Positions 1 through 64,000 of a stretch of 64,000 nt of DNA are shown one piece after another. Origin of the DNA: an uncultured bacterium (GTDB lineage Bacteria; Omnitrophota; Omnitrophia; Omnitrophales; Abzuiibacteriaceae); NCBI GenBank assembly GCA_964387845.1, contig CAYLXA010000005.1, positions 140,955 through 204,954 of the forward strand. The letters are read 5' to 3'. The translations under genes were made by a program, and so were the position numbers. Numbering within the stretch: the stretch's first letter is position 1; the number at the start of each line of letters is the position of its first letter. Below the pieces are notes generated by a model. It was given only the letters and a program-made list of their open reading frames with translations, was not told the DNA's origin and did no database searches.

Positions 1-504
1 GCTTGCACGACCCGCGGCGTGTTGGGCCTCGGTGTTCCGCAGGTGACCGCGATTTGTGATTCCGCAGCCGCGCGCGAATTTTATTACAAAAAGTCAGGAC
101 GCTACGTTCCGATCATCGCAGACGGCGGTATGTCCACGGGCGGCGATATTTGCAAAGCATTCGCTTGCGGATCTGATGCCGTGATGGTGGGTTCCGCTTT
201 TGCCCGCGCCAAGGAAGCGCCGGGGAAGGGATTCCATTGGGGCATGGCCACACCGCACGCCAATTTGCCGCGCGGCACACGCATTCGCGTCGGCACGACG
301 GGAACTTTGCAGGAAATTATGTTCGGCCCCGCGAAATTGGATGACGGCACGCAAAATTTAGTCGGCGCACTTAAAACCTGCATGGGCAACATCGGCGCCC
401 GCACGGTCAAGGAAATGCAAATGGCCGAAATCGTGATTGCGCCTGCGATTAAAACGGAAGGAAAGCTCTTTCAAGCGGCTCAAAAAGTTGGAATGATGAA
501 ATAA
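1..504 (+). CDS. IMP dehydrogenase family protein, C-terminal part (5' end lies outside window)
   Basis: Frame is open from base 1; translation ...ACTTRGVLGLGVPQVTAI... carries the IMPDH catalytic Cys loop (CTTR), then IADGG and GSDAVMVGS motifs; C-terminal 90 aa diverge from canonical GuaB; directly upstream of guaA. Confidence 0.75.
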   Translation, partial: ACTTRGVLGLGVPQVTAICDSAAAREFYYKKSGRYVPIIADGGMSTGGDICKAFACGSDAVMVGSAFARAKEAPGKGFHWGMATPHANLPRGTRIRVGTTGTLQEIMFGPAKLDDGTQNLVGALKTCMGNIGARTVKEMQMAEIVIAPAIKTEGKLFQAAQKVGMMK

Positions 505-513
505 CTTAATATT

Positions 514-590
514 CGGGCTTCATGCTGCATGCTACAAGTTACAAGCTGCAGGTTTGAAGCTTGGAGCCTGAAGCCTGTAGCTTTGAAACT
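514..590. repeat. hairpin element, AAGCYT/GAAGC heptamer-armed class
   Basis: gggcttcatgctgcatgctacaag...ttgaagcttggagcctgaagcctgtagc: arms built of about 7-nt tandem units, inverted; between guaB-like and guaA. Confidence 0.7.
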
Positions 591-2147
591 ATGAACCAAG
601 ACGTCTGTTTAATTCTCGATTTTGGCTCGCAATACACCCAATTGATTGCACGCCGCGTCCGCGAGAAAAAAGTTTTTTCGGCCATTCATCCTTACCACAT
701 TCCGTTCAGTAAAATCCTGGAAATCAATCCCAAAGCCATTATCCTCTCCGGTTCGCCGTCCAATGTCTACGCCAAACACGCACCGATTTCGGATAAACGG
801 ATTTTCTCACTCGGTGTTCCGATCCTGGGGATTTGTTACGGCCTGCAGCTCACCGCGCACGTCCTTAAAGGGCGCGTCAAGAAAGTTAAGCACCGCGAAT
901 ATGGTTACGCCGATCTCGTGATCAACAAGCCGGGTGAATTGTTTGCGGGGCTTCCCAAAAAGTTTCACTGCTGGATGAGCCACGGCGATCAAGTCACCAA
1001 ACTTCCGCAAGGATTTGAACGGCTCGCGCACACACGAACTTCAAGTGTCGCGAGTTTTGGAAACACAAAAGCCAAAATTTACGGCGTTCAGTTTCACCCG
1101 GAAGTCGTTCACACGCCGCTCGGCCACAAAATCATCGCGAACTTCCTATTCAAAGTCGCAAAATTCCGCGGCAATTGGTCGCCCAAGTCATTTATTAATG
1201 AAACCATCAAAGATATCCGCCGCAAAGTCGGAAAGGACAAAGTCGTTCTCGGGCTTTCGGGCGGCGTGGATTCATCCGTGGCCGGTGTGTTGATTCACAA
1301 AGCGATCAAGCATCAGCTGACCTGTATTTTCGTGGACAACGGTTTGCTCAGAAGAGGCGAGCGACGGCAAGTCGAAGAAGAATTCCGGAAACATTTTCAT
1401 ATGAACCTGCGTGTGATCGATGCGACGAATGAATTTCTGAATGCGCTGCGCGGCGTGACGGACCCCGAGAAAAAACGCAAAATCATCGGCGGACTCTTCA
1501 TCAAGGTTTTCGAAAGGGAAGCCAAAAAACTCGGTAAAGTGAAGTTTCTGGCGCAAGGCACGCTTTATCCCGATGTGGTGGAATCGGTTTCGGCTCATGG
1601 CGGCCCGACGGCCGTGATCAAATCACATCACAACGTGGGTGGTCTTCCGAAGCGGATGAAATTTCAATTGCTCGAGCCCTTGCGTGATTTATTCAAAGAC
1701 GAAGTCCGCGCGGTCGGCAGAACGCTTGGCATTAAATCGCAGTTTGTGGATCGCCACCCGTTTCCGGGCCCGGGTCTTGCGGTCAGGATTCTAGGCGAAA
1801 TCACGCGCGAGCGGCTTTATTTGGTGCGCGAAGCCAATTGGATCATGCTCGAAGAATTGATGAAGAATAAAGACAAAAACGGCAGATATTACGACCAGGT
1901 TTGGCAGGCCTTTGCAGTTTTGCTGCCGGTTAAAAGTGTCGGCGTTATGGGCGATGAGAGAACGTATCAATACGTGACTTCTTTACGCGCGGTGGTCTCG
2001 GAAGACGGCATGACGGCCGACTGGGCGCGGCTTCCGGATTGGCTCCTCGCCAAGATTTCAAGCCGCATCATAAATGAGGTGAACGGCATCAACCGCGTGT
2101 GCTACGATATCAGCTCGAAGCCGCCCGCTACCATCGAATGGGAATAA
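591..2147 (+). CDS. guaA: GMP synthase (glutamine-hydrolysing)
   Basis: MNQDVCLILDFGSQYTQLIARRVRE class-I glutamine amidotransferase N-term, SGGVDSSV ATP-PPase P-loop, C-terminal dimerisation domain ending ...PATIEWE; ORF track starts at 561 but MNQD at 591 is the conserved start. Confidence 0.92.
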   Translation: MNQDVCLILDFGSQYTQLIARRVREKKVFSAIHPYHIPFSKILEINPKAIILSGSPSNVYAKHAPISDKRIFSLGVPILGICYGLQLTAHVLKGRVKKVKHREYGYADLVINKPGELFAGLPKKFHCWMSHGDQVTKLPQGFERLAHTRTSSVASFGNTKAKIYGVQFHPEVVHTPLGHKIIANFLFKVAKFRGNWSPKSFINETIKDIRRKVGKDKVVLGLSGGVDSSVAGVLIHKAIKHQLTCIFVDNGLLRRGERRQVEEEFRKHFHMNLRVIDATNEFLNALRGVTDPEKKRKIIGGLFIKVFEREAKKLGKVKFLAQGTLYPDVVESVSAHGGPTAVIKSHHNVGGLPKRMKFQLLEPLRDLFKDEVRAVGRTLGIKSQFVDRHPFPGPGLAVRILGEITRERLYLVREANWIMLEELMKNKDKNGRYYDQVWQAFAVLLPVKSVGVMGDERTYQYVTSLRAVVSEDGMTADWARLPDWLLAKISSRIINEVNGINRVCYDISSKPPATIEWE

Positions 2148-2148
2148 A

Positions 2149-2279
2149 GTTTAGCGGTTAGCGAATAGCGTTTAGCGCATAGAAAAACAAACGAGACCAT
2201 TTTTGTGAGAACTCATTTTTATTCTTTTCATTTTGTTTTTTCAGTTATACGCTATCCGCTAGACGCTATACGCTAATAG
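2149..2279. repeat. hairpin element, TAGCG-unit class, with 62-nt AT-rich centre
   Basis: gtttagcggttagcgaatagcgtttagcgcatag ... ttatacgctatccgctagacgctatacgctaatag; begins 2 nt after the guaA stop and ends 2 nt before the dnaE start. Confidence 0.7.
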
Positions 2280-2281
2280 TT

Positions 2282-5200
2282 ATGGATCATCATTCTGATT
2301 TTGTCCATCTGCATTGCCACACGCAGTATTCGCTTTTAGACGCTGCTTCCAAAGTCGAAGAGCTCGTGAAGCGCGCGGCCGACCTCAAATTTCCCGCGCT
2401 TGCGATGACCGATCACGGCAATTTGTTTGGCGCGATCGAATTTTACGAAAAAGCCATGAAGGCGGGCGTCAAACCCATCATCGGCATGGAAGCCTACATC
2501 GCGCCGCGCTCACGCTTCGATAAATCCGCGCACGGCGTCAAAGAAGCATCGTTTCACATCACTCTGCTCGTTAAAAACGAAGTCGGCTACCGCAATCTTC
2601 TCAAATTATCTTCCGCGGCGTACCTCGAAGGTTTTTACTATCGCCCCCGGATCGATAAAGAAATTCTCAAGAAACACTCAGAAGGCCTGATCGCGCTTTC
2701 CGGATGCCTCAAAGGCGAAGTGCCGTACTATTTATGGAATGACCAGCCGCAGGAATCCAAACGCGCCATCAAGGAATTTATCGATATTTTCGGCCGTGAC
2801 GATTTTTACTTGGAATGCATGAATCAGGGCATTGAGCAGCAGCGCCGCGTGGTGAATGAATACCTGAAACTCTCCAAAGAATTCAAGCTCAAGATGGTGG
2901 CGACGAATGATTGCCATTACATTTATCAGAAAGATGCGCAATCGCACGACGCCTTGATTTGTATCGGTACGGGGTCGCTTATTTCCGATGAGGACCGTAT
3001 GCGTTATCACGGCGATAACTTTTATTTGAAATCCGCGGATGAAATGAAGGAGCTCTTCAAAGAGTTGCCGGAAGCTGTTTTGGAAACGCGCGCCATTGCG
3101 GATAAATGTAACTTGGAACTCGATTTCTCAAAAACGCACTTGCCGGCTTTTAAACCACCGGCAGGGCAATCGCAAAAGGAATATTTGCGTTCACTTTGCT
3201 TTAAATTGCTCGCTAACCGGTTTTCCGGCGAAATTCCGAAGCAATACGACGAGCGGCTCCGTTTTGAGCTGGCGCTTATCGAAAAAATGGGGTTCGTCAG
3301 TTACTTTCTCGTCGTGTGGGATTTTATCCGCTTCGCGAAGGAAAAAAAGATTCCGGTCGGGCCGGGACGCGGTTCGGCGGCCGGCAGTTTGGTGGCTTAC
3401 GCACTCGGCATCACGAATTTGGATCCCATCGAACACGGCCTCATTTTTGAACGTTTCCTCAATCCAGAACGTATTTCGATGCCGGATATCGATATCGACT
3501 TTTGTTATGAACGCCGCGACGAAGTGATTGCCTACGTGCGCGAAAAATACGGCGAAGAGAGCGTTGCGCAAATCATCACGTTCGGAACGATGGCGGCACG
3601 CGCCGCACTGCGCGATGTGGGACGTGTGATGGGCCTCAGTTATCAAGATGTCGATAAAATCGCGAAAATGGTGCCGATACAGCTTGATATGACACTCGAA
3701 ACCGCGCTTGAAGTCGAGCCGCGCATGAAGCAGCTTGCCAAATCCGACCCGCAAGTCGGTCAACTTATCGAAACCTCGAAAGCCTTGGAAGGCCTTGCAC
3801 GCCATGCTTCTACGCACGCGGCCGGTGTTGTGATCTCGGAAGGGCCTCTGTCGGATCATTGCCCGCTTTTTAAAGCGGATGATGTGATCACAACGCAATA
3901 CGACATGAAAGCCGTCGAGAAAATCGGCCTTCTCAAAATGGACTTTTTGGGATTGCGCACGCTGACCGTGATTGACGAAGCAGTGCGGCTGATTGAAAAA
4001 ACACGCGGCGTGAAAATCGAAATCGATTCACTCAAGCTCGAAGATAAAGCGACTTATGAATTGCTCGGCCACGGCGAATCCATCGGCGTGTTCCAGCTTG
4101 AAAGTTCGGGCATGCGCGACCTGCTGAAAAAAATGAAACCGAAAGTATTTGGCGACATTGTGGCTTTGCTTGCGCTTTATCGTCCGGGGCCTTTGGGCAG
4201 CGGCATGGTCGATGATTTTATTCAGCGCATGCACAACCCCAAGCTCATCAAGTATGACCACCCGGCCTTGGAGCCCATTTTGCGTGAAACGTACGGCATT
4301 ATTTTGTATCAAGAGCAGGTCATGCAGATTGTGAGCACGCTCGCGGGATTCTCGATGGCAAAAGCCGATTCCTTAAGGCGCGCGATGGGTAAGAAAATCC
4401 CGGAAATCATGGAAAAGGAAAAAGAATCATTCCTGAAAGGCGCCGGCGACAACGGTATTCAGCCGCGCATTGCGGAAAAAATTTGGAACCTGATCGAATA
4501 TTTCTCAGGGTACGGCTTCAATAAATCACATTCGACCGCCTACGCCTACATTTCCTATCAGACAGCTTATTTGAAAGCAAACTATACTGTCGAATTCATG
4601 ACCGCGCTGCTCACGTCGGAAAAAGACAACACGGACAAAATCGTCCGCTACATTGACGAATCCAAGCGGCTCGGCCTTCAGGTGACGCCGCCTTCTATTA
4701 ATGAAAGCTTCTCTGTCTTTACCTGTGTCGGAAATGTGATTTGCTTCGGGCTTTCGGCGGTGAAAAATGTGGGCACGACGGCGGTGGAGTCTATCATCGA
4801 AACCCGCAGCGAGAAGGGGAAGTTCAAGTCGCTTGTCGATTTTGTGGAACGCGTGGATCTGCGCGTCTGCAACCGGAAAGTGCTTGAAAGCTTGATTAAA
4901 TGCGGCGCTTTTGACGGTTTCAAATTAAAACGCTCACAAATGATGGCGATGGTGGACCGTCTTTTGGAAATCGGTGCTAAAACGCAGAAGGACCGGTCAA
5001 AAGGTCAACTCTCACTTCTTGATCAGTTGGATTCAAGCGACGGTTTCAAAGAACATATGCATGACGCGCCCGACATTGAAGAATGGCCGGAAAATGAATT
5101 GCTCGCGCACGAACGTGAAATGCTCGGGTTTTTCGTGAGCACACATCCTTTGGCACGTTTCGAGAATGTGTTGAAAACTTATGCGTCAACGACCACGGCG

Positions 5201-5725
5201 AACTTAAATGACTTGAGCGACCAAGCCGGTGTTTCAATGGGCGGCATTGTGAATTCTGCGAAAGAAATCATTACCAAGCGCGGCGATAAAATGGCGTTTG
5301 TGAATTTTGAAGACCTGAACGGAAGCTGTGAAATCGTCGTGTTTCCCGATCTTTATAAGACCGCATATCAACTGCTCGGCAAGGATTCTATTATTTTTGT
5401 GCGGGGCCGGGCAAACGCCAGGGAAGATACCGTCAAAATTATTGCGGAAGAAATTATTCCGCTGGAAGATGTTAAAAAGAAAATGACCAAAGTTGTGTCG
5501 ATCGATTTGATGACCGCGGGCCTTGATCCGGCGCTTTTGTCGCAGCTGAAATCGGTTTTTGCCGAGCACAAAGGCATGACGCCCGTTCATCTCAATTTTC
5601 GCGACTCAACCGGAAAGGCCACCACGCTGGATTCCGGTGACAATTGCCGTGTTGAGGTGACCGACGAATTTTTCGAGAAAATCGAGAAGATTGTCGGTTC
5701 CAACATGATTAAAATCCGCTGCTAA
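2282..5725 (+). CDS. dnaE: DNA polymerase III alpha subunit
   Basis: 1147 aa; FVHLHCHTQYSLLDAA PHP domain start, polymerase core, C-terminal OB-fold region. Confidence 0.95.
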   Translation: MDHHSDFVHLHCHTQYSLLDAASKVEELVKRAADLKFPALAMTDHGNLFGAIEFYEKAMKAGVKPIIGMEAYIAPRSRFDKSAHGVKEASFHITLLVKNEVGYRNLLKLSSAAYLEGFYYRPRIDKEILKKHSEGLIALSGCLKGEVPYYLWNDQPQESKRAIKEFIDIFGRDDFYLECMNQGIEQQRRVVNEYLKLSKEFKLKMVATNDCHYIYQKDAQSHDALICIGTGSLISDEDRMRYHGDNFYLKSADEMKELFKELPEAVLETRAIADKCNLELDFSKTHLPAFKPPAGQSQKEYLRSLCFKLLANRFSGEIPKQYDERLRFELALIEKMGFVSYFLVVWDFIRFAKEKKIPVGPGRGSAAGSLVAYALGITNLDPIEHGLIFERFLNPERISMPDIDIDFCYERRDEVIAYVREKYGEESVAQIITFGTMAARAALRDVGRVMGLSYQDVDKIAKMVPIQLDMTLETALEVEPRMKQLAKSDPQVGQLIETSKALEGLARHASTHAAGVVISEGPLSDHCPLFKADDVITTQYDMKAVEKIGLLKMDFLGLRTLTVIDEAVRLIEKTRGVKIEIDSLKLEDKATYELLGHGESIGVFQLESSGMRDLLKKMKPKVFGDIVALLALYRPGPLGSGMVDDFIQRMHNPKLIKYDHPALEPILRETYGIILYQEQVMQIVSTLAGFSMAKADSLRRAMGKKIPEIMEKEKESFLKGAGDNGIQPRIAEKIWNLIEYFSGYGFNKSHSTAYAYISYQTAYLKANYTVEFMTALLTSEKDNTDKIVRYIDESKRLGLQVTPPSINESFSVFTCVGNVICFGLSAVKNVGTTAVESIIETRSEKGKFKSLVDFVERVDLRVCNRKVLESLIKCGAFDGFKLKRSQMMAMVDRLLEIGAKTQKDRSKGQLSLLDQLDSSDGFKEHMHDAPDIEEWPENELLAHEREMLGFFVSTHPLARFENVLKTYASTTTANLNDLSDQAGVSMGGIVNSAKEIITKRGDKMAFVNFEDLNGSCEIVVFPDLYKTAYQLLGKDSIIFVRGRANAREDTVKIIAEEIIPLEDVKKKMTKVVSIDLMTAGLDPALLSQLKSVFAEHKGMTPVHLNFRDSTGKATTLDSGDNCRVEVTDEFFEKIEKIVGSNMIKIRC

Positions 5726-5732
5726 AATCTCT

Positions 5733-5765
5733 CTGGTTTTACCTGTAAAAACCGGCTTTTCTCTC
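5733..5765. terminator. intrinsic terminator after dnaE
   Basis: ctggtttt-acctgta-aaaaccgg hairpin followed by a T-rich run (cttttctctc), 8 nt after the dnaE stop. Confidence 0.6.
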
Positions 5766-5806
5766 GTTAAGTGTAGCTCATTCAATGAGTTAGAATAAAA
5801 AGATGC

Positions 5807-5835
5807 TTGACAATAGAAGCCAAAGTTTGTATTTT
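5807..5835 (+). promoter_or_regulatory. sigma70-like promoter for hup (TTGACA-17-TATTTT)
   Basis: TTGACA at 5807-5812, 17-nt spacer, TATTTT at 5830-5835; GGAGG RBS at 5876-5880. Confidence 0.4.
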
Positions 5836-5890
5836 CTTATCCTGTAATCACTTACAGAGTTTTAGTCCCCTGACAGAGGAGGCAGCCCGA

Positions 5891-6163
5891 ATGACAAAAA
5901 AAGACATTGTCATGAAAATTTCAAACGAGACAAATCTGACGCAGATCGACGTCAAAAAAATCGTTCAACGTACGCTGGATGCCGTTGCGGAAAGCCTGGA
6001 GCGCGGCGAAACCGTCGAGCTTCGCAATTTCGGCGTTTTCAAAGTGAAAAGCCGCCGCGGCAGGCTGGGACGCAATCCCAGAACCGGCCAAGAAGTCCAA
6101 GTTCCGGAAAAGAAAGTAGTCGTTTTCAAGCCGGGACTTATTTTGAAACATAAAGTTAAGTAG
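5891..6163 (+). CDS. hup: HU/IHF family DNA-binding protein
   Basis: MTKKDIVMKISNETNLTQIDVKKIVQRTLDAV...RNPRTGQEVQVPEKKVVVFKPG beta-arm motif; GGAGG RBS 8 nt upstream; the track start at 5807 is an upstream in-frame extension. Confidence 0.85.
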   Translation: MTKKDIVMKISNETNLTQIDVKKIVQRTLDAVAESLERGETVELRNFGVFKVKSRRGRLGRNPRTGQEVQVPEKKVVVFKPGLILKHKVK

Positions 6164-6190
6164 TCGTTTTCGTTTGAAGGAGAAATAGAA

Positions 6191-6415
6191 ATGGCAGAGA
6201 AGGGCAAAGTGAAGTGGTTTTCGAATGTAAAGGGTTATGGCTTTCTTGAAAAAGACGGCGGTGACAAAGATATCTTCGTTCATTATTCCGCGATCCAAAA
6301 GCAAGGCTACAAGCGTTTAAAAGGCGGCGATGCAGTTTCGTTCGATGTTGTGGATGGCGCCAAGGGCCCTCAGGCATCTAACGTTGTAATCGAAAAGAAA
6401 GAAGAAAAGAAGTAA
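6191..6415 (+). CDS. cspA: cold-shock domain protein
   Basis: [32 protein letters not shown]: RNP1/RNP2 motifs of the CspA family. Confidence 0.9.
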
Positions 6416-6463
6416 CCGTTTTTTTGATTCAAATCCCGTATTTCTTCCGAAACGGATTATTCC

Positions 6464-7234
6464 GTGCCAGCTGAGCGATCCAAAAAACGCTTTTTTTCAT
6501 CCGAAATTTTAAGCTCCCGCCCGAAAACTATCCTTCTAGATCCGGATGAGTCGCATCATCTGCGGCACGTCCTCAGGCTCGAAACGCGCGACCATTGCCT
6601 GGTCTTCGACCGGGAAGGAAATGAATGGTCCGGCAAAGTTTCGGGTTTTTCAAAAAGCGGCCAAGCCGAAATCGAATTGCTCAATCCAATGAAACGCGCA
6701 TCGGCGAGCCCGATTGAGCTTGTGATCGCGCAGGCAATCCCGCAGCGTTCAAAAATGGATGAGATTGTTGAAAAGGCGGCCGAGCTTGGGGTTCATCAGG
6801 TGGTTCCGCTTGTAACGGAACGGACGATTGTCCGCATTAAAAAGGAAGACGAAGCGAAAGTAATGGCGCGATGGTCTAAAATTGTGCAGATTGCGCAAAA
6901 ACAATGCCATTCGCACGTGCCGACCGAAGTCGTGAAACCCGTTTCTTTCGAAAAATTTTTAGATTCAATCGAAGACCGCTCGCTTGCGTTTATTTTTGAC
7001 CCCATCGCCGAAAATGGCCTCCGCGAAACGCTTGAAAATTTACGGCAAAAAATAAAAAACAAAACTTCCGTCACAATCACGGCTTTAATCGGGCCTGAAG
7101 GCGGATTTTCGGAGAAAGAATTTAAATCAGCTGTCTCGAAAGGCATTCAGCCTGTGTTATTGGGAGAAACCTTGCTTAAAACCGATACGGCGTTTGTAAC
7201 GATTGCAAGCGCTTTTCAGTATGGTGTTTTATGA
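6464..7234 (+). CDS. rsmE: 16S rRNA (uracil1498-N3)-methyltransferase
   Basis: RsmE-like PUA N-term and SPOUT C-term (LIGPEGGFSEKE, LGETLLKTDTAFVTIASAFQY); GTG start. Confidence 0.8.
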   Translation: MPAERSKKRFFSSEILSSRPKTILLDPDESHHLRHVLRLETRDHCLVFDREGNEWSGKVSGFSKSGQAEIELLNPMKRASASPIELVIAQAIPQRSKMDEIVEKAAELGVHQVVPLVTERTIVRIKKEDEAKVMARWSKIVQIAQKQCHSHVPTEVVKPVSFEKFLDSIEDRSLAFIFDPIAENGLRETLENLRQKIKNKTSVTITALIGPEGGFSEKEFKSAVSKGIQPVLLGETLLKTDTAFVTIASAFQYGVL

Positions 7235-8565
7235 GTGAAAATTTAAAAAAAGAAACCGTCAAATACGTGACGCTCGGCTGCCGGCTCAATCAATATGAAA
7301 CGCAGGCGATGCGCGAAAGCCTCGAGTCGCGCGGATTTTGCGAAGCAGCCGGCGATCAAAGGGCGGATGTTTATGTTTTAAATACCTGCACGGTGACGAA
7401 TGACAGTGACCGCACGAGCCGCTACTTGATCCGCAAATTTCACCGGGAAAATCCGAACGCCAAAATCATCGTGACGGGCTGTTACGTGGAGCGCAACCGG
7501 AATGAAGTGGCGAGTCTGCCCGGCGTGACGCATGTGCTTCTCAACCGTCAGAAATCCGACATCGCCGATCTGCTTGATAGCTGCACGGGCCTTGCGCTTC
7601 GGGCTTCGGAATTGCCGCTCCGGTCAAAATCAGAATTTACACCGCTTTCTATTTCGGAATTTGCCGGCAAAACGCGCGCCCACATCAAAGTTCAGGACGG
7701 CTGCAATCACGCCTGCTCATTTTGCAAAGTCGTGCTTGTGCGCGGAAAATCCCGGAGCAGGCCGCTTCAAGACATTATCGAAGAAGCGAAGCGTCTTTCT
7801 GAAAACGGATATTCGGAAGTTGTGCTGACCGGCATTCAGCTCGGCGCTTACGGCCTTGACCTTGCTTCAAAAATTTCTTTGGTTGAAGTGATTCGCGAAT
7901 TGGAATCAATTGAGAAAATCAAACGGATTCGTTTGAGTTCGATTGAACCGATTGACGTTACGGACGAGTTGATTCAGGCGATGAAAGAGTCAAAGAAAGC
8001 GTGCCCGCATCTCCATATTCCGCTTCAAAGCGGTTCCGATGAAGTTCTAAAGGCAATGAACCGTCGGTATGGGCGCGAATTTTATATCGACCTCATTCAA
8101 AAATTAAAATCCAAAATCCCGGACTTTGTTTTAACGGCGGATGTGATGGTGGGTTTTCCGGCAGAGACCGACTTTGAATTCGAAGAAACCGTGCAGCTGC
8201 TTGAGCAAGTGAAGCCTTTTAAGTTGCACGTGTTTCCGTATAGTGCCCGCGAAGGGACGCGCGCGTTTGCATTGGGCGTTTTGGATCCGAAGGTGATCCG
8301 GAGGCGTCAAACTGTTTTGAATCAGCTGGATGCCAAATTGCGCGCGGAAGTGTTAAAATCCTACGTTAGCCGCACCCTTGAAATTTTGATTGAAAACGAA
8401 ACCGAAGGCGCAGATTATATAGAAGGCAGGGCGGTTAACTATTTGCCGGCCCGTTTCGATTTATCAGAAGGTTTAAAAGCCGGCGATATAGTCAGCGCTG
8501 TCATGCAATCGTCAAGCATTGATGCTCTATCCGGAAAATTAGAAAAGGAACTCATTCGTGACTGA
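7231..8565 (+). CDS. mtaB: tRNA (t6A37) methylthiotransferase, MiaB-like radical SAM
   Basis: N-terminal MTTase domain (VTLGCRLNQYETQAM), radical-SAM CNHACSFC motif, C-terminal TRAM domain. Confidence 0.8.
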   Translation: MSENLKKETVKYVTLGCRLNQYETQAMRESLESRGFCEAAGDQRADVYVLNTCTVTNDSDRTSRYLIRKFHRENPNAKIIVTGCYVERNRNEVASLPGVTHVLLNRQKSDIADLLDSCTGLALRASELPLRSKSEFTPLSISEFAGKTRAHIKVQDGCNHACSFCKVVLVRGKSRSRPLQDIIEEAKRLSENGYSEVVLTGIQLGAYGLDLASKISLVEVIRELESIEKIKRIRLSSIEPIDVTDELIQAMKESKKACPHLHIPLQSGSDEVLKAMNRRYGREFYIDLIQKLKSKIPDFVLTADVMVGFPAETDFEFEETVQLLEQVKPFKLHVFPYSAREGTRAFALGVLDPKVIRRRQTVLNQLDAKLRAEVLKSYVSRTLEILIENETEGADYIEGRAVNYLPARFDLSEGLKAGDIVSAVMQSSSIDALSGKLEKELIRD

Positions 8566-9139
8566 TCCGACCCATACACCGTGGTTTCATGCGCTTGCCC
8601 GGCTGCCGTCCCAATTCAGCTCGCTGACGTGGCTGGACTATACATTTTTGATTGTTATCCTGGTCGGGCTTTTGATCGGTAACCGGAAGGGCTTTGCGGC
8701 ATTCCTGGGGCATTTGATTGTGCTTGTGTTTTCAGTCACCATCACGCATCAATTTGCGGCACCCATCGCGCAGTCATTTCCGTTTGAGTCGCCGATCGCT
8801 AGAATGCTGATGAGCGCGCTGACGTTTGCTTCGATGGCGATTGTGAGCATGTTTTGCGTCGGAATCGTGTTTAAAGTGATCGGGAAGGTGCTCCAATTTA
8901 AATTCTCGGAATTTGTCGACCGTTTAACCGGCGCCATTTTGGGAAGCCTGTATTTTGTGCTGCTGCTTTCTTTTATTTCGAATTTTGCACTTATTTTTCC
9001 GGGCGAGTGGCTTCAGAAAACTTACCGAGAGCAGGCATTGGTCGGCAAGTTTTTAATTACGCTTTCGCCGAAAATTCATAATGGCATTATTCAGTTCGTT
9101 CCGCCGGAATGGCGCGGGCTTAAAGCCGAGTTAAAATGA
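8558..9139 (+). CDS. CvpA-family membrane protein (putative)
   Basis: 193 aa with 4 predicted TM helices, no catalytic motif; size and topology fit the colicin V production protein family. Confidence 0.45.
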   Translation: MTDPTHTPWFHALARLPSQFSSLTWLDYTFLIVILVGLLIGNRKGFAAFLGHLIVLVFSVTITHQFAAPIAQSFPFESPIARMLMSALTFASMAIVSMFCVGIVFKVIGKVLQFKFSEFVDRLTGAILGSLYFVLLLSFISNFALIFPGEWLQKTYREQALVGKFLITLSPKIHNGIIQFVPPEWRGLKAELK

Positions 9140-9795
9140 AGTTGGTTGAAGCAGCTCAAAATTCCGGAGCCGGTTTAATATCGCGGAAGCTGGCGCGCGA
9201 ATTTTACGCCCGCCCGGCTCGTGTTGTTGCGATTGAATTAATCGGAAAAGTTTTGGTGTATCGCAGCTCTCAAGATGAATTTCGCGGCCGCATTGTAGAA
9301 ACTGAGGCTTATCAAGGCGCCGATGATCCCGCAAGCCACGCTTACCGCGGCCCGACGCCGCGCAATCAGGTGATGTTTGGAAAACCGGGCGTCAGTTATG
9401 TGTATTTCACTTACGGGAATCACCATTGCATGAATGTTGTCACGGATTCTGACGGTGTTGCGGGCGCTGTTTTGATCCGGGCGCTCGAACCTCTGACCGG
9501 CACCCAATCCATGAAGGAAAACCGCGGTGTTTCAAGTCTCGAACAGCTTGCAAGCGGCCCGGGGAAACTGACCCAAGCATTTGGCATTACGCGCGCGCAG
9601 AACGGCATCGATTTGACGGAAGATGTCTTATATATAGAAGGCGAAACCCATGATTTTTGCAGGATCGGCGCCTCGGCCAGGATCGGCATTTCGGCTGCCG
9701 CGGACCGACTGCTCCGGTTTTACGAAGAAAATAATCCGCATGTGTCTACCTATCGAAAGAAAGCGTTAAATGGCTTACGATCAGCGAATCATTGA
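9136..9795 (+). CDS. mpg: DNA-3-methyladenine (methylpurine) glycosylase
   Basis: ARVVAIELIGKVL...GRIVETEAYQGADDPASHAYRG...YVYFTYGNHHCMNVV: AAG/Mpg family signature. Confidence 0.8.
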   Translation: MKLVEAAQNSGAGLISRKLAREFYARPARVVAIELIGKVLVYRSSQDEFRGRIVETEAYQGADDPASHAYRGPTPRNQVMFGKPGVSYVYFTYGNHHCMNVVTDSDGVAGAVLIRALEPLTGTQSMKENRGVSSLEQLASGPGKLTQAFGITRAQNGIDLTEDVLYIEGETHDFCRIGASARIGISAAADRLLRFYEENNPHVSTYRKKALNGLRSANH

Positions 9796-11605
9796 ACAGG
9801 TCCAGTCTCTGAACGATATTGTGGAGGTGCTTTCCAATTATATCGTTCTGAAACGCGCAGGACGCGGCTTCAAGGCGGTTTGCCCGTTTCACGGCGAAAA
9901 GACGCCCTCTTTTCACGTGAATCCCGAAAGGCAGATCTTTCATTGTTTCGGCTGCGGCGAAGGCGGCGATGTGTTTGCGTTTTTGATGAAGCACGAGCAG
10001 ATGAGCTTTCCGGAAGCGCTCAAGATGCTTGCCGAGCGCGTTCATGTGACGCTGCCCGAAACTAGTTTTCAGAAGCAGGAAAAAAGCCAAAGCGATGTTC
10101 TGTATCAGATTTATGAACAGGCGCAAAATTTCTACCGCGCTCAATTTTTGGAGACACAGGCGGCCGCAAAAGCACGCGACTACTGGAAAGCGCGCGGATT
10201 TGGTTCTGAAGAAGCAAAAACTTACGGCATCGGCTACGCGCCGGACGATTGGCGGCAGCTTTTTGAATTCTTGAGCAAAAAGGGTTTTAAACAGGACCTG
10301 CTTTTAAAAAGCGGCCTCTTCGGCCGTTCCGGACAGGGAAATCCGTATGACCTTTTCCGCTCGCGGCTCATGTTTCCGATTCATAATCTGCAGAACAAAG
10401 TGATGGCCTTTGGCGGCCGTATTCTCGAATCCGGAGCAAAAACAGACTCAAAATCCACGGAAAAGCAAGGCCCCAAATATTTGAATTCGCCCGAAACAGA
10501 CATATTTAAGAAGCGGCGCGAATTTTACGGGCTTCCGGCCGCGCGCAAATCGCTTCTTTCGCAGGGCGATATCCGCCGGTTTTTGATTGTCGAAGGTTAT
10601 ATGGATTGCATCCAGCTGCAGGTCCACGGATTTCAAAATACGGTCGCGACACTCGGAACGGCGCTCACGCCCGAGCATGTCCGGATCCTGAAACGCTACA
10701 TCGATGAAGCGATTATGGTTTATGACGGCGACAAAGCAGGCGAAGAGGCCGCGCTGCGCGGTTTGGATGTATTTTTGGAAGAAGGTTTGAGTGTCCGCGC
10801 ACTCAGTCTGCCGAAAGGAATGGACCCAGATGACTTTATCCGCTCAAAAGGCGAAGCGGCTTTGCGCGAAATGGTTGAGAACGCGCAGGATTTCTTCGAT
10901 TTTAAATTGCGGGCACTGCTTTCAAAATACAACAAGACGGATTCGATCGGGCTTCTTAAAATTACAAACGAATTTTTTGATACTTTTCTCAAAATTCAAA
11001 GCTCCGTGCTGCTGGACCGCTACCTGAAACGGCTTGCGTCTTCGCTCGGCGTCGACGAACGGTCTATCCGCCAGGAATTTTCGAAACTCCAGTCAAAAGG
11101 CAAAATGATGCGCCAAGGAGAGCCCGCTCAACCCGCTCAGCCCGCGCAACCAAAAGTCACGACCAGCGAGCTTGCATATGAAAAAGTGATGCTGGCGATT
11201 TTATTGCAGTATCCGCAGCTTTTGGAGTCATTCCGGTATGAGCTTCCGGATTATGAATTTCAGGGAAGGCAGTCGCGCGAACTTTTTCAGCTGCTTGGCC
11301 ATCAAATTTCGAAAAATCCGGAGCAGTTTTCGTCCGTCAAATTTTTGGGGCAGGTGACCGATGCCGTACTCAGGCGTTTTGTGAGCGAACTAGCCGTATC
11401 GGAATGGAGCGAGAGCGAAGCCGAGCGCGCTTTTCGCGATTGCCTGCAGAAAATGAAGCATGTCACCAAAGAAACCCAGCTCAAAGAACTCCGCAACAAA
11501 ATCAGCCGAGCCGAAGAAATCCGGGATCACAAGGCGGTCGATCAACTGATGCAGGAATATAAGCAGCTTCTCGGTTCGTCCGGTTCTAAGGCTTCTTTCG
11601 ATTAA
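9770..11605 (+). CDS. dnaG: DNA primase
   Basis: Zinc ribbon CPFHGEKTPSFHVNPERQIFHCFGCGEGGDVFAF, TOPRIM (LIVEGYMDCI...VYDGDKAGEEA), C-terminal helicase-binding domain. Confidence 0.95.
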   Translation: MAYDQRIIEQVQSLNDIVEVLSNYIVLKRAGRGFKAVCPFHGEKTPSFHVNPERQIFHCFGCGEGGDVFAFLMKHEQMSFPEALKMLAERVHVTLPETSFQKQEKSQSDVLYQIYEQAQNFYRAQFLETQAAAKARDYWKARGFGSEEAKTYGIGYAPDDWRQLFEFLSKKGFKQDLLLKSGLFGRSGQGNPYDLFRSRLMFPIHNLQNKVMAFGGRILESGAKTDSKSTEKQGPKYLNSPETDIFKKRREFYGLPAARKSLLSQGDIRRFLIVEGYMDCIQLQVHGFQNTVATLGTALTPEHVRILKRYIDEAIMVYDGDKAGEEAALRGLDVFLEEGLSVRALSLPKGMDPDDFIRSKGEAALREMVENAQDFFDFKLRALLSKYNKTDSIGLLKITNEFFDTFLKIQSSVLLDRYLKRLASSLGVDERSIRQEFSKLQSKGKMMRQGEPAQPAQPAQPKVTTSELAYEKVMLAILLQYPQLLESFRYELPDYEFQGRQSRELFQLLGHQISKNPEQFSSVKFLGQVTDAVLRRFVSELAVSEWSESEAERAFRDCLQKMKHVTKETQLKELRNKISRAEEIRDHKAVDQLMQEYKQLLGSSGSKASFD

Positions 11606-11636
11606 AAATCACTTCCTTGGAATCACCTTAAATTTT

Positions 11637-11666
11637 CTGTAAGTTATTTTAAATAAACAACTTACG
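11637..11666. repeat. short GTAAGT-type hairpin
   Basis: ctGTAAGTTattttaaataaacAACTTACg upstream of rpoD. Confidence 0.4.
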
Positions 11667-11708
11667 TCAATTTAACGCCTCACTTCTATTTCCAGTCGGT
11701 TTAATAAT

Positions 11709-11737
11709 TTGCAAAACAGGTGTGCAAAAGATACAAT
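11709..11737 (+). promoter_or_regulatory. candidate promoter TTGCAA-17-TACAAT upstream of rpoD
   Basis: TTGCAA 11709-11714, 17-nt spacer, TACAAT 11732-11737; it abuts the ATG at 11738, so either the mRNA is leaderless or the true start is downstream (MNKRKKK at 11789). Confidence 0.3.
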
Positions 11738-13621
11738 ATGCGCTTTTCACGAGAATCGCTGGCAAACCCGCTAACCCCATTGGCAGAAATGAATAAGCGC
11801 AAAAAGAAAACTTTGGCTCAAAAGAAAAAGAACAACAAGAAGTCAAAGCACGCTTTTAGCCATACACCTAAACGTCCAGCCAAGGCGAAATCGCGCCCTG
11901 CGGAAAAATCTAAAACAAAAGTTAAGGCACAGAAAACCCAAATTGCCGCCAAATCCCTTACCCGTGAAGCCGTTCACAAATTAGCCAAACTGGCACAGCA
12001 GGCAACCGCTGCCATCGGCAAGCTCAAGAACAATAAAGATGAGAAGGGTAAAACGTCTGCCGGAAAACCGAAGAGTTATCAGGACGCGCTCAATAAACTA
12101 ATTGCGCTTGGCAAAAAGCAGGGCTATTTAACCTACGAACAGATCAACAACGCCATTCCGTCCGAAATCATGGAATCGGATAAGATCGAAGAAGTTATTA
12201 CGGCGCTTTCCGAGAAAAATATCGAAATTACCACCAGCGCGGTCCAGCGCGAAAAAGGCGCGCCCGCTGCGGATGATAAAGATTCCGACAAAGATTCCAG
12301 CGATGAAAAGGAAGGCGAGGAGTTTGAGCGCGTCCGCATGGACGATCCTGTCCGGATGTATTTGCGGCAGATGGGCCAAATTCCGCTTTTAAAACGCGAA
12401 GAGGAAATCGCGCTCGCCAAACGCATCGAAGCAGCAGAAGCCGATTTGAAACGCGCCGTCTATGAAATCCGTGCGGCCCGCGGCGAAGTTCTTAACCTGG
12501 TCAATCAAATCCTTCGCGGTGAAGTCAGCCTCGAAGCGATTATAGAAGAAGACGAGCAGGACAAAATTATGGTTACGAAGCGTGCGCTGCAGAAGCTCAC
12601 GCGCAAGCTCCGGTCTTCGCGGAAGGGTTCGGACAATGTGCAGCTTTTGATGCAATTTAATCTGCATCCTGCCATCGTCGAGAAAATTTTGGCGAATTTG
12701 CGTTCCAAATTGCGGGAACTCGACCGTAACCGCCGCGATATCAAGCGTTACAAAAAATCACATGTTCGCGGAAAAGTAACAAACCTGATTTTACGAAACC
12801 GTGAAATCAATCGTGAATTCGGCGAAACGGAAGCTAAAATTTATGACCATATGAAAGTGGTGGTCGAAAAAGAGCGGGAATTGGCGCGCGCCAAAAAAGC
12901 GCTGACTGCCGCCAATTTGAGGCTTGTGGTCAGTATTGCAAAAAAATATACAAACCGCGGGCTTTCATTTCTGGATTTAATTCAGGAAGGCAATATCGGC
13001 CTCATGAAAGCGGTCGACAAATTCGAATACAAACGCGGTTATAAATTTTCGACCTACGCAACTTGGTGGATCCGGCAGGCCATCACGCGTTCGATTGCCG
13101 ATCAAGCGCGCACGATCAGGATTCCCGTCCACATGATCGAAACCATTAATAAGTTTTTCCGCGCTTCGCGGCATTTGGTCCAGGAAACCGGCCGCGAGCC
13201 GACGCCGGAAGAAGTTGCGCGCGTGATGAAAATGCCGCTCGATAAAGTAAAAGGCATTTTGAAAATCGCACAGGAACCGATTTCACTTCAAACACCGATC
13301 GGAGATGAAGGGGATACGCAATTCGGCGATTTTATCGAAGACAAATCTGCCGTGTCGCCCGCAAACGCAACGGCGTATTCAATGCTCAAAGAGCAGATGA
13401 ATGATGTTCTAGATACTTTGACGGAGCGCGAAGAAAAAGTGTTGCGCCTGCGCTTCGGGATCGGCGACGGCTATCCGCGCACGCTCGAAGAAGTCGGCCA
13501 GATTTTTAACGTGACGCGCGAACGTGTCCGTCAGATTGAAGCCAAAGCGCTGCGGAAACTCCGCCATCCAACCCGTTCGCGCAAACTCAAGAATTTCCTC
13601 GATATCAAGTTAAGCGATTAA
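11738..13621 (+). CDS. rpoD: RNA polymerase sigma-70 factor with Lys-rich N-terminal extension
   Basis: Regions 1.2 to 4.2 present ([73 protein letters not shown]); alternative starts are GTG 11720 and ATG 11789; about 110-aa K/A/P-rich tract precedes region 1.1. Confidence 0.9.
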
Positions 13622-13739
13622 ATCAGTTTTTCGCGAATTTCCTCTTTGCAGGGCTTTTATTTGTCCGCATAAAGGCTCTGTACATCCGAAGTTTTAAGCG
13701 TATAATTGCCCACATCGCCTTTCAACACAGGAGTTTGTC

Positions 13740-14333
13740 ATGAAAAGTGCTGCTTTTAAGTCATTTCTCCTTTTATCCCTATCTTTCTTTGCCGTTCAAC
13801 CCGCTTTTGCCGCTCAATATAAAATTGATCCCGATCACACGACGGTACAATTCGAAATCAAACATCTGCTCACCAACGTGCGCGGCCGGTTCAATCATTT
13901 CAGCGGAAGTTTCACTTATGAAGCCGGTAAGCCTGAAACCTGGAATGCCAATGTTAACATTCAGGCCGAAAGCATCGATACGAACGTTTCGGCGCGCGAC
14001 AAGCATTTGCGGTCCGAAGACTTCGTCGATGTTGAAAAATTTCCGATATTGAAATTTGAAAGCACAGGTGTTTCGGATGCGGGTGAATCGAGTTTTAAGC
14101 TGCAGGGCAATTTAACGATTCATGGCGTGACGAAACCCGTGACATTTGATGCCGAAATTTTAGGGACCGCAAAAGATCCTTGGGGTAATACATTTGCAAG
14201 TTTTACGGCTACGGCCAAGATTAACCGCAAAGATTTCGGGTTGACTTGGAATCAGGCCGTGGAAACAGGCGGATTCCTGGTTGGGGACGAAGTGACCATC
14301 ATGCTGGAAGTGGCGGGATTACTTCAAGCGTAA
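13740..14333 (+). CDS. YceI-family periplasmic protein
   Basis: Signal peptide then YKIDPDHTTVQFEIKHLLTNVRGRFNHFSGSF: the YceI polyisoprenoid-binding fold signature. Confidence 0.8.
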   Translation: MKSAAFKSFLLLSLSFFAVQPAFAAQYKIDPDHTTVQFEIKHLLTNVRGRFNHFSGSFTYEAGKPETWNANVNIQAESIDTNVSARDKHLRSEDFVDVEKFPILKFESTGVSDAGESSFKLQGNLTIHGVTKPVTFDAEILGTAKDPWGNTFASFTATAKINRKDFGLTWNQAVETGGFLVGDEVTIMLEVAGLLQA

Positions 14334-14394
14334 TGGGAACTATTTCCGGCCGGAATGTGTTAAGTCAATAACATCAACAACAGGAGGAGTACAA

Positions 14395-14652
14395 GTGGAA
14401 AAGAAGAATAGCAAAAAGAAAGCATTGTTGGCGGCGTCCATCGCAGGCTTAATTGCGGTTGCAGGCGCGGTGTTGCCGGCATCAGTTGCTTATGCGGAAG
14501 ATGTAAAATGTTCAGGCGTCAATGCTTGCAAGGGCAATGGCGATTGCGGCGGCGCGGGAAGTTCTTGTGCTGGTTCTAATGCCTGCAAAGGCCAGGGCTG
14601 GATTTCGGTTTCTGAGAAGGCCTGCAAGCAGCTCGGCGGAACAGTGGCTTAA
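14395..14652 (+). CDS. DUF2282-type secreted Cys-rich peptide (bufferin-like RiPP precursor)
   Basis: GTG start 7 nt after AGGAGG; Sec signal MEKKNSKKKALLAASIAGLIAVAGAVLPASVAYA; core KCSGVNACKGNGDCGGAGSSCAGSNACKGQGWISVSEKACKQLGG has 6 Cys in the KC.GV/DC/SCAG/W..V/C..LGG pattern of DUF2282. Confidence 0.7.
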   Translation: MEKKNSKKKALLAASIAGLIAVAGAVLPASVAYAEDVKCSGVNACKGNGDCGGAGSSCAGSNACKGQGWISVSEKACKQLGGTVA

Positions 14653-14708
14653 TAGCTGTGCCTTGAGTTGGTTTGTTGAAATACCGTGAAGCGTGACTGG
14701 AAAATGCA

Positions 14709-16427
14709 ATGAGCAAGATCACAAGCCGCGGCGTCGGAGTCGGTTTAAGAAAAGAGCACTACCCATCGATTCTTGAAAAATGGCCGCCCATGGATTGGTT
14801 TGAGGCCATTTCCGAGAATTACATGGATACGGGCGGCCGGCCGCTTGCTGCTTTGGAAAAAGTTCGTGCGCATTATCCCGTCGCGCTTCACGGTACTTCG
14901 ATGTCGCTTGGCTCTACCGATCCTTTCCATCCCGATTATTTGCCCCGTCTGAAAAAATTAATCGATCGCATCGATCCTTTTATTGTTTCGGACCACCTTT
15001 GCTGGTCCGGCGTCGACAAAAACCACCTTTACGACTTACTGCCGCTTCCGTTTACCGAAGAGGCCATCCGGCACTTGGTTTCGCGCATTCAGCAGGTCCA
15101 GGAATATTTGGGGCGCTCCATCCTGATTGAAAATGTTTCGACTTACATCACTTTCAAGAACTCCGAAATCAGCGAATGGGAATTTATTTCCGAAATTTCA
15201 AAGCGTTCAGGATGCGGCATTCTGCTTGATCTCAACAACATTTATGTCAATTCCGTTAATCACCATTTTGACCCTTTCGACTATATTCAAAACATTCCAA
15301 CCGAAGCCGTCGGTCAGTTTCATTTGGCGGGGCACACGGATATGGGAAAATATTTATTTGATACACACAGCGGTGCCGTGATTGACCGGGTTTGGGATCT
15401 GTACCGGAAAGCACTTGAGCGATTCGGACAAGTTTCAACCTTAATCGAGTGGGACGCCGAAATCCCGAGTTTCGAGAAGTTATCCGAAGAAGCCGCGAAA
15501 GCGCGGAATGTTTACAAAGAGTTTCCAGCCGTTGTTGCGAGGCATGAACCAAGCGGCGCCGAAGCAATCTCTGAATCGCAGATTGCTTCGACATCAACTT
15601 TGGAAACATCTCGCAATGACCGCAAAATTTTACTTTCCGAAATTCAAAAAAAATTCAGGCCCCGAATCCAGCCAAAGCGCCAGGCATTTGATCCTGCCGG
15701 CGAAGTTTTGAATCCCCAGGGCGGCGATCCGGGCGAAGTGCGCCTTGATGTTTACTCAAACGGTTATGTTGCGAGGTTCCAGGAGTCGCTCTCAGAAGTG
15801 TTCGAAGCTGTACACGCAGTCTTGGGCGATAGCGCATTCTATGATTTGGCGAGCGAATACACATTTCATTATCCGTCGATGCATTACAATTTAAATTTAG
15901 TCGGCTGTCATTTTCCGGATTTTTTAAAAACGCACCCGCTTTCAAAAAAAGTTCCTTTTTTGGCTGATTTGGCGCAGCTCGAGTGGCAAATTTCAGCGGC
16001 TTTTCATGCCTACGATATCGAGCCGATCAATCCGGCGCAGCTTGCGTCGATTCCGGCGGAGGAGTGGGAAGATCTGAGGGTGACTTTTCAGCCGTCGGTT
16101 TCGCTGCTTTCGTCGACATGGCCCGTGCTCGATATTTGGCTGAAACGGCATGAGCGCGCAGAGCGAGTCAATATCGACTTAGAAAACAGGCCTCAACATG
16201 TATTAATCGGGCGCCGCGAACTTCAAGTCCGGTGCGAATTTTTGGATTCACTCCAGTTTCACTTAATCAAAGGACTTTTAAACGGCCAAACGCTGGGCGA
16301 GGTATGCGGTGAGTTGGCGGATTTGGTTGAGGATGAAACCGAAATTCCCATAACCGATTGGTTTCAGCGCTGGGTCCGGGATCAAATGATTGTTCGCTGC
16401 GAATCTGCACGTCAAGCATCTTTGTAA
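14709..16427 (+). CDS. fused DUF692 (multinuclear non-heme-iron oxidase, MbnB/BufB-like) and DUF2063 (MbnC/BufC-like partner) protein
   Basis: aa 1-280: GVGLRKEHY...DWFEAISENYM...ALHGTSMSLGSTDP...FIVSDHLCWSG...ILIENVSTYI...GCGILLDLNNIYVNSVNH...FHLAGH (DUF692 TIM barrel); aa 330-572: VYSNGYVARFQESL...SAFYDLASEYTFHYPSMHYNLN...FLADLAQLEWQISAAFHA (DUF2063); single continuous frame. Confidence 0.85.
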   Translation: MSKITSRGVGVGLRKEHYPSILEKWPPMDWFEAISENYMDTGGRPLAALEKVRAHYPVALHGTSMSLGSTDPFHPDYLPRLKKLIDRIDPFIVSDHLCWSGVDKNHLYDLLPLPFTEEAIRHLVSRIQQVQEYLGRSILIENVSTYITFKNSEISEWEFISEISKRSGCGILLDLNNIYVNSVNHHFDPFDYIQNIPTEAVGQFHLAGHTDMGKYLFDTHSGAVIDRVWDLYRKALERFGQVSTLIEWDAEIPSFEKLSEEAAKARNVYKEFPAVVARHEPSGAEAISESQIASTSTLETSRNDRKILLSEIQKKFRPRIQPKRQAFDPAGEVLNPQGGDPGEVRLDVYSNGYVARFQESLSEVFEAVHAVLGDSAFYDLASEYTFHYPSMHYNLNLVGCHFPDFLKTHPLSKKVPFLADLAQLEWQISAAFHAYDIEPINPAQLASIPAEEWEDLRVTFQPSVSLLSSTWPVLDIWLKRHERAERVNIDLENRPQHVLIGRRELQVRCEFLDSLQFHLIKGLLNGQTLGEVCGELADLVEDETEIPITDWFQRWVRDQMIVRCESARQASL

Positions 16428-16563
16428 GTTATTTTACCATAATAGTTTATATAAATTCCATTGGTCGCCCATTGACGGCACTGTTTTTACTGGTTATTAT
16501 TATCAGGTCAGTTTCGGAATCAATCTTTGATTCAATTCGAGCGAGTTTATCAGGAGGAAAAAG

Positions 16564-16863
16564 ATGAAAAAGTTTTTTGCAGTGTTTGCAGTTTTGTTTT
16601 TGGCGGTTTTTGTGTTTTCAAGCCCGGCACTTCTTATTGCCGAGGAAGCAGCTCAACCGGCAGCTCCGGAAGAGCCTGTTGTTGAGCCTGCTGTAGCCGA
16701 ACCCGCGGATGCATTGGTGGATGAAATGGATTCGGAAGAGTATTTTGATGAAGCCAAGGTTCTTCGTGATGCAGCGGCAAAGCTGAAAGGAATGGCGGGC
16801 GATGCGGAAGCTCAAAAGTTAGCCGGCCAGCTCGAAGAATTAGCGTCTGATTACGAATATTAA
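16564..16863 (+). CDS. small secreted acidic protein (hypothetical)
   Basis: Signal peptide MKKFFAVFAVLFLAVFVFSSPALLIA, then a Glu/Ala/Pro-rich 70 aa; followed by a strong terminator. Confidence 0.5.
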   Translation: MKKFFAVFAVLFLAVFVFSSPALLIAEEAAQPAAPEEPVVEPAVAEPADALVDEMDSEEYFDEAKVLRDAAAKLKGMAGDAEAQKLAGQLEELASDYEY

Positions 16864-16888
16864 TCGATTGTAGTTTGTTCACCAAAAA

Positions 16889-16920
16889 GGCCAGCAGCTG
16901 AACACTGCTGGCCTTTTTTT
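16889..16920. terminator. intrinsic terminator
   Basis: ggccagcag-ctgaaca-ctgctggcc then TTTTTTT. Confidence 0.75.
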
Positions 16921-16933
16921 CTCAGGGAAGTTC

Positions 16934-19072
16934 ATGCCGTCTCACTCACAAAAGTCTCCCAATCATCTGATCCGGGAAAAAAGTCCCTATCTTTTGCAGC
17001 ACGCCTATAATCCGGTCCATTGGTATCCGTGGGGCGGGGAAGCTTTTCAAAAATCCAAACTCGAAGACAAGCCCATCTTTCTTTCGATCGGATACTCAAC
17101 CTGCCACTGGTGCCACGTAATGGAAGAAGAATCTTTCGAGAATCAAGCGGTCGCGGATATCCTGAACGAATATTTTGTATCGATCAAAGTGGACCGGGAA
17201 GAGCGGCCGGACGTGGACGGTATTTATATGAAAGCTGTCATGGCCATGACCGGCTCAGGCGGTTGGCCGATGAGTGTTTTTCTGACACCGGATTTAGAAC
17301 CTTTTTACGGCGGCACATATTTTCCGCCGGAAAGCCGCTACGGGCGTCCGGGATTCCTTACCATCTTGAATGCGATTGCGGATAAATGGAAAACCGAGAA
17401 AGGTTCTATGACAAGCGCCGGCAAAGAATTAGCCGGAGCGCTTCGGGCCGATTCGGAAAACGAGCCCGGTCAAAAAGCCGCATTGGATCAAAAGCTGCTT
17501 TCGGTTGCTTTTCATCAATTGGAATCCCAATATGACGGAGCCTTGGGCGGATTCGGCGGAGCACCGAAATTTCCGCGAAGCCACGTTATGTCTTACTTGT
17601 TCCGGTTTTGGAAACGCTCAGGGGAATCCGTGGCACTTGATATGTCGCTTCAAACGCTGCGTGAAATGGCGAAGGGCGGCATGTATGACCATGTGGGCGG
17701 CGGATTTCACCGATACTCCACCGATGCCAAATGGCACATCCCGCATTTCGAAAAAATGCTTTACGACCAGGCGCTGATCGCCAAAACCTATCTCGAAGCA
17801 TATCAGGCCACGCATGAGGAAAACTTTGCAAATGTAGCAGGGGAAATATTTAATTATGTGCTCCATGATATGAAAGCCCCCGAGGGGGCATTCTATTCTG
17901 CCGAAGATGCCGATAGCTTGCCGGAGAAAGACTCAGCCAAAAAAACAGAAGGCGCATTTTATATTTGGAGCGAGAAAGAAATTTTGGCGCTCTTGGGTGA
18001 AAAAAACGGAAAGTTTTTTAATTTCATCTTTGGTGTTGAACCGGACGGCAATGCCGAAACCGATCCTCATGGTGAGTTTACCGGAAAGAATATTTTGTAC
18101 TTAGCGCATTCGATTGATGAAGCGGCAAAAAATTTTAATAAAACCGAAGAAGAAATCAAAAAAATCGTCCGAGAATCAAAAACCATCTTACTAAAAGCGC
18201 GCGCAGAACGCCCAAAACCGCATCTGGATGACAAAATTTTGGCCGACTGGAACGGCTTGATGATTTCAGCGCTCGCATCGGGTTCGCTCATTCTTCGAAA
18301 TCCGTGCTATGCGGAGGTTGCTTGCAAAGCCGCCGATTTCATTATGGAGAAAATGACGATTCACGGGAAACTCATGCACCGTTACCGCGACGGAGAAGTG
18401 GCAATCGAAGGATTTCTGGATGATTATGCGTTTTTCTCGAACGCGCTTTTGGATCTTTATGAGGCGACTTTTCAGGTGCGGTATTTGAGTGAAGCGGCTC
18501 GGTTGGTTGAAAGAATGAATGCGCTTTTTTGGGATGGAAAAAGCGGAGGCTACTTTTTCTCAAGCTCTGGCGGCGAAAAATTGATTGCTCGAAGTAAGGA
18601 AATTTATGATGGCGCGATTCCTTCGGGGAATTCCGTAGCGGCAATGGTATTGGTTCGGCTTAACCGGATGACGGCAAAATCCGAATACGAAAAGCGTGCC
18701 GGTGAATTATTCGACGCGTTTTCTGTTCAGCTTGCGCAGTTTCCGGCCGGATATCCGCAGATGATGATGGCGTTTGATTTTTCGCAAGGCCCCTCGCGCG
18801 AAATCGTGATCGCGGGCAATCAAAAAGCCGAAGAGGTCCGGAAAATAGCCGATATAATATTCAGCACATTTTCGCCGAACCAAGTAGTTCTGTTTCATCC
18901 TCAGGACGGAAGTGAGGCAGAAGCGGTTGAGCAGTTGGCACCGTTCGTGAAGAGCCAAGGACTTGTGAGCGGCAAACCGGCGGTTTATATTTGTGAGAAT
19001 TACACATGTTCGCTTCCTGTGACGGATGTGTCAGATTTAAAAAAGAAATTGGGAGTTAGTGGAAATGCCTGA
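16934..19072 (+). CDS. thioredoxin-domain protein of the YyaL/DUF255 family (N-terminal Trx fold plus six-hairpin glycosidase-like domain)
   Basis: [45 protein letters not shown] motif typical of DUF255/SSP411. Confidence 0.8.
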
Positions 19073-20264
19073 AAGTTTTCTTGAAATCCTAAGTATTTAT
19101 CTGCTTGGGCTTGGACTCAATCTGACGCCCTGCGTGTATCCCATGCTATCGATTACTGTTTCTCTATTTGGACGGCAAACGGGCGGGCACCATCATCACT
19201 CAGCTTTGAAGGCAATTGTCTATGTGCTTGGGATGGCAGCCATGTACAGTGCGCTTGGCGTGACAGCAGCACTGACGGGCGGATTTTTCGGTTCATTTCT
19301 GCAAAATACTTATATCTTGCTAGCGATCGGTGCCGTTTTGGTGGCGCTTGCGCTCAGCATGTTCGGCTTTTATCAAATTAATGCACCCTCCTGGATTCTG
19401 CAGAGAATCGGCGCTCCCAAACACGTGGGGCTCATCGGCATTTTTTTCTCTGGGCTGATGGTGGGTATTATCGCCGCGCCTTGCGTGGGGCCGCCCGTCA
19501 TCGCACTCTTGGCGATTGTGGGTTCGCGTGGCGAACCGCTTTATGGATTCCTCGTATTCTTTGTTCTATCCATCGGGCTCGGAACACCCTATTTAATATT
19601 GGGAACATTCTCCGAGCTGCTCCGAAAAATCCCAAAATCAGGGGTTTGGCTTATTTGGATGGAACGTTTTTTTGGTGTCGTACTTCTTGCGATGGCGGCG
19701 TATTATTTCTTAATTGCACTAAATCCTACGCTTCTCAAATGGCTTCCGACCGCGGCACTTGTGCTGGGCGGTATTTATCTCGGATTTCTAGAAACATCGG
19801 GAAATCAAAAAATAAAATTCAATCGCTTTAAGAAAACAGTAGGTGTTATTGCAGTCGTTGTTGGTTTGGCACTTCCTTTTACAGGGCCGAAGCAAAATGT
19901 GGTTTGGGAAGCGTATTCAGCTGAAAAGATAGAAACCGCGAAAGCCGCGGGGCAGCCTGTTATCTTTGATTTCTATGCCGATTGGTGCATTCCTTGTCAT
20001 GAGCTGGACCGGTTTACTTATTCAGACCCCGAAGTTATCAAAGCGCTCGATCATTTTCTCCGCATCAAAGTTGATTTGACTGACACGGATACACCTGAAG
20101 CCGAAGAGCTGACGGATAAGTACGAGATTGTCGGCGTCCCCACCATCGTTTTCCTGGATAAGCAGGGAAATGAAGTCGAGGAGGCCCGCACAAACGGCTT
20201 CATTGATGCCCAGGAAATGCTCGAAATCCTGAATTCGCCTTCTTTTGTAGAACCAACTTCCTAA
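19059..20264 (+). CDS. DsbD-like thiol:disulfide interchange protein (CcdA-type membrane domain fused to C-terminal thioredoxin)
   Basis: [14 protein letters not shown] and [15 protein letters not shown] Cys pairs in TM helices; C-terminal [15 protein letters not shown] Trx motif. Confidence 0.75.
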
Positions 20265-20367
20265 TCCAAATTTTTATTGACTTTCATAATCATCATATAC
20301 AATATACATTTCTTAATAACTCACCACGCTCATCTCCGCGCAAGACGGTTTGACTTCCGCTTCTTCT

Positions 20368-20390
20368 AGTATATACTTTAGGTATATACC
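20368..20390. promoter_or_regulatory. putative antitoxin operator (tandem palindromic GTATATAC x2) over the RBS
   Basis: agtatatac-ttta-ggtatatacc immediately upstream of AGGAGG and the antitoxin start. Confidence 0.4.
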
Positions 20391-20401
20391 AGGAGGCCTC
20401 C

Positions 20402-20638
20402 ATGAAAGTATTGTCGCTTAAATTAAGAGATGATGTGTTTGACGAAGTCGAGCAAGTAATCAAAAAAAACAATATGCCGCGTAACGCGTATATTAATGAG
20501 GCGCTCATTTTTTTCAATCAGTTAAACAAGCGGAAATGGATGAGAAAAAAACTGCAGAAGGAGTCTCTCTTGACGCGGGGGGTTTCCATGGAAGTACTGC
20601 GTGAAATGGAAAAGTTAGAAGACAGCTTGGATTCATGA
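20402..20638 (+). CDS. type II antitoxin (putative, MazE/RHH-like)
   Basis: 78 aa, precedes the MazF-like toxin by 4 nt; N-terminal DNA-binding-like segment. Confidence 0.5.
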   Translation: MKVLSLKLRDDVFDEVEQVIKKNNMPRNAYINEALIFFNQLNKRKWMRKKLQKESLLTRGVSMEVLREMEKLEDSLDS

Positions 20639-20642
20639 AATC

Positions 20643-20984
20643 ATGAAAATCGAAAAGTTTCATATCTACTTAACCGATCTTAATCCGCAAATCGGGACCG
20701 AGCCCGGAAAAATCAGGCCGGTCACCGTGATTCAAACCAACCTGTTAAACAATACCCATCCCAGCACGATTATTTGCCCGATGACGACCAAAGTGGTCAG
20801 GCAGGCAAGGATTTTAAGGGTTCATGTTTCTTCTGCTGAATCGGGACTGAACACAGCTTCTGATATCCTGGTAGATCAAATTCGGGCTATTGATAATCGG
20901 CGGCTTAGGAAACATATTGGAAAGCTGACCTCCCCGCAGGCGAAAGAGCTTCTGGCCAATCTTAAACTTTTAATCTTAGAATAA
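20643..20984 (+). CDS. MazF/PemK-family endoribonuclease toxin
   Basis: IYLTDLNPQIGTEPGKIRPVTVIQTNLLNN...IICPMTTK matches the PemK/MazF core. Confidence 0.75.
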   Translation: MKIEKFHIYLTDLNPQIGTEPGKIRPVTVIQTNLLNNTHPSTIICPMTTKVVRQARILRVHVSSAESGLNTASDILVDQIRAIDNRRLRKHIGKLTSPQAKELLANLKLLILE

Positions 20985-21034
20985 TCATTCCGTTTTGGTA
21001 TAATATGGTTGTTTTTAACTGTTAAAGACCGCTT

Positions 21035-22978
21035 ATGTCCATTACGCAATCAACCACGGCCAAACTCCGAATTATTAGTTTCGAAAGCCGTCTGTCCTCA
21101 ACCATGACAGAGCTGATCCACAAAGCCGGCCATGCGCCTATCGCGGCGCCGGCACTGCAGGAAATCCCGCTCGAGAAAAATCCCGAAGCGTTTCAATTAG
21201 GGGAGCGGCTCCTCAATCACGAAATTGATTTCATGATCTTTCTAACGGGTGTCGGCACAAAAGCGCTCTTTGAAACCTTGAGAACCCGTTACAACATGAA
21301 ACAAATCATTGCGGCCTTGAATCAAACCATCATTGTTGCGCGAGGCCCGAAGCCGGTTCAGGTTTTGCAAGATTACGGAATCATGGTTTCGGTCCTGGTG
21401 CCGGAGCCCAATACCTGGCGCGACATTTTGGAAGTTTTAGACTCAGACGAGCATAGCATTTCTCTGATGAAAAGGACTGTCGCGGTCCAAGAATACGGAG
21501 AGGAAAATCCGCAGCTCATCGCCGGATTGGTGGAGCGCGGCGCGCGCGTAATCCGGGTTCCCGTCTACCGGTGGGCGCTGCCGGATGATACCAAGCCGCT
21601 AAAAAATGCGATTCGGACCATCATCGAACACAACGCGGACGCGGTGCTCTTCACAAACTCGGTGCAGGTCAATCATTTATTTCGGCTGGCCTCGGAAATA
21701 GGCCTTGAAAGGCATTTAAAACAGGCCTTTGCCAAAATGGTGATCGCTTCCGTCGGCCCTCATTGTTCTCAAGCGATTGTTGAGCATGGGCTTTCCGTTG
21801 ATATCCAGCCCGAGACGCCGAACATGGAGTCGCTCGTCTTGGAAGTGTCAAAACGCGCGAAGGCCATTTGGGATGAGAAGCAATTACATGAAAGCAAACT
21901 CATGGATTCCGGCATCCGAATGGAATCAGAAAGAGTCCAAAAAAAGGAATTGGTGGAAAGCGTATTTTTAAAAGCGTGCCGGCTTGAAAAAACATCTCAC
22001 ACACCGGTTTGGCTGATGCGCCAAGCAGGGCGCTACATGAAAGAATACCGGCAGCTGCGTGAAAAAATGCCCTTTCTGGAACTTTGCAAAAACCCATCAC
22101 TGTGTGCAGAGGTTACAATTCATGCCCAGGAAACCATCGGAGCGGACGCTGCTATTATTTTTTCGGATATCCTGCTTTTGGTACAGCCGTTTGGCCTGGG
22201 CCTTGAGTATTCGCGGGAAGACGGGCCCGTGATTGACAATGTTATTCACCGCGGATCGCGCATCGATGAACTTCCCGAGATCGAACCGGCCGATTCGCTC
22301 GGATTTGTATATGAAGCGATCCGAAAAACGCGCGAGAATCTGCAGTCCAACATTCCGCTGATCGGGTTTGCCGGAGCACCGTTTACGCTGGCGTCTTACA
22401 TGATTGAAGGCGGCTCATCAAAAGATTTTAGGCGCACAAAGCTATTCATGTATTCCGATGAAGGCCAGTGGCGCGCACTGATGGAAAAATTGGCACGCGC
22501 CGTATCGAAACATCTCAAGGCGCAAATTGAGGCCGGTGCTCAGGCGGTTCAGCTTTTTGACAGCTGGGTCGGTTGTTTAGGCCCCGGCGATTATAAAAAA
22601 TATGTACAGCCGTACTCCAAACAGGTATTTGATTCGCTAGAAGGGCTCGCGCCGACCATTCACTTTGGAACCAACACCGGAAATTTGTTGGAGCTCATGA
22701 AAGAGGCGGGCGGTGATGTAATCGGCGTCGATTTTCGGATCACGTTGGACCAGGCTTGGCGAAGAGTGGGATATTCAAAAGCAGTGCAAGGAAATTTGGA
22801 TCCGCTGGTGCTGCAGTCATCGATTCCTTATATTAATCAGCGTGCACAGGAAATTATCAAGCAGGCCTCCGGACGCCCAGGGCACATTTTCAATTTGGGC
22901 CACGGTGTTTTGCCGGATACGCCTGTTGAAAATGTGATCGCGTTGGTGGATATGGTCCACGAACTCAGTGGTAAGTGA
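21035..22978 (+). CDS. hemE: bifunctional uroporphyrinogen-III synthase (N-term) / uroporphyrinogen decarboxylase (C-term)
   Basis: C-terminal 350 aa: TPVWLMRQAGRYMKEYRQLREK... is the HemE signature; N-terminal 270 aa HemD-like (two-lobed flavodoxin-like; weaker); single ORF of 647 aa. Confidence 0.7.
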   Translation: MSITQSTTAKLRIISFESRLSSTMTELIHKAGHAPIAAPALQEIPLEKNPEAFQLGERLLNHEIDFMIFLTGVGTKALFETLRTRYNMKQIIAALNQTIIVARGPKPVQVLQDYGIMVSVLVPEPNTWRDILEVLDSDEHSISLMKRTVAVQEYGEENPQLIAGLVERGARVIRVPVYRWALPDDTKPLKNAIRTIIEHNADAVLFTNSVQVNHLFRLASEIGLERHLKQAFAKMVIASVGPHCSQAIVEHGLSVDIQPETPNMESLVLEVSKRAKAIWDEKQLHESKLMDSGIRMESERVQKKELVESVFLKACRLEKTSHTPVWLMRQAGRYMKEYRQLREKMPFLELCKNPSLCAEVTIHAQETIGADAAIIFSDILLLVQPFGLGLEYSREDGPVIDNVIHRGSRIDELPEIEPADSLGFVYEAIRKTRENLQSNIPLIGFAGAPFTLASYMIEGGSSKDFRRTKLFMYSDEGQWRALMEKLARAVSKHLKAQIEAGAQAVQLFDSWVGCLGPGDYKKYVQPYSKQVFDSLEGLAPTIHFGTNTGNLLELMKEAGGDVIGVDFRITLDQAWRRVGYSKAVQGNLDPLVLQSSIPYINQRAQEIIKQASGRPGHIFNLGHGVLPDTPVENVIALVDMVHELSGK

Positions 22979-23075
22979 TAAGTGGTAAGTGGTAAGTTTG
23001 GATGAACCAGTCAAACTTGATTAAAATTTTATTTTTACTTATCACTTACAACTTACAACTTACAACTTAAAACTG
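22967..23075. repeat. hairpin element, GTAAGT(G/A) class
   Basis: agtggtaagtgataagtggtaagtggtaag ... cttatcacttacaacttacaacttacaacttaaaactgg; covers the last 4 codons of hemDE and ends 7 nt before hemY. Confidence 0.75.
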
Positions 23076-23081
23076 GAAAAT

Positions 23082-24524
23082 ATGCCTAAAATCGCGATTA
23101 TCGGCGGCGGAATATCAGGGCTTTCCTGCGCGTACCGTTTGCTCGAACTTGCAAAAGAATTCGGAAAAGAGCTTGAAGTCCGGATTTTTGAACGTGGTGA
23201 CCGGTTGGGCGGTACGATCGAGACTGAAATCCGCGATGGTTTTGTTCTGGAGAAAGGCCCTGATTCTTTTATCTCCGAAAAACCAGCCGCGGTCGAGCTT
23301 GCAAAAAAACTTCGCATTGAAAACTTCCTGATCAATACCCGGAGCGAAAACCGGAAAAGTTTTATCCTGAAAAACGGAAAACTTTTTCCCGTTCCGCCCG
23401 GTTTTTATTTAATCGCACCCACGCAGGCATTGGAGTTTATGAAGTCTCCGCTCTTGTCATTTCCCGCCCGGTGCCGCGCCATGGCGGAGATTTTTATTCC
23501 AAAGCGCGTCAGCGAAAATGACGAAAGCATCGGTTCGTTTGTCCGCAGGCGGTTCGGCGATGAAATGCTTGAACGGATCGGACAGCCGATGATCGGCGGA
23601 ATTTACACCGGCGATCCGGACCGCTTAAGTCTTCTGTCCACCATGCCGAGATTTCGTGATTTGGAAAAAAAATCCGGAAGCGTGATTAAAGGAATGTTGG
23701 CCGCAATGTCGCGAACAGAAACCGGTGTTTCAGAAGCGAGCGGCCCGCGTTACAGTTTGTTTTTGTCGTTTAAAAACGGAATGGAAACTCTGGTCAGCTC
23801 GCTCATGAGCCAGATTCCGTACAATTTTGTGCAGTTTGAATCCAAGCTGACCGAGATTGATTACAGTTTTGAAAAACAGGCGTGGTTTGTTGAAATGCAA
23901 AACGGGGAGGTGTATGAAGCAGATGCAGTTTGTGTGGCGGCATCGGCTCGGACGGCTGCGCAGCTTTTTGCGAATTCTTTTCCCGATTTGTCGCGCAAGC
24001 TCAACCGGATCCGGTTTGAATCCGTGGCGACCATCAATTTTGCATTCAAACGGGACCAAATCCGTCATCTGCTCGATGGATTCGGTTTTGTCGTACCCAA
24101 AATCGAGAAAAGGCCTCTTGTGGCCTGTTCCTTCAGTTCTCAGAAGTTTGAAGGCCGCGCACCCAATGACTGCGTTTTGCTTCGGGCGTTTACGGGCGGC
24201 GCGTTCGGGCGCGAATATTATCAAATGGAAGATAAAGATCTGATTAGCGCGGTTGCCCGTGATTTGGCAGAACTGCTCGGTATTCAAGGGGATGCGCTCT
24301 TTTATGATTTGGCCCGGTATCCAAATGCGATGGTTCAGTATGAAGTAGGGCATCTTGAGTTGGTCGGATCGATTCAATCAGATATCAACGAGATGAAGGG
24401 ACTTTTTCTAACCGGTTCTTCATTCAAAGGGGTCGGAATTCCGGACTGTATTGCGGATGCTTTTAAGCAGGCGGAAGCCATGTTTGCGCTTTTGAGCCAG
24501 AAATGCGAAAGCATCAAGTCTTGA
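23082..24524 (+). CDS. hemY: protoporphyrinogen/coproporphyrinogen oxidase (HemY family)
   Basis: IAIIGGGISGLSCAYRL FAD-binding Rossmann fold, amine oxidase fold throughout, 480 aa. Confidence 0.8.
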   Translation: MPKIAIIGGGISGLSCAYRLLELAKEFGKELEVRIFERGDRLGGTIETEIRDGFVLEKGPDSFISEKPAAVELAKKLRIENFLINTRSENRKSFILKNGKLFPVPPGFYLIAPTQALEFMKSPLLSFPARCRAMAEIFIPKRVSENDESIGSFVRRRFGDEMLERIGQPMIGGIYTGDPDRLSLLSTMPRFRDLEKKSGSVIKGMLAAMSRTETGVSEASGPRYSLFLSFKNGMETLVSSLMSQIPYNFVQFESKLTEIDYSFEKQAWFVEMQNGEVYEADAVCVAASARTAAQLFANSFPDLSRKLNRIRFESVATINFAFKRDQIRHLLDGFGFVVPKIEKRPLVACSFSSQKFEGRAPNDCVLLRAFTGGAFGREYYQMEDKDLISAVARDLAELLGIQGDALFYDLARYPNAMVQYEVGHLELVGSIQSDINEMKGLFLTGSSFKGVGIPDCIADAFKQAEAMFALLSQKCESIKS

Positions 24525-24564
24525 TTCGGGTGATATAATAATTGCCTCAAAATTTGGAGTTACC

Positions 24565-25662
24565 ATGAACCACAAACATCTGATTTTGACAGGCCTCGTA
24601 GCGAGCTTGCTGTTTTCTCCCGCCGTTTTTGCGGCAGAATCGGCTTCAGCGCCGTCAATCCAAGCGAATCCAAGTTCGGAAGCTAAAATTCCCCAAGCGC
24701 TCGGAATCGGTTTCGAAGCATACCGGAAAGCGTTGGACGATCTTTTCTTTTTGTCGCTAAAAACCAATCAAAATGCCGATTTCGGTATCAACGAAATCAT
24801 CGTCGGGCTCAACGAAAAAATCAAAACTAATCCCAAGGACCAGGAATCGCTGGCTTATCTGGGCCACATTTACCGGATTTTAAACCAACCGCGCGAAGCC
24901 AACCGGTTTTACCAAAAAGCGCTTGCGCTTGGGGCAGACAAATTCCAGCTCAACTCATTTTCGGGCGTCATGCTGCTCCAGCTTCAGGATTTTGAAAAAT
25001 CCATGGAAGCGCTCAGTCATTCGTTGGAGCTAAACCCGAACGACAGCGACATCTGGGTTCTCTACGGCCGTGCGCTTTTGTATTTGCAGGATTTTGACAA
25101 TGCAATCTTGAGTTATGAAAAAGCGTTTAGCCTGGCTCCGCAGAGCGAAGAAGCCGCGCTTGCGCTTGTCACCATTTATGAACGCCAGAAAAAATACGAT
25201 GAAGCAGTACGCGTGCTTGAGAATTTCCTGAAAGCGGTTCCGGACCATAAGATGGCGCAATTTCATCTCGGCGTTGTTCATTTGTCTCAGAAGCAGCCCG
25301 AGCGCGCCGTTCAGGATTGGGAAACGCTTTATTATGCCGGCGTCCGCGAGCCGCAATTTTTGCTTAATTTGTCGGTTGCCTATCTGGAAGCGGGTGAGTC
25401 GGCAAAATCTCAGAAAATTTTGGAACATCTCCAGTTTTTCTTTCCGAGAAACACCGATCTTTTATTTCTAACGGCGGAAGCAAACCGTCAAATGAACCGC
25501 CTGGACGACTCGGCACGAAATTATCGAAAAGCAATTGCAGAAGACCCGTCTTTCATGAGCGCCCATATCGGTTTGGCGCAGGTTTTGAAGGAAATGGGGA
25601 AGGACAAGGAAAGCCAGAAAATCCTACAGAAAACAGCGGAGCGTTTTCGCGACGAGTCATAA
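24565..25662 (+). CDS. TPR-repeat protein with signal peptide
   Basis: N-terminal signal, multiple 34-aa TPR-like repeats (YQKALALGAD, YEKAFSLAPQ, YRKAIAEDPS). Confidence 0.7.
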   Translation: MNHKHLILTGLVASLLFSPAVFAAESASAPSIQANPSSEAKIPQALGIGFEAYRKALDDLFFLSLKTNQNADFGINEIIVGLNEKIKTNPKDQESLAYLGHIYRILNQPREANRFYQKALALGADKFQLNSFSGVMLLQLQDFEKSMEALSHSLELNPNDSDIWVLYGRALLYLQDFDNAILSYEKAFSLAPQSEEAALALVTIYERQKKYDEAVRVLENFLKAVPDHKMAQFHLGVVHLSQKQPERAVQDWETLYYAGVREPQFLLNLSVAYLEAGESAKSQKILEHLQFFFPRNTDLLFLTAEANRQMNRLDDSARNYRKAIAEDPSFMSAHIGLAQVLKEMGKDKESQKILQKTAERFRDES

Positions 25663-25680
25663 AGTCAGGAGAGTTTTCTC

Positions 25681-26076
25681 ATGGCCATGATCGGTTACAA
25701 AGAAGAACCCGAGAAGCGTAAATTTCCCAGAACCAAAAAACAGTTCATCATCCGCTATCGCGCGTTTAAAGGTGCCGAATATGAAGGCGGATGGAGCCCG
25801 GCAACCACCCAGGATATTAGCGAGGAGGGCTGTTATTTCACTGCAACCGCGCCTTTTGAAAAAGAAGCCCACATCGAAATATTGATGAAAATTCCGGCAT
25901 CACGCGACGATCTTAGGTTTGTTGCCGAAGTTCGGCATTGCACCCAGCTATCGGCTAGAGCGATGGAGGTTTACGGGATCGGCGTCCAGTTTCAGCGCGT
26001 GGGTTCTTCGAATTTATCGATGGCGGTTTTGAAGTCTTACCTGGACAAAGTTATTCCTGCCAAAAACTCAGCGTGA
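25681..26076 (+). CDS. PilZ-domain protein
   Basis: [12 protein letters not shown]...DISEEG: RxxxR and DxSxxG c-di-GMP-binding motifs. Confidence 0.6.
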
Positions 26077-26997
26077 CGATTCGTTCGGCACGATTTTTTG
26101 CAATTCCTGCGGCAATTTTGCTTCAAATACTTTTTTTTCCTTCGTGACCGGGTGTTCCATGGTCAGCCGAAAAGCATGAAGCGCCAGGCGTCCGGCCGGA
26201 TTGGTTTTAGCGCCGTATTTTTCATCACCGACAATCGGGTGCCCCAAGTCAGCCAAGTGAACGCGGATCTGGTTTTTCCGGCCTGTTTCGAGCGTGACTT
26301 CCAAAAGCGCCCGTTCGCGGTTTGACTTCACCGTTTGATATTTTGTGACTGAAAATTTGGAAGCCGGATTCGGCCGTCCGGAAAAAACACGTTGAAATTT
26401 GTCTTCGCTTAGAAAGCTTTTGATCGTTCCGAATTTCCTTTTCGGACATCCTTCCACAATCGCGTAATATTTTTTATCAATCGATTTCCAATTTTCCTGA
26501 AGCCATTCTCGGATTTTTTCGGATTTTGCGAACAATAAAATTCCGGATGCGTTCCGGTCCAGCCGGTGCGCAATCACGGCGCGCGTTTTTCCGGAAGAAT
26601 CGCGGCGTTTCAGAAATTCGTTCAACTGATGATCGGCCGTCTGTGTTTTGATTTTGTCTGTCGCGACGCTCAGGAGCCCGGAAGGCTTGTTGATGACGAG
26701 GATCGAATCGTCTTCGTAAATAATTTCTAATTTTGAGGCGATTTTTTTGGCATGATGAAATTCCGGTTTCGACGACGATTCGGTGACGCTGATTTTATCG
26801 CCGGGTGAAACTTCCCAGTTGTAGCGTGTATTGACCTGACCGTTGACGGAAATCTGCCCGCGTTCCAAGAGTTTCTTTAGCTTGCTCCGGGAATAACCTG
26901 CTGCATGGGTAGTTAAATATTCTAAAAGCTTTCCGGATGAGCGGACGGCAACGGTAAACATGACGTGCATCATAGTGGATTTAAAGGGAACGGTCAA
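26068..26997 (-). CDS. RluA-family 23S rRNA pseudouridine synthase (S4 domain plus catalytic domain)
   Basis: [16 protein letters not shown] catalytic Asp motif; N-terminal S4 RNA-binding domain. Confidence 0.8.
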
Positions 26998-27061
26998 TTT
27001 GCCTTATGGCTTGGTTTTGATTCATGTGTTAAAATACTTCTGTTCGCATCTTGAGGGATTT

Positions 27062-27874
27062 ATGAAGAAAAGTTTTGTTTTAGTCATCCTATTATCTGCA
27101 TGTTTGATTTCACCTGTCCTCTTTGCCGATGATGAAAACCCCGTCCGAGCCGAGTTGATCTCCGAAGTTAAATCAGTTCAGCCCGGGCATCCGTTTTGGG
27201 TTGCGATCCATTTTAAAATGGATGAAGGCTGGCATACTTATTGGAAAAACCCGGGCGAAGTCGGGCTTCCCAACAAAGTGAAGTGGGATTTACCCGAAGG
27301 ATTCGAAGCCGGGAAACTCAAATGGCCTTATCCGGAAAAGATCATGGAAGGCGACATTGCCGCATTTGCTTACGAGGGCGAGGTGCTTTTGCTTAGCGAA
27401 ATCAAAACACCGGCTTCGATTGAGGGCCCGGAAGTGACGCTTAAAGCAGAAGTCGGTTGGTTGGCTTGCAAAGAAATTTGCTTGCCGGGAGAGGCAAGCG
27501 TGACGCTTTCACTTCCGGTTACCGCTGAAACACCCGAAGCAGACGAGCGCAATAAAGACCTATTCTCTGTAACCCGCTCGCATTTGCCTGTAACGGAGCC
27601 TGCTTGGGGTGTGAAAGTCGAAAGCAGTTGGGGTAAATTCAAGCTGCAATTTGCCGCGCTTGCGCAGCTGGAGAGTGCCGAATTTTTCCCGATCGAGAAA
27701 CGAGTCGTTGAGCTTAGCGCTAATCAGGATTTCAAAAAAACAAAAGAAGGTTATGAGTTAATGTTGGTGCGCGCAAAAGATTTTGATAAATCAATCAAAC
27801 AATTTCAGGGCGTTTTGGTGGTCCGGGGCATTGGAGCGGATGCGAAGGCGATCTGGGTTGACGTTAACCTTTAA
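27062..27874 (+). CDS. DsbD N-terminal-domain-like periplasmic thiol-disulfide protein
   Basis: Signal peptide MKKSFVLVILLSACLISPVLFA; HPFWVAIHFKMDEGWHTYWKNPGE...LACKEICLPGE resembles the DsbD-alpha/DsbC-like disulfide reductase domain; track ORF start 26960 is an in-frame upstream extension. Confidence 0.55.
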   Translation: MKKSFVLVILLSACLISPVLFADDENPVRAELISEVKSVQPGHPFWVAIHFKMDEGWHTYWKNPGEVGLPNKVKWDLPEGFEAGKLKWPYPEKIMEGDIAAFAYEGEVLLLSEIKTPASIEGPEVTLKAEVGWLACKEICLPGEASVTLSLPVTAETPEADERNKDLFSVTRSHLPVTEPAWGVKVESSWGKFKLQFAALAQLESAEFFPIEKRVVELSANQDFKKTKEGYELMLVRAKDFDKSIKQFQGVLVVRGIGADAKAIWVDVNL

Positions 27875-27941
27875 CTCCGGGGCCCATGTCTCGGAGCAAT
27901 AACCGGATTGAAACTCGAGGTTTCGATTCATTGGAGGAATT

Positions 27942-28547
27942 ATGAAAAAGTTATTTTGGGTTCTTTTGCTGGCATTGTGCGCGGGATTTTCAGCCCATTT
28001 GTTTGCGGCTGCGGAAGTCGGCCAGCCGGCTCCGGATTTTTCACTGACGGATTCATCGGGCACAACGCATACGCTGTCGGAACATAAAGGAAAGTTTGTC
28101 GTGCTGGAATGGGTCAATTACGACTGCCCGTTTGTCAAAAAACATTACAGTGTCGGCAATATGCAAAATTTACAGAAAGAATTCACCGGAAAAGGCGCTG
28201 TGTGGTTCTCGATCAATTCTTCTGCGCCCGGCAAGCAGGGCAATTTCTCAGCCGAAGAAATTAATCAAAAAATCGCAGAGAGCGGCGCTGCCCCTTCGGC
28301 TTATTTAATGGATCAAACAGGCGATACGGGAAGAGCTTATGGCGCTAAAACAACGCCGCATATGTTTGTTGTGGATCCGCAAGGTGTTTTGATTTACAAA
28401 GGCGGCATTGATGATAAGCCGTCAACCGATTCGGCGGATATCGCGGGCTCCAAAAATTATGTTTCCGCGGCGCTGAATGAAGCCATGGCAGGGAATGCCG
28501 TGACCAATGCGAGCACCGATTCGTACGGCTGTTCCGTGAAGTATTAA
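27942..28547 (+). CDS. secreted redoxin (AhpC/TSA or TlpA-like thioredoxin fold)
   Basis: Signal peptide; APDFSLTDSSGTTHTLSEHKGKFVVLEWVNYDCPFVKKHY has a single active-site Cys. Confidence 0.6.
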   Translation: MKKLFWVLLLALCAGFSAHLFAAAEVGQPAPDFSLTDSSGTTHTLSEHKGKFVVLEWVNYDCPFVKKHYSVGNMQNLQKEFTGKGAVWFSINSSAPGKQGNFSAEEINQKIAESGAAPSAYLMDQTGDTGRAYGAKTTPHMFVVDPQGVLIYKGGIDDKPSTDSADIAGSKNYVSAALNEAMAGNAVTNASTDSYGCSVKY

Positions 28548-28812
28548 AGCAAAACCATCATTGCGAGCCGCATTGTTTGTTGGCGAAGCAATCTCAGCTC
28601 GATTTATTTCTCTCCGCTTTCTTGCGCGCGATGATTTTTAGCCGATCGGGCTAAACAAAAATCATCGTGCTCAGCCCATTCAGAAAGATTGAGCCATTCA
28701 ATCTTTCCTCATGATGGCGCTCCGAGAAACAATTTGAGCTTCGATGTTTATAAAAGCTTCCTGAAGGGCGAAATGTTTTGTTAATACAAATTTAACATGG
28801 TACTTTTAAAGG

Positions 28813-29667
28813 GTGCTTGAGCAAAAATACAAAAACGTGATTACAGCTTATTTGGATACTAGTGTTTACAATAAAATCTTAAATTCGGACGCAAATGAAA
28901 TCGAACGGTTAATCGAGAGTTGTGTTCGAGAAAAGAAAGTAATTATCAGGGCCTCGCTTTTGAATGCTCAAGAAATATTGTTGGCAGATGCAGAAAGTAA
29001 AAGAAAACTTTTCTCGCTTGCAAGAAAAATAACCCATAATCTTGTTTATGAAGAAACCCGTAATATTTTGAAGTTGGATTTTGATAGTTTTTTAAGAATT
29101 AAGACACAACATCAAAATATATATTCCACAGCTAATTGGTACTCATTTTTAGAGAAAGGAACCGCTGGTAATTTTGATCAAATGTATGGCGATATTAAGA
29201 AAGATAGCTCATATCATCAATACAAACCTGTATTCTTAAGCGAAATCAAAGAAGCTTGTGAGAAGGCAGATAAATTTTCTGATCGAAATTTAAGATTCTC
29301 GAAAGTAAAATTGCTATCACAAAAATCAGATATACAATTTTTGTCTGGTCTTTTACGGTTATTTTACCCAGCAGAATATATTTCGGATTTGGTCAAATTG
29401 ATTGATCTAAGAAAAATGCCACGATTGCGCTACGTGGTAAAATTTTTGTTACATACCATGGAACTGCATCTAACTGGCGGATTAAAACCAAAGTGGGGAG
29501 ATAATACCGATATGCAGCATGTTATATACGCTTCTGATAATAAATATTTTGTTACCGCCGACAAAAATTTTTTATCTCTCTTGCAGGGAATTAGTAACGA
29601 AGATACTAAATTTTTAATGTATGATGATTTCGCCAAAGAAATCAGTAGTCAATCTAAGTGGTTCTAA
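28813..29667 (+). CDS. hypothetical protein in AT-rich island, possible divergent PIN-like fold
   Basis: N-term ITAYLDTSVYNKIL and C-term HVIYASDNKYFVTADKNF resemble first and last PIN strands; GC content is far below the flanks; GTG start. Confidence 0.4.
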   Translation: MLEQKYKNVITAYLDTSVYNKILNSDANEIERLIESCVREKKVIIRASLLNAQEILLADAESKRKLFSLARKITHNLVYEETRNILKLDFDSFLRIKTQHQNIYSTANWYSFLEKGTAGNFDQMYGDIKKDSSYHQYKPVFLSEIKEACEKADKFSDRNLRFSKVKLLSQKSDIQFLSGLLRLFYPAEYISDLVKLIDLRKMPRLRYVVKFLLHTMELHLTGGLKPKWGDNTDMQHVIYASDNKYFVTADKNFLSLLQGISNEDTKFLMYDDFAKEISSQSKWF

Positions 29668-29721
29668 GAATATAAAAATAGGGTAGAAAGCTACAGTCGC
29701 TTTTTTTTGTAGACCGCTATA

Positions 29722-30093
29722 ATGTTAAATAATCTACAGCTCAAACTCATTTTCTCTAAAACCAAAGGCCATTGTCATTTTTGTGGCGACAAACTACGGT
29801 TTGATCGATACGGAAACCGAAGCGCAAAATCCTTAGATGGTATGTGGGAATTGGATCATATAATTCAGAGGGGCAAAGGCGGAAAGGATGAAATTAATAA
29901 TTTTCTTCCGGCTTGCGCACGTTGTAATCAGCTCAGATGGCATCGCAAGGGAAAGCAGCTTCGAGAATTGATTTTCTTAGGTTTAATAGCAAAAGTAGAA
30001 ATTAAAAAACATTCGCCTACAGGTAAACAAATTCTCTTGCTTAGGAAGAAGCGAATAGCTTCCAACCAAAAGCGCAGACGACTTTTTTTATAG
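29722..30093 (+). CDS. HNH endonuclease
   Basis: HCHFCGDKL...WELDHIIQRGKGGKDEINNFLPACARCN: HNH with two CxxC zinc knuckles. Confidence 0.8.
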   Translation: MLNNLQLKLIFSKTKGHCHFCGDKLRFDRYGNRSAKSLDGMWELDHIIQRGKGGKDEINNFLPACARCNQLRWHRKGKQLRELIFLGLIAKVEIKKHSPTGKQILLLRKKRIASNQKRRRLFL

Positions 30094-30314
30094 AGAAGGA
30101 AGAATCTCCTGTTGCGGGAGCGGCGTCGAGAGAACGAGCGTCAGACCGACGCGAGTGAACGAGCCGCAGTGAGTAAGGATGATTCTGCTTTGGCAGGCCG
30201 CCAAGAATCATCCGACGGAGCGTAGCGAAGCAATAGGAGATTCTGACCTTGAGCGTAGATTGCTTCAGCACCAAATAATGCGCTTTCCTCCATAAAGCAT
30301 GGCGGACAAGCGCA

Positions 30315-31154
30315 ATGACGAAATTTTTTATGTTTACTATTAAAGCACCGGATTTTAATTTAGAGGCGACTCTGGAATCCGGACAGGTGTTCGGGTTCCA
30401 GAAATCACCGGATGGATTTTACGAGGGCACGATTGACGGCAGAGAGGTCCGGTTGCGTCAAGATTTAAACTTTCTTCAGGTTCAAAATCATTCGCAAAAA
30501 AGCACGGAGCCAAAAGTCCGGCACTTTTTTGATTTAGATCGCGATTTAAATCCTGTTTACGAAATTTTGAACAAAGAAGAACCCCTCGCCAAAATCCTCC
30601 AAAAATTTCGAGGGCTTCGCCTGATCCGGCAAAATTCATGGGAAGCGCTTGCATGCTTTATCATTTCTTCCAACAACAATGTGAAGCGCATTCAGGGAAT
30701 TTGGAAAAACCTGACATCACGTTTGAGTGCAGACGGTTTTTCGTTTCCGAAGCCGTTTGAAATTGCTAAGAGCCATGAGCGGATGCTGAGAGAACTTGGG
30801 CTTGGCTACCGTGCACCGTTTTTATTTCGTTCCGCACAATTTTTGGCGCACAATCCCGTAAGTCTTGATCTCATTCGTGAAGCGGAATATTCGGAAGCAC
30901 GCCACAGGCTGCTTCAATTTCCCGGCATCGGCCCCAAAGTCGCGGATTGCGCGCTCCTGTACGGATTTCAAAAATATGAAGCGTTTCCTGTTGATGTTTG
31001 GATTTTGCGTGTGATGCGGAAATTATACTTCCGAAATCGGAAGGTTTCGGAAGAAAAAATTCACGGTTTTGGCCAAAAGCGCTGGGGAAATCTTGCGGGC
31101 TATGTGCAGCAATATTTATTTCACGGTGCCCGCAGCGGTCTTTTTGATCTTTAA
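30315..31154 (+). CDS. ogg: 8-oxoguanine DNA glycosylase / HhH-GPD family N-glycosylase-lyase
   Basis: Hh[23 protein letters not shown] with catalytic Lys/Asp arrangement of Ogg-type enzymes. Confidence 0.7.
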
Positions 31155-32824
31155 CCGGTAATGGCGCCCTTCGATGAAGAGGAAACAAGCTTCGCGTATT
31201 TTGCCATGACGCCCATTTTGTAACGGGGTTTCGGTTCTTTCCATTTGCGAAGCCGCGCGTCGATTTCTTTCTTAGACAGTTTCACATCCAACCGGCGTTT
31301 TTTGGTATCGATCACGATCGTATCGCCGTTTTTCAAAGCGGCGATGGGCCCGCAAACCGCCGCTTCCGGCGCGACGTGGCCGATCATGAGGCCGTGCGTG
31401 GCACCCGAAAACCTTCCGTCTGTGAGAAGCGCGACAGATTCACCGAGTCCTTCACCGACAATGGCAGCAGTGACGCTGAGCATTTCACGCATGCCGGGGC
31501 CGCCTTTGGGGCCTTCGTAACGGATCACAATCACGTCGCCGGATTTGATTTTTCGGTCTTTTACCGCTTGAAAGGCATCTTCTTCACATTCAAACACTTT
31601 CGCCGGGCCTTCATGAAAAGCCCGAGTCTTTTCGGACATTTTCACAACGCAGCCTTCGGGCGCGAGATTGCCTTTTAAAATCACAAGGCCGCCCGTGGGT
31701 TTCAGGGGATTTGAAAGCGGACGGACGACTTCTTGATTTTTGATTTCAACGGCTTTGGATGCTTCATCACCGATAGTTTTTCCGGTCACCGTTAAACAAT
31801 CTTTGTGGAGTATCTTTGCTTCAAGCAGGCGCTTGGCAATCAACGGAATGCCGCCGACATTGTAAAGATCATTGGCCACGAACTTTCCGCTCGGTTTCAA
31901 ATCGGCGAGCAGGGGAGTTTTGGCGCTGATTTTATCGAAATCTTCAATTTTTAACGGAATTCCGGCTTCATAGGCCACGGCTAACAAATGTAAAACACCG
32001 TTTGTAGAGCCGCCGGTTGTTGCAACTGCCGCAATAGCGTTCTCGATCGATTGGCGAGTGATAATTTTGTTTGGCCGAATATCTTTTTTCAAAAGTTCCA
32101 TGACCATATGGCCGCACTGGCGCGCGATTTCAAACTTCTTAGGATCCAAAGCCGGAATGCTGTTGGCGCCCATCGGCGAAATGCCCATGACTTCGAACGC
32201 GGTCGACATCGTGTTGGCCGTGAATTGTCCGCCGCAAGCGCCGGCGCCGGGGCAGGCCTCGTCTTCTAAGTCATGCACTTCCTCCGGTGTCATTTTTCCG
32301 GCCGCGCATTTTCCGACGGCTTCGAAAACGTCTTGAATGGTGACGTCCTTACCTTTGAATTTTCCGGGTGCGATCGAGCCGCCATAGAGCATTAATGAAG
32401 GCACATTTAAACGGATGAGTGCCATCACAGTTCCCGGAATGGTTTTGTCGCATCCCGAAAGCGCAATCACGGCGTCTAATAAATGCGAGCGCGCGGCAAG
32501 TTCAATGGAGTCGGCGACCACTTCGCGGCTCACGAGAGAGCCTTTCATGCCCTCGGTGCCCATAGTGATGCCGTCTGAAACGGAGATGGTATTGAATTCG
32601 ATCGGTGTTCCGCCGGCTTCGCGAATCCCTTGGCGTACTTTCTCGGCTAGATCGCGCAGATGGAAATTGCACGGCATGACTTCGATCCAGGTATTGGCGA
32701 TACCGATTAACGGCTTATCGAGATCCTCGTCTTTGAGGCCGATGGCCTTGAGCATGGCGCGCGCCGGAGCACGGTCAGTGCCGTCGGTTAAGAATTTGCT
32801 GCGGTGTTTCAAGGGTGATGACAT
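31151..32824 (-). CDS. ilvD: dihydroxy-acid dehydratase
   Basis: 557 aa; [29 protein letters not shown]..., CDKTIPG and CPGAGACGG Fe-S ligand motifs. Confidence 0.95.
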
Positions 32825-32935
32825 GAATTCCTCCGGTCGATAATCTTTAAAAGCGTCAATATAATCCCAGTTTCAGAAAAAGAAAACAGTTTTTTTATGC
32901 GTCCCAATTATGATAAATTGAGCGGGTTTTGACTC

Positions 32936-33010
32936 GGGCCCTTAGCTCAACCTGGTTAGAGCAGGGCGCTCATAACGCCTTGGTTGGAGGTTCAAATCCT
33001 CCAGGGCCCA
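32936..33010 (+). tRNA. tRNA-Met (CAT anticodon; could be the Ile2 lysidine type)
   Basis: GGGCCCT acceptor paired with AGGGCCC, D arm GCTC/GAGC, anticodon loop CTCATAA, T arm GGAGGTTCAAATCCTCC; G1-C72 pair so not an initiator. Confidence 0.85.
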
Positions 33011-33149
33011 TTCTGCGTCGCTGCGTCCTTTGCGGCGCAGCTATGCAGAATTGAAAAGTCGGAGGATTTGAAGGGAGCCCCGCATGACGCGAGGAAAGCC
33101 GAGCGTCAAGCTTGCGGGGCTTCGAAGAACAAGTTCTACTACAAAAAAT

Positions 33150-33527
33150 ATGAAACTAAATTTTTGGACTTTGCTCATGCTTTTGACAATCACCGGCTGC
33201 TCGCATCCGCCGGTTCAGACTGCTGTGTGGCACCGAAGCATCTCGGGTGTTATCAGCGAAGTGAACCGGGATGATTATCGTTTTGTCTTGTTAAGTGAAG
33301 ATGCTGTGAGCGGAGTCACAAGCGTTTTTCAATTGAAGCCGGATACCGGTACGCGATTTCAAAACGCCGTGGGTTTCCGTGATTTAGGAAAAGGCGATTC
33401 AGTTTCGGTCGATTTTACGCAAAATGCAAAGGGCGAGTTTGTTCCTAGCCGGGTTATTTTAACCAAGAAAGCAGTGGAAGACGAATCAAGCCAGGCGGAA
33501 AGCAAAGGATACGCGCTTCTCGAATGA
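33150..33527 (+). CDS. lipoprotein (hypothetical)
   Basis: MKLNFWTLLMLLTITGCSHP lipobox; the track ORF starts further upstream at 33084. Confidence 0.5.
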   Translation: MKLNFWTLLMLLTITGCSHPPVQTAVWHRSISGVISEVNRDDYRFVLLSEDAVSGVTSVFQLKPDTGTRFQNAVGFRDLGKGDSVSVDFTQNAKGEFVPSRVILTKKAVEDESSQAESKGYALLE

Positions 33528-33546
33528 TGAAACAAATGGGTGCAGC

Positions 33547-34701
33547 TTGAAAATTTTACGGACTTATTGCCTCAAAGAATTGGTGACACCTTTTTTGCTC
33601 TCACTTTCTCTTTTCGGCTTTGTGTTTATTGTCGGTAATTTGGTGAAGCTTGCGGATTTGCTCGTCAACCGCGGCGTCAGCATTGTTGATATTATCAAAA
33701 TCCTGCTTCTCTTGATTCCGGAACTCATCGGATTTATTTTGCCGACCGCAGCGCTGGCGTCGGTGCTTTTGGTTTTCGGCGGATTTGCGCAGAATAATGA
33801 AATTACGGCAATGAAGGCAAGCGGGGTCAATATTTTCCGCGTGATGATCCCAATCATGACCATCGCACTGATCATGAGCATCGGCGCTTTGTTTTTGATC
33901 GATCAGCTCCAGCCCCGCGCTAAATTTACTTCGCGCATGATCATCAATGAGATGTTGACCAAAAAACCGACGGCTTATATCGAATCTGGGCGCTTCATCA
34001 AGGATTTCAAAGGTTACATTCTGCGTGTCCGTAATGTGAAAGGAAATCAGTTGGAGGGCGTTACGATTTTCCAGATGCGTGAAGGCGGGCCGACGCGGAC
34101 CATCATGGCCGAGCGGGGCGAGCTGGTGACGTCGGATGACGGCGAGCACAACACAGTCGGGCTTCAGCTTTATAACGGAACCAGCGATGAACCAAATCCG
34201 GATGATCCGACGGTGGTTTATAAATTAAATTTTGATACTTTCTTTCTGCCCGCGATTAACGTGACGGACAATGCGTCTCAGAAGTCAAAGCGCAAAATCA
34301 AAGAAATGACGCTCGATGAACTCATTTTGATTTTACGCAATATGCGGGATTATAAAGAAGAGATGCGGGAGCAGGGAAAAGCAGAAGATGAAATTGCAAC
34401 CGAAACCCAGGAGTTGACATTAAGAGCAAAGGCCGAAATTCACAAGAAAATCGCATTTTCCCTTGCCACTTTTTGTTTTGTCATGGTCGGACTTCCGCTT
34501 GCAATCGTCACGCGGCGCGGCGAAGCCGTCGTCAGCTTTGGTTTGTCGATGGCTGTCGTGGCGATCTACTATATTTTGTTTATTTGGGGAGGCACGCTCG
34601 CGGTAAACGGTTATCTGCCTGCTTATATCGCGCTTTGGATTCCCAACGTGGTTGCGATTCTGGCATCAACCTTCTTCATGGCGAAGATTGTGCGGTTATA
34701 G
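33547..34701 (+). CDS. LptF/LptG-family LPS export permease
   Basis: YjgP/YjgQ topology: 3 N-terminal TM helices, periplasmic beta-jellyroll domain, 3 C-terminal TM helices; ILRTYCLKELVTPFLLSL start. Confidence 0.8.
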   Translation: MKILRTYCLKELVTPFLLSLSLFGFVFIVGNLVKLADLLVNRGVSIVDIIKILLLLIPELIGFILPTAALASVLLVFGGFAQNNEITAMKASGVNIFRVMIPIMTIALIMSIGALFLIDQLQPRAKFTSRMIINEMLTKKPTAYIESGRFIKDFKGYILRVRNVKGNQLEGVTIFQMREGGPTRTIMAERGELVTSDDGEHNTVGLQLYNGTSDEPNPDDPTVVYKLNFDTFFLPAINVTDNASQKSKRKIKEMTLDELILILRNMRDYKEEMREQGKAEDEIATETQELTLRAKAEIHKKIAFSLATFCFVMVGLPLAIVTRRGEAVVSFGLSMAVVAIYYILFIWGGTLAVNGYLPAYIALWIPNVVAILASTFFMAKIVRL

Positions 34702-34744
34702 CTCTTTTGTGTTATACTCTTTCGGTTCTTTGAGAAAGGCTTTT

Positions 34745-35172
34745 CTCGGTAGATGATCGCCTGCTGCATTTTGCAGTGGGAGGAAAGTCCGAACTTCACA
34801 GGGCAAGGCGCCCCGTAATACGGGGTGGGGCGGGAGCAAATCCCGCTTTAAGGAAAGTGCCACAGAGATTATACATCCGAAGTGGTAAGTGATAAGTGGT
34901 AGGTGGTAAATAGTAAATAAAGGAGTTATTGGCTTCTCATCAACTTAGCACTTACAACTTATCACTTACTACTGGATAAAGGTGAAACGGTGGCGTAAGA
35001 GACCACCGTGTATCGGCGTAAGCTGGTATGCAAGGTAAACCCCGCCTGAAGAAAGATGAAGATCGCGCAAGTTGACTTGTTCAGCTCAGGGCGGCCCGTT
35101 CTGCGCGCGTCTAACAAGATCGAATGACCCGAGGTTGCAAAATCCGGGCTAGACAGATGATCATCGCTTCTT
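34745..35172 (+). ncRNA. rnpB: RNase P RNA (bacterial type A)
   Basis: GGAGGAAAGTCCGAAC...ACAGGGCA (P4 region), AGGAAAGTGCCACAGAG (P10/P11), GGTGAAACGGTGGCGTAAGAGACCACC (P13/P14), CAAGGTAAACCCCGCCTGAAG, ...GGGCTAGACAGATGATCATCGC 3' end; ends approximate. Confidence 0.8.
34881..34973. repeat. GTAAGT-class hairpin embedded in RNase P RNA (forms the P12 helix)
   Basis: agtggtaagtgataagtggtaggtggtaaatagtaaataaagg ... caacttagcacttacaacttatcacttactact, lying between the AGGAAAGTGCCACAGAG and GGTGAAACGGTGGCG conserved blocks. Confidence 0.7.
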
Positions 35173-35173
35173 C

Positions 35174-35258
35174 AGTTGTAAGTGATAAGTGATAAGTGGT
35201 AAGTTGTAAGTTTTAAGAATTCATAAACTTATCACTTAAAACTTACCACTTACAACTG
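35174..35258. repeat. GTAAGT-class hairpin element with CCAGTTGTAAGT...ACTTACAACTGG termini
   Basis: cagttgtaagtgataagtgataagtggtaagttgtaag-ttttaagaattcataa-acttatcacttaaaacttaccacttacaactgg, directly 3' of rnpB. Confidence 0.75.
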
Positions 35259-35305
35259 GGGAAGAAACAGAATTCGGCTTATGCCGAGAAAAGCCTCTCT
35301 TTTTT

Positions 35306-35390
35306 AGTTTTAAGTGATAAGCGTTAAGGGATAAGTTAAAAACTGCATATTTTTGTTTTTCTTACCTCTTACAACTTATCACTTACCACC
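35306..35390. repeat. GTAAGT-class hairpin element (degenerate)
   Basis: agttttaagtgataagcgttaagggataagtt ... cttacctcttacaacttatcacttaccacc. Confidence 0.6.
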
Positions 35391-35435
35391 GAATCCACTT
35401 AATTTCCTCTGCATAGTTATCAGATTATCCTCCTT

Positions 35436-35484
35436 GACAAATCGTATATGTAATGTATTATTTAATATATAGAATGTATTACAT
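35436..35484. promoter_or_regulatory. promoter/operator region of the RHH-PIN pair (TTGACA plus AATGTATTA direct repeats)
   Basis: ttgacaaatcgtatatgtAATGTATTAtttaatatatagAATGTATTAcat upstream of the GGAG RBS. Confidence 0.3.
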
Positions 35485-35496
35485 TAAGGAGACCCT

Positions 35497-35730
35497 ATGA
35501 AACGAAAAGAAAAGCGAGAGGGCTTGACCTCCGTTCAAATCCGACCTCAAATTGCCCGCATGATGGAGAAGTTTGCGCGCCGGGGCCTCAGTAAGAGCGA
35601 GTTAATCAATGAAGCCCTCAGGCAATATTTGATCGAGAAAGAATTTCAGGAACTGCGCAATGAACTGCTTCCTTACGCCCAGGCGAAGGGTATTTATACC
35701 GATGAAGATGTCGAGCGGCTTTTGAAATGA
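35497..35730 (+). CDS. ribbon-helix-helix antitoxin (CopG/VapB-like)
   Basis: VQIRPQIARMMEKFARRGLSKSELINEALRQYL: RHH DNA-binding fold; overlaps the PIN gene by 4 nt. Confidence 0.65.
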   Translation: MKRKEKREGLTSVQIRPQIARMMEKFARRGLSKSELINEALRQYLIEKEFQELRNELLPYAQAKGIYTDEDVERLLK

Positions 35731-36122
35731 AAGTTGTTTTTGACACCAATGTCTTAATCTCAGGTTTTCTGACAACCACCGGCCTTTGCGAGCGCGCACT
35801 GAACATCGGGCTCAAACGCCATGCGGTCATTTTATCTGAGTTTATTCTGAAGGAATTTGGTGAGAAATTGCACCATAAATTAGAAGTGCCGTTAGAGAAG
35901 GTTTTGCGTACAGTTACTTTTTTAAAGAAAAGAACGCTGGTTTTGGACATTCCGAACAACCCAAAAATTGAGTTTTCAGATAAGAAAGATATCCCCATCT
36001 TGAGTCTGATAGAAGCCGCGAAGCCAAATTATTTGGTCACAGGAGATAAGCGTTTGCTTGGCTTAAAGAAGTTTGGCCCAACCCTCATCATCTCCGCCAG
36101 GGAAGGAGTAGAGGTTCTTTAA
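35727..36122 (+). CDS. PIN-domain toxin (VapC-like)
   Basis: MKVVFDTNVLISGFL, ...LVTGDKRLL: acidic PIN residues. Confidence 0.8.
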   Translation: MKVVFDTNVLISGFLTTTGLCERALNIGLKRHAVILSEFILKEFGEKLHHKLEVPLEKVLRTVTFLKKRTLVLDIPNNPKIEFSDKKDIPILSLIEAAKPNYLVTGDKRLLGLKKFGPTLIISAREGVEVL

Positions 36123-36224
36123 AGCAAGCGTCAAGCCACCGGCTACAGGCCTCAAGCTTAAAAGGCTGAAGCTTAGGGCTTATAGCTTGAAGCCTGCAGC
36201 CTGCGGCTAGTAGCTTGACTACAG
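36123..36224. repeat. AAGCYT-class hairpin element
   Basis: agcaagcgtcaagccaccggctacaggcctcaagctta-aaaggc-tgaagcttagggcttatagcttgaagcctgcagcctgcggctagtagcttgact; begins at the PIN toxin stop. Confidence 0.65.
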
Positions 36225-36405
36225 ATAATCCCCAAAAAACCTGATTTTCACGAAAAACCACGGTTTTAAGAAGATTTTCCCTATAGAAATTCACTTTTCA
36301 AAAGCCCGCAAGTAAGTCATCCTGGACTTTTGCTAGCCCTTGAATTCCCCCCCCATGTGTTAATTTTCCTTTGAAGTAAGTCAAATCAAAAGGAGAAATA
36401 AAAAA

Positions 36406-36987
36406 ATGAAACAATTTGCCATTGCTCTAGTTTTAATCGCTTTAATCCTGATGCCAAACATGGTTTTCGCTGCACAAAAAGCAGTATCACCGGCCAATAT
36501 CAGTGAAACAGCCACCTTGACACCTTCTACGCCAGTGGAATTTCCTACCAAAGTGTATAAATTTGATAACGGGGAAACAGCGAAGATTGGCGCAAAATAT
36601 GAGGTGGGATTAAATGACAGTGCGGAACCTCAAGTTGTTTTGAAAGCAAAAATGGAATTTCCGGGCGGCAATACGATTGAAAAAACACTACCCATGGGAG
36701 AATATGCAGGTCCCACAGAAATCAACATAACACCCGCAGAATTTCCGGAAGATGGTGGAGATAGCGGAATTACTCCTCCCAACGAACCAAATTCAGCCAA
36801 TTCTCTTTCGTGTGGTTACGTTCCTCATCCGAATGGTGCAAATTTTTCGTGTGTAAACTGCAGCAGTGGGCTTCAGAGCTGTTCATTGTGCTGGGGTACA
36901 ACTGACGGTTTTTGGGGGCCTCTTCCGTATGTCAGGAGCAATTGTCACACAAGGCCCGCTGTTGTCCCACAGTCATTTACAAATTAA
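36406..36987 (+). CDS. secreted protein with Cys-rich C-terminus (hypothetical)
   Basis: Signal peptide MKQFAIALVLIALILMPNMVFA; C-terminal SLSCGYVPHPNGANFSCVNCSSGLQSCSLCWGTTDGFWGP has 8 Cys. Confidence 0.5.
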   Translation: MKQFAIALVLIALILMPNMVFAAQKAVSPANISETATLTPSTPVEFPTKVYKFDNGETAKIGAKYEVGLNDSAEPQVVLKAKMEFPGGNTIEKTLPMGEYAGPTEINITPAEFPEDGGDSGITPPNEPNSANSLSCGYVPHPNGANFSCVNCSSGLQSCSLCWGTTDGFWGPLPYVRSNCHTRPAVVPQSFTN

Positions 36988-36994
36988 ATAATCC

Positions 36995-37022
36995 GGGGAC
37001 AGTCCCAATTGGGACTGTCCCC
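36995..37022. terminator. perfect 12-bp hairpin (terminator-like)
   Basis: GGGGACAGTCCC-aatt-GGGACTGTCCCC directly after the stop. Confidence 0.5.
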
Positions 37023-37038
37023 AATCAACTAGTTTTTC

Positions 37039-37067
37039 TTGACATTCGGATCCGTCTCGTGTAATAT
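37039..37067 (+). promoter_or_regulatory. pyr operon promoter TTGACA-17-TAATAT
   Basis: TTGACA 37039-37044, 17-nt spacer, TAATAT 37062-37067. Confidence 0.5.
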
Positions 37068-37084
37068 TCCATAACTTTAGCGCA
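37055..37084 (+). terminator. attenuator terminator in the pyr leader (PyrR-type attenuation)
   Basis: CCCGTC-tagaatccaca-GGCGGG then TTTTTTT, 210 nt upstream of pyrR; preceded by the stem-loop cugg-UUCUGCGAAA-ccag GAAAGG. Confidence 0.5.
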
Positions 37085-37204
37085 ATTGAAACCCTTTTAA
37101 TCTGGTTCTGCGAAACCAGGAAAGGCACGAAAATGAAAACCGACTCTTACTGTACCCGTCTAGAATCCACAGGCGGGTTTTTTTATGCCTCTTCCCGAAT
37201 AACG

Positions 37205-37280
37205 AGCCACAAGCTTCAGGCTGCAAGCTCCAAGCTTAAGGCTTTAAGCATGAAGCCTGGGGCCTGCAGCTTGAAGCCGC
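37205..37280. repeat. AAGCYT-class hairpin element inside the pyr leader
   Basis: gccacaagcttcaggctgcaagctccaagcttaaggctttaagcatgaagcctggggcctgcagcttgaagccgc, between the attenuator terminator and the pyrR start. Confidence 0.65.
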
Positions 37281-37293
37281 TATCGAGGTTCAC

Positions 37294-37830
37294 ATGAGCA
37301 AAATCATCATGAATAACGATGAAATGAATCGTGCGATTACGCGTATTGCACATGAAATCCTCGAAAAAAATCGAAACGACAAAAGTCTCGCGATTGTGGG
37401 GATCCGCACCGGAGGCGCATTTTTGGCCGAGCGGCTCCTTAAGAAAATAAAAGAAATCTCCAAAGAAGACATCCCCTCAGGCGTTCTCGATATCACACTT
37501 TACCGCGATGATTTGTCTGAGGTCGGCCCGCAGCCCGATGTGAAAGAAACCAAAATCGATTTTGATGTCACGGAGAAGATAATCGTAGTTGTGGATGACG
37601 TTCTCTTCACGGGCCGGACGGTGAAATGTGCTTTGGACGGCATCATTGATTACGGCAGGCCGAAAGCGATTCAGCTCGCGGTTTTGATCGACCGCGGCCA
37701 CCGGGAGCTTCCTATTAAGCCGGATTTTGTCGGCAAAAACATTCCAACTTCCAATAACGAAGAAGTCAGAGTCTATTTCACCGAAGAGCACGGCAAAGAC
37801 GAAGTGCTGGTCGAGGAGGTCAAACCATGA
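37294..37830 (+). CDS. pyrR: pyrimidine operon regulator / uracil phosphoribosyltransferase
   Basis: [18 protein letters not shown]...[16 protein letters not shown]...[11 protein letters not shown]: PRTase motif. Confidence 0.9.
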
Positions 37831-38789
37831 CGGCGTCCGTAGCAACCATGAAGTGGACCAAAAAGGATCTTGTAGGGCTTCAGGATTTAACGCGCGAAGA
37901 AATCGAAATGATTCTTGATACCGCAAAGTCGTTACAGGAAATTTCCTCACGGCCGGTCAAAAAAGTTCCGACTCTACGCGGCAAAACAGTGGCCAACATT
38001 TTCTTCGAGCCAAGCACGAGGACCCGTATTTCGTTTGAGCTTGCCGAAAAAAGGTTAAGCGCAGATACCATTAATATTCAGGCGCAAACCTCAAGCACCG
38101 TAAAAGGCGAAACACTCAAAGACACAATCCGCAACATTGAAGCGCTAAAAGTGGAAATGATCGTAATGCGCCATCCGGCTTCCGGCGCGCCGCACCGGCT
38201 TGCAAAAGCGTTGGATGTCAGCGTGGTCAACGCAGGCGACGGCACGAACGAACATCCGACACAAGCGCTCTTAGATATGTTCACAATCCGTGAGAAGAAG
38301 GGAAAGCTTTCCGGGCTGCGCATAGCGTTTATCGGTGATATTTTACACAGCCGGGTTGCGCGTTCCAATATTTGGGGCCTGACCAAATTAGGCGCTCAGG
38401 TCGTTGTTTGCGGGCCAAAGACACTGCTGCCGCCGCAGGTGGAAAAGTTGGGCGTTGAAGTGACGACCGACCTCAGAAAAGCGATTAAAGGCGCGGATGT
38501 GATCAATTTGCTGCGCATCCAAACCGAACGGCAGAAAGAATGTTTTTTCCCGAGCATCCGCGAATATGCAAATCTTTACCAAATCAACCGCTCGGTTTTG
38601 GAAAATGCAAAGTCAGACGTTCTCATCATGCATCCCGGACCCGTGAACCGCGGCGTCGAAATTTCAAGCGAAGTCATGGACGGGCCTTATTCGGTCATCT
38701 TAGACCAGGTCACAAACGGACTTGCCGTGAGAATGGCGGTTTTGTACTTGCTGAGCGGTGTCAGAGGCTCGGCGGAGGGCGAAAAATAA
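37827..38789 (+). CDS. pyrB: aspartate carbamoyltransferase catalytic subunit
   Basis: [13 protein letters not shown] carbamoyl-phosphate-binding motif, HPTQ, 320 aa. Confidence 0.92.
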
Positions 38790-38790
38790 C

Positions 38791-40068
38791 ATGCACCTAC
38801 TTATTCGAAACGCACGCATCCTGGATCCAAAAAATAAAATTGACGATACGCTCGACATTTTGACGCACAACCGAAAAATTCTCGAAATCAAAAAGAAAAT
38901 CGACGCGCAGGAAGGCGCCATTGAAGTCGATGCCAAAGGCCTCGTGGCTGTGCCGGGATTTATTGATATGCACGTTCACTTCCGCGAACCGGGTTTTGAG
39001 CAAAAGGAAACCATTTCAACCGGCGGCATGGCTGCTTTAAAAGGCGGAATTGTCGCAACGGTGACGATGCCAAATACTAATCCGCCGTGTGACCACCAAA
39101 GCGTTATTGATAACATTATCCGGAAAGCGAAAGAACTTCCGTTGAATGTGTTTCCCTCAGGAACTTTGAGTAAGAATCGCGAAGGCAAGGAACTTTCCGA
39201 AATGACCGACTTGAAACGCGCAGGCGCCATTGCCGTCACGGATGACGGAAGCTGGCTGTATGATTCGCTCCTCATGCGCCGCGCGATGGAATATGCGGGC
39301 ATGCTGGGACTTCTCGTGATCACACACGCCGAAGATCACCGGCTGAGCACGGGCGGCGTCATGAATGAAAGTTTATCATCGACCAAACTCGGCCTTCAGG
39401 GAACACCGAACGCGGCAGAAGACATCGCGGTTTTGCGGGATGTGGAACTTTGCCGGCTGACGCGCTCACCGCTTCACATTGCACATTTATCGACGAAAGG
39501 TGCCGTCGAAATCGTCCGCCGTGCAAAAGCAGAGGGGCTTCCGGTGACGGCTGAAGTGACGCCGCACCATTTGGCACTCACCGATGAATCAATCAAGGAT
39601 TACAACACGGATTTCAAAATGAATCCGCCGCTTCGGACCGAAGAAGACCGGCAGGCAATTTTAAAGGGACTCAAAGATGGAACCATCGATACGATCGCAA
39701 CGGATCACGCGCCGCATACGGAAGAAGAAAAAATGGCAGAGTTTCAGGATGCGCCGGTTGGTGTGATCGGCCTCGAGACTTCCGCATCGGTTGTGCTGAC
39801 CGAGCTTTATCACAAGAAAGTGCTAACGCTTGAGGAAATCATCCGGAAAATGTCCGTTCGCCCTGCGGAAATCTTAAAATTACCTTCGGGATTCGGCGAA
39901 ATCAAAGTCGGAACATCGCCCAACATCGCGTTCCTTAATCTGGACCAAGAATGGGATGTTAAAAAAGAAGGTTTTGTTTCAAAATCAAAGAATTCATGTT
40001 TTATCGGCCGCAAACTGAAAGGCCGTGTGGTGATGACAATTTGTGAAGGAAGGCTGTGGAAATGGTAA
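38791..40068 (+). CDS. pyrC: dihydroorotase
   Basis: MHLLIRNARILDP...VPGFIDMHVHFREPG metal-binding HxH; start taken at the conserved MHLL 1 nt after the pyrB stop (track start 38758 overlaps pyrB). Confidence 0.9.
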   Translation: MHLLIRNARILDPKNKIDDTLDILTHNRKILEIKKKIDAQEGAIEVDAKGLVAVPGFIDMHVHFREPGFEQKETISTGGMAALKGGIVATVTMPNTNPPCDHQSVIDNIIRKAKELPLNVFPSGTLSKNREGKELSEMTDLKRAGAIAVTDDGSWLYDSLLMRRAMEYAGMLGLLVITHAEDHRLSTGGVMNESLSSTKLGLQGTPNAAEDIAVLRDVELCRLTRSPLHIAHLSTKGAVEIVRRAKAEGLPVTAEVTPHHLALTDESIKDYNTDFKMNPPLRTEEDRQAILKGLKDGTIDTIATDHAPHTEEEKMAEFQDAPVGVIGLETSASVVLTELYHKKVLTLEEIIRKMSVRPAEILKLPSGFGEIKVGTSPNIAFLNLDQEWDVKKEGFVSKSKNSCFIGRKLKGRVVMTICEGRLWKW

Positions 40069-40070
40069 TT

Positions 40071-40152
40071 TTAGCGTATAGCGTTCAGCGGATAGCGTAT
40101 AGGAAAGACTATTCAATTTGTTCCTACCCGCTATACGCTAAACGCTATCCGC
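40071..40152. repeat. TAGCG-unit-class hairpin element between pyrC and carA
   Basis: ttttagcgtatagcgttcagcggatagcgtatag-gaaagactattcaatttgttcc-tacccgctatacgctaaacgctatccgcc. Confidence 0.7.
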
Positions 40153-40168
40153 CGACCGGAGATTGTTC

Positions 40169-41296
40169 ATGAAAGCAATTCTTGCATTAGAAGACGGTCT
40201 GACGTTCGAAGGTGAAAGTTTTGGCGCGCGCGGCGAAACATTCGGCGAAGTGGTGTTTAATACCTCGCTTTCAGGATATCAAGAAATCCTGACGGATCCT
40301 TCCTATGCAGGGCAGCTCGTGACCATGACTTATCCGCACATCGGTAATTACGGTATCAATAAAGCCGACGTCGAGTCTGCAAAACCTCACGCTGATGGCT
40401 TCATCGTCAAGGAAGTCAGCCCGCTTGTCAGCAATTGGCGATCTGAAATGACGCTGGATGAATATTTAAAAGATTCAAAGATTGTCGGGATCCAGGGAAT
40501 TGACACGCGAAAACTCGTCAAACATTTACGCGATAATGGCGCGAAAAAAGGGATTATTTCAACGGAAGATTTGGACGTGAAGCGGCTTGTGAAGCGCGCC
40601 AAAGATTCCGAAAGTATTGTCGGTGTGGATTTGGTGAAGAAAGTGACTTGCGCGAAGAAATATCAATTTACAGAGAGAATCCCCGAGGAATTTGAATGGC
40701 CGCAATTTGAAAAGCGAAAAATCAAAAAGCAATACTCGCTTGTTTGCGTGGATAGCGGTATTAAACACAACATTTTACGCAAACTCAATCAGCATGGTTT
40801 TAAATTAACGGTGGTGCCGGCGTCGACACCTTCGTCAGAAATTCTGGCGCTCAAGCCGGACGGCATCTTTCTCTCAAACGGGCCCGGCGATCCGGAGCCG
40901 GTGACGTATTTGGTGGAAACCGTTCGGAATCTCATCGGCAAAAAACCAATTTTCGGGATTTGTCTCGGGCATCAAATCTTGGGGCTCGCACTCGGCGGAA
41001 AAACATACAAACTCAAATTCGGCCACCGGGGCGGAAATCATCCGGTGATGGATTTGAAAACCAACAAAGTTGAAATTACCTCACAGAATCACGGATTTTG
41101 CGTGGATTTGGAATCGCTTCCCAGAGACACAGTAGCAACCCATACCAATCTGAATGACAAAACCAACGAAGGCTTCCGGCACAAAAAATATCCGGTGTTT
41201 TCGGTGCAATATCACCCGGAAAATTCACCCGGGCCGCACGACAGCGATTATTTGTTCCGAAGGTTTTACGAACTTGTTGAAAAAGGAAAGTGGTAA
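40169..41296 (+). CDS. carA: carbamoyl-phosphate synthase small (glutaminase) subunit
   Basis: [11 protein letters not shown]-term; GICLGHQ catalytic Cys, HRG, NHG motifs; GGAG RBS 8 nt upstream of ATG 40169. Confidence 0.9.
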
Positions 41297-41300
41297 ATTT

Positions 41301-41380
41301 GGTATCTAGTATCTGGTATCTAGTATCTCGCTAAAGAATTTTCGCTTGCCAGATATTAGATACGAGATACCAGATACGCG
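41301..41380. repeat. GGTATCT-unit-class hairpin element between carA and carB
   Basis: ggtatctagtatctggtatctagtatctcg-ctaaagaattttcgcttgcc-agatattagatacgagataccagatacgcg. Confidence 0.7.
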
Positions 41381-41393
41381 AAAGATTAGAAGT

Positions 41394-44703
<3,310 letters not shown>

Positions 44704-44711
<8 letters not shown>

Positions 44712-45459
44712 CGAAATTGTAGAAATTGCCTCTAACCAGAAGATCAATTCCGAATACTGGAAATTGACTTTTGCGTCAAAAAATCTTTCCAAGCAAGTTT
44801 TGCCGGGCCAATTCATGAACGTCCAGATCGAAGATCAGTCGGATCCATTTCTACGCCGTCCGTTCAGTTATTACCGGGTCTCGGGACAAAAAATCGAGAT
44901 TTTGTACGAAATTTTGGGGCGCTGTACGGAAATCCTCACAAAAAAGAAAAAAGGCGAAACATTGAAAATCCTTGGACCGCTCGGGAAGCCGTTTTCACAG
45001 AAAATCAAAGGGAAGAAGCGCGTGCTCGTGGCAGGCGGAATCGGTGTGCCGCCGCTTGTGTATCTCGCAGAAGAAGAAAAAACAGATTTTCTGCTCGTCG
45101 GCTGCCACACAAAAGCCGAAGCGCTCCCGAAGTCGGAACTCCGAAAAGTGAAAGCAAAAGTCATGTACGCAACCGAAGACGGCTCACTCGGCGTGAAAGG
45201 TTTTGTAACGGTGGCGCTCGAGAAATTAGTCAAAGAAGAGGATCCAAAAAATTTATTCATTCAAACCTGCGGCCCGTTTCCGATGATGAGCGCCGTGATG
45301 AAGATCGCGCGCGCTTACGGAGTTGAGGGCGAGGCCTCAATGGAAGAAATGATGGCGTGCGGCGTCGGCGCGTGTTTGGGCTGTATGACGCTTACGACGG
45401 ATGGTTACAAAACTTCGTGTGTGGATGGGCCGGTTTTTAGTTTTAACCAGTTAAAGTAA
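44704..45459 (+). CDS. pyrK: dihydroorotate dehydrogenase electron-transfer subunit
   Basis: FAD/NAD-binding domain and C-terminal CGVGACLGC [2Fe-2S] motif. Confidence 0.85.
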
Positions 45460-45461
45460 TC

Positions 45462-45520
45462 TGCTACAAGCTGCAAGCCGCAGGCTTCATGCCTGGAGCT
45501 TGAAGCCTGTAGCCTGAAGC
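45462..45520. repeat. AAGCYT-class hairpin element between pyrK and pyrD
   Basis: ctgctacaagctgcaagccgcaggcttcatgcctggagcttgaagcctgtagcctgaagc. Confidence 0.65.
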
Positions 45521-45527
45521 AAAGAAT

Positions 45528-46448
45528 ATGAAAAACAAAATTGACCTAACAACTACAATCGCCGGGCTGACGTTCAAGAATCCCGTCACCGTTGCGTCCG
45601 GCACTTTCGGAACGAAAGACGAGTTTGCGAAATTTTTTTCCTACGCTGAACTCGGTGCTGTAATCACCAAAACAGTGACGCGCAAACCGCGTGCCGGAAA
45701 TCCGATGCCCAGGATTTGCGAAACACCAAGCGGGATGCTGAATTCCATTGGGCTTCAGAACAAAGGGATCGACGAATTTATTGACGACACGATCCCGCAT
45801 TTCCGGAGAATCAAAACACATTTGATCGTTAATATCGCGGGCGAGAATATCGATGACTTTGCGCATCTTGCCAAGCGGCTCGATGCCGAAAAAGGAGTTT
45901 CGGCTTTGGAGCTTAATTTATCATGCCCAAATGTGGCGCATGGCACCGAATTCTGTGATGAGCCTGAGATGGCATACGACCTCATTAAAGCCGTCAAAGA
46001 GTCAACCAAACTGCCGATTTTTGCCAAAATATCGCCTGAGGCGCGTGATTTTGTGAAATTGGCCGAGCAACTCGTGAAAGCCGGCACGGACGGGATCAGC
46101 GCGATCAATACGATCCGCGGCATGGCGGTTGATATCAGGACAGCGAAGCCGAAGCTAGCGCGTGTTATGGGCGGCTTGAGCGGCCCTGCCATCAAACCTA
46201 TTGCGCTCCGGTACTGTCATGAAATAAAATCACGCTTTAAAATTCCCGTGATTGCGATGGGCGGAATTTGTAACGCCAAAGATGCGCTCGAATTTATCAT
46301 CACCGGTGCTGACTTGGTTGCGATCGGCTCTGCGAACTTCGTCAATCCAACGGCGAGTGTGAATGTTGTAAAAGGGCTTGAAGCTTATTTAAAAGAAAAC
46401 AAATTGAAATCAATCGATGAAATACGCGGAACGCTGAAACTATCATGA
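45528..46448 (+). CDS. pyrD: dihydroorotate dehydrogenase (class 1B catalytic subunit)
   Basis: LTFKNPVTVASGTFG...NSIGLQNKG...IAMGGI TIM barrel. Confidence 0.9.
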   Translation: MKNKIDLTTTIAGLTFKNPVTVASGTFGTKDEFAKFFSYAELGAVITKTVTRKPRAGNPMPRICETPSGMLNSIGLQNKGIDEFIDDTIPHFRRIKTHLIVNIAGENIDDFAHLAKRLDAEKGVSALELNLSCPNVAHGTEFCDEPEMAYDLIKAVKESTKLPIFAKISPEARDFVKLAEQLVKAGTDGISAINTIRGMAVDIRTAKPKLARVMGGLSGPAIKPIALRYCHEIKSRFKIPVIAMGGICNAKDALEFIITGADLVAIGSANFVNPTASVNVVKGLEAYLKENKLKSIDEIRGTLKLS

Positions 46449-47185
46449 AAAAAGAAAATCCGGCTGAAAAAATTATTGTCGCGCTTGATACGCAAGATTT
46501 AAACAAAGCAAAAAAGATCGTCAAGAAGCTCCACAAGATCATTCCGCATTTCAAAATCGGAAGCGAGCTTTTCACGGCGCATGGACCCGAAGCCGTCAAA
46601 GCTTTGCGGTGGGTGGGTGGCCATATTTTTCTCGATCTCAAATTTCACGATATCCCCAACACGGTGGCGGGCGCCGTTCGTTCGGCAACCGCGCTGAATG
46701 TCTTCATGATGACGATTCATACGATCGGTGGATCTGAAATGATGCAAGCCGCGCGCAAAGCTGCTGAAGAAGTCGCGCGCAGCAAGAAGCTGAAGCGCAG
46801 GCCGAAACTTTTGGGCGTTACTGTTTTAACCAGCATTAATCAGGAAGTTTTGAAAAAGGAAATCGGGATTGATGATTCGGTTGATAAAACGGTTTTACGC
46901 TACGCGGAAATGGCCGAACATGCCGGCATGGATGGCGTGGTTTGTTCCGGCAGGGAACTTGCTAAAATTCGTTCAAAATTAGATCAAGATATGCTTGTGG
47001 TGGTTCCCGGAATCCGTCCCGCATGGTCGGTACCGGGCGATCAAGAACGCATCATGACTCCGCAAAAAGCGCTCGCCCTGGGCGCTGATTATTTGGTGAT
47101 CGGGCGGCCCATTACGGCAGCTCGCGATCAAAAGGAGGCGGCTGAGCGGGTGATTGACGAAATCAAGGCGGCTATCTCTTCCTAA
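46445..47185 (+). CDS. pyrF: orotidine-5'-phosphate decarboxylase
   Basis: KIIVALDTQDL...IFLDLKFHDIPNTV catalytic DxK..D motif. Confidence 0.9.
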   Translation: MKKENPAEKIIVALDTQDLNKAKKIVKKLHKIIPHFKIGSELFTAHGPEAVKALRWVGGHIFLDLKFHDIPNTVAGAVRSATALNVFMMTIHTIGGSEMMQAARKAAEEVARSKKLKRRPKLLGVTVLTSINQEVLKKEIGIDDSVDKTVLRYAEMAEHAGMDGVVCSGRELAKIRSKLDQDMLVVVPGIRPAWSVPGDQERIMTPQKALALGADYLVIGRPITAARDQKEAAERVIDEIKAAISS

Positions 47186-47348
47186 GTGGTTGTTACTTCT
47201 CGCCTTAGTAACTAGAACTTTTTAGTTCTATTTACTACTTATTATACTAGTTTTAAATCCGTTTATCTTGTAATCTGATTATTTTTAGGATATACTTTTA
47301 GCTCGGGAATACCCGAAAAATTTCCGGCGAAAGGATTTCCTTTAAATA

Positions 47349-50300
47349 GTGAGGCCCTACTCTTTTTTTCTGCGCGCCATCTCCGCGCTCCTGATTTTTA
47401 CTTTCTCTTTCACTGAAACCATCGCACGCGCTGACGCAGCTCAGACATCGTCGCAGTTAGCGGCGATGCTAGAGCAGTCATCAAACCGGATGGGTTTGAT
47501 GGCCGAAACTATTTCTAGTTTTACGCGCAATAGTTATCTCGCCATCGAAAAATTCGCCAACTCCGTCGATGTCCGTTCCGAACTGCGTTCTCGAGGACTT
47601 GAATTATCTGGCGGTCATAAACCCATACCCCAAAGTGATACTAAAGAGGTAAATAATAATGACAAATCAGAGGCAGGGCATGAGCAGTCAGAAAAAGAAA
47701 TTCAGAGTTACGCTAAAAAATTAAAGGAATCAAAAGGTGATTTAAAGATTATTCGAGAGGCGATTGTTAATTTTCACCGCTTGGGCTATAGCGAAGTGAA
47801 AGTCGCAGAAATGATTAACCAAGTCAATCAAAATCAACCTTATGCACAAATTCAATATTGGTCGGATGAAGTCACCCAATCTACGTTAATCAAACGCTTT
47901 TCACAGCATCGAAAATTAATTAAATCTCTCCTTTGGCTTTTACTCCCGGTTGTTTGTTATTTTTTACCTTATCCAGGCGCGACTGCTTTACTTCTCTTGA
48001 TTTATCACGACGCAATGCACCGGTATCAAGCCGGCTTTTACTTTCTGACTTATTTTCTGGGTGATTTTTGGAATAATCGAATGGAAGATATTCAAAATTT
48101 TCTGGTCAAGAAGTATCACGAGCCCGATTTTAATTTTGAGGGTGATTTGTGGCTAAATCCGGTAGACCGGGCGCATGACCAATTATTCGAAGCCAAAAGG
48201 CAATTTTGGAAAAGCGTCCTTGAAAGCATGAGCGGAGTTTATATGGTCAGCTCGATCCTGGTTTTCCCATGGCTATTTTCAGCCCTGAGAATGCTGATAT
48301 CAGCCCCCATGGTTCTTGTTCAAACAGGCGTTTTTTCGTTCTTGGGCGCAATATCGATTGGTTTCTTCGGGCTAGTTCCTTTACGCGGGCCCCACTTTCA
48401 AGTTACGGCGGCAGATTTGGGCTTGGAGCATGCCGTCGATGTTGAAAGAACGTCCGTGACAGGTCTCCGGTGGCCTCAATTTTCAAACAAGCAGAATGCA
48501 ATGATTGAAGCTGCCCGTTTTTACTGGAATAGAAATCCGATGGTCCTGTATGTTGAGAAGAACCGCGAATCGAAGTTTGAATGGAATAGGCAAATCCGCC
48601 GCGACACTGCAAGCCGTCTTTTAGCCCGCCATTTTTTAACGGTCGTTTTGTTTGTTACGACTGCCTTAAGCACCATTTTATTGATTGCTATCAGCATTAT
48701 TCTTGGCTCAGGCGTTATAGGCGCGGTTGAGTTTGTTATTCAAAAATTCGGCCAGAGTTTTATAACGAATGTGTTGCTGATCGTGGGTTCTTGCTGCTTT
48801 TTTCCGCTTGTGGCCGTTATCATCATCAGCGCGATAGTTGTCGGAAGCGAACAAAGCATTGCTGGAGCATGGCAAAAAGCCCGGGCAGATATTAAAAGCT
48901 TGAAGAAAAACGTTTTCCTTAATCCGAATCAGTCTGATGAAAAATTTTGGAAAAATTTAATTAAGCAACTAAAGCGGATCAGTAAAGAAGAGGCGCCCTT
49001 TAGCGATATTAGTTTCCCTGAGTCGATTGAGCGGTTGATCCGTGATTTGTCATCTCTCAAAGAGGATCATTCGGAATTAATTCCGCTGCATGAGGCTCTC
49101 GCTACAGGCAAGGAGGGCACCGAATATCAAATCAAAGGGCAGGCGGCTCTGACTTCTGATCGACATTCGGATGATCCTTCAACGAAAGTCAGGGCAGAAC
49201 TCAGGACGACGAATGAACGGCTGATTTGGAAGGCAATTGCTCAATTTGGAATTCCGGAGTTTTATCAAGAGCAAGCCTATTTGTTTCTAAGCGGCTTGCT
49301 GGAAATTAATCAGAGTCAGTGGGGAACACCTTTCGAAGACGCAATCAGTAGACTTTCTCAAGTACAAGTTGAACAAATTAAATCTTCCATTTCTTTCGAA
49401 CCCATTGTCATGTCCACTACTTCTTTGGTTAGACGCACGGTTCGTTTTTCGGTTTATATGGCCGGTGTTATCGTTTTGGCGTATGCCGCCGGGGCTGCTT
49501 TGGCACGAGACATCAATTTGTTTAAACTTTTCAGCCAGATCGGAAAACAAAAACTTCCGGGGCCGGAGCAGATCGACATAGGGTTCGCGGCCATATTTTT
49601 ATTCACAATGTTTATCGGATTACCGTTTGTGATTACGCGTTTTCAAAGGTGGCTTGACGCCAAAATAAAACCTTATCCCATTTCTTACGATCTCAGGCGC
49701 ACAATCTTAAATGAATTGTTCGTCAAGCAAGGCCTCATGTCAACGGATGATGCGGAAGAATTGACCCGAAGAAAATATCGATCGGAATTGCGGACGGAGT
49801 GGGCAGATCAAATTAAGAGTTTGCTTTTAAAAGATTTTCCGTTCTTGGAACTCGATTTTTCTGAAAATGGTTACCTGTTTCGCGCTATCAGAAGTGGTTT
49901 GCGTGATGGATTGTCAAGAGGATCGTTCTCTTACCTAAATGACGGAGGCGTTGCGGCCGGTTGGCAAGAAAAGCATCTTGTCTATTTTGTTTCCGAAGAT
50001 CCAAATGATGCCCTTGATGTTGCTGAATTTCAAAACGGATTTCCGGATAACGCAGTCGTTATTTTCCCGAGCAAATTATTTCACGATGAAATGAATGCAG
50101 GCCGTGCTGCCATCATGACCACCCATGGGCTTTCCGGGACGTTGACGGGTATCAAATGGCCTCTCATGACGAACCCGGTTACGATTCAAGATTCTGCTTT
50201 TATTATTGTTACTCCTGAAACCAAACAATATTTGGACAATCTGCTGGTCAATGGTCAGGCAAGCGGCGAAGAAGAAAAATTAAGACTCCGGCTTTTGGAA

Positions 50301-53300
50301 TATCAGAAGCAGGGGATTTATCAAAAAATTGTTGCCTTGAATTTTGAACCAAAAGGCATGGCAGCGGATGCGATTCAAGAGAAGTTTAAGGCATTTTTAT
50401 TGAGCAAAAGCATTCAGCCGGCGCAAGCGATTGATTCTGAAATATATCCAAACTTGGCCGAAATTCAAAGTGATGGCGTAAACAAAAGGCGCTCCGAGCT
50501 GCGGTCCAGGGAATTTGTTAAATTTAGCGAGCTTGGATCTGCAATCGCTGACTATATTGATCTTTTTCGCAAGAGAAACGGAAGGTTTAGTCCATCGGTT
50601 TTAAGAGCGGTTGCTGATCTTGATTTCGGAACCGAGCGGCAATTTGTTAATGTAGCGTCTGTGCCGTTGAGAAACGGTTTCGTACCCGATCCTCAAGCTT
50701 TTGGCAGGGCCGTTGTTGAGGGGATCGTAAGAGAACTTCCGTTTGAAGTACGGCCCATCGAAAAGTTCAGTTTTGCGTATAAAAAGCATGCGTTCAGAAT
50801 TCGCATGGAAACGGGGAATCAGCAGACGCAGAATAAAGAAGCACATTCGGAGTTGAGGGCAAGGAAAGTTAGAAATGATACGAGCGAGACCAAGTTACAC
50901 CCTAGAGCCGATCGTTTCCATTCATTACGTTCTCTCAAGCGATTTTTCTTAGGCCTACTGATAATTGGCTTAGCTGCGAGCATGTTTATTTGGACACACG
51001 ATCATGACCGATTATCTCTGGATCCCTCATTCATAAAGGTGGCCGTTCATTCTGGCATTCTGGCAATTGTTTCAACTTATATTTTTTGGTGGATGAAGCG
51101 GTATTTGACGACCGGTTTTTTGTTAAGAGAAAAAATCTACAAATTATCAAGGTCATCACCCACATACGAATTCGAATTTGGGAATGTCCGCAATAAGCTT
51201 CTCATTTTAGAAACGCCCGACGGAGGCAAGCATCAACTCTATCTTGATGCGAACCGAAATATTCGCATCATGTCTTTTCGTGAGTCCGGTCAGGGGCTCG
51301 TTAAATTTCTTCTGCCGTACGCGCTAAGCATCAGGCCTGACAAACAACTTTTGATCTATAAAAATAATATCGCATTGCAGGTAATCGGCCCGCAGAAAAT
51401 AAGAATTAAACTGCTCAGCAGATCATCAACGGTTCCGATTATTCGCGAAAGCCGCTTAAACAAAATACAGAGAATTATGATCATGCATCCGATTATCATC
51501 GGAGTGGCTCTCGGTTATGTGATGATGTTGCATAGATTCATGTATTTATTTGCTCATGCGTTTGCTTCGCAAATAATCGGCGGTCACGTCAATTGCATCC
51601 AGTGTATCGAGGAGTTTGAATTTGTTGTAAACACATGGACCGACTATCTCCTGTATGGGATTCCGATTGGCTATCCAGTTGCCAGCGTAATACTAAAGCT
51701 TATTTTTTTCGGTTATAAGAAATATATGCGAGCAAGCAGGGCATTCATTGCCCCCACGCAAGAATTGCCGGACAAACCGGTGCTGTTTGACGAAACATTC
51801 GCAAAAAATTCGGGGCAGCAGTTTGTGTTGAGCGTTCGTCCATTTAAAGAAAGGCAGGTTGGACGTGTGATCCGAAAATTAAAAACCATACGCGAATCCG
51901 GTTTGCAAGTAAGCGATCAGACGATTCAAAATTTATACCGGCTTGTCCGGACAGTCCAGTCCGACCCGTTTGAGGGGCCGGACATTGAATTTGAATTAAT
52001 GCATTGGCTAGAAACCAGCGCAGACTTAAAAGCAATTGCAGCCATCGTCACCGGCTGGTTTCAAATTCGCGGTGACCATACGACCAAGATCAATAGAATT
52101 TTAGAACAGCGATTTAAGTTGAACAAAAAACAAATTGAAAAGCTGAAATATTTGTCTGAATCCTACAGTATCCCGCTAGAGGAAACCGCTATTGATCCGC
52201 CAAGTTCCATGGAACCTATTCCGTACACAGATCAATTAAAAGACCGAACCATTTACCAAATATTCGGGCAAGAGTTTATGGATGAGGCCCTTGAGCGGAT
52301 TGACTCTATCGATGCCAATAAGTTAAAAGATTGGGTGCAAACAGTTTTTAATAAAAACTTCTCGTCAGATTCCAAAGTGCCCATACGCTCTATTTTTCTG
52401 TATGGAAGTTATATTTACGGATCCATCGACGAACCGCGGGATCTTGATTTGATTGCCGTTGTGGAAGGCGATTCGCTTGAGAAGCCCATTCCGGATGAGC
52501 GGACAATACCTAAGAATGTTTTTCGGTCGATGCGCGGGCGTTCGGTCAATTCTGCAAATATTTATTTTTTGACACGTAAACAATTGCAAACAAGCAAGCG
52601 CGCGATTCACGCAGCCAGCGTGGGTATTTTGCTTAAGGCAAAAAATTTATATGACGAACCCCTGAATAGTATTAGAAATTCTGATCAGAAGCAGCTGTTT
52701 TATGCCGCCAGCGAATTAAGTGATGCGTTTGATTTCATCAAGAAAGCTGGCAAAGTAAACAAAATGATCGATTCTGCGAGAATTTTCAACTGGAAAGGAT
52801 TCAGGCGATTGATGGAAGTCGTTCTTTATATTAATGCAATTGACCTGTCTTTATCAATTCCCATTTCTGAAATCGTGACGATGAACAACCGCATGGAAGA
52901 TTACATCGTAAATAAGACAAAAGGCCGCAAAATAACCGAAGGGTTAAAGCGCCTTTACAGGATGGTCCGCACAGCGGTTTTATTAACCCGCGTTTCGCTC
53001 GTTTGGCGGCAAATGGAGGAATGGGGCGGCGGTGAGCATGCGAAGCAAGCGCAGCGTTCGGAATTGCGCAGAAAAATTGAGACAGGAACAGACAAACTTC
53101 TGGCAGAAGTGGACCGCGGCGTGGCGACCGTGATTTTCAATGATCTGCCGAATCGCAATGCCATGAACGGGGAAATGTTCGAAGCGGTCCCGCGTGTTTT
53201 GTTTAAATTAGACAACGATCCCGATGTGAAGCTTTTGGTTTTACGCGGCGCAGAAGACCCCAAAACCCATGAACATCATTTGGCCGGCGGCAACATTGAA

Positions 53301-56300
53301 GAACGTTACCAAATTATGGACCGGGGCGATCACAAGGAATTAGAAAAGCAAATTCTTGAGAAATACGAAATGCTTGCCGCGATTCACTATTTTTCGAAAC
53401 CAAAAATTGCATTGATCGACGGATTTGCAGTAGGCGGCGGGCTTGCAGCTGCGTTCGGCAGTCATTATGTTTTGGCGACGGAGAAGGCAAAATTCGGAAC
53501 ACCCGAAACCAAAACCGTGGGTTCCTATATGGATGGCGCCAACGCGGCATTCATGGCAGACCGGTTTGGATTAGATTATGTAGCGAATGAATTATTTATC
53601 ACAGGTCGGCATGAGGAAGCCAGTGCCCTCATTGATCAATTCGATCATCAGGTTCCGCAGTTAGGCGACATGTATGCGGCTTATTATGGTTATACCGGTT
53701 CGCCCATTCCTTTGGACGAAGCAATATATTACGGGCTCGTCCATTCAACCATACAAGATGCTAAAGCTACAGAAGAAACGCTCAAAGAGTTGGTGAGCTC
53801 TCAACCAAATCTTTCTCCCGGCGAACTCTTAAACAAAGTTAATGACACATTTCCGCGTTCTCAATTGACGGAAACAGAACGCCAAGCCGTCAAAAAGCGC
53901 CGTGATTTGATGGCGAAATACTTTCAAGTGGAAGAAGCGCGTTTCAGTGGCGTGATTAATTTTATGATCGACCGGCTTTCGAACGAAACCTTGAGGAGCA
54001 AAATGGATCCGGACGAGCTTCAGTTCGTGATCGATACACTTACCAAAATCTCAAAAAATTCGCCATTTGGTGTTCTTGCGACCTCGCATATGATTCGCGA
54101 TCACGCGTTTCTCCATGGCCATTTCATACCGGTCAGTCTCAGCCAAATTTACGAACAAGCGTTTGCCCGTACTTTAGAAAGAATGAAAACGTCCGAATTG
54201 GTGAATGGAAAGTTTCCGTTCGTGCGAATGGGTATGTTGTTGCGATCCACGCACGACTCGGTCTTGCTGCGAGGCGTTTTTATTCGCGAAATCGACACCA
54301 CGCTCAAAGTATTCGGAATTGATGAGGAATTTAGAAATTCGCTTGCCCGGGCTGATGTGTTAGAAGGGCTCCGTTCGTTTTTGGAACGCCGAAAACCTGA
54401 CTGGCCTTCAAAGCAGCATGATGGTGATTTATCAAAATTATGGGGCCGGATCGAAGAAACTTTGAAAAAAGTCGAGGGCCATCGTTCCGAACTTAGGCGT
54501 GAAGCAATTATTGATGACGCTCTTGGCGGCGCTTTTGGCGGTAGAGAAGGTATTGGTAAACTAATCCAGCGATGGCAAATAGAGAAAGCGTTATTAGTAT
54601 TTCCATTTTATTTGGCCTCCTTGGCCCGCTCTTGGTTAGGAAATAAAGCAATTGCAGTTACAATGAGCAGCCCCATCGTCGCAACCAAGCCTATTTTCCA
54701 GGTGAACGAAAAATCACTAAATAACCGAGTTGCCAATCCTGCTGTTCCGATATATTGGGCAAACGTCATGCTGGATCTTGCCATGAATTCTGTTTTTTCC
54801 AGGCTTGCTTTCTTCATTACAGTAACATACTCCTCTCCTCATGTAAATCTTGGCTTTTTGAGCCGGCAGCACCCTATCATAAATATTATATTAAGTCAAT
54901 ATTTATTTTATTTATATAAAATATTTGAAAGGAGCCAGCAGGACCAAAAAAAGGCCGAATACGAAGCCGCCGGACAAGTCAACCGTTCCGGACTGCGTGT
55001 GCCCGATTGGCTGCTTTATTTTGGTTTTGGGATTTTGGCCGTACTGGTTGTGGGAATCGCTTCTTTATTTTATTACACCATCCGGCATCCGGATGGTGAC
55101 TCAAACGAATCCAGCTCCCCGGAAACATCGGGCTCTGCCCAGGATCAAAATGATCATTTGGGCCCACCGAGGTCTGAGTTAAGAAAGTTTGATGAATCAA
55201 ACAATGCGCCAAGGTCGCGCATCCGGTGGATTTTGAATTCGATTTGGAATGCGCAAGGCGGAAATTTAGACCGTGAAGTATGGCAGCCCAGCCTGGCGCA
55301 TGCCCGCCGTTTGATCAAACGTTTCCGCCGCGTTCCCGGCATGGGCGAGATCATTTTAGAACTGGGCAAAAATTTCAGGAACCACAAAGCTTTTGATGCA
55401 GTCCTCGCCGAATTATTTGCGGCCGAGTATTTGGAGAAACACGTGCCGGGTTCTAAAGTGATTGGCTTAAGGATGAAAGCCCGGCATGGTGAAATCGATA
55501 TTGTGCTGCGCATCGGCCCAGTTACTTCCCAAGGAAAGCCAAAGGCCGGCGCCGTCAAGCTTGCGCCGGGCATTTACCTGGCCGAAGTCAAATACGGCTA
55601 TGGCAATGATCCTCAATTGGTCCAGTGGAAACAGGCGAAACTGAAAACTCAGTTGAAAAGTTATTCGAGCGTCGCTTCGATCCTTACGCAGGCAGGCCTT
55701 GACGTTCAGGGCCTAATCCTGGTGAGCGCGGAAAGCCCGGCTTATGTTGCGAGCAATCTCCGCCGCCGTGCGTATTGGCGCGCTTCCAATGTTTCAAAGG
55801 GTTTCAGTCTTAAAAATCTTTTGATCGCCTTTGACCCTTTGAGTTATCCGGACAAGCGGCAAATTGTTCCTCCTCAAAATATTGACGTCAGGCGCTGGGC
55901 ATCGGTCACTTCAACACCTGCTGCTGTTTTTAAAAAGCCGATTCCCGAATCCGCAAATCTTGCTTTGAGCCGGCCGTTGAGGCCAAGAAAAAAGACAGCG
56001 CCTGATGCCGGCGATCCAAACCGCTCGGCGCGATTACCCAGAAATTTTCTGGAAACCGTTGCGCAATTAAAAGAAGCTTTGAACGATCATGGATTGAAAA
56101 AAGAGGCAATCGAAGCCGTGTTGTCTTCACTTGCCAGCCAGGCACATGGTTTTAAAATCGAAGGCTTAGCGCTGAAAGAAAATGACGGCCTTCATTATGT
56201 ACGCGGCCTCAGAGAGGAAATTCGAAGCGGTAATCCGTTCTGGATGGTCCGGCTTCACCGTGCAAACAGAGAAAAATTTGAATCCACACTTATCGCGCGC

Positions 56301-57515
56301 TGGAAAATTCCGGACGAAGCGGTGCAGGATTGGAAAGCCGCCAACCGTTCGGAGCTTAGAACCGATTTGAGAATTGTGCGCTTGCTTGATGAGAGAAACG
56401 ACAAGCTGGTGCCGGCGGCGATCTTATACATGGATTTATTTTTAACTTTCAGGGAACATGGCGCCGAACTTCAGAATTTAACGAGCCATGATTTGTTTGG
56501 AATTACGCCCCATCGGCATCCCGAAGAGGGAATGGCTTATAAAATTATGTTTACGTTACCCAATCAACTTCCGAAGGCCGTCCTTGAAATCGTATCGGAT
56601 GACAAAGGAGAAAAATATAACGCGCAAGACTCCGATTATCCCGTCTTCTTTAAATTTGATTCCAACATGAACTTGATTGCGGTCTATATTACGCTAGATT
56701 CGGAAAAGCCCGAGTATCTTGAGCTCGAAATCCTGCAGCGCGCCGAAAAGGGGACCTTGAAGCCGTACTTTATTAATGAAGAAATCGGTATCCAATACCG
56801 TTCCGGCAATTTGATTCTTCTTCCTCAACCCAAAAGCTTCCGGCTTTCCGCACCGAACCTGGTTTTGCGCGCAAGTCGAACAACCGAGATAAGGTCAGAA
56901 CTGCGATTGGTGCGGCAAGCCGCAAGCTCCAAGCCGCAGGCTCAAGAGTTCGAAATGCTTGATATGCAGGATTCAAAAGCACCGGAAGTCAAGAGTGAAC
57001 TGCGGAAAATTGCGGAGCAAATGAATTTGATCGTGCCGAAGCCGACGGCCGAAATGGACGCCGCGTTTCAAAAATTTGCCGGAATTGAATCTTCGGATCA
57101 AGCCGCACAAACGCAGATTCTTGGAATCTTGCCGAATTTGGGACGTTCGGAGCTTCGCAGCGCCATTATCCAAAGCCAAAGCCGGCAGCGCAAAATCATT
57201 GTCTTTGTGGGTACAAAAAGCGAAAAGCAAATGGTCGAAGACTTTGTTTCCAGTCAAAAGATTCCGGCCGGACGGGTTGTGGTTACGCAAGTTGTTGATC
57301 CGAACATCATCTTCGGAGATCAAAAGCGGGCGGAGCTGCGTTTAGTCGGGTTCGCCGGTGATGAGCCGTATGCATTTCAGGTAACGCGGCTCTTGCGTGG
57401 TTATGATGTTAAAACGCGGATCGGCACCGAGCAAATGTTCGCGAGTATTTTCCAGATTACAGATACTCTGCGTTCCGAACTTCGTCAGCGCATGGCGGCT
57501 TTGATTGCAGCGTAA
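47349..57515 (+). CDS. giant (3388 aa) secreted/membrane modular protein with 14 recurrent RSELR-like pentapeptides; includes nucleotidyltransferase-like, crotonase-like and PD-(D/E)xK nuclease-like modules
   Basis: Uninterrupted 10167-nt frame; GTG start with N-terminal signal-peptide-like MRPYSFFLRAISALLIFTFSFTETIARA; at least 5 TM-rich blocks; LYGSYIYGSIDEPRDLDLIAVV (NTase GS...DxD); VATVIFNDLPNRNAMNGEMFEAV...IDGFAVGGGLAAAFGSHYVLATEKAKFGTPETK (crotonase fold); GEIDIVLRIG...IYLAEVKYG (D...ExK); codon usage like neighbours. Confidence 0.85.
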   Translation: MRPYSFFLRAISALLIFTFSFTETIARADAAQTSSQLAAMLEQSSNRMGLMAETISSFTRNSYLAIEKFANSVDVRSELRSRGLELSGGHKPIPQSDTKEVNNNDKSEAGHEQSEKEIQSYAKKLKESKGDLKIIREAIVNFHRLGYSEVKVAEMINQVNQNQPYAQIQYWSDEVTQSTLIKRFSQHRKLIKSLLWLLLPVVCYFLPYPGATALLLLIYHDAMHRYQAGFYFLTYFLGDFWNNRMEDIQNFLVKKYHEPDFNFEGDLWLNPVDRAHDQLFEAKRQFWKSVLESMSGVYMVSSILVFPWLFSALRMLISAPMVLVQTGVFSFLGAISIGFFGLVPLRGPHFQVTAADLGLEHAVDVERTSVTGLRWPQFSNKQNAMIEAARFYWNRNPMVLYVEKNRESKFEWNRQIRRDTASRLLARHFLTVVLFVTTALSTILLIAISIILGSGVIGAVEFVIQKFGQSFITNVLLIVGSCCFFPLVAVIIISAIVVGSEQSIAGAWQKARADIKSLKKNVFLNPNQSDEKFWKNLIKQLKRISKEEAPFSDISFPESIERLIRDLSSLKEDHSELIPLHEALATGKEGTEYQIKGQAALTSDRHSDDPSTKVRAELRTTNERLIWKAIAQFGIPEFYQEQAYLFLSGLLEINQSQWGTPFEDAISRLSQVQVEQIKSSISFEPIVMSTTSLVRRTVRFSVYMAGVIVLAYAAGAALARDINLFKLFSQIGKQKLPGPEQIDIGFAAIFLFTMFIGLPFVITRFQRWLDAKIKPYPISYDLRRTILNELFVKQGLMSTDDAEELTRRKYRSELRTEWADQIKSLLLKDFPFLELDFSENGYLFRAIRSGLRDGLSRGSFSYLNDGGVAAGWQEKHLVYFVSEDPNDALDVAEFQNGFPDNAVVIFPSKLFHDEMNAGRAAIMTTHGLSGTLTGIKWPLMTNPVTIQDSAFIIVTPETKQYLDNLLVNGQASGEEEKLRLRLLEYQKQGIYQKIVALNFEPKGMAADAIQEKFKAFLLSKSIQPAQAIDSEIYPNLAEIQSDGVNKRRSELRSREFVKFSELGSAIADYIDLFRKRNGRFSPSVLRAVADLDFGTERQFVNVASVPLRNGFVPDPQAFGRAVVEGIVRELPFEVRPIEKFSFAYKKHAFRIRMETGNQQTQNKEAHSELRARKVRNDTSETKLHPRADRFHSLRSLKRFFLGLLIIGLAASMFIWTHDHDRLSLDPSFIKVAVHSGILAIVSTYIFWWMKRYLTTGFLLREKIYKLSRSSPTYEFEFGNVRNKLLILETPDGGKHQLYLDANRNIRIMSFRESGQGLVKFLLPYALSIRPDKQLLIYKNNIALQVIGPQKIRIKLLSRSSTVPIIRESRLNKIQRIMIMHPIIIGVALGYVMMLHRFMYLFAHAFASQIIGGHVNCIQCIEEFEFVVNTWTDYLLYGIPIGYPVASVILKLIFFGYKKYMRASRAFIAPTQELPDKPVLFDETFAKNSGQQFVLSVRPFKERQVGRVIRKLKTIRESGLQVSDQTIQNLYRLVRTVQSDPFEGPDIEFELMHWLETSADLKAIAAIVTGWFQIRGDHTTKINRILEQRFKLNKKQIEKLKYLSESYSIPLEETAIDPPSSMEPIPYTDQLKDRTIYQIFGQEFMDEALERIDSIDANKLKDWVQTVFNKNFSSDSKVPIRSIFLYGSYIYGSIDEPRDLDLIAVVEGDSLEKPIPDERTIPKNVFRSMRGRSVNSANIYFLTRKQLQTSKRAIHAASVGILLKAKNLYDEPLNSIRNSDQKQLFYAASELSDAFDFIKKAGKVNKMIDSARIFNWKGFRRLMEVVLYINAIDLSLSIPISEIVTMNNRMEDYIVNKTKGRKITEGLKRLYRMVRTAVLLTRVSLVWRQMEEWGGGEHAKQAQRSELRRKIETGTDKLLAEVDRGVATVIFNDLPNRNAMNGEMFEAVPRVLFKLDNDPDVKLLVLRGAEDPKTHEHHLAGGNIEERYQIMDRGDHKELEKQILEKYEMLAAIHYFSKPKIALIDGFAVGGGLAAAFGSHYVLATEKAKFGTPETKTVGSYMDGANAAFMADRFGLDYVANELFITGRHEEASALIDQFDHQVPQLGDMYAAYYGYTGSPIPLDEAIYYGLVHSTIQDAKATEETLKELVSSQPNLSPGELLNKVNDTFPRSQLTETERQAVKKRRDLMAKYFQVEEARFSGVINFMIDRLSNETLRSKMDPDELQFVIDTLTKISKNSPFGVLATSHMIRDHAFLHGHFIPVSLSQIYEQAFARTLERMKTSELVNGKFPFVRMGMLLRSTHDSVLLRGVFIREIDTTLKVFGIDEEFRNSLARADVLEGLRSFLERRKPDWPSKQHDGDLSKLWGRIEETLKKVEGHRSELRREAIIDDALGGAFGGREGIGKLIQRWQIEKALLVFPFYLASLARSWLGNKAIAVTMSSPIVATKPIFQVNEKSLNNRVANPAVPIYWANVMLDLAMNSVFSRLAFFITVTYSSPHVNLGFLSRQHPIINIILSQYLFYLYKIFERSQQDQKKAEYEAAGQVNRSGLRVPDWLLYFGFGILAVLVVGIASLFYYTIRHPDGDSNESSSPETSGSAQDQNDHLGPPRSELRKFDESNNAPRSRIRWILNSIWNAQGGNLDREVWQPSLAHARRLIKRFRRVPGMGEIILELGKNFRNHKAFDAVLAELFAAEYLEKHVPGSKVIGLRMKARHGEIDIVLRIGPVTSQGKPKAGAVKLAPGIYLAEVKYGYGNDPQLVQWKQAKLKTQLKSYSSVASILTQAGLDVQGLILVSAESPAYVASNLRRRAYWRASNVSKGFSLKNLLIAFDPLSYPDKRQIVPPQNIDVRRWASVTSTPAAVFKKPIPESANLALSRPLRPRKKTAPDAGDPNRSARLPRNFLETVAQLKEALNDHGLKKEAIEAVLSSLASQAHGFKIEGLALKENDGLHYVRGLREEIRSGNPFWMVRLHRANREKFESTLIARWKIPDEAVQDWKAANRSELRTDLRIVRLLDERNDKLVPAAILYMDLFLTFREHGAELQNLTSHDLFGITPHRHPEEGMAYKIMFTLPNQLPKAVLEIVSDDKGEKYNAQDSDYPVFFKFDSNMNLIAVYITLDSEKPEYLELEILQRAEKGTLKPYFINEEIGIQYRSGNLILLPQPKSFRLSAPNLVLRASRTTEIRSELRLVRQAASSKPQAQEFEMLDMQDSKAPEVKSELRKIAEQMNLIVPKPTAEMDAAFQKFAGIESSDQAAQTQILGILPNLGRSELRSAIIQSQSRQRKIIVFVGTKSEKQMVEDFVSSQKIPAGRVVVTQVVDPNIIFGDQKRAELRLVGFAGDEPYAFQVTRLLRGYDVKTRIGTEQMFASIFQITDTLRSELRQRMAALIAA
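54608..54817 (-). CDS. possible small membrane protein encoded antisense inside the giant gene (speculative)
   Basis: 69 aa MKKASLEK...IGLVATMGLLIVTAIALF (one TM helix); GGAGAGGAG SD about 10 nt upstream; AT-rich promoter-like stretch 54840-54930 upstream on that strand. Confidence 0.2.
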   Translation of the reverse strand: MKKASLEKTEFMARSSMTFAQYIGTAGLATRLFSDFSFTWKIGLVATMGLLIVTAIALFPNQERAKEAK

Positions 57516-57598
57516 CCAGTTGTAAGTTGTAAGTGATAAGTGTTAAGTGATTGAAAAAATTAATGCATACCACTTACAACTTACCACTTATCACTTAA
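57516..57598. repeat. GTAAGT-class hairpin element directly after the giant gene stop
   Basis: ccagttgtaagttgtaagtgataagtgttaagtgattg-aaaaaattaatgcat-accacttacaacttaccacttatcacttaat. Confidence 0.75.
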
Positions 57599-57643
57599 TA
57601 CTTTTCCTGCTATAATTCCCACTTCTTATTTCAAGGAGAAAGC

Positions 57644-58519
57644 ATGATTAAAAGCATGACGGGTTTCGGCAGGGCGCTAGTAAACAAAGGTTCATTTCGG
57701 GTTTCGGCTGAGATCCGCTCGGTCAATCATCGTTTCTTCGATTATTCCGCTTATATTCCGTCCGCTTTCTCTCATCTTGATTCCGATATCCGCAATTTCG
57801 CGCAGGAAAACCTGAAGCGGGGAAAAGTGACGCTCAATTTGTCGATTTCAAACGGCACAGCACCCAGCGAAAAGCTGGTGCTCAATGAAGAAAAGCTGAA
57901 ATTCTATGTTCAAACACTCCGCAAGGTGAGTAAACGCTACAAATTAGCCGAAAGCCTGTCGGCAGATTCTTTACTGTCGCTTCCCGGTATTTTAACCGTC
58001 GAGAAAAAAGAAATCGGAAACCAATTTGACACGCAAGTGAAATCGGTTGTCACAAAAGCCGTGCAAGCGCTCCTCAAAATGCGCCAAAAGGAAGGCATGG
58101 CGCTCGCCAAAGATTTAATCAAACGCGCGAAGTCACTTGAAGCGGCCGTTCTTAAAATTGAAAACACGGTGAAAAAAACACCCGTGGAATACCGCGCGCA
58201 GCTCCAAAAACGTCTTGAAGCGATGAGTGATGATATCAAGATTGATCCGGACCGGCTCGCCCGGGAAGTGGCGTTTTATGTGGATCGTTTGGACATTACG
58301 GAAGAAATTGTCCGCGAACGCCACCACATCGATTTTTTCATCAAGACGGTGCAGGGCAATAAAGAAGCCGGCAAAGAGCTGGATTTTATTATGCAGGAAA
58401 TGCAGCGCGAAATTAATACGATCGGTTCCAAGTCGCAGAACACCTTGATTTCCGAGCAGGTGGTTTACATGAAAAGCGAACTCGAGAAAATGCGCGAGCA
58501 GGTTCAGAATATCGCATGA
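57644..58519 (+). CDS. yicC: YicC/YloC-family protein
   Basis: MIKSMTGFGRA...SVNHRFFD N-terminal YicC domain and C-terminal DUF1732. Confidence 0.85.
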   Translation: MIKSMTGFGRALVNKGSFRVSAEIRSVNHRFFDYSAYIPSAFSHLDSDIRNFAQENLKRGKVTLNLSISNGTAPSEKLVLNEEKLKFYVQTLRKVSKRYKLAESLSADSLLSLPGILTVEKKEIGNQFDTQVKSVVTKAVQALLKMRQKEGMALAKDLIKRAKSLEAAVLKIENTVKKTPVEYRAQLQKRLEAMSDDIKIDPDRLAREVAFYVDRLDITEEIVRERHHIDFFIKTVQGNKEAGKELDFIMQEMQREINTIGSKSQNTLISEQVVYMKSELEKMREQVQNIA

Positions 58520-59082
58520 AGAAGAAACTCGGCCGGCTGATTATCCTCTCATCGCCTTCGGGCGGCGGCAAAACCACCGCAGTCGGCAAGCTGCTAAAGC
58601 AGCATGCCAGACTCAGGCGTTCGATTTCGTGGACGACGCGCGATCCGCGCGCGGGCGAGCGAAACGGTGTCGATTATGTATTCATCAAGCGTGCGGATTT
58701 TTTAAAAAAGCGTGCAGCCGGGTTTTTCCTCGAATGGGCAAATGTGCATGGACAATTGTACGGAACGCCCTTATCATCGTGCATGGGTTTGATGGCCGCC
58801 GGGCGCGACGTGATCTTGGCGATCGACGTTCAGGGCATGCGCAAGATCAAACGCAAGGTCGGTAAGAAGCTGCCGCTTGTGACGATTTTCATGATGCCGC
58901 CTTCAATGAATGTTTTAAGAAGCCGCCTCAAAAAGCGTGAAACCGATACAATCAAGCAAATCGAAGAGCGCTTGAGAGCCGCCAAAAAAGAAATGCAGCA
59001 AAGTAAATTATACGATCATGTGGTCGTTAATCGTCAGATCGATAAAACAGTCCGCCAAATTAACAAAATTTTATACGCATAA
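58516..59082 (+). CDS. gmk: guanylate kinase
   Basis: LIILSSPSGGGKTT P-loop, RDPRAGERNGVDYVF. Confidence 0.9.
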   Translation: MKKKLGRLIILSSPSGGGKTTAVGKLLKQHARLRRSISWTTRDPRAGERNGVDYVFIKRADFLKKRAAGFFLEWANVHGQLYGTPLSSCMGLMAAGRDVILAIDVQGMRKIKRKVGKKLPLVTIFMMPPSMNVLRSRLKKRETDTIKQIEERLRAAKKEMQQSKLYDHVVVNRQIDKTVRQINKILYA

Positions 59083-59099
59083 TTTTACGGAGGAAAATC

Positions 59100-59297
59100 A
59101 TGGAGCATGTTTCACTCGAAGGCATTATGAAGAAAACCAACTGCCGTTACGGGCTTGTTTTGGCTGCTGCGGCGCGTGCCAACGAACTGCTGACGGGCGA
59201 CCAGCCGCTGATCGATGCCGGCATTAAAAAGGCGACCAGTGTTGCGATTGAAGAAATCGCGCAAGGCAAGGTCGAGTTCAAGCTAGGCCCGGCGTAA
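59100..59297 (+). CDS. rpoZ: RNA polymerase omega subunit
   Basis: NCRYGLVLAAAARANELL: conserved omega helix; 65 aa. Confidence 0.8.
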   Translation: MEHVSLEGIMKKTNCRYGLVLAAAARANELLTGDQPLIDAGIKKATSVAIEEIAQGKVEFKLGPA

Positions 59298-59303
59298 TAT
59301 TCT

Positions 59304-59873
59304 ATGAAAAAGAGCGGCCAATCCCTGAAAGGGAAAACCATTTTGCTGGGCTTGAGCGGAAGCATCGCGCTTTACCGTTCCTGTGATCTGGTTCGCGAGC
59401 TCAAGTCACAGGGCGCCGATGTGATCTGTATCATGACAAAATCGGCTCAGCAATTTGTGACGCCTCTTACTTTCCAGGCTTTAAGCGGCCGCAAAGTTTA
59501 CACCGACCCTTTTTCCGGTGAAGAAGATTACGCGGTTCTGCACACAACACTCGCCGACAAAGCCGATTTGATTTTGATTTGTCCGGCCTCTGCGAACATT
59601 ATCGCGCGCCTCGCGGCCGGCATGGCGGATGACATGGTGACTTCGGTCGTGCTGGCGAGCAAGGCAAAAATTCTTGTGGCGCCTGCCATGAACGACAACA
59701 TGTTCGCCAACAAAATCACGCAGGATAATATCCAAAAATTGAAGAAAATCGGTTATCAATTTGTCGAACCCACCGAAGGCGACCTGGTCTGCGGCCGCGT
59801 TGGTATGGGCCATATCGCGGAACAGGGTACGATCCTCGAATACGTTCAAAAAGTAGTAAGTGGTAAGTTTTAA
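59304..59873 (+). CDS. coaC: phosphopantothenoylcysteine decarboxylase (flavoprotein; CoaC half of CoaBC)
   Basis: KGKTILLGLSGSIALYRSCDLVRELKSQGADV...PAMNDNM; the last 6 codons (VVSGKF) and the stop lie inside the GTAAGT-type hairpin element. Confidence 0.85.
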   Translation: MKKSGQSLKGKTILLGLSGSIALYRSCDLVRELKSQGADVICIMTKSAQQFVTPLTFQALSGRKVYTDPFSGEEDYAVLHTTLADKADLILICPASANIIARLAAGMADDMVTSVVLASKAKILVAPAMNDNMFANKITQDNIQKLKKIGYQFVEPTEGDLVCGRVGMGHIAEQGTILEYVQKVVSGKF

Positions 59874-59973
59874 GTGGTAAGTCAAAAATAATGAATAATG
59901 CAAATTCCTTCCTTTTCTTAATTCTTTTGCTTATCACTTACCACTTACCACTTACCACTTATCACTTACAACT
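59853..59973. repeat. GTAAGT-class hairpin element separating coaC and coaB
   Basis: gtagtaagtggtaagttttaagtggtaagtc-(58-nt AT-rich loop)-cttatcacttaccacttaccacttaccacttatcacttacaactg; contains the coaC stop. Confidence 0.75.
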
Positions 59974-59979
59974 GTACTC

Positions 59980-60621
59980 ATGAAACCCCACCTTCTCGTC
60001 ACGGCCGGCCCGACGCGCGAAATGCTGGATCCCGTTCGCTTTTTGTCGAACGTATCAACCGGCGTGATGGGCTATGAAATTGCAAAAGCCGCAAAAAGAA
60101 AAGGTTTCCGCGTGACATTGATCAGCGGGCCCGTCAGTTTAAAAGCACCACATGGTGTCCGGCTCGTTTCCGTGATTTCTGCTCAGGATATGGAAAGGGA
60201 AGTGAAAAAATATTTCCGATCTGCGCAAGCGCTCATCATGACTGCCGCCGTTTGCGATTATACGCCGGCAAAACACCAGAAGCACAAAATCAAGCGGATT
60301 CATACACATCGGATGGTGTTCAAGCAGACGAAAGACATTCTGCAAGCCGTTTCTAAAATGAAAAGGAGGCAGTATGTTGTCGGCTTCTGCCTCGAAACCG
60401 AGGATTTGCGTAAGAACGCAATCCGCAAACTCCGGTCTAAAAAACTGGATTTGATTGTTGCGAATTCCTATACACGGTCGCAGAACCCGTTTGGCAGAAA
60501 TAAAACCTCTGTTCTTTTAATTGATAAAGATTTAAGCGAGAAGAGAGTTTCCAATATCAGCAAACCGCGCTTTGCGGCGAGGCTCGTTGCTTGTGTCCGG
60601 AATCAGCTTAAAAAGAGTTGA
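59980..60621 (+). CDS. coaB: phosphopantothenate-cysteine ligase (CoaB half of CoaBC)
   Basis: LLVTAGPTREMLDPVRFLSNVSTGVMGYEIAKAAKRKG...: ATP-grasp-like CoaB; start is 7 nt after the end of the hairpin element. Confidence 0.85.
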   Translation: MKPHLLVTAGPTREMLDPVRFLSNVSTGVMGYEIAKAAKRKGFRVTLISGPVSLKAPHGVRLVSVISAQDMEREVKKYFRSAQALIMTAAVCDYTPAKHQKHKIKRIHTHRMVFKQTKDILQAVSKMKRRQYVVGFCLETEDLRKNAIRKLRSKKLDLIVANSYTRSQNPFGRNKTSVLLIDKDLSEKRVSNISKPRFAARLVACVRNQLKKS

Positions 60622-60708
60622 ATTTTTGCCGAAAAAAGCTATCATAGTCCGTCTGTTTTAATCCTTTAACGAAGATTTTCGTCATAAGCACTTAAGGAGG
60701 ATTCCCTC

Positions 60709-61170
60709 ATGAAAAATTTATCAGCAGTAGCATTGGTTGTGATGATTGCGTTGACAGGATGCGCATCCGCCAGTAATCCGGGCGGGTTGTCCGAGCGCGA
60801 AGCCGGCCTCTTGGCAGGCGGCGGATTGGGCGCCGGGCTTGGTGCGATTATCGGTCATCAAACAGGCCATGCAGGTGCCGGAACCGCAATCGGTGCAGGC
60901 GCGGGCGCTTTGGCCGGTGCATTGATCGGCGAAGGCCAGCGCAGGCAGAAAGAAAATATTAAACAAGAAATGCGCCAGGAAATGATGGCACAGCAGTATC
61001 AGCAGGGCTACGCGCCGCAGTACGGCACGGTTCCTCAGCCGCAGGTGCAGCGTCAACCGCAGCAGCAGCAAGAAATGCATACGAAGTATAATCCGCGGAC
61101 GGGCGAAACCTTTCCGGAGAGTTATACGTATGATCCCGCAACCGGTGAACAATTGAAGTATCTCCGGTAA
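60709..61170 (+). CDS. glycine-zipper lipoprotein (17-kDa surface antigen/YMGG-like) with Q/P-rich tail
   Basis: Lipobox LTGCAS; GLLAGGGLGAGLGAIIGHQTGHAGAGTAIGAGAGALAGALIG glycine zipper. Confidence 0.6.
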   Translation: MKNLSAVALVVMIALTGCASASNPGGLSEREAGLLAGGGLGAGLGAIIGHQTGHAGAGTAIGAGAGALAGALIGEGQRRQKENIKQEMRQEMMAQQYQQGYAPQYGTVPQPQVQRQPQQQQEMHTKYNPRTGETFPESYTYDPATGEQLKYLR

Positions 61171-61216
61171 TGCGTTTTCTTTTGTTTTGTTGTTGACTCT
61201 AAAAAGTTGTGAAAAA

Positions 61217-61243
61217 AGGATGGGCTTTCGCCCGTCCTTTTTT
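61217..61243. terminator. intrinsic terminator
   Basis: aggatgggc-tttc-gcccgtcct then TTTTTT. Confidence 0.7.
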
Positions 61244-61326
61244 CTTTTTGTACGTTGTGCACGGCCCTCTAACGAGGGCTGTGCCAAGCTTCAATTAATA
61301 AATGTTTGGAGCCTTTGAGGTTGCTT

Positions 61327-61398
61327 GGCACGGTAGCAAAGTGGTAATGCACGGGTCTGCAAAACCTGTATACGGCGGTTCGATTCCGCCCCGTGCCT
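61327..61398 (+). tRNA. tRNA-Cys (GCA)
   Basis: Acceptor GGCACGG paired with CCGTGCC, anticodon loop CTGCAAA, T arm GGCGGTTCGATTCCGCC, U73 discriminator, CCA encoded (to 61401). Confidence 0.85.
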
Positions 61399-61404
61399 CC
61401 ATGA

Positions 61405-61457
61405 ACTTTCAATAAACACTAGGTCGATTATGGTTCTAGTGTTTATTGAAAGCTAAC
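61405..61457. repeat. 17-bp perfect inverted repeat immediately 3' of tRNA-Cys
   Basis: CTTTCAATAAACACTAG-gtcgattatggtt-CTAGTGTTTATTGAAAG; followed by two further short hairpins (ccttctccctc-aaaa-gagggagaagg; ccctctccc-aa-ggggagaggg). Confidence 0.5.
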
Positions 61458-61570
61458 CCAAGAGTTTATCCCTTCTCCCTCAAAAGAGGGAGAAGGTAAG
61501 GATGAGGGTGATCGATCTGAAAATCCCTCACCCCAGCCCTCTCCCAAGGGGAGAGGGGCGTAATAAAAAT

Positions 61571-62032
61571 ATGCCCAAACTTCTTTCCGCCGTCTTAATC
61601 ACATTCTTCGCCCTCTCATCCGTTTCTGCCGTTCCTTTTCCTGTATCCAAAAATCCCAAAACCTGCTGCGGCCGTTCGATTTGTATGTGCACGCATGTCA
61701 AAGGTGAGCAGTGCCCTTTTAAACACGGCGAAGAAAAAGCGGCGAAGCAAGATAAGCCCTCTTGTCATTTAAATTCCAAAATGAAAACCGATCATCATGC
61801 AAATCAGACGGTAAAAATACCGGAATCAACCAGCCGTTTCCGCGCAGCGCCGTGCCACTCGAGCAACCCTGAATCCACCGCGCCGAATGCGGCAAAGGAT
61901 TTTTTTGCGGATGCCCGCACGCCTCTTTTTGAAATTTTAACTAGCGAACCTTTCAAACCATCTTCGAATTTATTTCCTTCCTCCATCTTTTCAGAAAAGA
62001 TCAAGCATCCCCCGCGCACGCTTCTCTTCTAA
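61571..62032 (+). CDS. small secreted Cys/His-rich protein (hypothetical, possible metal-binding)
   Basis: Signal MPKLLSAVLITFFALSSVSA; KTCCGRSICMCTHVKGEQCPFKHGEEK...CHLNSKMKTDHH...CHSS; immediately upstream of a TonB-dependent receptor; the track start 61502 lies within upstream hairpins. Confidence 0.45.
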   Translation: MPKLLSAVLITFFALSSVSAVPFPVSKNPKTCCGRSICMCTHVKGEQCPFKHGEEKAAKQDKPSCHLNSKMKTDHHANQTVKIPESTSRFRAAPCHSSNPESTAPNAAKDFFADARTPLFEILTSEPFKPSSNLFPSSIFSEKIKHPPRTLLF

Positions 62033-62086
62033 TTAATTTTGTCACTTTCCGAAAGGGAAGGTCATTTTCATTAAAGGAGAAGAGAA

Positions 62087-64000
62087 ATGCGTTCATTCAT
62101 TTCTGGTTTACTTATTTTTTGTTTAAGTCTTGCGCTTCCGCTTCAGGCGGCTCAGGAAAAAACCAAGACGCTTCCGGAAGTGCTTGTGAAATCAAAGAAA
62201 ATGGAGAAGTCGCTCATGGTTCCGGACGCCGAATCCGCGAAAGCTGCCGCCAAACGCGTGCCGGGCGGCACCGATGTGGTTGAAGCGGAGGATTATAAGA
62301 AAGGCCGCGCGTCCACCTTGCAGGATATGCTCGGGTATTCGCCGGGTGTATTCGTCCAGCCGAGGTTTGGCTCGGATGAAGCGCGTGTCTCCATCCGCGG
62401 CTCGGGGATTCAGCGGACATTCCATTTGCGCGGCATCAAGCTTCTGCAGGACGGTGTTCCGATTAATGAAGCCGATGGAGGCGGAGATTTTCAGGCGATT
62501 GATCCGCTCGCGCTTCAGTATGTCGAAGTTTACCGCGGTGCCAACGCGCTTCAATACGGCGCGACGACTTTGGGCGGTGCGGTGAATTTTGTATCGCCAA
62601 CGGGTTACGATGCGCCGCTCATTCAGGGCCGCATTGAAGGCGGCAGCTACGGTTATCTGCGCAGCCAGGTGAGTTCCGGCGAAGTGCTGGGGCCGTTTGA
62701 TTATTACGTATCGCTCTCACAAGCGCGCCAGCACGGATTTCGCGGCCACGCCAATCAGGATGCGGAGCGCTTTTTCGGAAATTTCGGCCTCCGGATCGGC
62801 GACAGCGTTGAGAATCGTTTTTACGTGACGCTCATCGATACGGATTCCAAGCTACCGGGCAATTTAACTAAATCTCAGATGTGGAATAATCCTCACCAAG
62901 GCGCAACGTCGAATGTGACCGGAAATCAAAAGCGCGATTTTGATTACATCCGCCTCGCGAACAAAACCGCTTTCCGCTGGGACGATCAAGTTTTGGAAAT
63001 CGGCGCGTTCTGGTTTCAGAAGGACCTTTTTCACCCGATTTTCCAGCTGTTTGAAATTTTCTACAACAACGTAGGCGGCAGCCTGCGGTACCAGAATTTC
63101 AAGGAGCTCTTCGGGCATAAAAATATCCTGACGCTCGGTTTTAATCCCGTCTTCGGCAGTGCGAAGGATTTGCGCTACCTGAATGTCGGCGGCGCGCGAG
63201 GGCGCGAGACGGCCGGGAGCCGGCAGGATTCCTACAATCTGGACCTTTACGGCGAAAATTTGTTTTATATTTCGCCGCAACTTGCTATCGTCACAGGCGG
63301 CCAGCTGAGTTTTGCTTCACGCAAGACGAAAGACCAGTTTCTCTCGGACGGCAATCATGACGGCCATCCGACTTATCAGGCATTCAGCCCGAAAATCGGC
63401 GTTCTTTATGACCTGACGGAGCAAAGCCAGGTTTTCGCCAATTACAGCCGCAGTTTCGAACCGCCGAGTTTTGGTGAGCTTGCCAACCGCACGGGTGGCG
63501 GCATCACGGATTTGACGGAACAAAGGGGCGATACGTTTGAAATTGGGACGCGCGGCCGAGAAGGGCGCGCGAGTTGGGATTTCGCGTATTATTTCTCAAC
63601 GGTTCAAAACGAACTGCTGAGCTTGAATGACGCGCTGGGAAATGCGCTCGGCACCATCAACGCGTATGAAACGCGCCATCAAGGTGTTGAACTTGGCGCG
63701 GGGGTTGATGTTGCGCGCGGGCTTGTCGCGAAAAACGAAGACGCAGCCAAACAGGATAAAGTCGCGCTGCGCGGCGTTTATAATTGGAGCCGCTTCGCGT
63801 TTCACCGCGACCCGCTTTACGCTCATATGGCGCTTCCCGGGATTCCGGAGCACTTTACGCGCGCAGAACTCGTTTATGAACATCCGAGCGGGATTTATTT
63901 TGGCCCCAATCTCGAATGGTCCATGAAAGAGTATCCGGTCGATATGGCGAATTCACTTTTTGCGGGTCCCTACGTCATTTTCGGCGCGAAAGCAGGCTAC
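62087..64000 (+). CDS. TonB-dependent outer-membrane receptor (3' end outside window)
   Basis: Signal MRSFISGLLIFCLSLALPLQA; plug domain (VEVYRGANALQYGATTLGGAVNFV), beta-barrel repeats; open to window end (638 codons). Confidence 0.8.
   Translation, partial: MRSFISGLLIFCLSLALPLQAAQEKTKTLPEVLVKSKKMEKSLMVPDAESAKAAAKRVPGGTDVVEAEDYKKGRASTLQDMLGYSPGVFVQPRFGSDEARVSIRGSGIQRTFHLRGIKLLQDGVPINEADGGGDFQAIDPLALQYVEVYRGANALQYGATTLGGAVNFVSPTGYDAPLIQGRIEGGSYGYLRSQVSSGEVLGPFDYYVSLSQARQHGFRGHANQDAERFFGNFGLRIGDSVENRFYVTLIDTDSKLPGNLTKSQMWNNPHQGATSNVTGNQKRDFDYIRLANKTAFRWDDQVLEIGAFWFQKDLFHPIFQLFEIFYNNVGGSLRYQNFKELFGHKNILTLGFNPVFGSAKDLRYLNVGGARGRETAGSRQDSYNLDLYGENLFYISPQLAIVTGGQLSFASRKTKDQFLSDGNHDGHPTYQAFSPKIGVLYDLTEQSQVFANYSRSFEPPSFGELANRTGGGITDLTEQRGDTFEIGTRGREGRASWDFAYYFSTVQNELLSLNDALGNALGTINAYETRHQGVELGAGVDVARGLVAKNEDAAKQDKVALRGVYNWSRFAFHRDPLYAHMALPGIPEHFTRAELVYEHPSGIYFGPNLEWSMKEYPVDMANSLFAGPYVIFGAKAGY

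What the first reader, a model, noticed from the sequence alone, without database searches (positions are those of the whole stretch)
34745..35260. RNase P RNA whose P12 helix is built from the GTAAGT repeat element, with two more copies immediately downstream
Seen in sequence: the conserved type-A blocks of rnpB are present and collinear, but the variable P12 position (between ...GCCACAGAG and GGTGAAACGGTGGCG) is occupied by a 93-nt GTAAGT-class repeat hairpin. A second element abuts the 3' end of the RNA and a third lies 50 nt further on. Inference: either the repeat family colonised a tolerant helix of an essential ribozyme, or rnpB is a hotspot for these elements. This shows they are transcribed and tolerated in structured RNA.
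Basis: partly seen in the sequence, partly recalled or inferred. Interest (0 to 1): 0.5.

Follow-up and report, generated by a model that had tools for sequence, protein, structure and literature searches.

The report
RNase P RNA carrying heptamer-repeat hairpins
An intact RNase P ribozyme gene of an Omnitrophota bacterium has two outer helices (P12 and P19) built from ~95-nt hairpins of 7-base tandem repeats that also fill the genome's intergenic spacers; this parallels the repeat-extended P12 known from cyanobacteria, but in another phylum and at a second site.

Summary
Rfam RNaseP_bact_a matches window 34741-35296 (+) end to end (183.6 bits, gathering score 100). The 93-nt repeat hairpin (34881-34973) forms the distal part of P12. 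The "second element" does not abut the 3' end. It lies inside the RNA (35167-35264), between the P2 and P4 3' strands, which is the P19 position. Only the third element (35303-35393) is outside the RNA. The unit is a heptamer (NTAAGTN), not a hexamer.

The window holds at least 12 heptamer-arm hairpins with four different cores. All lie in non-coding gaps, so rnpB is not a statistical hotspot (P = 0.08 and 0.38).

Relatives are Omnitrophota. Two lineages (L001, L004) carry inserts at the same two sites with other cores (TAAGG; TAAGC and CAGG). The arms covary with period 7: U-A, G-C and C-G at the same unit position. A close relative (L088, LptG 90% identical) has short native P12 and P19, so turnover is fast.

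The closest precedent is the STRR-extended P12 of heterocystous cyanobacteria (Vioque 1997). Verdict: a real, intact rnpB and a new variant of a known kind. Expression, processing and the origin of the elements remain untested.

The parts
34741..35296 (+). rnpB, bacterial type-A RNase P RNA, 556 nt
   Evidence: Rfam RF00010 full-length match, 183.6 bits. P1 pairs UUUUCUCGG (34741-34749) with CCGAGAAAA (35284-35292). P4 pairs AAG(U)CCGAA (about 34784-34792) with UUCGGCUU (35273-35280), read directly from the sequence.
34710..34718 (+). Candidate extended -10 promoter element (TGTTATACT) upstream of rnpB
   Evidence: Read directly from the sequence. TATAAT-like boxes sit at the same distance in L001 and L004. 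The consensus scan did not call it, so this is inference only.
34873..34981 (+). P12 helix as a whole: base ACAUCC..GGAU plus the heptamer hairpin
   Evidence: Placement by the covariance model and the alignment with relatives.
34881..34973 (+). Heptamer-repeat hairpin forming distal P12. The 5' arm has (N-TAAGT-N) units and the 3' arm their complements, around a 30-nt AT-rich loop region.
   Evidence: RNA fold -43.6 kcal/mol, z = -7.6. TRF period 7. Sense fold -42.3 against antisense -28.8. 97.5% of cells paired, with 6 compensatory pairs across 3 lineages.
35159..35165 (+). P2 3' strand (GAUCAUC), immediately upstream of the second element
   Evidence: Covariance-model alignment.
35167..35264 (+). 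Heptamer-repeat hairpin at the P19 position (between P2 3' and P4 3'). Base CUUC..GAAG, arrays 35174-35217 and 35225-35257.
   Evidence: The covariance model places it as an insert between model positions 335 and 336. Fold -48.7 kcal/mol, z = -10.6. Sense -47.4 against antisense -39.9. 89.6% paired with 10 compensatory pairs. Relatives have a short native hairpin here.
35267..35281 (+). CR-V / P4 3' strand ACAGAAUUCGGCUUA
   Evidence: Covariance-model alignment. Invariant in all relatives.
35299..35305 (+). U-tract directly after the P1 3' strand, the likely end of the transcript
   Evidence: Read directly from the sequence. A U-run at the same place occurs in L002, L003, L004, L083 and L088. 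Its function is inferred.
35303..35393 (+). Third TAAGT heptamer hairpin, outside the RNA, between rnpB and the promoter of the RHH-PIN operon
   Evidence: Fold -23.6 kcal/mol, z = -4.6, so it is less well paired than the two internal ones. A hairpin sits at the same place in L001 (TAAGT/TAAGG), L088 (CAAGC), L018 and L035.
22965..23076 (+). TAAGT heptamer hairpin in the hemD/uroD | amine-oxidase gap
   Evidence: The orthologous gap in L088 holds a hairpin of another core, CGTATCT.
57518..57604 (+). TAAGT heptamer hairpin after the 3388-aa ORF
59850..59972 (+). TAAGT heptamer hairpin between the CoaC-domain and CoaB-domain ORFs
2150..2278 (+). Heptamer hairpin, TAGCG core
40070..40152 (+). Heptamer hairpin, TAGCG core (pyrC | carA gap)
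41298..41382 (+). Heptamer hairpin, GTATCT core (carA | carB gap)
505..585 (+). Heptamer hairpin, CAAGC/GAAGC core
37208..37280 (+). Heptamer hairpin, CAAGC core, upstream of pyrR; absent at this site in L001 and L088
45462..45521 (+). Heptamer hairpin, CAAGC core (pyrK | pyrD gap)

Best explanation
Window 34741-35296 (+) is a complete and most likely functional type-A RNase P RNA gene of an Omnitrophota bacterium.

Two peripheral hairpins are not the short native stem-loops seen in a close relative. These are P12 in the specificity domain and P19 between the P2 and P4 3' strands. Each is a ~93-98-nt hairpin. Its 5' arm is 4-6 tandem 7-nt units (N-TAAGT-N) and its 3' arm is the complementary array.

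The hairpins belong to a genome-wide class of heptamer-arm hairpins. The 64-kb window holds at least 12, with cores TAAGT, TAGCG, GTATCT and CAAGC. They fill intergenic spacers and are the Omnitrophota counterpart of cyanobacterial STRR sequences.

Shown here:
- their placement in P12 and at the P19 site;
- the intact catalytic core;
- the fact that they must be co-transcribed;
- their sense-strand-specific stability;
- the period-7 compensatory covariation across lineages;
- presence/absence among close relatives.

Inferred:
- They are tolerated because they coaxially lengthen solvent-exposed, naturally variable helix tips.
- Inside the ribozyme, selection keeps them as clean helices.
- The arrays grow, shrink and change core by replication slippage of the 7-nt unit. 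The two arms are kept complementary by selection and/or hairpin-templated correction.
- They are essentially passengers rather than functional parts of RNase P.
For: Placement and intact core:
- The covariance model gives a full-length match of 183.6 bits, and no non-standard pair is flagged in P1-P5 or P7-P11; it flags a few in P12, P14, P15 and P16. P4 and P1 can only form with strands lying 3' of the second element.
- Orthologues sit in conserved lptG-rnpB-pyrR synteny. L001 is 551 nt and has inserts at the same two sites. L004 (identical to L085 and L087) is 637 nt and has inserts at P12 and P19. L002, L003, L083, L084, L086 and L088 are about 400 nt with short P12 and a short or absent P19.

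RNA-level helix constraint:
- P12: 97.5% of cells paired, 6 pairs with double changes, 0 of 500 shuffles as high. Columns 11, 18, 25 and 32 read U-A, G-C and C-G in the three lineages.
- P19: 89.6% paired, with 10 pairs showing double changes.
- The internal hairpins fold at -42 and -47 kcal/mol as sense RNA, against -29 and -40 as antisense. Each has 5 G.U pairs. Most intergenic copies show no such bias.
- The inserts evolve faster than the core: 54-69% identity against 83-88% between the window and L001.

Genome-wide class:
- 25 of 48 TRF rows have period 7, and all 12 elements fold as hairpins.
- Independent assemblies from NCBI, ENA, JGI and Logan agree, so this is not an assembly artefact.

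Precedent:
- STRR sequences lie within rnpB in heterocystous cyanobacteria (title of Vioque 1997, seen).
- One paper states that P12 is dispensable there (PMC2858038).
- STRRs are 7-bp repeats that form intergenic hairpins (PMC2670836).
- P12 and P19 were left unaligned for lack of sequence conservation (PMC4264200).
- Heptanucleotide repeats are the commonest long simple repeats and are attributed to slippage (PMC4679880).
Against: - There are no expression or activity data.
- Only 64 kb of the genome was seen, so a second, insert-free rnpB cannot be excluded.
- The L15 GGU motif is absent (GUCUAA). It is also absent in insert-free L088, so the loss is unrelated to the inserts.
- Origin by in-situ slippage is not demonstrated. 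The same TAAGT core with similar CAGT..ACTG end units occurs at six loci. TAAG-type hairpins also occur in a distant marine Omnitrophota (L009). Both facts fit spread between loci.
- In window/L001 compared with L088 the whole P12 and P19 differ, including the helix bases. A simple tip insertion or expansion does not describe the change.
- Whether the inserts were gained or lost is unresolved.
Confidence: 0.7

Rival explanations
1. The hairpins are copies of a mobile, non-autonomous element (MITE/REPIN-like). It inserts into hairpin loops or non-coding DNA, and P12, P19 and the 3' flank of rnpB were hit independently.
For: - The same TAAGT core and similar terminal units (CAGT(G/T)G ... CAACTG) occur at six loci.
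- Presence/absence differs among close relatives. One example is the CAAGC element upstream of pyrR, which is found only in the window. Another is the rnpB inserts, which are absent in L088.
- TAAG-type hairpins occur in distant Omnitrophota (L009).
- The elements sit at helix tips, as hairpin-loop targeting would predict.
Against: - Copies are not alike in length, unit number or unit order, and the arms are unequal.
- No target-site duplications were seen.
- No transposase was found among 20 small ORFs scanned. That scan was not exhaustive.
- At the same rnpB sites the core differs between lineages in register and in every unit. Array turnover explains this more easily than re-insertion.
- At least four unrelated cores share only the 7-nt period.
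Confidence: 0.25
2. The inserts behave like rRNA intervening sequences. The long duplexes are cut out of the primary transcript (for example by RNase III). The mature RNase P RNA would then be two or three non-covalently associated fragments.
For: - P12 and P19 carry 17-18 bp uninterrupted duplexes within 30-40 bp helices, which is the size of an RNase III substrate.
- They sit at the tips of variable helices, as rRNA intervening sequences do (established knowledge).
- Selection for clean pairing is compatible with a processing signal.
Against: - No RNA data exist.
- To my knowledge no naturally fragmented bacterial RNase P RNA has been described. I recall that the cyanobacterial precedent was analysed as an intact RNA, but that paper is not held and I could not read it.
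- Pairing conservation is equally explained by avoidance of misfolding.
Confidence: 0.1
3. The extended helices are functional additions to RNase P in this lineage, for example a docking platform for a protein, an added stabiliser, or a regulator of enzyme level.
For: - Both inserts are retained with compensatory changes in window, L001 and L004.
- The internal copies are the best-paired of all 12 elements.
- Omnitrophota rnpB often carries helix expansions, for example in L004 P14 and in L006, L007 and L012.
Against: - Close relative L088 and most other Omnitrophota do without them.
- The sequence core is free to change between TAAGT, TAAGG, TAAGC and CAGG, which argues against a sequence-specific partner.
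- The same elements lie in ordinary intergenic DNA.
- P12 is reported to be dispensable in cyanobacteria (PMC2858038).
Confidence: 0.1
4. The locus is a decaying rnpB pseudogene or an assembly artefact created by repeats.
For: - The bit score is about 50 bits lower than in insert-free L088 (183.6 against 233.4).
- The L15 GGU motif is missing.
Against: - The score loss comes from the insert states. All conserved regions and the P1, P2 and P4 pairings are intact.
- The GGU loss is shared with insert-free L088.
- The inserts show compensatory evolution.
- The same architecture occurs in independent assemblies from four sources.
- Synteny is conserved.
Confidence: 0.03

Closest known systems
STRR-extended helix P12 of RNase P RNA in heterocyst-forming cyanobacteria (Vioque 1997, Nucleic Acids Res 25:3471; title seen, paper not held)
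   Same: A genome-wide family of short tandem heptamer repeats lies inside rnpB and lengthens the variable helix P12 of an otherwise normal type-A RNA. P12 is described as dispensable there (PMC2858038).
   Different: The phylum is Omnitrophota and the units are different (N-TAAGT-N and variants). A second insert lies at P19 in the catalytic-domain periphery. Related lineages carry different cores at the same sites, with period-7 covariation. Activity was tested in cyanobacteria (my recollection) but not here.
Cyanobacterial STRR intergenic hairpins (7-bp repeats; PMC2670836; PMC2408588 Table 3)
   Same: Several heptamer cores occur per genome. They are located in intergenic regions, the arrays can form hairpins, and their function is unknown (transcript stability or termination has been proposed).
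   Different: The sequences and the host phylum differ. Here nearly every copy is an inverted pair of arrays forming an 80-130-nt hairpin, and none is followed by a U-tract.
REP / BIME / REPIN extragenic palindromes of proteobacteria
   Same: They are abundant intergenic hairpin-forming repeats lying within operons, between co-oriented genes. They turn over quickly between relatives.
   Different: REPs are 20-40-nt imperfect palindromes with a fixed sequence and no internal 7-nt periodicity, and they are linked to RAYT transposases. No such gene was seen here, although the scan was partial.
Intervening sequences (IVS) in helices 25 and 45 of bacterial 23S rRNA
   Same: Extended hairpins replace the tips of variable helices of an essential structured RNA. 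Their distribution among close relatives is sporadic.
   Different: IVSs are excised by RNase III and are not built of tandem heptamers. Excision is untested here.
TAACTGA heptamer direct repeats of Beggiatoaceae, cyanobacteria and Bacteroidetes (MacGregor 2015, PMC4679880)
   Same: They are intergenic heptamer arrays containing stop codons, with a patchy phylogenetic distribution.
   Different: Those are almost all direct repeats just upstream of start codons, with only one indirect repeat among 170 sets. They are not inverted hairpins and are not reported inside structured RNAs.

Membership tests
Bacterial RNase P RNA class A (Rfam RF00010) | Covariance-model score above the curated gathering score over the full model | tested here: met
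   183.6 bits against 100, model positions 1-367 of 367, E = 1e-57.
Bacterial RNase P RNA class A (Rfam RF00010) | P4 pseudoknot between CR-I (GAGGAAAGUCCG) and CR-V (ACAGAAnnCGGCUUA), and closure by P1/P2 | tested here: met
   AAG(U)CCGAA pairs with UUCGGCUU, which is compensatory relative to the consensus CCGGG/CCCGG. P1 has 9 perfect base pairs (17 at 94%, I21). P2 is GAUGAUC/GAUCAUC.
Bacterial RNase P RNA class A (Rfam RF00010) | Type-A helices P13, P14 and P18 and the conserved joining regions J11/12 and J12/13 | tested here: met
   All aligned at high posterior probability; one non-standard pair is flagged in P14 and none in P13 or P18.
Bacterial RNase P RNA class A (Rfam RF00010) | L15 GGU motif that pairs with the tRNA 3'-CCA (common but not universal) | tested here: not met
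   The window, L001 and L088 have GUCUAA where L002-L004 have AGGU. The motif is known to be absent in cyanobacteria and many CPR bacteria (PMC8172020).
Bacterial RNase P RNA class A (Rfam RF00010) | Catalytic activity on pre-tRNA and expression of the RNA | not testable with these tools
   This needs RNA-seq or Northern data and an in vitro cleavage assay.
STRR (short tandemly repeated repetitive sequences, cyanobacteria) | Tandem heptanucleotide unit, many copies per genome, mostly intergenic | tested here: met
   TRF period 7 in 25 of 48 rows. There are 12 elements in 64 kb, all in non-coding gaps.
STRR (short tandemly repeated repetitive sequences, cyanobacteria) | The canonical STRR unit sequences, and a host among the heterocystous cyanobacteria | tested here: not met
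   The units here are N-TAAGT-N, N-TAGCG-N, GTATCT-N and N-CAAGC-N. The host is Omnitrophota by LptG homologues. I recall the cyanobacterial units as CCCCAGT, TTGGTCA and CAACAGT, but I did not verify this.
STRR (short tandemly repeated repetitive sequences, cyanobacteria) | Presence inside rnpB, lengthening P12 | tested here: met
   Precedent: title of Vioque 1997.
REP/REPIN elements | Fixed 20-40-nt imperfect palindrome and an associated RAYT (Y1 transposase) gene | tested here: not met
   The copies vary in unit number and order. No Y1 transposase was found among 20 ORFs scanned. Only part of one contig was examined.
rRNA-type intervening sequence (IVS) | Post-transcriptional excision without religation | not testable with these tools
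   This needs RNA-level data.
Intrinsic terminator | GC-rich hairpin followed directly by a U-tract | tested here: not met
   No terminator-like site was called at any of the three rnpB-locus hairpins. No U-run follows the P12, P19 or 3'-flank hairpin. In L035 a canonical terminator precedes the heptamer hairpin.

The most novel reading that the evidence does not exclude
The heptamer-arm hairpins are a phylum-wide, actively turning-over element class that targets or arises at hairpin loops. Inside rnpB their long duplexes would be excised like rRNA intervening sequences. This bacterium would then run on a naturally fragmented two- or three-piece RNase P RNA.
Probability: 0.08. Interest if true: 0.75.

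Novelty: new variant of a known kind. Interest (0 to 1): 0.42.

Why it matters
- **Tolerance of an essential ribozyme.** The locus shows that RNase P RNA can carry about 190 nt of repeat-derived duplex at two sites at once, one of them next to the P4 catalytic core. Insert-bearing and insert-free alleles occur in bacteria whose LptG is about 90% identical. That gives a natural experiment on which positions of RNase P RNA accept expansion.
- **Repeat evolution.** The period-7 compensatory pattern (U-A, G-C and C-G in every unit) is a clean case of concerted evolution of both arms of an RNA helix. It makes the question of how tandem-repeat hairpins evolve directly testable.
- **Annotation.** Such inserts cost about 50 bits of covariance-model score.
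- **Distribution.** STRR-like heptamer hairpins are extended from cyanobacteria to Omnitrophota. This suggests a general mutational or selfish process rather than a cyanobacterial peculiarity.

Tried and rejected
**Searches that led nowhere**
- Exact look-ups of the window's own LptG and of P0001 found no contig, so I could not extend the source genome beyond the window.
- The single metagenome scan, with a P12-base pattern, returned only the organism already held as L004.
- The genome-collection scan holds no closer relative than 62% LptG identity. The closer relatives came from the Logan and JGI look-ups.
- Vioque 1997 is not held. I cite only its title and what other papers say about it.
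- Literature searches for Omnitrophota together with RNase P or repeats found nothing relevant.

**Ideas rejected**
- Hotspot: binomial tests were not significant.
- Terminator role for the hairpins: there are no U-tracts, and in L035 a canonical terminator precedes the hairpin.
- Pseudogene or assembly artefact: the core is intact, the inserts covary, and independent assemblies agree.
- A sequence-specific binding site as the common denominator: four or more unrelated cores share only the 7-nt period.

**Other negative results**
- The consensus promoter scan did not call an rnpB promoter. The extended -10 is my own reading of the sequence.
- A partial Pfam scan of 20 ORFs found no transposase.

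Full report
**1. What is at the coordinates**

An Rfam scan of the whole window finds one RNase P RNA: class A, RF00010, at 34741-35296 (+). It scores 183.6 bits against a gathering score of 100, E = 1e-57, over model positions 1-367 of 367. The conserved blocks are collinear. These are GAGGAAAGUCCG, CCACAGAGA, GGUGAAACGG, GUAAGAG, AAGGUAAACCCC, CUAGACAGAUGAUCAUC and ACAGAAUUCGGCUUA.

P1 pairs UUUUCUCGG with CCGAGAAAA; with its extension it reaches 17 bp at 94% (I21). P4 pairs AAG(U)CCGAA with UUCGGCUU. That pairing carries compensatory changes relative to the consensus CCGGG/CCCGG.

The covariance model places two large inserts.
- The first lies between ACAGAGA... and GGUGAAA, which is P12.
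- The second lies between the P2 3' strand (35159-35165) and the P4 3' strand (35267-35281). This is the place where some RNase P RNAs have helix P19.

Only the third element (35303-35393) is external. It begins about 7 nt after the RNA, overlapping a U-tract (35299-35305) that follows the P1 3' strand in the relatives too.

**2. The repeat**

The unit is 7 nt, N-TAAGT-N (TRF period 7).
- GTAAGTGATAAGT with up to 2 mismatches occurs 33 times against 0.63 expected.
- TAAGN3TAAGN3TAAG occurs 36 times against 0.10 expected.

These hits fall into six elements: 22965-23076, 34881-34973, 35167-35264, 35303-35393, 57518-57604 and 59850-59972. Each has the G/T-rich array first and the complementary array second on the + strand, around an AT-rich loop. 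All six fold as long hairpins, with z-scores from -4.3 to -10.6.

TRF also shows period-7 arrays with other cores. On reading and folding, these too are inverted pairs forming hairpins.
- TAGCG: 2150-2278 and 40070-40152
- GTATCT: 41298-41382
- CAAGC/GAAGC: 505-585, 37208-37280 and 45462-45521

The window therefore holds at least 12 heptamer-arm hairpins, and 25 of 48 TRF rows have period 7. None of the three at the rnpB locus is followed by a U-tract, and no terminator-like site is called there.

**3. Is rnpB a hotspot?**

A greedy ORF cover leaves about 4.4 kb (6.8%) non-coding. All 12 elements lie in such gaps, and the rnpB gap (34702-35496, 795 nt) is 18% of that DNA. Three of six TAAGT elements there gives P = 0.077, and three of twelve hairpins gives P = 0.375. 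rnpB is simply the largest stretch of non-protein-coding DNA in the window.

**4. Evidence that the internal hairpins exist as RNA helices under constraint**

The two internal copies are the most stable and the best paired, at -43.6 and -48.7 kcal/mol. They fold much better as sense RNA than as antisense: -42.3 against -28.8, and -47.4 against -39.9. Each has five G.U pairs. Most intergenic copies show no such bias. In both the window and L001, the copy just outside the RNA is far less well paired.

**5. Relatives**

The flanking LptF/G permease identifies the organism as Candidatus Omnitrophota. The lptG-rnpB-pyrR synteny is conserved.

| Locus | LptG identity to window | rnpB | P12 and P19 |
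|---|---|---|---|
| L001 | 89% | 551 nt, 189 bits | Inserts at both sites, core TAAGG; also a third hairpin 3' of the gene |
| L004 (= L085 = L087; three assemblies) | 60% | 637 nt | P12 insert with TAAGC units, P19 insert with CAGG units, plus a 129-nt non-heptamer P14 insert |
| L002, L003, L083, L084, L086 | 60-65% | about 400 nt | Short P12; short or absent P19 |
| L088 (439-kb JGI contig) | 90.4% (92.7% to L001) | 405 nt, 233.4 bits | Short GC-rich P12 and P19 resembling those of distant L002 |

The rnpB core of L088 clearly groups with the window and L001, and it shares their loss of the L15 GGU motif. The inserts are therefore polymorphic within a tight clade.

Orthologous intergenic gaps in the window and L088 carry hairpins of different types, or none:
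- hemD | amine-oxidase gap: TAAGT in the window, CGTATCT in L088
- 3' of rnpB: TAAGT in the window, CAAGC in L088
- upstream of pyrR: an element only in the window

**6. Covariation**

I aligned the P12 hairpins of the window, L001 and L004 and counted pairs on the window's fold. 97.5% of cells are paired, 6 pairs show changes on both sides, and 0 of 500 shuffles score as high; slid controls give 30-44% paired. The covarying columns 11, 18, 25 and 32 are spaced by 7. They read U-A in the window, G-C in L001 and C-G in L004. The same position of every unit has changed on both arms.

P19 gives 89.6% paired and 10 pairs with double changes, again with period 7. Between the window and L001 the inserts are 54-69% identical, against 83-88% for the core.

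With three sequences, and a structure taken from one of them, these counts are supportive rather than conclusive. The periodic three-state pattern is nevertheless hard to obtain by chance.

**7. Interpretation**

*Shown.* The gene is a complete type-A rnpB whose P12 and P19 are heptamer-repeat hairpins. The elements belong to a genome-wide class. They must be transcribed with the RNA. They show sense-strand-specific pairing and compensatory change. Close relatives lack them.

*Inferred.*
- They are tolerated because they lengthen exposed, naturally variable helices. PMC4264200 left P12 and P19 unaligned for lack of sequence conservation, and PMC2858038 describes P12 as dispensable in cyanobacteria.
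- The arrays turn over by slippage of the 7-nt unit. Heptanucleotides are the commonest long simple repeats in prokaryotes and are attributed to slippage (PMC4679880). Selection or hairpin-templated correction would keep the arms complementary.
- They are passengers rather than functional parts of the enzyme.

*Open.*
- Whether copies spread between loci. The same core and similar end units occur at six loci, and TAAG-type hairpins occur in the distant L009.
- Whether the inserts were gained or lost.
- Why the whole P12 and P19, including the helix bases, differ between window/L001 and L088. Recombination between rnpB alleles is possible, since similarities within the trio are mosaic.

**8. 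Comparison with what is known**

The closest precedent is the presence of STRR heptamer repeats within rnpB of heterocyst-forming cyanobacteria (Vioque 1997; only the title was seen). From memory, they extend helix P12 there. Cyanobacterial STRRs are 7-bp repeats that form intergenic hairpins of unknown function (PMC2670836; PMC2408588).

The present case differs in four ways: the phylum, the unit sequences, the second insert at P19, and the lineage-specific cores at fixed sites.

It is not a REP/REPIN element, because the palindrome is not fixed and no RAYT gene was seen in a partial scan. It is not an intrinsic terminator. Whether it behaves like an rRNA intervening sequence, excised by RNase III, cannot be tested here. 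I found no paper describing these elements in Omnitrophota.

**9. Verdict**

The locus is a real, intact rnpB. It is a new variant of a known kind and of moderate interest.

Noticed in passing
window 505-585, 2150-2278, 37208-37280, 40070-40152, 41298-41382, 45462-45521: Six further intergenic hairpins have arms made of tandem heptamers with cores other than TAAGT (CAAGC/GAAGC, TAGCG, GTATCT). Heptamer-arm hairpins are therefore a general class in this genome, not one repeat family.
   Followed up: partly
window 59304-60621: The TAAGT hairpin at 59850-59972 sits exactly between an ORF with only the CoaC flavoprotein domain (59304-59873, PF02441) and an ORF with only the CoaB/DFP domain (59980-60621, PF04127). 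In many bacteria these two domains are fused in one CoaBC protein. The upstream stop codon lies inside the repeat, and no Shine-Dalgarno sequence is visible before the downstream ATG.
   Followed up: no
window 22965-23000, 34879-34920, 35172-35218, 35304-35340, 57518-57552, 59850-59884: Every TAAGT 5' arm carries stop codons in all three + strand frames, because TAA recurs every 7 nt. The TAGCG and GTATCT arms have stops in 2-3 frames and the CAAGC arms in 0-1. The arrays may act as stop-in-any-frame modules ahead of a hairpin.
   Followed up: partly
window about 35103-35118 (L15/P16 region of rnpB); also L001 and L088: The L15 GGU motif that pairs with the tRNA 3'-CCA is replaced by GUCUAA in the window, L001 and L088, while L002-L004 keep AGGU. 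Of the two tRNA genes in the window, tRNA-Met (32936-33010) lacks an encoded CCA and tRNA-Cys (61327-61401) has one.
   Followed up: partly
window 35434-36122 and 20643-20984: A strong sigma-70-like promoter (TTGACA-16-TATTAT, 35434-35461) precedes an RHH antitoxin (35497-35730) and PIN toxin (35727-36122) pair just downstream of rnpB. The same pair is present in L002 but absent in L001 and L088. A MazF/PemK toxin ORF lies at 20643-20984.
   Followed up: partly
L004 3940-4070; L006, L007, L012 rnpB: Other Omnitrophota RNase P RNAs carry large non-heptamer helix expansions. L004 has a 129-nt insert in P14, giving an RNA of 637 nt. L006 and L007 have 76-87-nt inserts in P13 and extra sequence in P15-P17. 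L012 has an insert of about 145 nt near P12/P13.
   Followed up: no
L088 15680-15880 and 17030-17140: The close relative carries a different long inverted-repeat element, with ends GTCATTGCGAG...CTCGCAATGAC, in the pyrC|carA and carA|carB gaps. The window has heptamer hairpins in those same gaps. L088 also has a GTTTAAT heptamer hairpin between lptG and rnpB (11160-11240) that the window lacks.
   Followed up: no
window 35299-35305 and 34710-34718; L002, L003, L004, L083, L088: A U-run directly follows the P1 3' strand of rnpB in the window and in relatives. The long-range P1 helix plus this U-tract might serve as the transcript end. An extended -10-like TGTTATACT lies about 23 nt upstream of P1.
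   Followed up: no
window 47349-57515: A single ORF of 3388 aa on the + strand ends at the start of a TAAGT hairpin. It contains an internal period-7 array (56915-56943, GCAAGCC). I did not examine it.
   Followed up: no
L018 1573-1790; L035 2486-2590; L009 1429-1509: More distant Omnitrophota (48-52% LptG identity) also have heptamer-arm hairpins. In L018 one lies just 3' of rnpB (CGTGTCT/ACGAGAC arms around a 150-nt loop). In L035 one follows a canonical terminator (TTAGTAG). L009 has a TAAGG-type hairpin elsewhere in the locus.
   Followed up: partly

Follow-up and report, generated by a model that had tools for sequence, protein, structure and literature searches.

What does a five-residue sequence mean when it recurs from one end to the other of a single very long bacterial protein: does it mark sites at which the chain is cut, sites at which something binds, or an accident of sequence? 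The question arises from a stretch of 64,000 nucleotides (the window), in which one uninterrupted reading frame opens with GTG, closes with TAA and encodes 3,388 aa.

47349..57515, + strand: giant ORF; the identical protein is P0001 (NCBI) and P0003 (Logan)

The gene is chromosomal and is located between the pyr operon and yicC-gmk. The pattern [RKH][SA]ELR occurs in its product 14 times (10 RSELR, 2 RAELR, 1 HSELR and 1 KSELR), starting at aa 76, 615, 811, 1048, 1166, 1903, 2379, 2608, 3000, 3182, 3215, 3266, 3327 and 3375, and all 14 ELR tripeptides of the protein fall within motif copies. Given that its composition predicts 0.008 copies of RSELR, the recurrence first noticed in a sequence-only reading of this DNA is real; the counts given there were correct, whereas the listed positions were displaced by 0–3 residues. 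Translation of the window in its five remaining frames gives no copy of the motif, and the remainder of the 64 kb contains one KSELR, in PyrK, which is about the level expected by chance.

An artefact might take the form of a DNA repeat, a mis-assembled or frame-shifted gene fusion, or a compositional accident, and two observations would suit it: the NCBI gene call (P0001) starts at a later ATG, 50 codons 3' of the GTG, and a pair of related proteins (862 aa and 1,661 aa) is separated by an in-frame TGA. However, a DNA repeat search returned only loose 80–93% 15-mers, and the 60 copies in the ten family genes with DNA sequence comprise 58 distinct 15-mers in which every Arg codon, every Leu codon (six of each) and both families of Ser codons are represented. 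This codon diversity eliminates a DNA repeat or recombination scar and agrees with the earlier claim that conservation acts on the amino acids. Identical proteins are moreover present in independent assemblies (JGI, ENA, several Logan runs and NCBI), and the motif is kept where the surrounding modules are 43–50% identical. Set against these observations and the 14 copies, an origin by artefact or chance is effectively refuted, and its probability is negligible.

The copies delimit a series of dissimilar modules behind an N-terminal leader:

47349..47432, + strand: Sec-type leader, aa 1-28, MRPYSFFLRAISALLIFTFSFTETIARA with D after the putative cut (leader alignment; cleavage site by the -3/-1 rule)
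47574..49190, + strand: motif 1 (RSELR, 47574-47588) and module aa 76-614, six hydrophobic segments at aa 190-505
49191..49778, + strand: motif 2 (RAELR) and module aa 615-810, two hydrophobic segments
49779..50489, + strand: motif 3 (RSELR) and soluble orphan module aa 811-1047, no family
50490..50843, + strand: motif 4 (RSELR) and soluble orphan module aa 1048-1165
50844..53054, + strand: motif 5 (HSELR) and module aa 1166-1902, four hydrophobic segments and then a Pol-beta-like signature
53055..54482, + strand: motif 6 (RSELR) and enoyl-CoA hydratase/3-hydroxyisobutyryl-CoA-hydrolase-like module aa 1903-2378 (ECH_2)
54483..55169, + strand: motif 7 (RSELR) and hydrophobic module aa 2379-2607
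55170..56345, + strand: motif 8 (RSELR) and module aa 2608-2999, YraN/UPF0102-like PD-(D/E)xK signature
56346..56891, + strand: motif 9 (RSELR) and soluble orphan module aa 3000-3181
56892..57512, + strand: motif 10 (RSELR) and C-terminal domain (CTD) aa 3182-3388, ending ..ALIAA

Over 33 aa the leader shares 48% identity with that of the giant protein P0009 (E=1e-6 in a 46-module database) and aligns with six other leaders of the family described below, whose pattern is ..TFSFTxS[IV]AYS with D after the cut. It also fits the wider consensus ..(L/V)xF(S/T)F(T/S)x(S/T)(I/V)x(Y/R)(S/A), followed by (D/E). By these alignments aa 1-28 is a family-specific, conserved, signal-like peptide, with a cleavage site predicted from the -3/-1 rule. 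The GTG was preferred over the NCBI ATG because translation from it includes a leader to which those of the relatives are homologous.

The best-defined module is that at aa 1903-2378, which matches ECH_2 (PF16113) over aa 1922-2090, nt 53112-53618 (E=2.7e-28, 99.9 bits against a cutoff of 27.2), PF00378 (E=3.8e-18) and PDB ECH chains (E~1e-11), and which is orthologous to the ECH modules of two relatives, P0002 and P0004, in an alignment that runs from the motif onward. These matches place it in the crotonase / enoyl-CoA hydratase superfamily, as the sequence-only reading had proposed. The same reading had also considered this module as a speculative protease, which is rejected here: the module is a common type of enzyme, ECH_2, and recurs in metabolic relatives whose remaining modules make up a 3-hydroxypropionate-like set of enzymes. 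Its matches include neither ClpP nor SppA. Two further assignments of the earlier reading correspond to weak matches: the PD-(D/E)xK-like block to UPF0102 (nt 55407-55640, sub-threshold at E=0.003), and the minimal nucleotidyltransferase to Polbeta (aa 1677-1708, nt 52377-52472, E=0.06), where GSYIYGS..DLDL can be read directly in the sequence. Beyond these, no Pfam, NCBIfam or PADLOC family was found in the window protein, and module aa 76-614 matched no Pfam family. All 13 of its hydrophobic segments fall within modules 76-810, 1166-1902 and 2379-2607, the last of which also holds a degenerate copy, RSGLR (nt 54984-54998).

The architecture is not peculiar to this protein. In at least two more uncultured bacteria, another ten giant proteins (P0002, P0006, P0007, P0009, P0010 and other giant genes, at loci L002, L006 and L008) have the leader, the junction pentapeptide, whole-protein modules and a CTD. 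The source samples are runs SRR15237813/SRR15237816, SRR10398028 and SRR25730291/2 and JGI 3300028648, and P0001 and P0009 are carried by NCBI contigs of 204,954 and 106,097 bp, respectively. A whole-protein homology search returned the window protein itself and P0002 only, scans of genome contigs with the whole protein and with the MT36-module alignment returned no relative, and a leader-alignment profile retrieved from metagenome contigs only the known JGI contig. The CTD alignment, run against an index of 5.8 billion proteins, gave no match, its own input proteins included. The modules of the relatives are complete stand-alone proteins (ECH, PGK, PGM, PEPCK, ACC, MeaB-MCM, Pcs-like and membrane modules), and [RKH][SAT]ELR is present wherever a junction can be recognised. 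Pfam envelopes cover 34% of residues, yet not one of 57 copies falls within them (P~6e-11); instead, a copy in the relatives is followed after 10–25 aa by Pfam position 1-3 of a whole enzyme, and the Pfam end of the preceding enzyme is 15–45 aa before it. In every case the first copy is 25–50 aa past the leader, in an extended conserved context, ELRxxxGLP.

Comparison of orthologous modules sharpens the picture, in that modules 43–50% identical align over their entire length from one motif to the next, and in the linkers between them the pentapeptide alone is conserved. A sequence logo accordingly carries information at five positions alone, 3–4 bits each, with free flanks and with Ala or Thr in place of Ser in some copies. 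Module order and gene assignment differ between organisms A and B, and where modules are split over separate genes the leader, pro-peptide and CTD are present again in each. The earlier proposal that the copies separate unrelated modules, as polyprotein or docking sites would, is supported and extends to whole enzymes in the relatives. One relative, P0004, retains the leader, the tail and fused enzymes and has zero ELR, so the motif is dispensable for fusion as such.

Taken together, a common tag, leader and tail framing whole enzymes in the relatives look like a bacterial polyprotein, and the reading tentatively preferred here, with slightly less than even confidence, is that RSELR is the processing site of such a system. 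The precursor would consist of a Sec-type leader, a short N-terminal pro-peptide, a series of n units of RSELR plus module, a final RSELR and an alpha/beta CTD of ~205 aa, each module being a complete, normally free-standing soluble enzyme or membrane protein. The pentapeptide, as [RK][SA]ELR in a disordered linker rich in S/P/Q/T, would be recognised by a single endopeptidase dedicated to releasing the modules, as in RNA-virus polyproteins and prohormones, and the leader and CTD would be caps that no precursor can do without and that direct it to where processing occurs. The motif statistics, the placement at junctions, the conservation across organisms, the caps and the neighbouring gene are observations; the cut itself, its position (behind the final Arg or at the bond joining [RK] to [SA]), the enzyme and the compartment are inferred. 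One polypeptide combines soluble cofactor-dependent enzymes with membrane modules whose hydrophobic, putative transmembrane (TM) segments are odd in number, which an intact chain would hardly accommodate; P0009, for example, has three predicted TM segments between a methyltransferase module and MeaB-MCM.

Several observations speak against processing. A Sec-type leader ahead of ATP-, GTP-, CoA- and B12-dependent enzymes makes no topological sense, no protease domain was found in the protein or the window, the candidate enzyme has a weak Tiki/ChaN match, P0004 has no ELR, and some copies in the CTD appear to lie in folded structure.

The candidate for this role is a 522-aa secreted-type protein with its own family-like leader, the gene for which adjoins giant genes in two organisms and occupies 5091-6659 at locus L006. 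The two proteins are 86% identical, in contrast to 43–50% for giant-protein modules in the same organisms. The match to PF04187 is sub-threshold (E=0.001, 19.5 bits against a cutoff of 27.7) and spans ~60 residues of the C-terminal AGGFH segment only. DAHxxxEAQ and AGG[FY]H are both conserved in an alignment of the 522-aa proteins. The superfamily concerned (Tiki/TraB/ChaN/erythromycin esterase) includes metalloproteases. A profile search of PDB sequences gave no match, and a search of viral contigs with the 522-aa alignment gave none either; neither NCBIfam nor PADLOC matched this protein, the leader, the CTD or any orphan module. On these sequence features it appears to be the best protease candidate. 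A 522-aa-like domain is also fused behind the leader of P0004, a protein in which the ELR motif is absent.

Pfam, NCBIfam and PADLOC found no peptidase family in the giant protein, whether it was searched whole or module by module, and no protease domain was found in the 64-kb window, where the earlier reading had seen no evident cognate protease gene; the 522-aa candidate, as partner or protease, lies outside it. The window's gmk protein and P0009 come from one sequencing run and show a tetranucleotide correlation of 0.97, and the window organism therefore probably owns a 522-aa gene as well, beyond the window. Two other possibilities were considered and set aside, namely the HExxH of P0007 module 63-462 as the family protease, which is present in one protein only, and the CTD as a recognisable protease fold.

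Four copies are inside the CTD of the window protein, at 56991 (KSELR), 57144 (RSELR), 57327 (RAELR) and 57471 (RSELR), and this region had been described as a run of segments of 34–67 aa. At 207 aa it matches the family CTD of ~205 aa in length, in position and in its terminal ..AA, with a sequence similarity of 15–20% alone, an hmmsearch E=0.003 in an 11-protein database, and an hhalign probability of 38% (E=3e-4). An AF2 model (pLDDT 61.5) has the same beta-alpha order as the family CTD. It is more likely that the short segments are one diverged copy of the alpha/beta CTD than that they are separate units. The motifs at 3266, 3327 and 3375 are modelled at a helix start, in a strand and in a helix, respectively, so three or four of the CTD copies probably lie within a folded domain, in helices or a strand, and four copies in the CTD of the 1,661-aa relative also appear to do so. 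The earlier reading had named copies inside folded domains as an observation that would count against it, and in the model this applies in part, to those three copies; the junction copy preceding a canonical CTD is disordered in an AF2 model (pLDDT<50).

Such copies are odd as cleavage sites and acceptable as binding sites, and they lend some weight to an unlikely alternative in which the protein is never cut, but is a beads-on-a-string mega-enzyme or membrane-tethered metabolon with RSELR as a linker docking motif for one partner. That partner (the CTD, the 522-aa protein or a chaperone) would organise or compact the chain. A sharp five-residue element with free flanks in disordered linkers fits docking as well as it fits a protease site, P0004 demonstrates that fused enzymes are workable without separators, and giant multi-enzyme proteins of Omnitrophota with signal peptide and TM segments have been described as intact (10.64898/2026.06.07.730766). 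Against it, the modules vary in order and shift between genes, odd numbers of TM segments separate cytoplasmic-type enzymes, copies buried in a strand or helix would be unable to bind in an extended form, and no partner has been found.

The leader on every member, the membrane modules interspersed in many and the first copy at 25–50 aa past the leader with its ELRxxxGLP context raise another reading, which we consider quite improbable: that the motif serves topogenesis, translocation or quality control and is read during Sec/YidC threading, for instance as a mark for pausing or hand-over at module boundaries or as a residue stretch that is reversibly modified. It resembles no known signal of the translocon or the ribosome, and copies flank purely soluble modules in proteins that have no TM segment, such as the 1,918-aa relative. 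Tolerance of Ala or Thr at the Ser position is a further difficulty, and it makes phosphorylation of that Ser unlikely; this possibility was rejected.

The preferred reading, a processed polyprotein, has partial precedents. Viral polyproteins (picornavirus 3C, flavivirus NS2B/NS3, potyvirus NIa) likewise join unrelated complete proteins, membrane proteins among them, in one long ORF, with a short fixed junction sequence, free flanks and selection at the amino-acid level. The conserved junction sequence is shared, whereas the gene here is chromosomal and bacterial, no protease domain was found in cis, and the family adds a Sec-type leader and a conserved CTD. Vibrio MARTX toxins, of 3,500–5,300 aa, release their effector modules by means of a C80 cysteine protease domain within the chain, which cleaves the linkers behind Leu. 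They too are giant bacterial proteins of modules shuffled between strains or genomes, with short sites in inter-module linkers; in contrast, Pfam found no RTX-type repeats or Peptidase_C80 in the window protein or its relatives, the N-terminus carries a Sec leader and not a T1SS signal, and the cargo is housekeeping-type metabolic enzymes and membrane modules, not toxins.

The gingipain/HagA proteins of Porphyromonas gingivalis, cargo of the T9SS, consist of a signal peptide, domains and a conserved CTD and are processed at Arg/Lys, and resemble this family in signal peptide, multi-domain precursor, C-terminal cap and a basic residue at the putative P1; a C-terminal beta-sandwich sorting domain of the Por_Secre_tail type is absent here. 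In multi-core precursors (cyanobactin PatE, Kex2-processed fungal and yeast precursors, prohormones) a repeated recognition motif flanks the units, to which the C-terminal segments of 33–61 aa in the window protein are superficially similar, but the units here are mostly whole enzymes of 120–2,000 aa and no RiPP-type maturase is adjacent. No curated family matches the system as a whole, and literature searches on RSELR, cleavage, bacterial polyproteins and fused Mcr/Pcs found nothing relevant.

[quoted passage not shown] They similarly tile metabolic Pfam domains (e.g. PGM/PMM) on one signal-peptide chain with TM segments and pose the same topological puzzle, with cleavage to smaller products proposed there. 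In contrast to the present family, neither paper has a separator motif, family leader or C-terminal cap, and the window protein, with 3,388 aa, falls below the published length threshold of >=10,000 aa.

The family bears on whether bacterial giant proteins act as single chains or in pieces (10.1101/2023.11.21.568195), for which it provides a concrete code open to testing, with a pentapeptide found at about 60 natural sites, caps that are defined and an enzyme that is a candidate. Were processing true, bacteria would use a polyprotein strategy for the stoichiometric output of housekeeping enzymes, giant ORFs could be divided informatically into functional units, and synthetic fuse-and-cleave designs would gain a compact orthogonal protease/site pair. 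The broadest version, in which a few uncultured diderm bacteria make a substantial part of their central metabolism as Sec-leader chromosomal polyproteins cut at RSELR by a dedicated, highly conserved Tiki/ChaN-like enzyme, is possible but doubtful; it covers glycolytic enzymes, PEPCK, acyl-CoA carboxylase, methylmalonyl-CoA mutase, 3-hydroxypropionate-type enzymes, membrane proteins and orphan modules like those of the window protein. Such a system would parallel, in cells, the processing of viral polyproteins, and no cleavage code of bacterial giant proteins would have been defined before it. If the chains are intact, the motif would be a new assembly signal of membrane-tethered multi-enzyme chains.

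The gene is flanked by two elements that may bear on its expression:

47186..47348, + strand: AT-rich upstream intergenic region (consensus matches only)
57518..57588, no strand assigned: inverted repeat with 29-nt arms, immediately 3' of the stop codon

The upstream region contains a promoter-like site at 47268-47296 and AAAGGA 13 nt 5' of the GTG, both of them consensus matches only, and the inverted repeat may be a terminator or regulatory hairpin.

That one pentapeptide, [RKH][SA]ELR, recurs within a single ORF was proposed in the sequence-only reading and is borne out by the gene and motif positions listed here.

47349 to 57515, plus strand: giant ORF, unbroken frame, GTG start, 3,388 codons
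Motif starts in its product (aa): 76, 615, 811, 1048, 1166, 1903, 2379, 2608, 3000, 3182, 3215, 3266, 3327, 3375

The 14 copies (10 RSELR, 2 RAELR, 1 HSELR and 1 KSELR) had all been listed in that reading, at positions off by 0–3 residues, and they stand against 0.008 copies of RSELR expected from the protein's own composition. Every ELR tripeptide of the protein lies inside a motif copy. Translated in its five remaining frames, the window lacks the motif, and elsewhere in the window there is a single KSELR, within PyrK, at about chance level. For practical purposes, neither chance nor an artefact remains as an explanation. Codons differ from copy to copy, as had been claimed, and a DNA repeat search found only loose 15-mers and a decayed 15th copy, RSGLR (aa 2546, window 54984-54998), which is 93% identical in DNA to copy 1 and just precedes a TM segment at aa 2555.

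The RSELR proteins form a very rare family, known from four organisms, in one of which the motif is missing. A word-indexed protein search gave a single relative, P0002 (3,200 aa), and an exhaustive phmmer search with its last 214 residues against 1.84 billion representatives gave six matches, namely P0002 itself, the related giants P0006, P0007, P0009 and P0010, and the tandem-repeat protein P0008, whose match looks spurious. P0008 (SRR3989338) is a 533-aa protein of six near-identical repeats of ~88 aa that match the helical N-terminal part of the family's C-terminal domain (CTD) six times, at E=1e-7. The contigs of relatives carry giant genes in strings, those of organism A (JGI 3300028648 and three Logan runs) and organism B (Logan run SRR15237813) being as follows, with Pfam assignments.

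Organism A, 1st: 862 aa, HMGL-like
Organism A, 2nd: 1,661 aa, PGK + PGM
Organism A, 3rd: 522 aa
Organism A, 4th: 118 aa
Organism A, 5th: 2,454 aa, AprA-like methyltransferase + acyl-CoA carboxylase
Organism A, 6th: 1,918 aa, MeaB x2, epimerase, methylmalonyl-CoA mutase, B12 domain
Organism A, 7th: 3,200 aa, ECH_2, several SDRs, TIM
Organism A, 8th: 4,204 aa, Pcs-like AMP-ligase/reductase/ECH unit, PEPCK, metallophosphatase
Organism B, 1st: at least 1,681 aa, glutamate dehydrogenase-like + membrane modules
Organism B, 2nd: 522 aa
Organism B, 3rd: 4,508 aa, P0009
Organism B, 4th: 5,718 aa, 3HCDH, MCM, AMP-ligase, HpcH/HpaI, MaoC, ACAD

Organism B is the most probable source of the window on the basis of shared sample and composition: the window's gmk protein is present in run SRR15237813, and the window resembles the giant-gene locus L006 in tetranucleotides (correlation 0.97, vs 0.98 within the window) and GC (0.479 vs 0.486). 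The giants of A and B (loci L002, L006, L008) encode ACC, Mcr-like SDRs, a Pcs-like unit, ECH, epimerase and MCM/MeaB, together with HpcH/HpaI lyase, MaoC, ACAD, PEPCK, PGK, PGM and TIM, a set suggestive of a 3-hydroxypropionate/methylmalonyl-CoA-type carbon pathway and lower glycolysis; their carboxylase modules showed no biotin-carrier domain. The 118-aa gene (L008 9673-10029), a 23S-rRNA-IVP / bAvd-like four-helix bundle, sits between the 522-aa and 2,454-aa genes, overlaps the start of the latter, and is missing at the matching place in L006. The 862-aa gene has a leader and no CTD and ends in TGA (L008 2893-2940), and the 1,661-aa gene, with a CTD and no leader, starts 42 nt later in the same frame; the stop codons of all other complete giant genes are TAA or TAG. 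The two may be one gene, and read-through, recoding or a recent split may be involved.

Throughout the family the motif is placed at junctions. A homologous leader, ..LL(F/V)TFSFT(S/N)S(I/V)(A/T)YS|D, opens all N-terminally complete members except the 1,661-aa gene, its c-region resembling that of an unrelated exported peptide of the window (..ASVAYA|ED). The first motif follows 25–50 aa past the leader, in most members as part of a longer ELRxxxGLP context; organisms A and B then have a conserved peptide of ~35 aa and a second motif, and each later module has a motif ahead of it. In a tally of 61 copies from 11 proteins (26,479 residues), the 58 with full flanks give a logo with information only at the five motif positions (3.0–4.0 bits each), the residue directly after being weakly S/A/N/T (0.8 bit); flanks across the family abound in S, P, Q and T. 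Pfam best-stretch envelopes cover 34% of residues yet contain none of 57 copies (P~6e-11); the motif starts 15–45 aa past the end of the preceding enzyme, and 10–25 aa separate its end from Pfam position 1-3 of the following enzyme. Motif-bounded modules match the sizes of real proteins (PGK, 388 aa; ECH_2, 385 and 476 aa; the PEPCK module, 788 aa), and natural multi-domain enzymes are free of motif interruption, the three-domain Pcs-like unit between motifs running to 1,987 aa. Between A and B, orthologous modules share 43–50% identity and align over their full motif-to-motif length; module order and gene membership are not the same in A and B, and in orthologous linkers the pentapeptide alone is conserved. 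The 60 copies in the ten genes with DNA sequence comprise 58 distinct 15-mers and use both Ser codon families and every one of the six Arg and six Leu codons. Selection is therefore strong, at the peptide level and across lineages, which upholds the earlier claim of conservation at the amino-acid level.

There is reason to think that the leader, modules and CTD would be made as one precursor, with leader and CTD as obligatory caps, and that one dedicated endopeptidase would cut it at the junction pentapeptide. This polyprotein is the best fit, held tentatively and at a little short of even. It is favored because each unit is a whole protein, with function and membrane topology differing from unit to unit and the functions unrelated, because the units are re-sorted freely among genes while every gene regains both caps, because the site is short, sharp and in disordered linkers, and because a highly conserved partner gene accompanies the system. 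The bond cut might be that after the last Arg, which would resemble factor-Xa- or kexin-type sites, or that between [RK] and [SA], which would leave stabilising N-termini. The main rival, in which the chain stays intact and RSELR serves as a docking motif, appears rather unlikely, and RSELR as a topogenic or quality-control signal is considered improbable. A Sec-type leader ahead of enzymes that require ATP, GTP, CoA, SAM or B12 is a puzzle under every reading.

In A and B alike, the 522-aa protein, candidate protease of the polyprotein reading, is encoded directly beside giant genes; it carries its own family-like leader and is 86% identical between the two organisms, well above the giant-protein modules. 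The same domain is fused straight after the leader of P0004 (5,041 aa; ENA assembly), a giant with ECH_2, Pcs-like and Mcr-like enzymes that has the family leader and -ALAA end yet zero ELR. Against Pfam Cofac_haem_bdg ('Tiki superfamily, ChaN') the 522-aa protein scores E=0.001, which is sub-threshold. The Tiki metalloprotease and TraB/PrgY belong to the Tiki/ChaN superfamily, and as a lead, the conserved DAHxxxEAQ and AGG(F/Y)H could fit the superfamily's metal-site pattern. A profile search of PDB gave no matches, and no homologue was found in the 64-kb window; nor does the window annotation place any peptidase gene near the giant gene, in agreement with the earlier statement that no cognate protease is evident there.

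In the window protein, aa 1-28 resemble a Sec signal peptide on inspection (basic n-region, 13-residue hydrophobic core, A-R-A|D), and its 13 hydrophobic segments all lie within modules 76-810, 1166-1902 and 2379-2607. By simple hydropathy, which with inspection underlies the TM and signal-peptide calls, one family member has zero TM segments. The sole above-threshold family is enoyl-CoA hydratase (ECH_2, E=2.7e-28, aa 1922-2090), beginning ~15 residues past the end of motif 1903 and confirming the crotonase-fold block of the sequence-only reading. Its PD-(D/E)xK-like and nucleotidyltransferase blocks do carry a YraN/UPF0102-like signature (E=0.003) and a Pol-beta signature (GSYIYGS..DLDL, E=0.06), both weak. 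Modules 811-1047, 1048-1165 and 3000-3181 are orphans in Pfam, NCBIfam and PADLOC. The hydrophilic linkers assigned to the motifs hold for 11 of the 14 copies and fail for the last three.

The short C-terminal segments, each said to end in the motif, are probably one CTD-like domain peppered with extra copies, as suggested by a moderate-confidence AF2 model and by the four extra CTD copies of organism A's 1,661-aa protein, whose positions are unlike those here. The last 207 residues share length, position and -AA end with the family CTD and align collinearly with it (15–20% identity; hhalign probability 38%, E=3e-4), and the model, guided by the family alignment, has pLDDT 61.5 overall (66–84 for residues 80-214) and the canonical beta-alpha order.

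Motif 3182: disordered in the AF2 model
Motif 3215: low-confidence helix
Motif 3266: helix start
Motif 3327: strand, in place of conserved VGVVKYVT
Motif 3375: terminal helix

Placement in linkers rather than folded domains is contradicted in part by the copies that this moderate-confidence model puts in helix or strand.

Viral polyproteins and MARTX toxins are closest in apparent mode of working; membership fails in both, the RSELR system having no cis protease as in the former and neither C80 domain nor RTX repeats as in the latter, and its CTD is no sorting domain of the T9SS type. Among described proteins, the nearest are the Omnitrophota giants called 'multi-enzyme metabolic cluster' proteins, which have a signal peptide and TM segments and for which the same signal-peptide/enzyme paradox is reported (10.64898/2026.06.07.730766) and cleavage at unknown points was suggested earlier (10.1101/2023.11.21.568195). 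Unlike the RSELR family, no separators, caps or partner gene are reported for them in either source. The leader, motif context, CTD and 522-aa neighbour have no model in Pfam, NCBIfam or PADLOC, and no mention of RSELR as a separator was found in the literature searched. Polyprotein or giant multi-enzyme logic is already known, and the separator-and-cap system was previously undescribed.

The surroundings are the ordinary core gene set of a diderm bacterium, all of normal size, with guaA, dnaE, dnaG, rpoD, lptF/G, RNase P RNA, pyrR-B-C, carAB and pyrK-D-F upstream and yicC-gmk-rpoZ-coaC/B downstream, the setting described earlier. The giant gene's GC is 0.454 (flanks 0.479) and its tetranucleotide correlation is 0.96 with the giant-gene loci of organism A and 0.93 with its own flanks, a shift that could reflect shared amino-acid/codon bias of such genes, or transfer. 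Inverted repeats with 25–29-nt arms, made of GTAAGT-like units (57518-57606), directly follow its TAA, ahead of yicC. At 14395-16427 a peptide of 85 aa that has a Sec signal and whose body is Cys-rich (..CSGVNACKGNGDCGG..) just precedes a MbnB/TglH/ChrH (DUF692) + DUF2063 fusion, which looks like a bufferin-type RiPP operon with its two maturation proteins fused. A 647-aa single ORF (21035-22978) joins uroporphyrinogen-III synthase (HemD) to uroporphyrinogen decarboxylase (HemE), and the class A RNase P RNA (34741-35296) is 556 nt against a 367-position model and therefore has large insertions. CoaC (flavoprotein) and CoaB (DFP), usually fused as coaBC, are two separate genes at 59304-60621.

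Follow-up and report, generated by a model that had tools for sequence, protein, structure and literature searches.

A giant gene of an uncultured bacterium encodes a chain of enzyme-like modules joined by RSELR pentapeptides

The polyproteins of picornaviruses and flaviviruses, and retroviral Gag-Pol, are long products whose units are joined by short boundary motifs. MARTX and large clostridial toxins free their effector domains with a built-in cysteine protease domain that cuts after Leu in the linkers between domains. Plastid precursors of Euglena and dinoflagellates carry LHCP or RuBisCO small-subunit units with conserved decapeptide linkers behind a single targeting presequence, and in the cyanobactin RiPP precursor PatE, 5-residue protease recognition sequences flank each cassette.

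The window analysed here, a stretch of 64,000 nucleotides, contains a giant ORF (47349..57515; + strand, as are all features below) that starts with GTG and encodes 3388 amino acids: a leader comes first, then 15 segments delimited by tags, then a C-terminal tail. The GTG is preceded by an RBS-like AAAGGA, and the neighbours on the same strand form a pyrimidine-biosynthesis and housekeeping run (pyrR-pyrB-pyrC-carAB-pyrKDF...yicC-gmk). The ORF is one real gene. Its product is a chain of distinct modules joined by RSELR, of which one is certainly an enzyme and two more are likely to be. A first-pass annotation, made from the letters of the DNA, had described a modular protein with tags delimiting separate enzyme-like units, and this description agrees with the 14 tags and with enzyme signatures in modules 6, 7 and 9. 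All the strings it cited are in the ORF, each signature in its own tag-delimited block, although the PD-(D/E)xK pair lies beyond position 55200, where that annotation had ended the region.

The tag conforms to [RKH][SA]ELR and occurs in 14 copies in the giant ORF, versus 0.24 expected by composition and a maximum of 3 in 2000 shuffles; about five [SA]ELR are found outside the ORF in six frames of the remaining 64 kb. RSELR is the form of tags 1 (47574..47588), 3 (49779..49793), 4 (50490..50504), 6 (53055..53069, the boundary of modules 6 and 7), 7 (54483..54497), 8 (55170..55184), 9 (56346..56360), 10 (56892..56906, the start of the tail), 12 (57144..57158) and 14 (57471..57485, with the C-terminus 8 residues on), while tags 2 (49191..49205) and 13 (57327..57341) read RAELR, tag 5 (50844..50858) HSELR and tag 11 (56991..57005) KSELR. 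No two of the 14 copies are encoded by the same nucleotides, and their Arg residues draw on six different codons; selection thus acts on the repeat as protein, and a DNA repeat or a reassigned codon is excluded. Residues flanking the tags are more hydrophilic (p about 0.02) and more polar (p about 0.008) than those at random positions.

We propose, at roughly even chances of being right, that the gene encodes an "enzyme train" organised like a pre-pro-polyprotein, in which the tags are sites cut by a trans-acting protease. Such a product would start with a Sec-type leader, continue with a short pro-segment and autonomous modules and finish with a conserved tail of about 200 amino acids, its consecutive units linked by the pentapeptide. 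The tags would be recognition sites of a lineage-matched, trans-acting endoprotease that would release the modules as individual proteins at a fixed stoichiometry. In and near the region studied, these modules would be a membrane-tethered KNTase/ANT-type nucleotidyltransferase (NTase) unit, a crotonase-superfamily acyl-CoA enzyme, an orphan membrane module and a probable YraN-like module. Tags coincide with enzyme boundaries; proteolytic cleavage at the tags and the existence of a protease are what we infer. Pfam, NCBIfam and further searches detected no protease domain in the giant protein, and no protease gene was found near its locus or the loci of relatives examined.

Among the known systems, viral polyproteins share with the giant protein one long product with units joined at their boundaries by a short lineage-specific consensus motif, possibly with small spacer peptides, and the family looks like a cellular counterpart of them. 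Unlike these, however, the giant gene is cellular and chromosomal and forms part of a housekeeping operon, its product showed no embedded protease, and cleavage is predicted; the protein also has an N-terminal Sec-type leader, a conserved C-terminal tail, membrane modules and, in relatives, enzymes of central metabolism. MARTX and large clostridial toxins are likewise giant bacterial multi-module proteins, and, post hoc, the three tag types of the family could share a small-x-Leu core (SEL/R, ARL/A and AGL/E, the slash following Leu). In contrast to these toxins, RTX repeats, CPD (Peptidase_C80) and a type I secretion signal were not detected in the giant protein with Pfam and NCBIfam, its cargo is not toxin-like and its context is housekeeping. 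The precursors of Euglena and dinoflagellates resemble it in having one N-terminal targeting sequence, mature proteins in train and a conserved short linker, but they are eukaryotic repeats of one protein, whereas the giant protein comes from a bacterium, its modules differ from one another and its tail is conserved. PatE also carries repeated, lineage-specific 5-residue motifs around each cassette. Its cassettes are peptides of 6-8 residues, whereas the tagged units here are folded enzymes of 100-2000 residues, and no PatA/PatG-like protease was seen at the loci examined.

Module 6 (aa 1171-1907; 50859..53069) begins with two TM hairpins (about aa 1195-1246 and 1375-1455) on either side of a beta-rich insert, a layout found three times in the relative P0004 and once in P0007. 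The conserved soluble unit that follows (aa 1495-1907; 51831..53069) comprises an N-terminal helical domain, a nucleotidyltransferase fold and a C-terminal four-helix bundle, and contains the signature YGS-x10-DLD (G1686, S1687, D1698, D1700) within IFLYGSYIYGSIDEPRDLDLIAVVEGD (aa 1682-1708; 52392..52472). NTase identity is supported at fold level by family conservation, a PDB profile match and a confident AlphaFold2 model. In an alignment of the unit (A1), G192, G197, P202, D204 and D206 are invariant; the signature aligns to YGSYRLGVYGPGSDID of the poly(A) polymerase Pla1 (E 0.03); and the top 22 Foldseek matches of the model are all nucleotidyltransferases. Six of nine NTase copies match Polbeta, and six of nine match NTP_transf_2, while the module by itself, in a single-sequence HMM search, reaches Polbeta at a sub-threshold E of 0.02-0.06. 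By structure its neighbours include enzymes of the ANT/KNTase type as well as poly(A) polymerase, with the Hailong defence NTase HalB as a weak neighbour (E 0.019). Thus, the nucleotidyltransferase proposed in the first-pass annotation stands as a fold, whereas its CD-NTase-like character does not, PADLOC having given no match.

TM-scores to KNTase/ANT(4'), ANT(3'')(9), LinB and MNT-type minimal NTases of the Pol-beta superfamily are low (0.26-0.43), at 10-14% identity, and module 6 scores below the Pfam gathering thresholds for NTases of this superfamily. Unlike KNTase/ANT-type enzymes, it has an additional N-terminal helical domain of about 180 amino acids as well as the TM hairpins, and its third catalytic carboxylate is replaced by Asn1737 (52557..52559) in the strand SANIYFLT, a position that is Asp in eight of eight relatives and whose column lies within predicted strand 241-248 of the model. 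Tag 6 falls in the tail of the model where pLDDT is below 50. The C-terminal end of the NTase-like module is RSELR/RAELR in the giant protein, in P0004 (three times) and in P0007, and GARLA in P0005; the module starts about 20 amino acids past GARLA in P0005 or AGLE[AE] in P0006 and P0008.

Module 7 (aa 1908-2383; 53070..54497) is, by its sequence, certainly a crotonase-superfamily enzyme of the CoA-ester type and not ClpP-like. Its best Pfam model is ECH_2 (110 bits, E 1.9e-31), followed by ECH_1 (E 2.7e-21); 71 NCBIfam crotonase models match it, every one below its specific cut-off, as do 137 crotonases in the PDB. Its active-site region (53412..53540), DGFAVGGGLA plus PE(2053)TKTVGSYMD(2062), aligns to structures of enoyl-CoA hydratase and CaiD, and its core strings are LIDGFAVGGGLAAAF (aa 2022-2036) and FGTPETKTVGSYMDGA (aa 2049-2064). 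As had been noticed in the first reading, the first hydratase Glu is replaced by Ala (Ala2033) and the second, in PETK, is kept; the oxyanion-hole GGG is also kept. The Ala substitution and the PE...G-x3-D pattern resemble the ECH_2/3-hydroxyisobutyryl-CoA hydrolase (HIBCH) branch, to which the module appears closest. Glu2053 and Asp2062, which we take to be the HIBCH catalytic pair, align with MPESKIGLFPDVG of P0002. Against the curated HIBCH model the module scores 91 bits, far below the cut-off of 274, and unlike that branch it carries about 150 inserted amino acids and retains the ECH_1-type C-terminal helix, EGLRSFLERRKPDW (EG..F.E+RKP). It matches the tag-bounded crotonase of P0002 at a pairwise E of 6e-26, and both open with ..ELR-x-IETGT..VDRGVAT. 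In full-length NCBIfam crotonase models, profile position 4 aligns to residue 4 of the module, placing the start at the tag.

Module 8 (aa 2384-2612; 54498..55184) is a hydrophobic/membrane orphan, with an acidic, Ser-rich linker ahead of its tag and no match in Pfam, NCBIfam or PADLOC. Module 9 (aa 2613-3004; 55185..56360) opens with a YraN/UPF0102-like PD-(D/E)xK candidate, from which a Pro/Arg-rich linker leads to a C-terminal part that is helical. The candidate nuclease core (55407..55598) consists of the helix AELFAAEYLEK, GEID(2717)IV and, about 20 amino acids on, AE(2746)VK(2748); HGEIDIVLRIG (aa 2713-2723) and IYLAEVKYG (aa 2742-2750) occupy nt 55485-55598. Its order, ..AE.YLE.. helix, GEIDxV, xEVK, is that of YraN/UPF0102, and a PDB alignment to 3fov (E 0.49) spans the helix and the GEIDxV strand. 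The matches to Pfam UPF0102 (E 0.003; 18.3 bits, cut-off 23.6) and NCBIfam YraN (E 0.0013) are, as in all libraries, sub-threshold. The nuclease-like pattern seen in the first reading is present, and the module is probably YraN-like. It differs from YraN/UPF0102 by the insertion of about 20 amino acids between the D and ExK strands and by a C-terminal extension of 250 amino acids. Homology search found no homologues of module 9, and its AlphaFold2 single-sequence model, at a pLDDT of 35, gives the assignment no structural support. Catalytic residues are not systematically missing from the three units: the crotonase has GGG, the PE Glu and an Asp at the HIBCH-type position, module 9 has D...ExK, and the NTase has GS and DxD.

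The leader (47349..47432; VRPYSFFLRAISALLIFTFSFTETIARA followed by D, then a short pro-region reaching tag 1) has a basic n-region, a hydrophobic core and A-x-A, from which we infer a Sec-type signal peptide with the corresponding function and compartment. It is homologous to those of g2, g3 and g4 in L002, and similar leaders occur in P0004-P0008 and in the upstream gene of L087. Periplasmic export by such a leader is hard to reconcile with the ATP-, GTP-, CoA- and B12-dependent enzymes of the relatives, which counts against the polyprotein reading. The tail, of about 200 amino acids (56907..57512), is homologous across the family and ends throughout in a small residue and Ala (..LIAA in the giant protein). 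Tag 10 before it corresponds to RSELR, RTELR or KSELR in g1-g3. The tail of the giant protein contains four extra tags (11-14), which align with ordinary, partly hydrophobic residues in relatives, tag 14 being kept in P0007 and L090; cuts at the four would shred the conserved domain, which counts against cleavage.

The family, rare and apparently undescribed, is known from about ten sequences, whose common layout is a leader, a tail and a lineage-specific tag (RSELR/RAELR, GARLA or AGLE[EG]), and the same architecture is found in unrelated metagenomes. An unbiased k-mer count returns the tag as the most frequent 4- or 5-mer in each relative, differing by lineage. In ten relatives, tags outnumber those of shuffled sequences, with the GARLA and AGLE patterns picked after data inspection. 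In L002, tags bracket ECH_2 (124-459 within 105-484), TIM (2735-2970 within 2310-2994), PEPCK (2208-2790 within 2187-2800) and a propionyl-CoA-synthase-like unit. Modules of the relatives include ACC/PCC, MCM, PEPCK, TIM, PPDK, RidA and a methyltransferase. These relatives give strong indirect support to the general polyprotein idea, which had already been raised.

An artefact is barely credible, whether it be a chimeric assembly, a fusion of several genes through sequencing errors or through pseudogenisation, or a tag left behind by a repeated DNA element or a recoded stop codon. The NCBI gene call does use another start (3338 vs 3388 aa), but the frame of 10,167 nt is unbroken, an independently assembled ORF in Logan SRR15237813 is identical over 3388 aa, and the tag encodings and the unrelated metagenomes noted above also argue against it. 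The crotonase fold superfamily includes ClpP and SppA, and module 7 might on that ground be the polyprotein's own processing peptidase, a relevance to processing suggested in the first-pass annotation. This is very improbable: only ECH_1, ECH_2 and acyl-CoA-enzyme models match, with none for ClpP or SppA/S49 at E<=1; the CoA-enzyme hallmarks (GGG, PE and the C-terminal helix) are kept; and the crotonase module was not found in P0004-P0009, most of the relatives, which nonetheless carry tags. Moreover, the crotonase and Clp branches have no established mechanistic link (PMC1431709). That annotation likened the architecture to polymorphic toxins or defence effectors; such a toxin or anti-phage effector, in which a membrane anchor would carry an NTase domain for signalling and a nuclease domain for killing, is improbable as well. 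An NTase fold and a candidate PD-(D/E)xK nuclease do share the chain, and HalB is a weak structural neighbour. However, no module matched in PADLOC better than E 0.005; Pfam, NCBIfam and PADLOC revealed no defence or toxin-delivery domains such as Rhs in the giant protein; the neighbourhood examined is the housekeeping run, in which no immunity-like gene was found; the relatives carry metabolic enzymes; and in this NTase copy the third catalytic Asp is missing.

The alternative that we regard as possible, though doubtful, is an uncut chain whose tags would serve for docking, as short linear motifs bound for instance by a hub, shell, chaperone or transport component, so that the intact protein is a membrane-anchored multi-enzyme scaffold gaining avidity through tag valency. 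The in-tail tags and the lack of a protease in or near all loci examined favour docking, under which lineage-specific motifs and exposed polar flanks would be expected equally. Cleavage of a pre-pro-polyprotein better accommodates three other features: tags lie exactly at the starts and ends of free-standing enzymes (PEPCK, crotonase and TIM) rather than being scattered over linkers; naturally fused multi-domain units, for example the propionyl-CoA-synthase-like unit and one with short-chain dehydrogenase domains, are tag-free over about 1,800-2,000 amino acids; and the leader, pro-segment and first tag at aa 45-100 form a pre-pro-like organisation.

The giant gene of the window is one uninterrupted ORF of 3,388 amino acids (positions 47349-57515, + strand) that starts with GTG and in which the pentapeptide tag [RKH][SA]ELR occurs 14 times, dividing the product into 15 segments. 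Composition predicts 0.24 such occurrences and the largest number in 2000 shuffles is 3; [SA]ELR is found about five times in the six frames of the remainder of the 64-kb window. Each of the 14 copies has its own codon combination: Arg is encoded in six ways, Leu in five, and Ser by TCN as well as AGT. This diversity shows that it is the amino-acid motif that is maintained, and it rules out a repeated DNA element or recoded stop codon. That the gene is an artefact is extremely improbable, because the identical ORF occurs in an independent assembly (SRR15237813) and relatives exist, which excludes an assembly error. Genes of this kind are currently annotated as single "hypothetical" giants, and the NCBI call for the window gene (P0001, 3338 aa) begins 50 codons downstream of the GTG at 47349, thereby losing a signal-peptide-like leader (window 47349-47498). 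We favour the longer ORF because this leader is homologous to those of relatives.

The gene lies in a same-strand run of housekeeping genes: pyrR-like, pyrB, pyrC, carA, carB, pyrK, pyrD, pyrF, the giant gene, yicC, gmk, coaC and coaB. The host is a diderm bacterium, whose chromosome carries LptF/G, DsbD, dnaE, dnaG and rpoD. In a GTDB scan, PyrF matched proteins of at most 52% identity distributed over many phyla, and nine housekeeping proteins compared with the loci of these matches pointed to no single taxon. A promoter/terminator scan returned promoter-like sites near the shuffle expectation and 27 terminator-like sites versus 14.7 expected (sd 3.8, about twofold), counts from which we draw no conclusion on expression of the giant gene. 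Within the protein, only modules 2, 3, 6 and 8 contain hydrophobic segments, and the flanks of the tags exceed random positions in polarity. Orphan modules 4, 5 and 10 have no relatives in PDB. Module 4 (window 49794-50504, aa 816-1052) is soluble and carries ..YLFRAIR.. and ..SFSYL.., which loosely resemble the R-S-E motifs of ADP-ribosyltransferases, a resemblance that finds no support in Pfam, NCBIfam, PADLOC or PDB.

The first-pass annotation of nt 51300-55200 had placed nucleotidyltransferase (NTase), crotonase/ClpP and PD-(D/E)xK signatures each in its own tag-delimited block. All strings on which it relied are present (GS-x10-DxD at aa 1682-1708, crotonase at aa 1924-2064 and HGEIDIV...AEVK at aa 2713-2750), although the last lies at nt 55485-55598, just past the end of that range. 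The blocks are also real; the crotonase is certain and the NTase is supported at the fold level, whereas the nuclease is suggestive. Catalytic residues are kept in the nuclease candidate and, in part, in the other two modules. All three appear as new, divergent members of known folds, namely crotonase, Pol-beta-type NTase and possibly PD-(D/E)xK.

The assignment of module 7 (aa 1908-2383, nt 53070-54497, + strand) to the crotonase superfamily is secure. Pfam scores exceed threshold for both ECH_2 (110.2 bits, cut-off 27.2, E 1.9e-31) and ECH_1 (76.5 bits, cut-off 27), and the module matches 71 NCBIfam crotonase models and 137 crotonases in PDB. Its oxyanion-hole segment is DGFAVGGG; DGFAVGGGLAAAF and FGTPETK align with GFALGGGCELAM and FGQPEIK of solved hydratases, and a crotonase-typical C-terminal helix, EGLRSFLERRKPDW, follows an insertion of ~150 amino acids. 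Enoyl-CoA hydratases use two catalytic Glu residues, of which the first is replaced by Ala2033 in module 7 and the second, Glu2053 (PE), is kept. Glu2053 and Asp2062 align with MPESKIGLFPDVG in the tag-bounded crotonase of P0002, a 3,200-aa relative (pairwise E 6e-26), and this Glu/Asp pattern is that of 3-hydroxyisobutyryl-CoA hydrolases, in which the pair has a catalytic role. Given this alignment, module 7 may work like such a hydrolase, although the corresponding NCBIfam model, PRK05617, scores 91 bits against a whole-protein cut-off of 274. No curated equivalog cut-off in NCBIfam is reached, and we therefore class module 7 as a superfamily member without assigned specificity whose substrate is probably an acyl-CoA. 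Full-length crotonase models in NCBIfam start aligning at profile position 4, which corresponds to residue 4 of the module, so the tag sits where a free-standing enzyme would have its N-terminus.

Upstream of the crotonase, two TM hairpins and a beta-rich insert precede a soluble NTase-like unit (aa 1495-1907, nt 51831-53069, + strand), for which family conservation, profile matches and a structural model are available. The window copy scores below the Pfam gathering thresholds for Polbeta (15.3 bits, cut-off 26.9, E 0.02-0.06) and NTP_transf_2 (13.8 bits, cut-off 21), and a PDB search with this single sequence gave no match. Six of the nine copies in the family match both models (best E 4.3e-4), and the family profile, searched against PDB, aligns with the YGSY..G....D.D motif of the poly(A) polymerase Pla1 (E 0.03). 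The hG[GS] and [DE]h[DE]h motifs are present as YGS (1685-1687) and D1698-L-D1700, and G1686, G1691, P1696, D1698 and D1700 are invariant over the nine copies. Family conservation and the profile matches together indicate a helical domain at the N-terminus followed by an NTase fold and a helical bundle, an organization akin to that of KNTase/MNT, and the predicted three-dimensional fold is of Pol-beta type. At the position of the third catalytic carboxylate, all eight relatives have Asp and the window copy has Asn1737; the window copy may be catalytically impaired. The tag behind this unit falls in a low-confidence segment of the model that is probably flexible.

The relatives of module 6, to which the NTase-like unit belongs, are few: HMMER, run exhaustively over 1.84 billion representatives, found seven proteins, all of them giants of 1,100-4,388 amino acids. 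One of these, P0004 (L085:10001-23167, 4,388 aa), bears three copies of the TM-hairpin, beta-insert and NTase-like arrangement, each followed by an RSELR or RAELR tag at most ~20 amino acids from its end; its gene context is housekeeping (folD, panB, hemA/C/D/B). In the window protein, P0004 (all three copies), P0007 and P0005, the tag that closes the module is that of the respective lineage.

Module 9 (aa 2613-3004) is the PD-(D/E)xK candidate. Its match to YraN/UPF0102, through the pattern AE..AAEYLE...GEIDIV...(20 aa)...AEVK, is below threshold in each of three libraries: 18.3 bits in Pfam (cut-off 23.6, E 0.003), 19 bits in NCBIfam (cut-off 124, E 0.0013) and E 0.49 with PDB entry 3fov. 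The catalytic D...(D/E)xK residues occur in order, with D2717 (GEIDIV) followed by E2746-V-K2748. A search for homologues of this module found none, and its single-sequence AlphaFold2 model, built with no homologues for alignment, has a pLDDT of 35. From the sequence matches, we consider a PD-(D/E)xK assignment plausible.

A search with the whole protein returned the window protein itself and P0002, the latter from a row of four consecutive giant genes (L002:1-29603; JGI 3300028648, contig Ga0268299_1000036). These encode an acetyl/propionyl-CoA carboxylase fusion; MeaB with an epimerase-like domain and methylmalonyl-CoA mutase; a crotonase with short-chain dehydrogenases and TIM; and a propionyl-CoA-synthase-like unit with PEPCK. 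All four carry RSELR-type tags and three the same leader; together the enzymes recall the 3-hydroxypropionate bicycle. At this locus the tags enclose complete enzymes: ECH_2 (124-459) inside 105-484, TIM (2735-2970) inside 2310-2994 and PEPCK (2208-2790) inside 2187-2800. Internal tags are absent from the naturally multidomain propionyl-CoA-synthase-like unit and from the unit with short-chain dehydrogenase domains. Directly upstream of P0005 lies a 2,093-aa PPDK fusion (L087:2051-8332). Its leader is similar, its tags are [GA]ARL, and its tail is homologous and ends in ..QISA.

We compared the window protein, the L002 proteins, P0004-P0008, the PPDK fusion next to P0005, and the further relative locus L090. 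All share a leader that resembles a signal peptide and has small residues at -3/-1, in most members with a first tag behind it at aa 45-100, and a loosely conserved alpha/beta tail of ~170-200 amino acids that always ends in a small residue and Ala. In each protein a short, lineage-specific motif is the commonest 4/5-mer: RSELR/RAELR in the window protein, P0002, P0004, P0007 and L090; GARLA in P0005 and its neighbour; and AGLE[EG] in P0006 and P0008. The lineage motif exceeds shuffles in every case, the GARLA and AGLE[EG] patterns having been defined post hoc. Pfam and NCBIfam lack models for the leader, the tail and the NTase-like module. A tail-profile search of a 5.8-billion-protein set found nothing, and a metagenome scan found three loci, one of which duplicates P0007.

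A short conserved motif marks the points where autonomous units meet. The modularity and the polyprotein idea of the first-pass annotation hold, and a pre-pro-polyprotein is the best-supported reading of the giant gene, to which we give about an even chance of being correct. The gene would yield a single translation product with the leader and a pro-part in front, a trans-acting, lineage-matched protease would cut the chain at the tags, and the cuts would release membrane and soluble proteins. Three observations count against processing: four tags of the window protein lie inside the tail, at positions occupied by ordinary residues in relatives; a Sec-type leader precedes enzymes of cytoplasmic type; and searches found neither a protease domain in cis nor a protease near the loci examined. 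A weak NCBIfam match to the Prp cysteine protease (E 0.0047) coincides with a TM segment and was dismissed as spurious. Ser-dependent autoproteolysis at the tag and nucleotidylation of its Ser by the NTase module were both ruled out, because Ala can replace Ser and the tags of other lineages contain no nucleophile. The main rival, an uncut scaffold in which the tags are docking motifs, is rather doubtful but to be taken seriously.

Other readings are far less probable. The ClpP link drawn for the crotonase fold did not survive: no CLP_protease or Peptidase_S49 (ClpP/SppA) model in Pfam matches module 7 at E<=1, and the crotonase and Clp branches have a common fold without an established mechanistic linkage (PMC1431709). 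We give very little credence to module 7 as the processing peptidase itself. The combination of domains had also been likened to polymorphic toxins or defence effectors, which we regard as very improbable, because a PADLOC search was negative, Rhs, RTX and CPD domains are absent, and the flanks are pyrF and yicC-gmk, leaving no supporting domain, neighbour or context. The proposed relationship of module 6 to CD-NTases (cGAS/DncV-like, CBASS) likewise fell away, with no PADLOC match and OAS2 as the rank 44 structural neighbour at probability 0.04.

Returning to the pre-pro-polyprotein, we tentatively propose, with somewhat less than even confidence, that some uncultured diderm bacteria make cellular polyproteins. 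Each would be a chain of enzymes and membrane proteins behind a Sec leader, with a lineage-specific pentapeptide cut by a co-evolving protease and the tail (..xA) as a handling or recognition domain, a strategy undescribed for bacteria. In relatives the cargo includes acetyl/propionyl-CoA carboxylase, methylmalonyl-CoA mutase, a propionyl-CoA-synthase-like unit, PEPCK, TIM and PPDK, and the strategy might serve a compartment, extracytoplasmic or internal, with an active metabolism. The fuse-and-cleave principle is known from viruses; in the literature we did not find it for bacterial chromosomal genes. The overall logic of the giant gene is akin to that of viral polyproteins, MARTX-type self-processing toxins, Euglena plastid polyproteins and multi-cassette RiPP precursors. 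Unlike these, it combines a chromosomal, housekeeping context, a Sec-type leader and conserved tail, and a heterogeneous cargo of enzymes and membrane modules, with no embedded protease found. The polyprotein principle has been engineered artificially in TEV-based nitrogenase polyproteins (PMC6130400). Our searches of the literature on bacterial polyproteins and fused 3-hydroxypropionate enzymes found no description of such a family, and searches for the RSELR motif returned nothing relevant, only papers on the varSelRF software.

The importance of these observations lies in an undescribed family of tag-delimited enzyme trains and not in the three motifs themselves. Should processing take place at the tags, bacteria would have a natural "fuse-and-cleave" system by which a single ORF supplies many proteins stoichiometrically and perhaps also co-targets them. 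Processing would also imply new protease/site pairs (RSELR, GARLA, AGLE[EG]) that are orthogonal to one another and have potential as tools, and would raise a question of cell biology, given a Sec-type leader on chains of which some consist of enzymes needing ATP, GTP, CoA or B12. Demonstration of cleavage or of a special compartment would possibly make the system more novel than a polyprotein variant. With uncleaved tags, the family would still form a previously unrecognized class of tagged multi-enzyme scaffold, one that includes the membrane-tethered NTase-like module seen in seven of the 1.84 billion representatives.

Several other features of the window were observed. A low-GC patch (28000-30000; 0.394 versus ~0.48) holds an orphan 284-aa ORF (28813-29667) with no Pfam match. 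A 572-aa ORF (14709-16427) that joins an MbnB/TglH/ChrH-type RiPP-modifying enzyme domain to DUF2063 adjoins a YceI-like gene (13740-14333). Uroporphyrinogen-III synthase (HemD) and uroporphyrinogen decarboxylase (HemE) are fused in one 647-aa ORF (21035-22978). The CoaC (flavoprotein) and CoaB (DFP) domains at 59304-60621 reside on two separate ORFs; many bacteria have a fused CoaBC. Finally, a class A RNase P RNA match at 34741-35296 spans 556 nt versus the 367 positions of the model, indicating unusually large insertions in this RNA.
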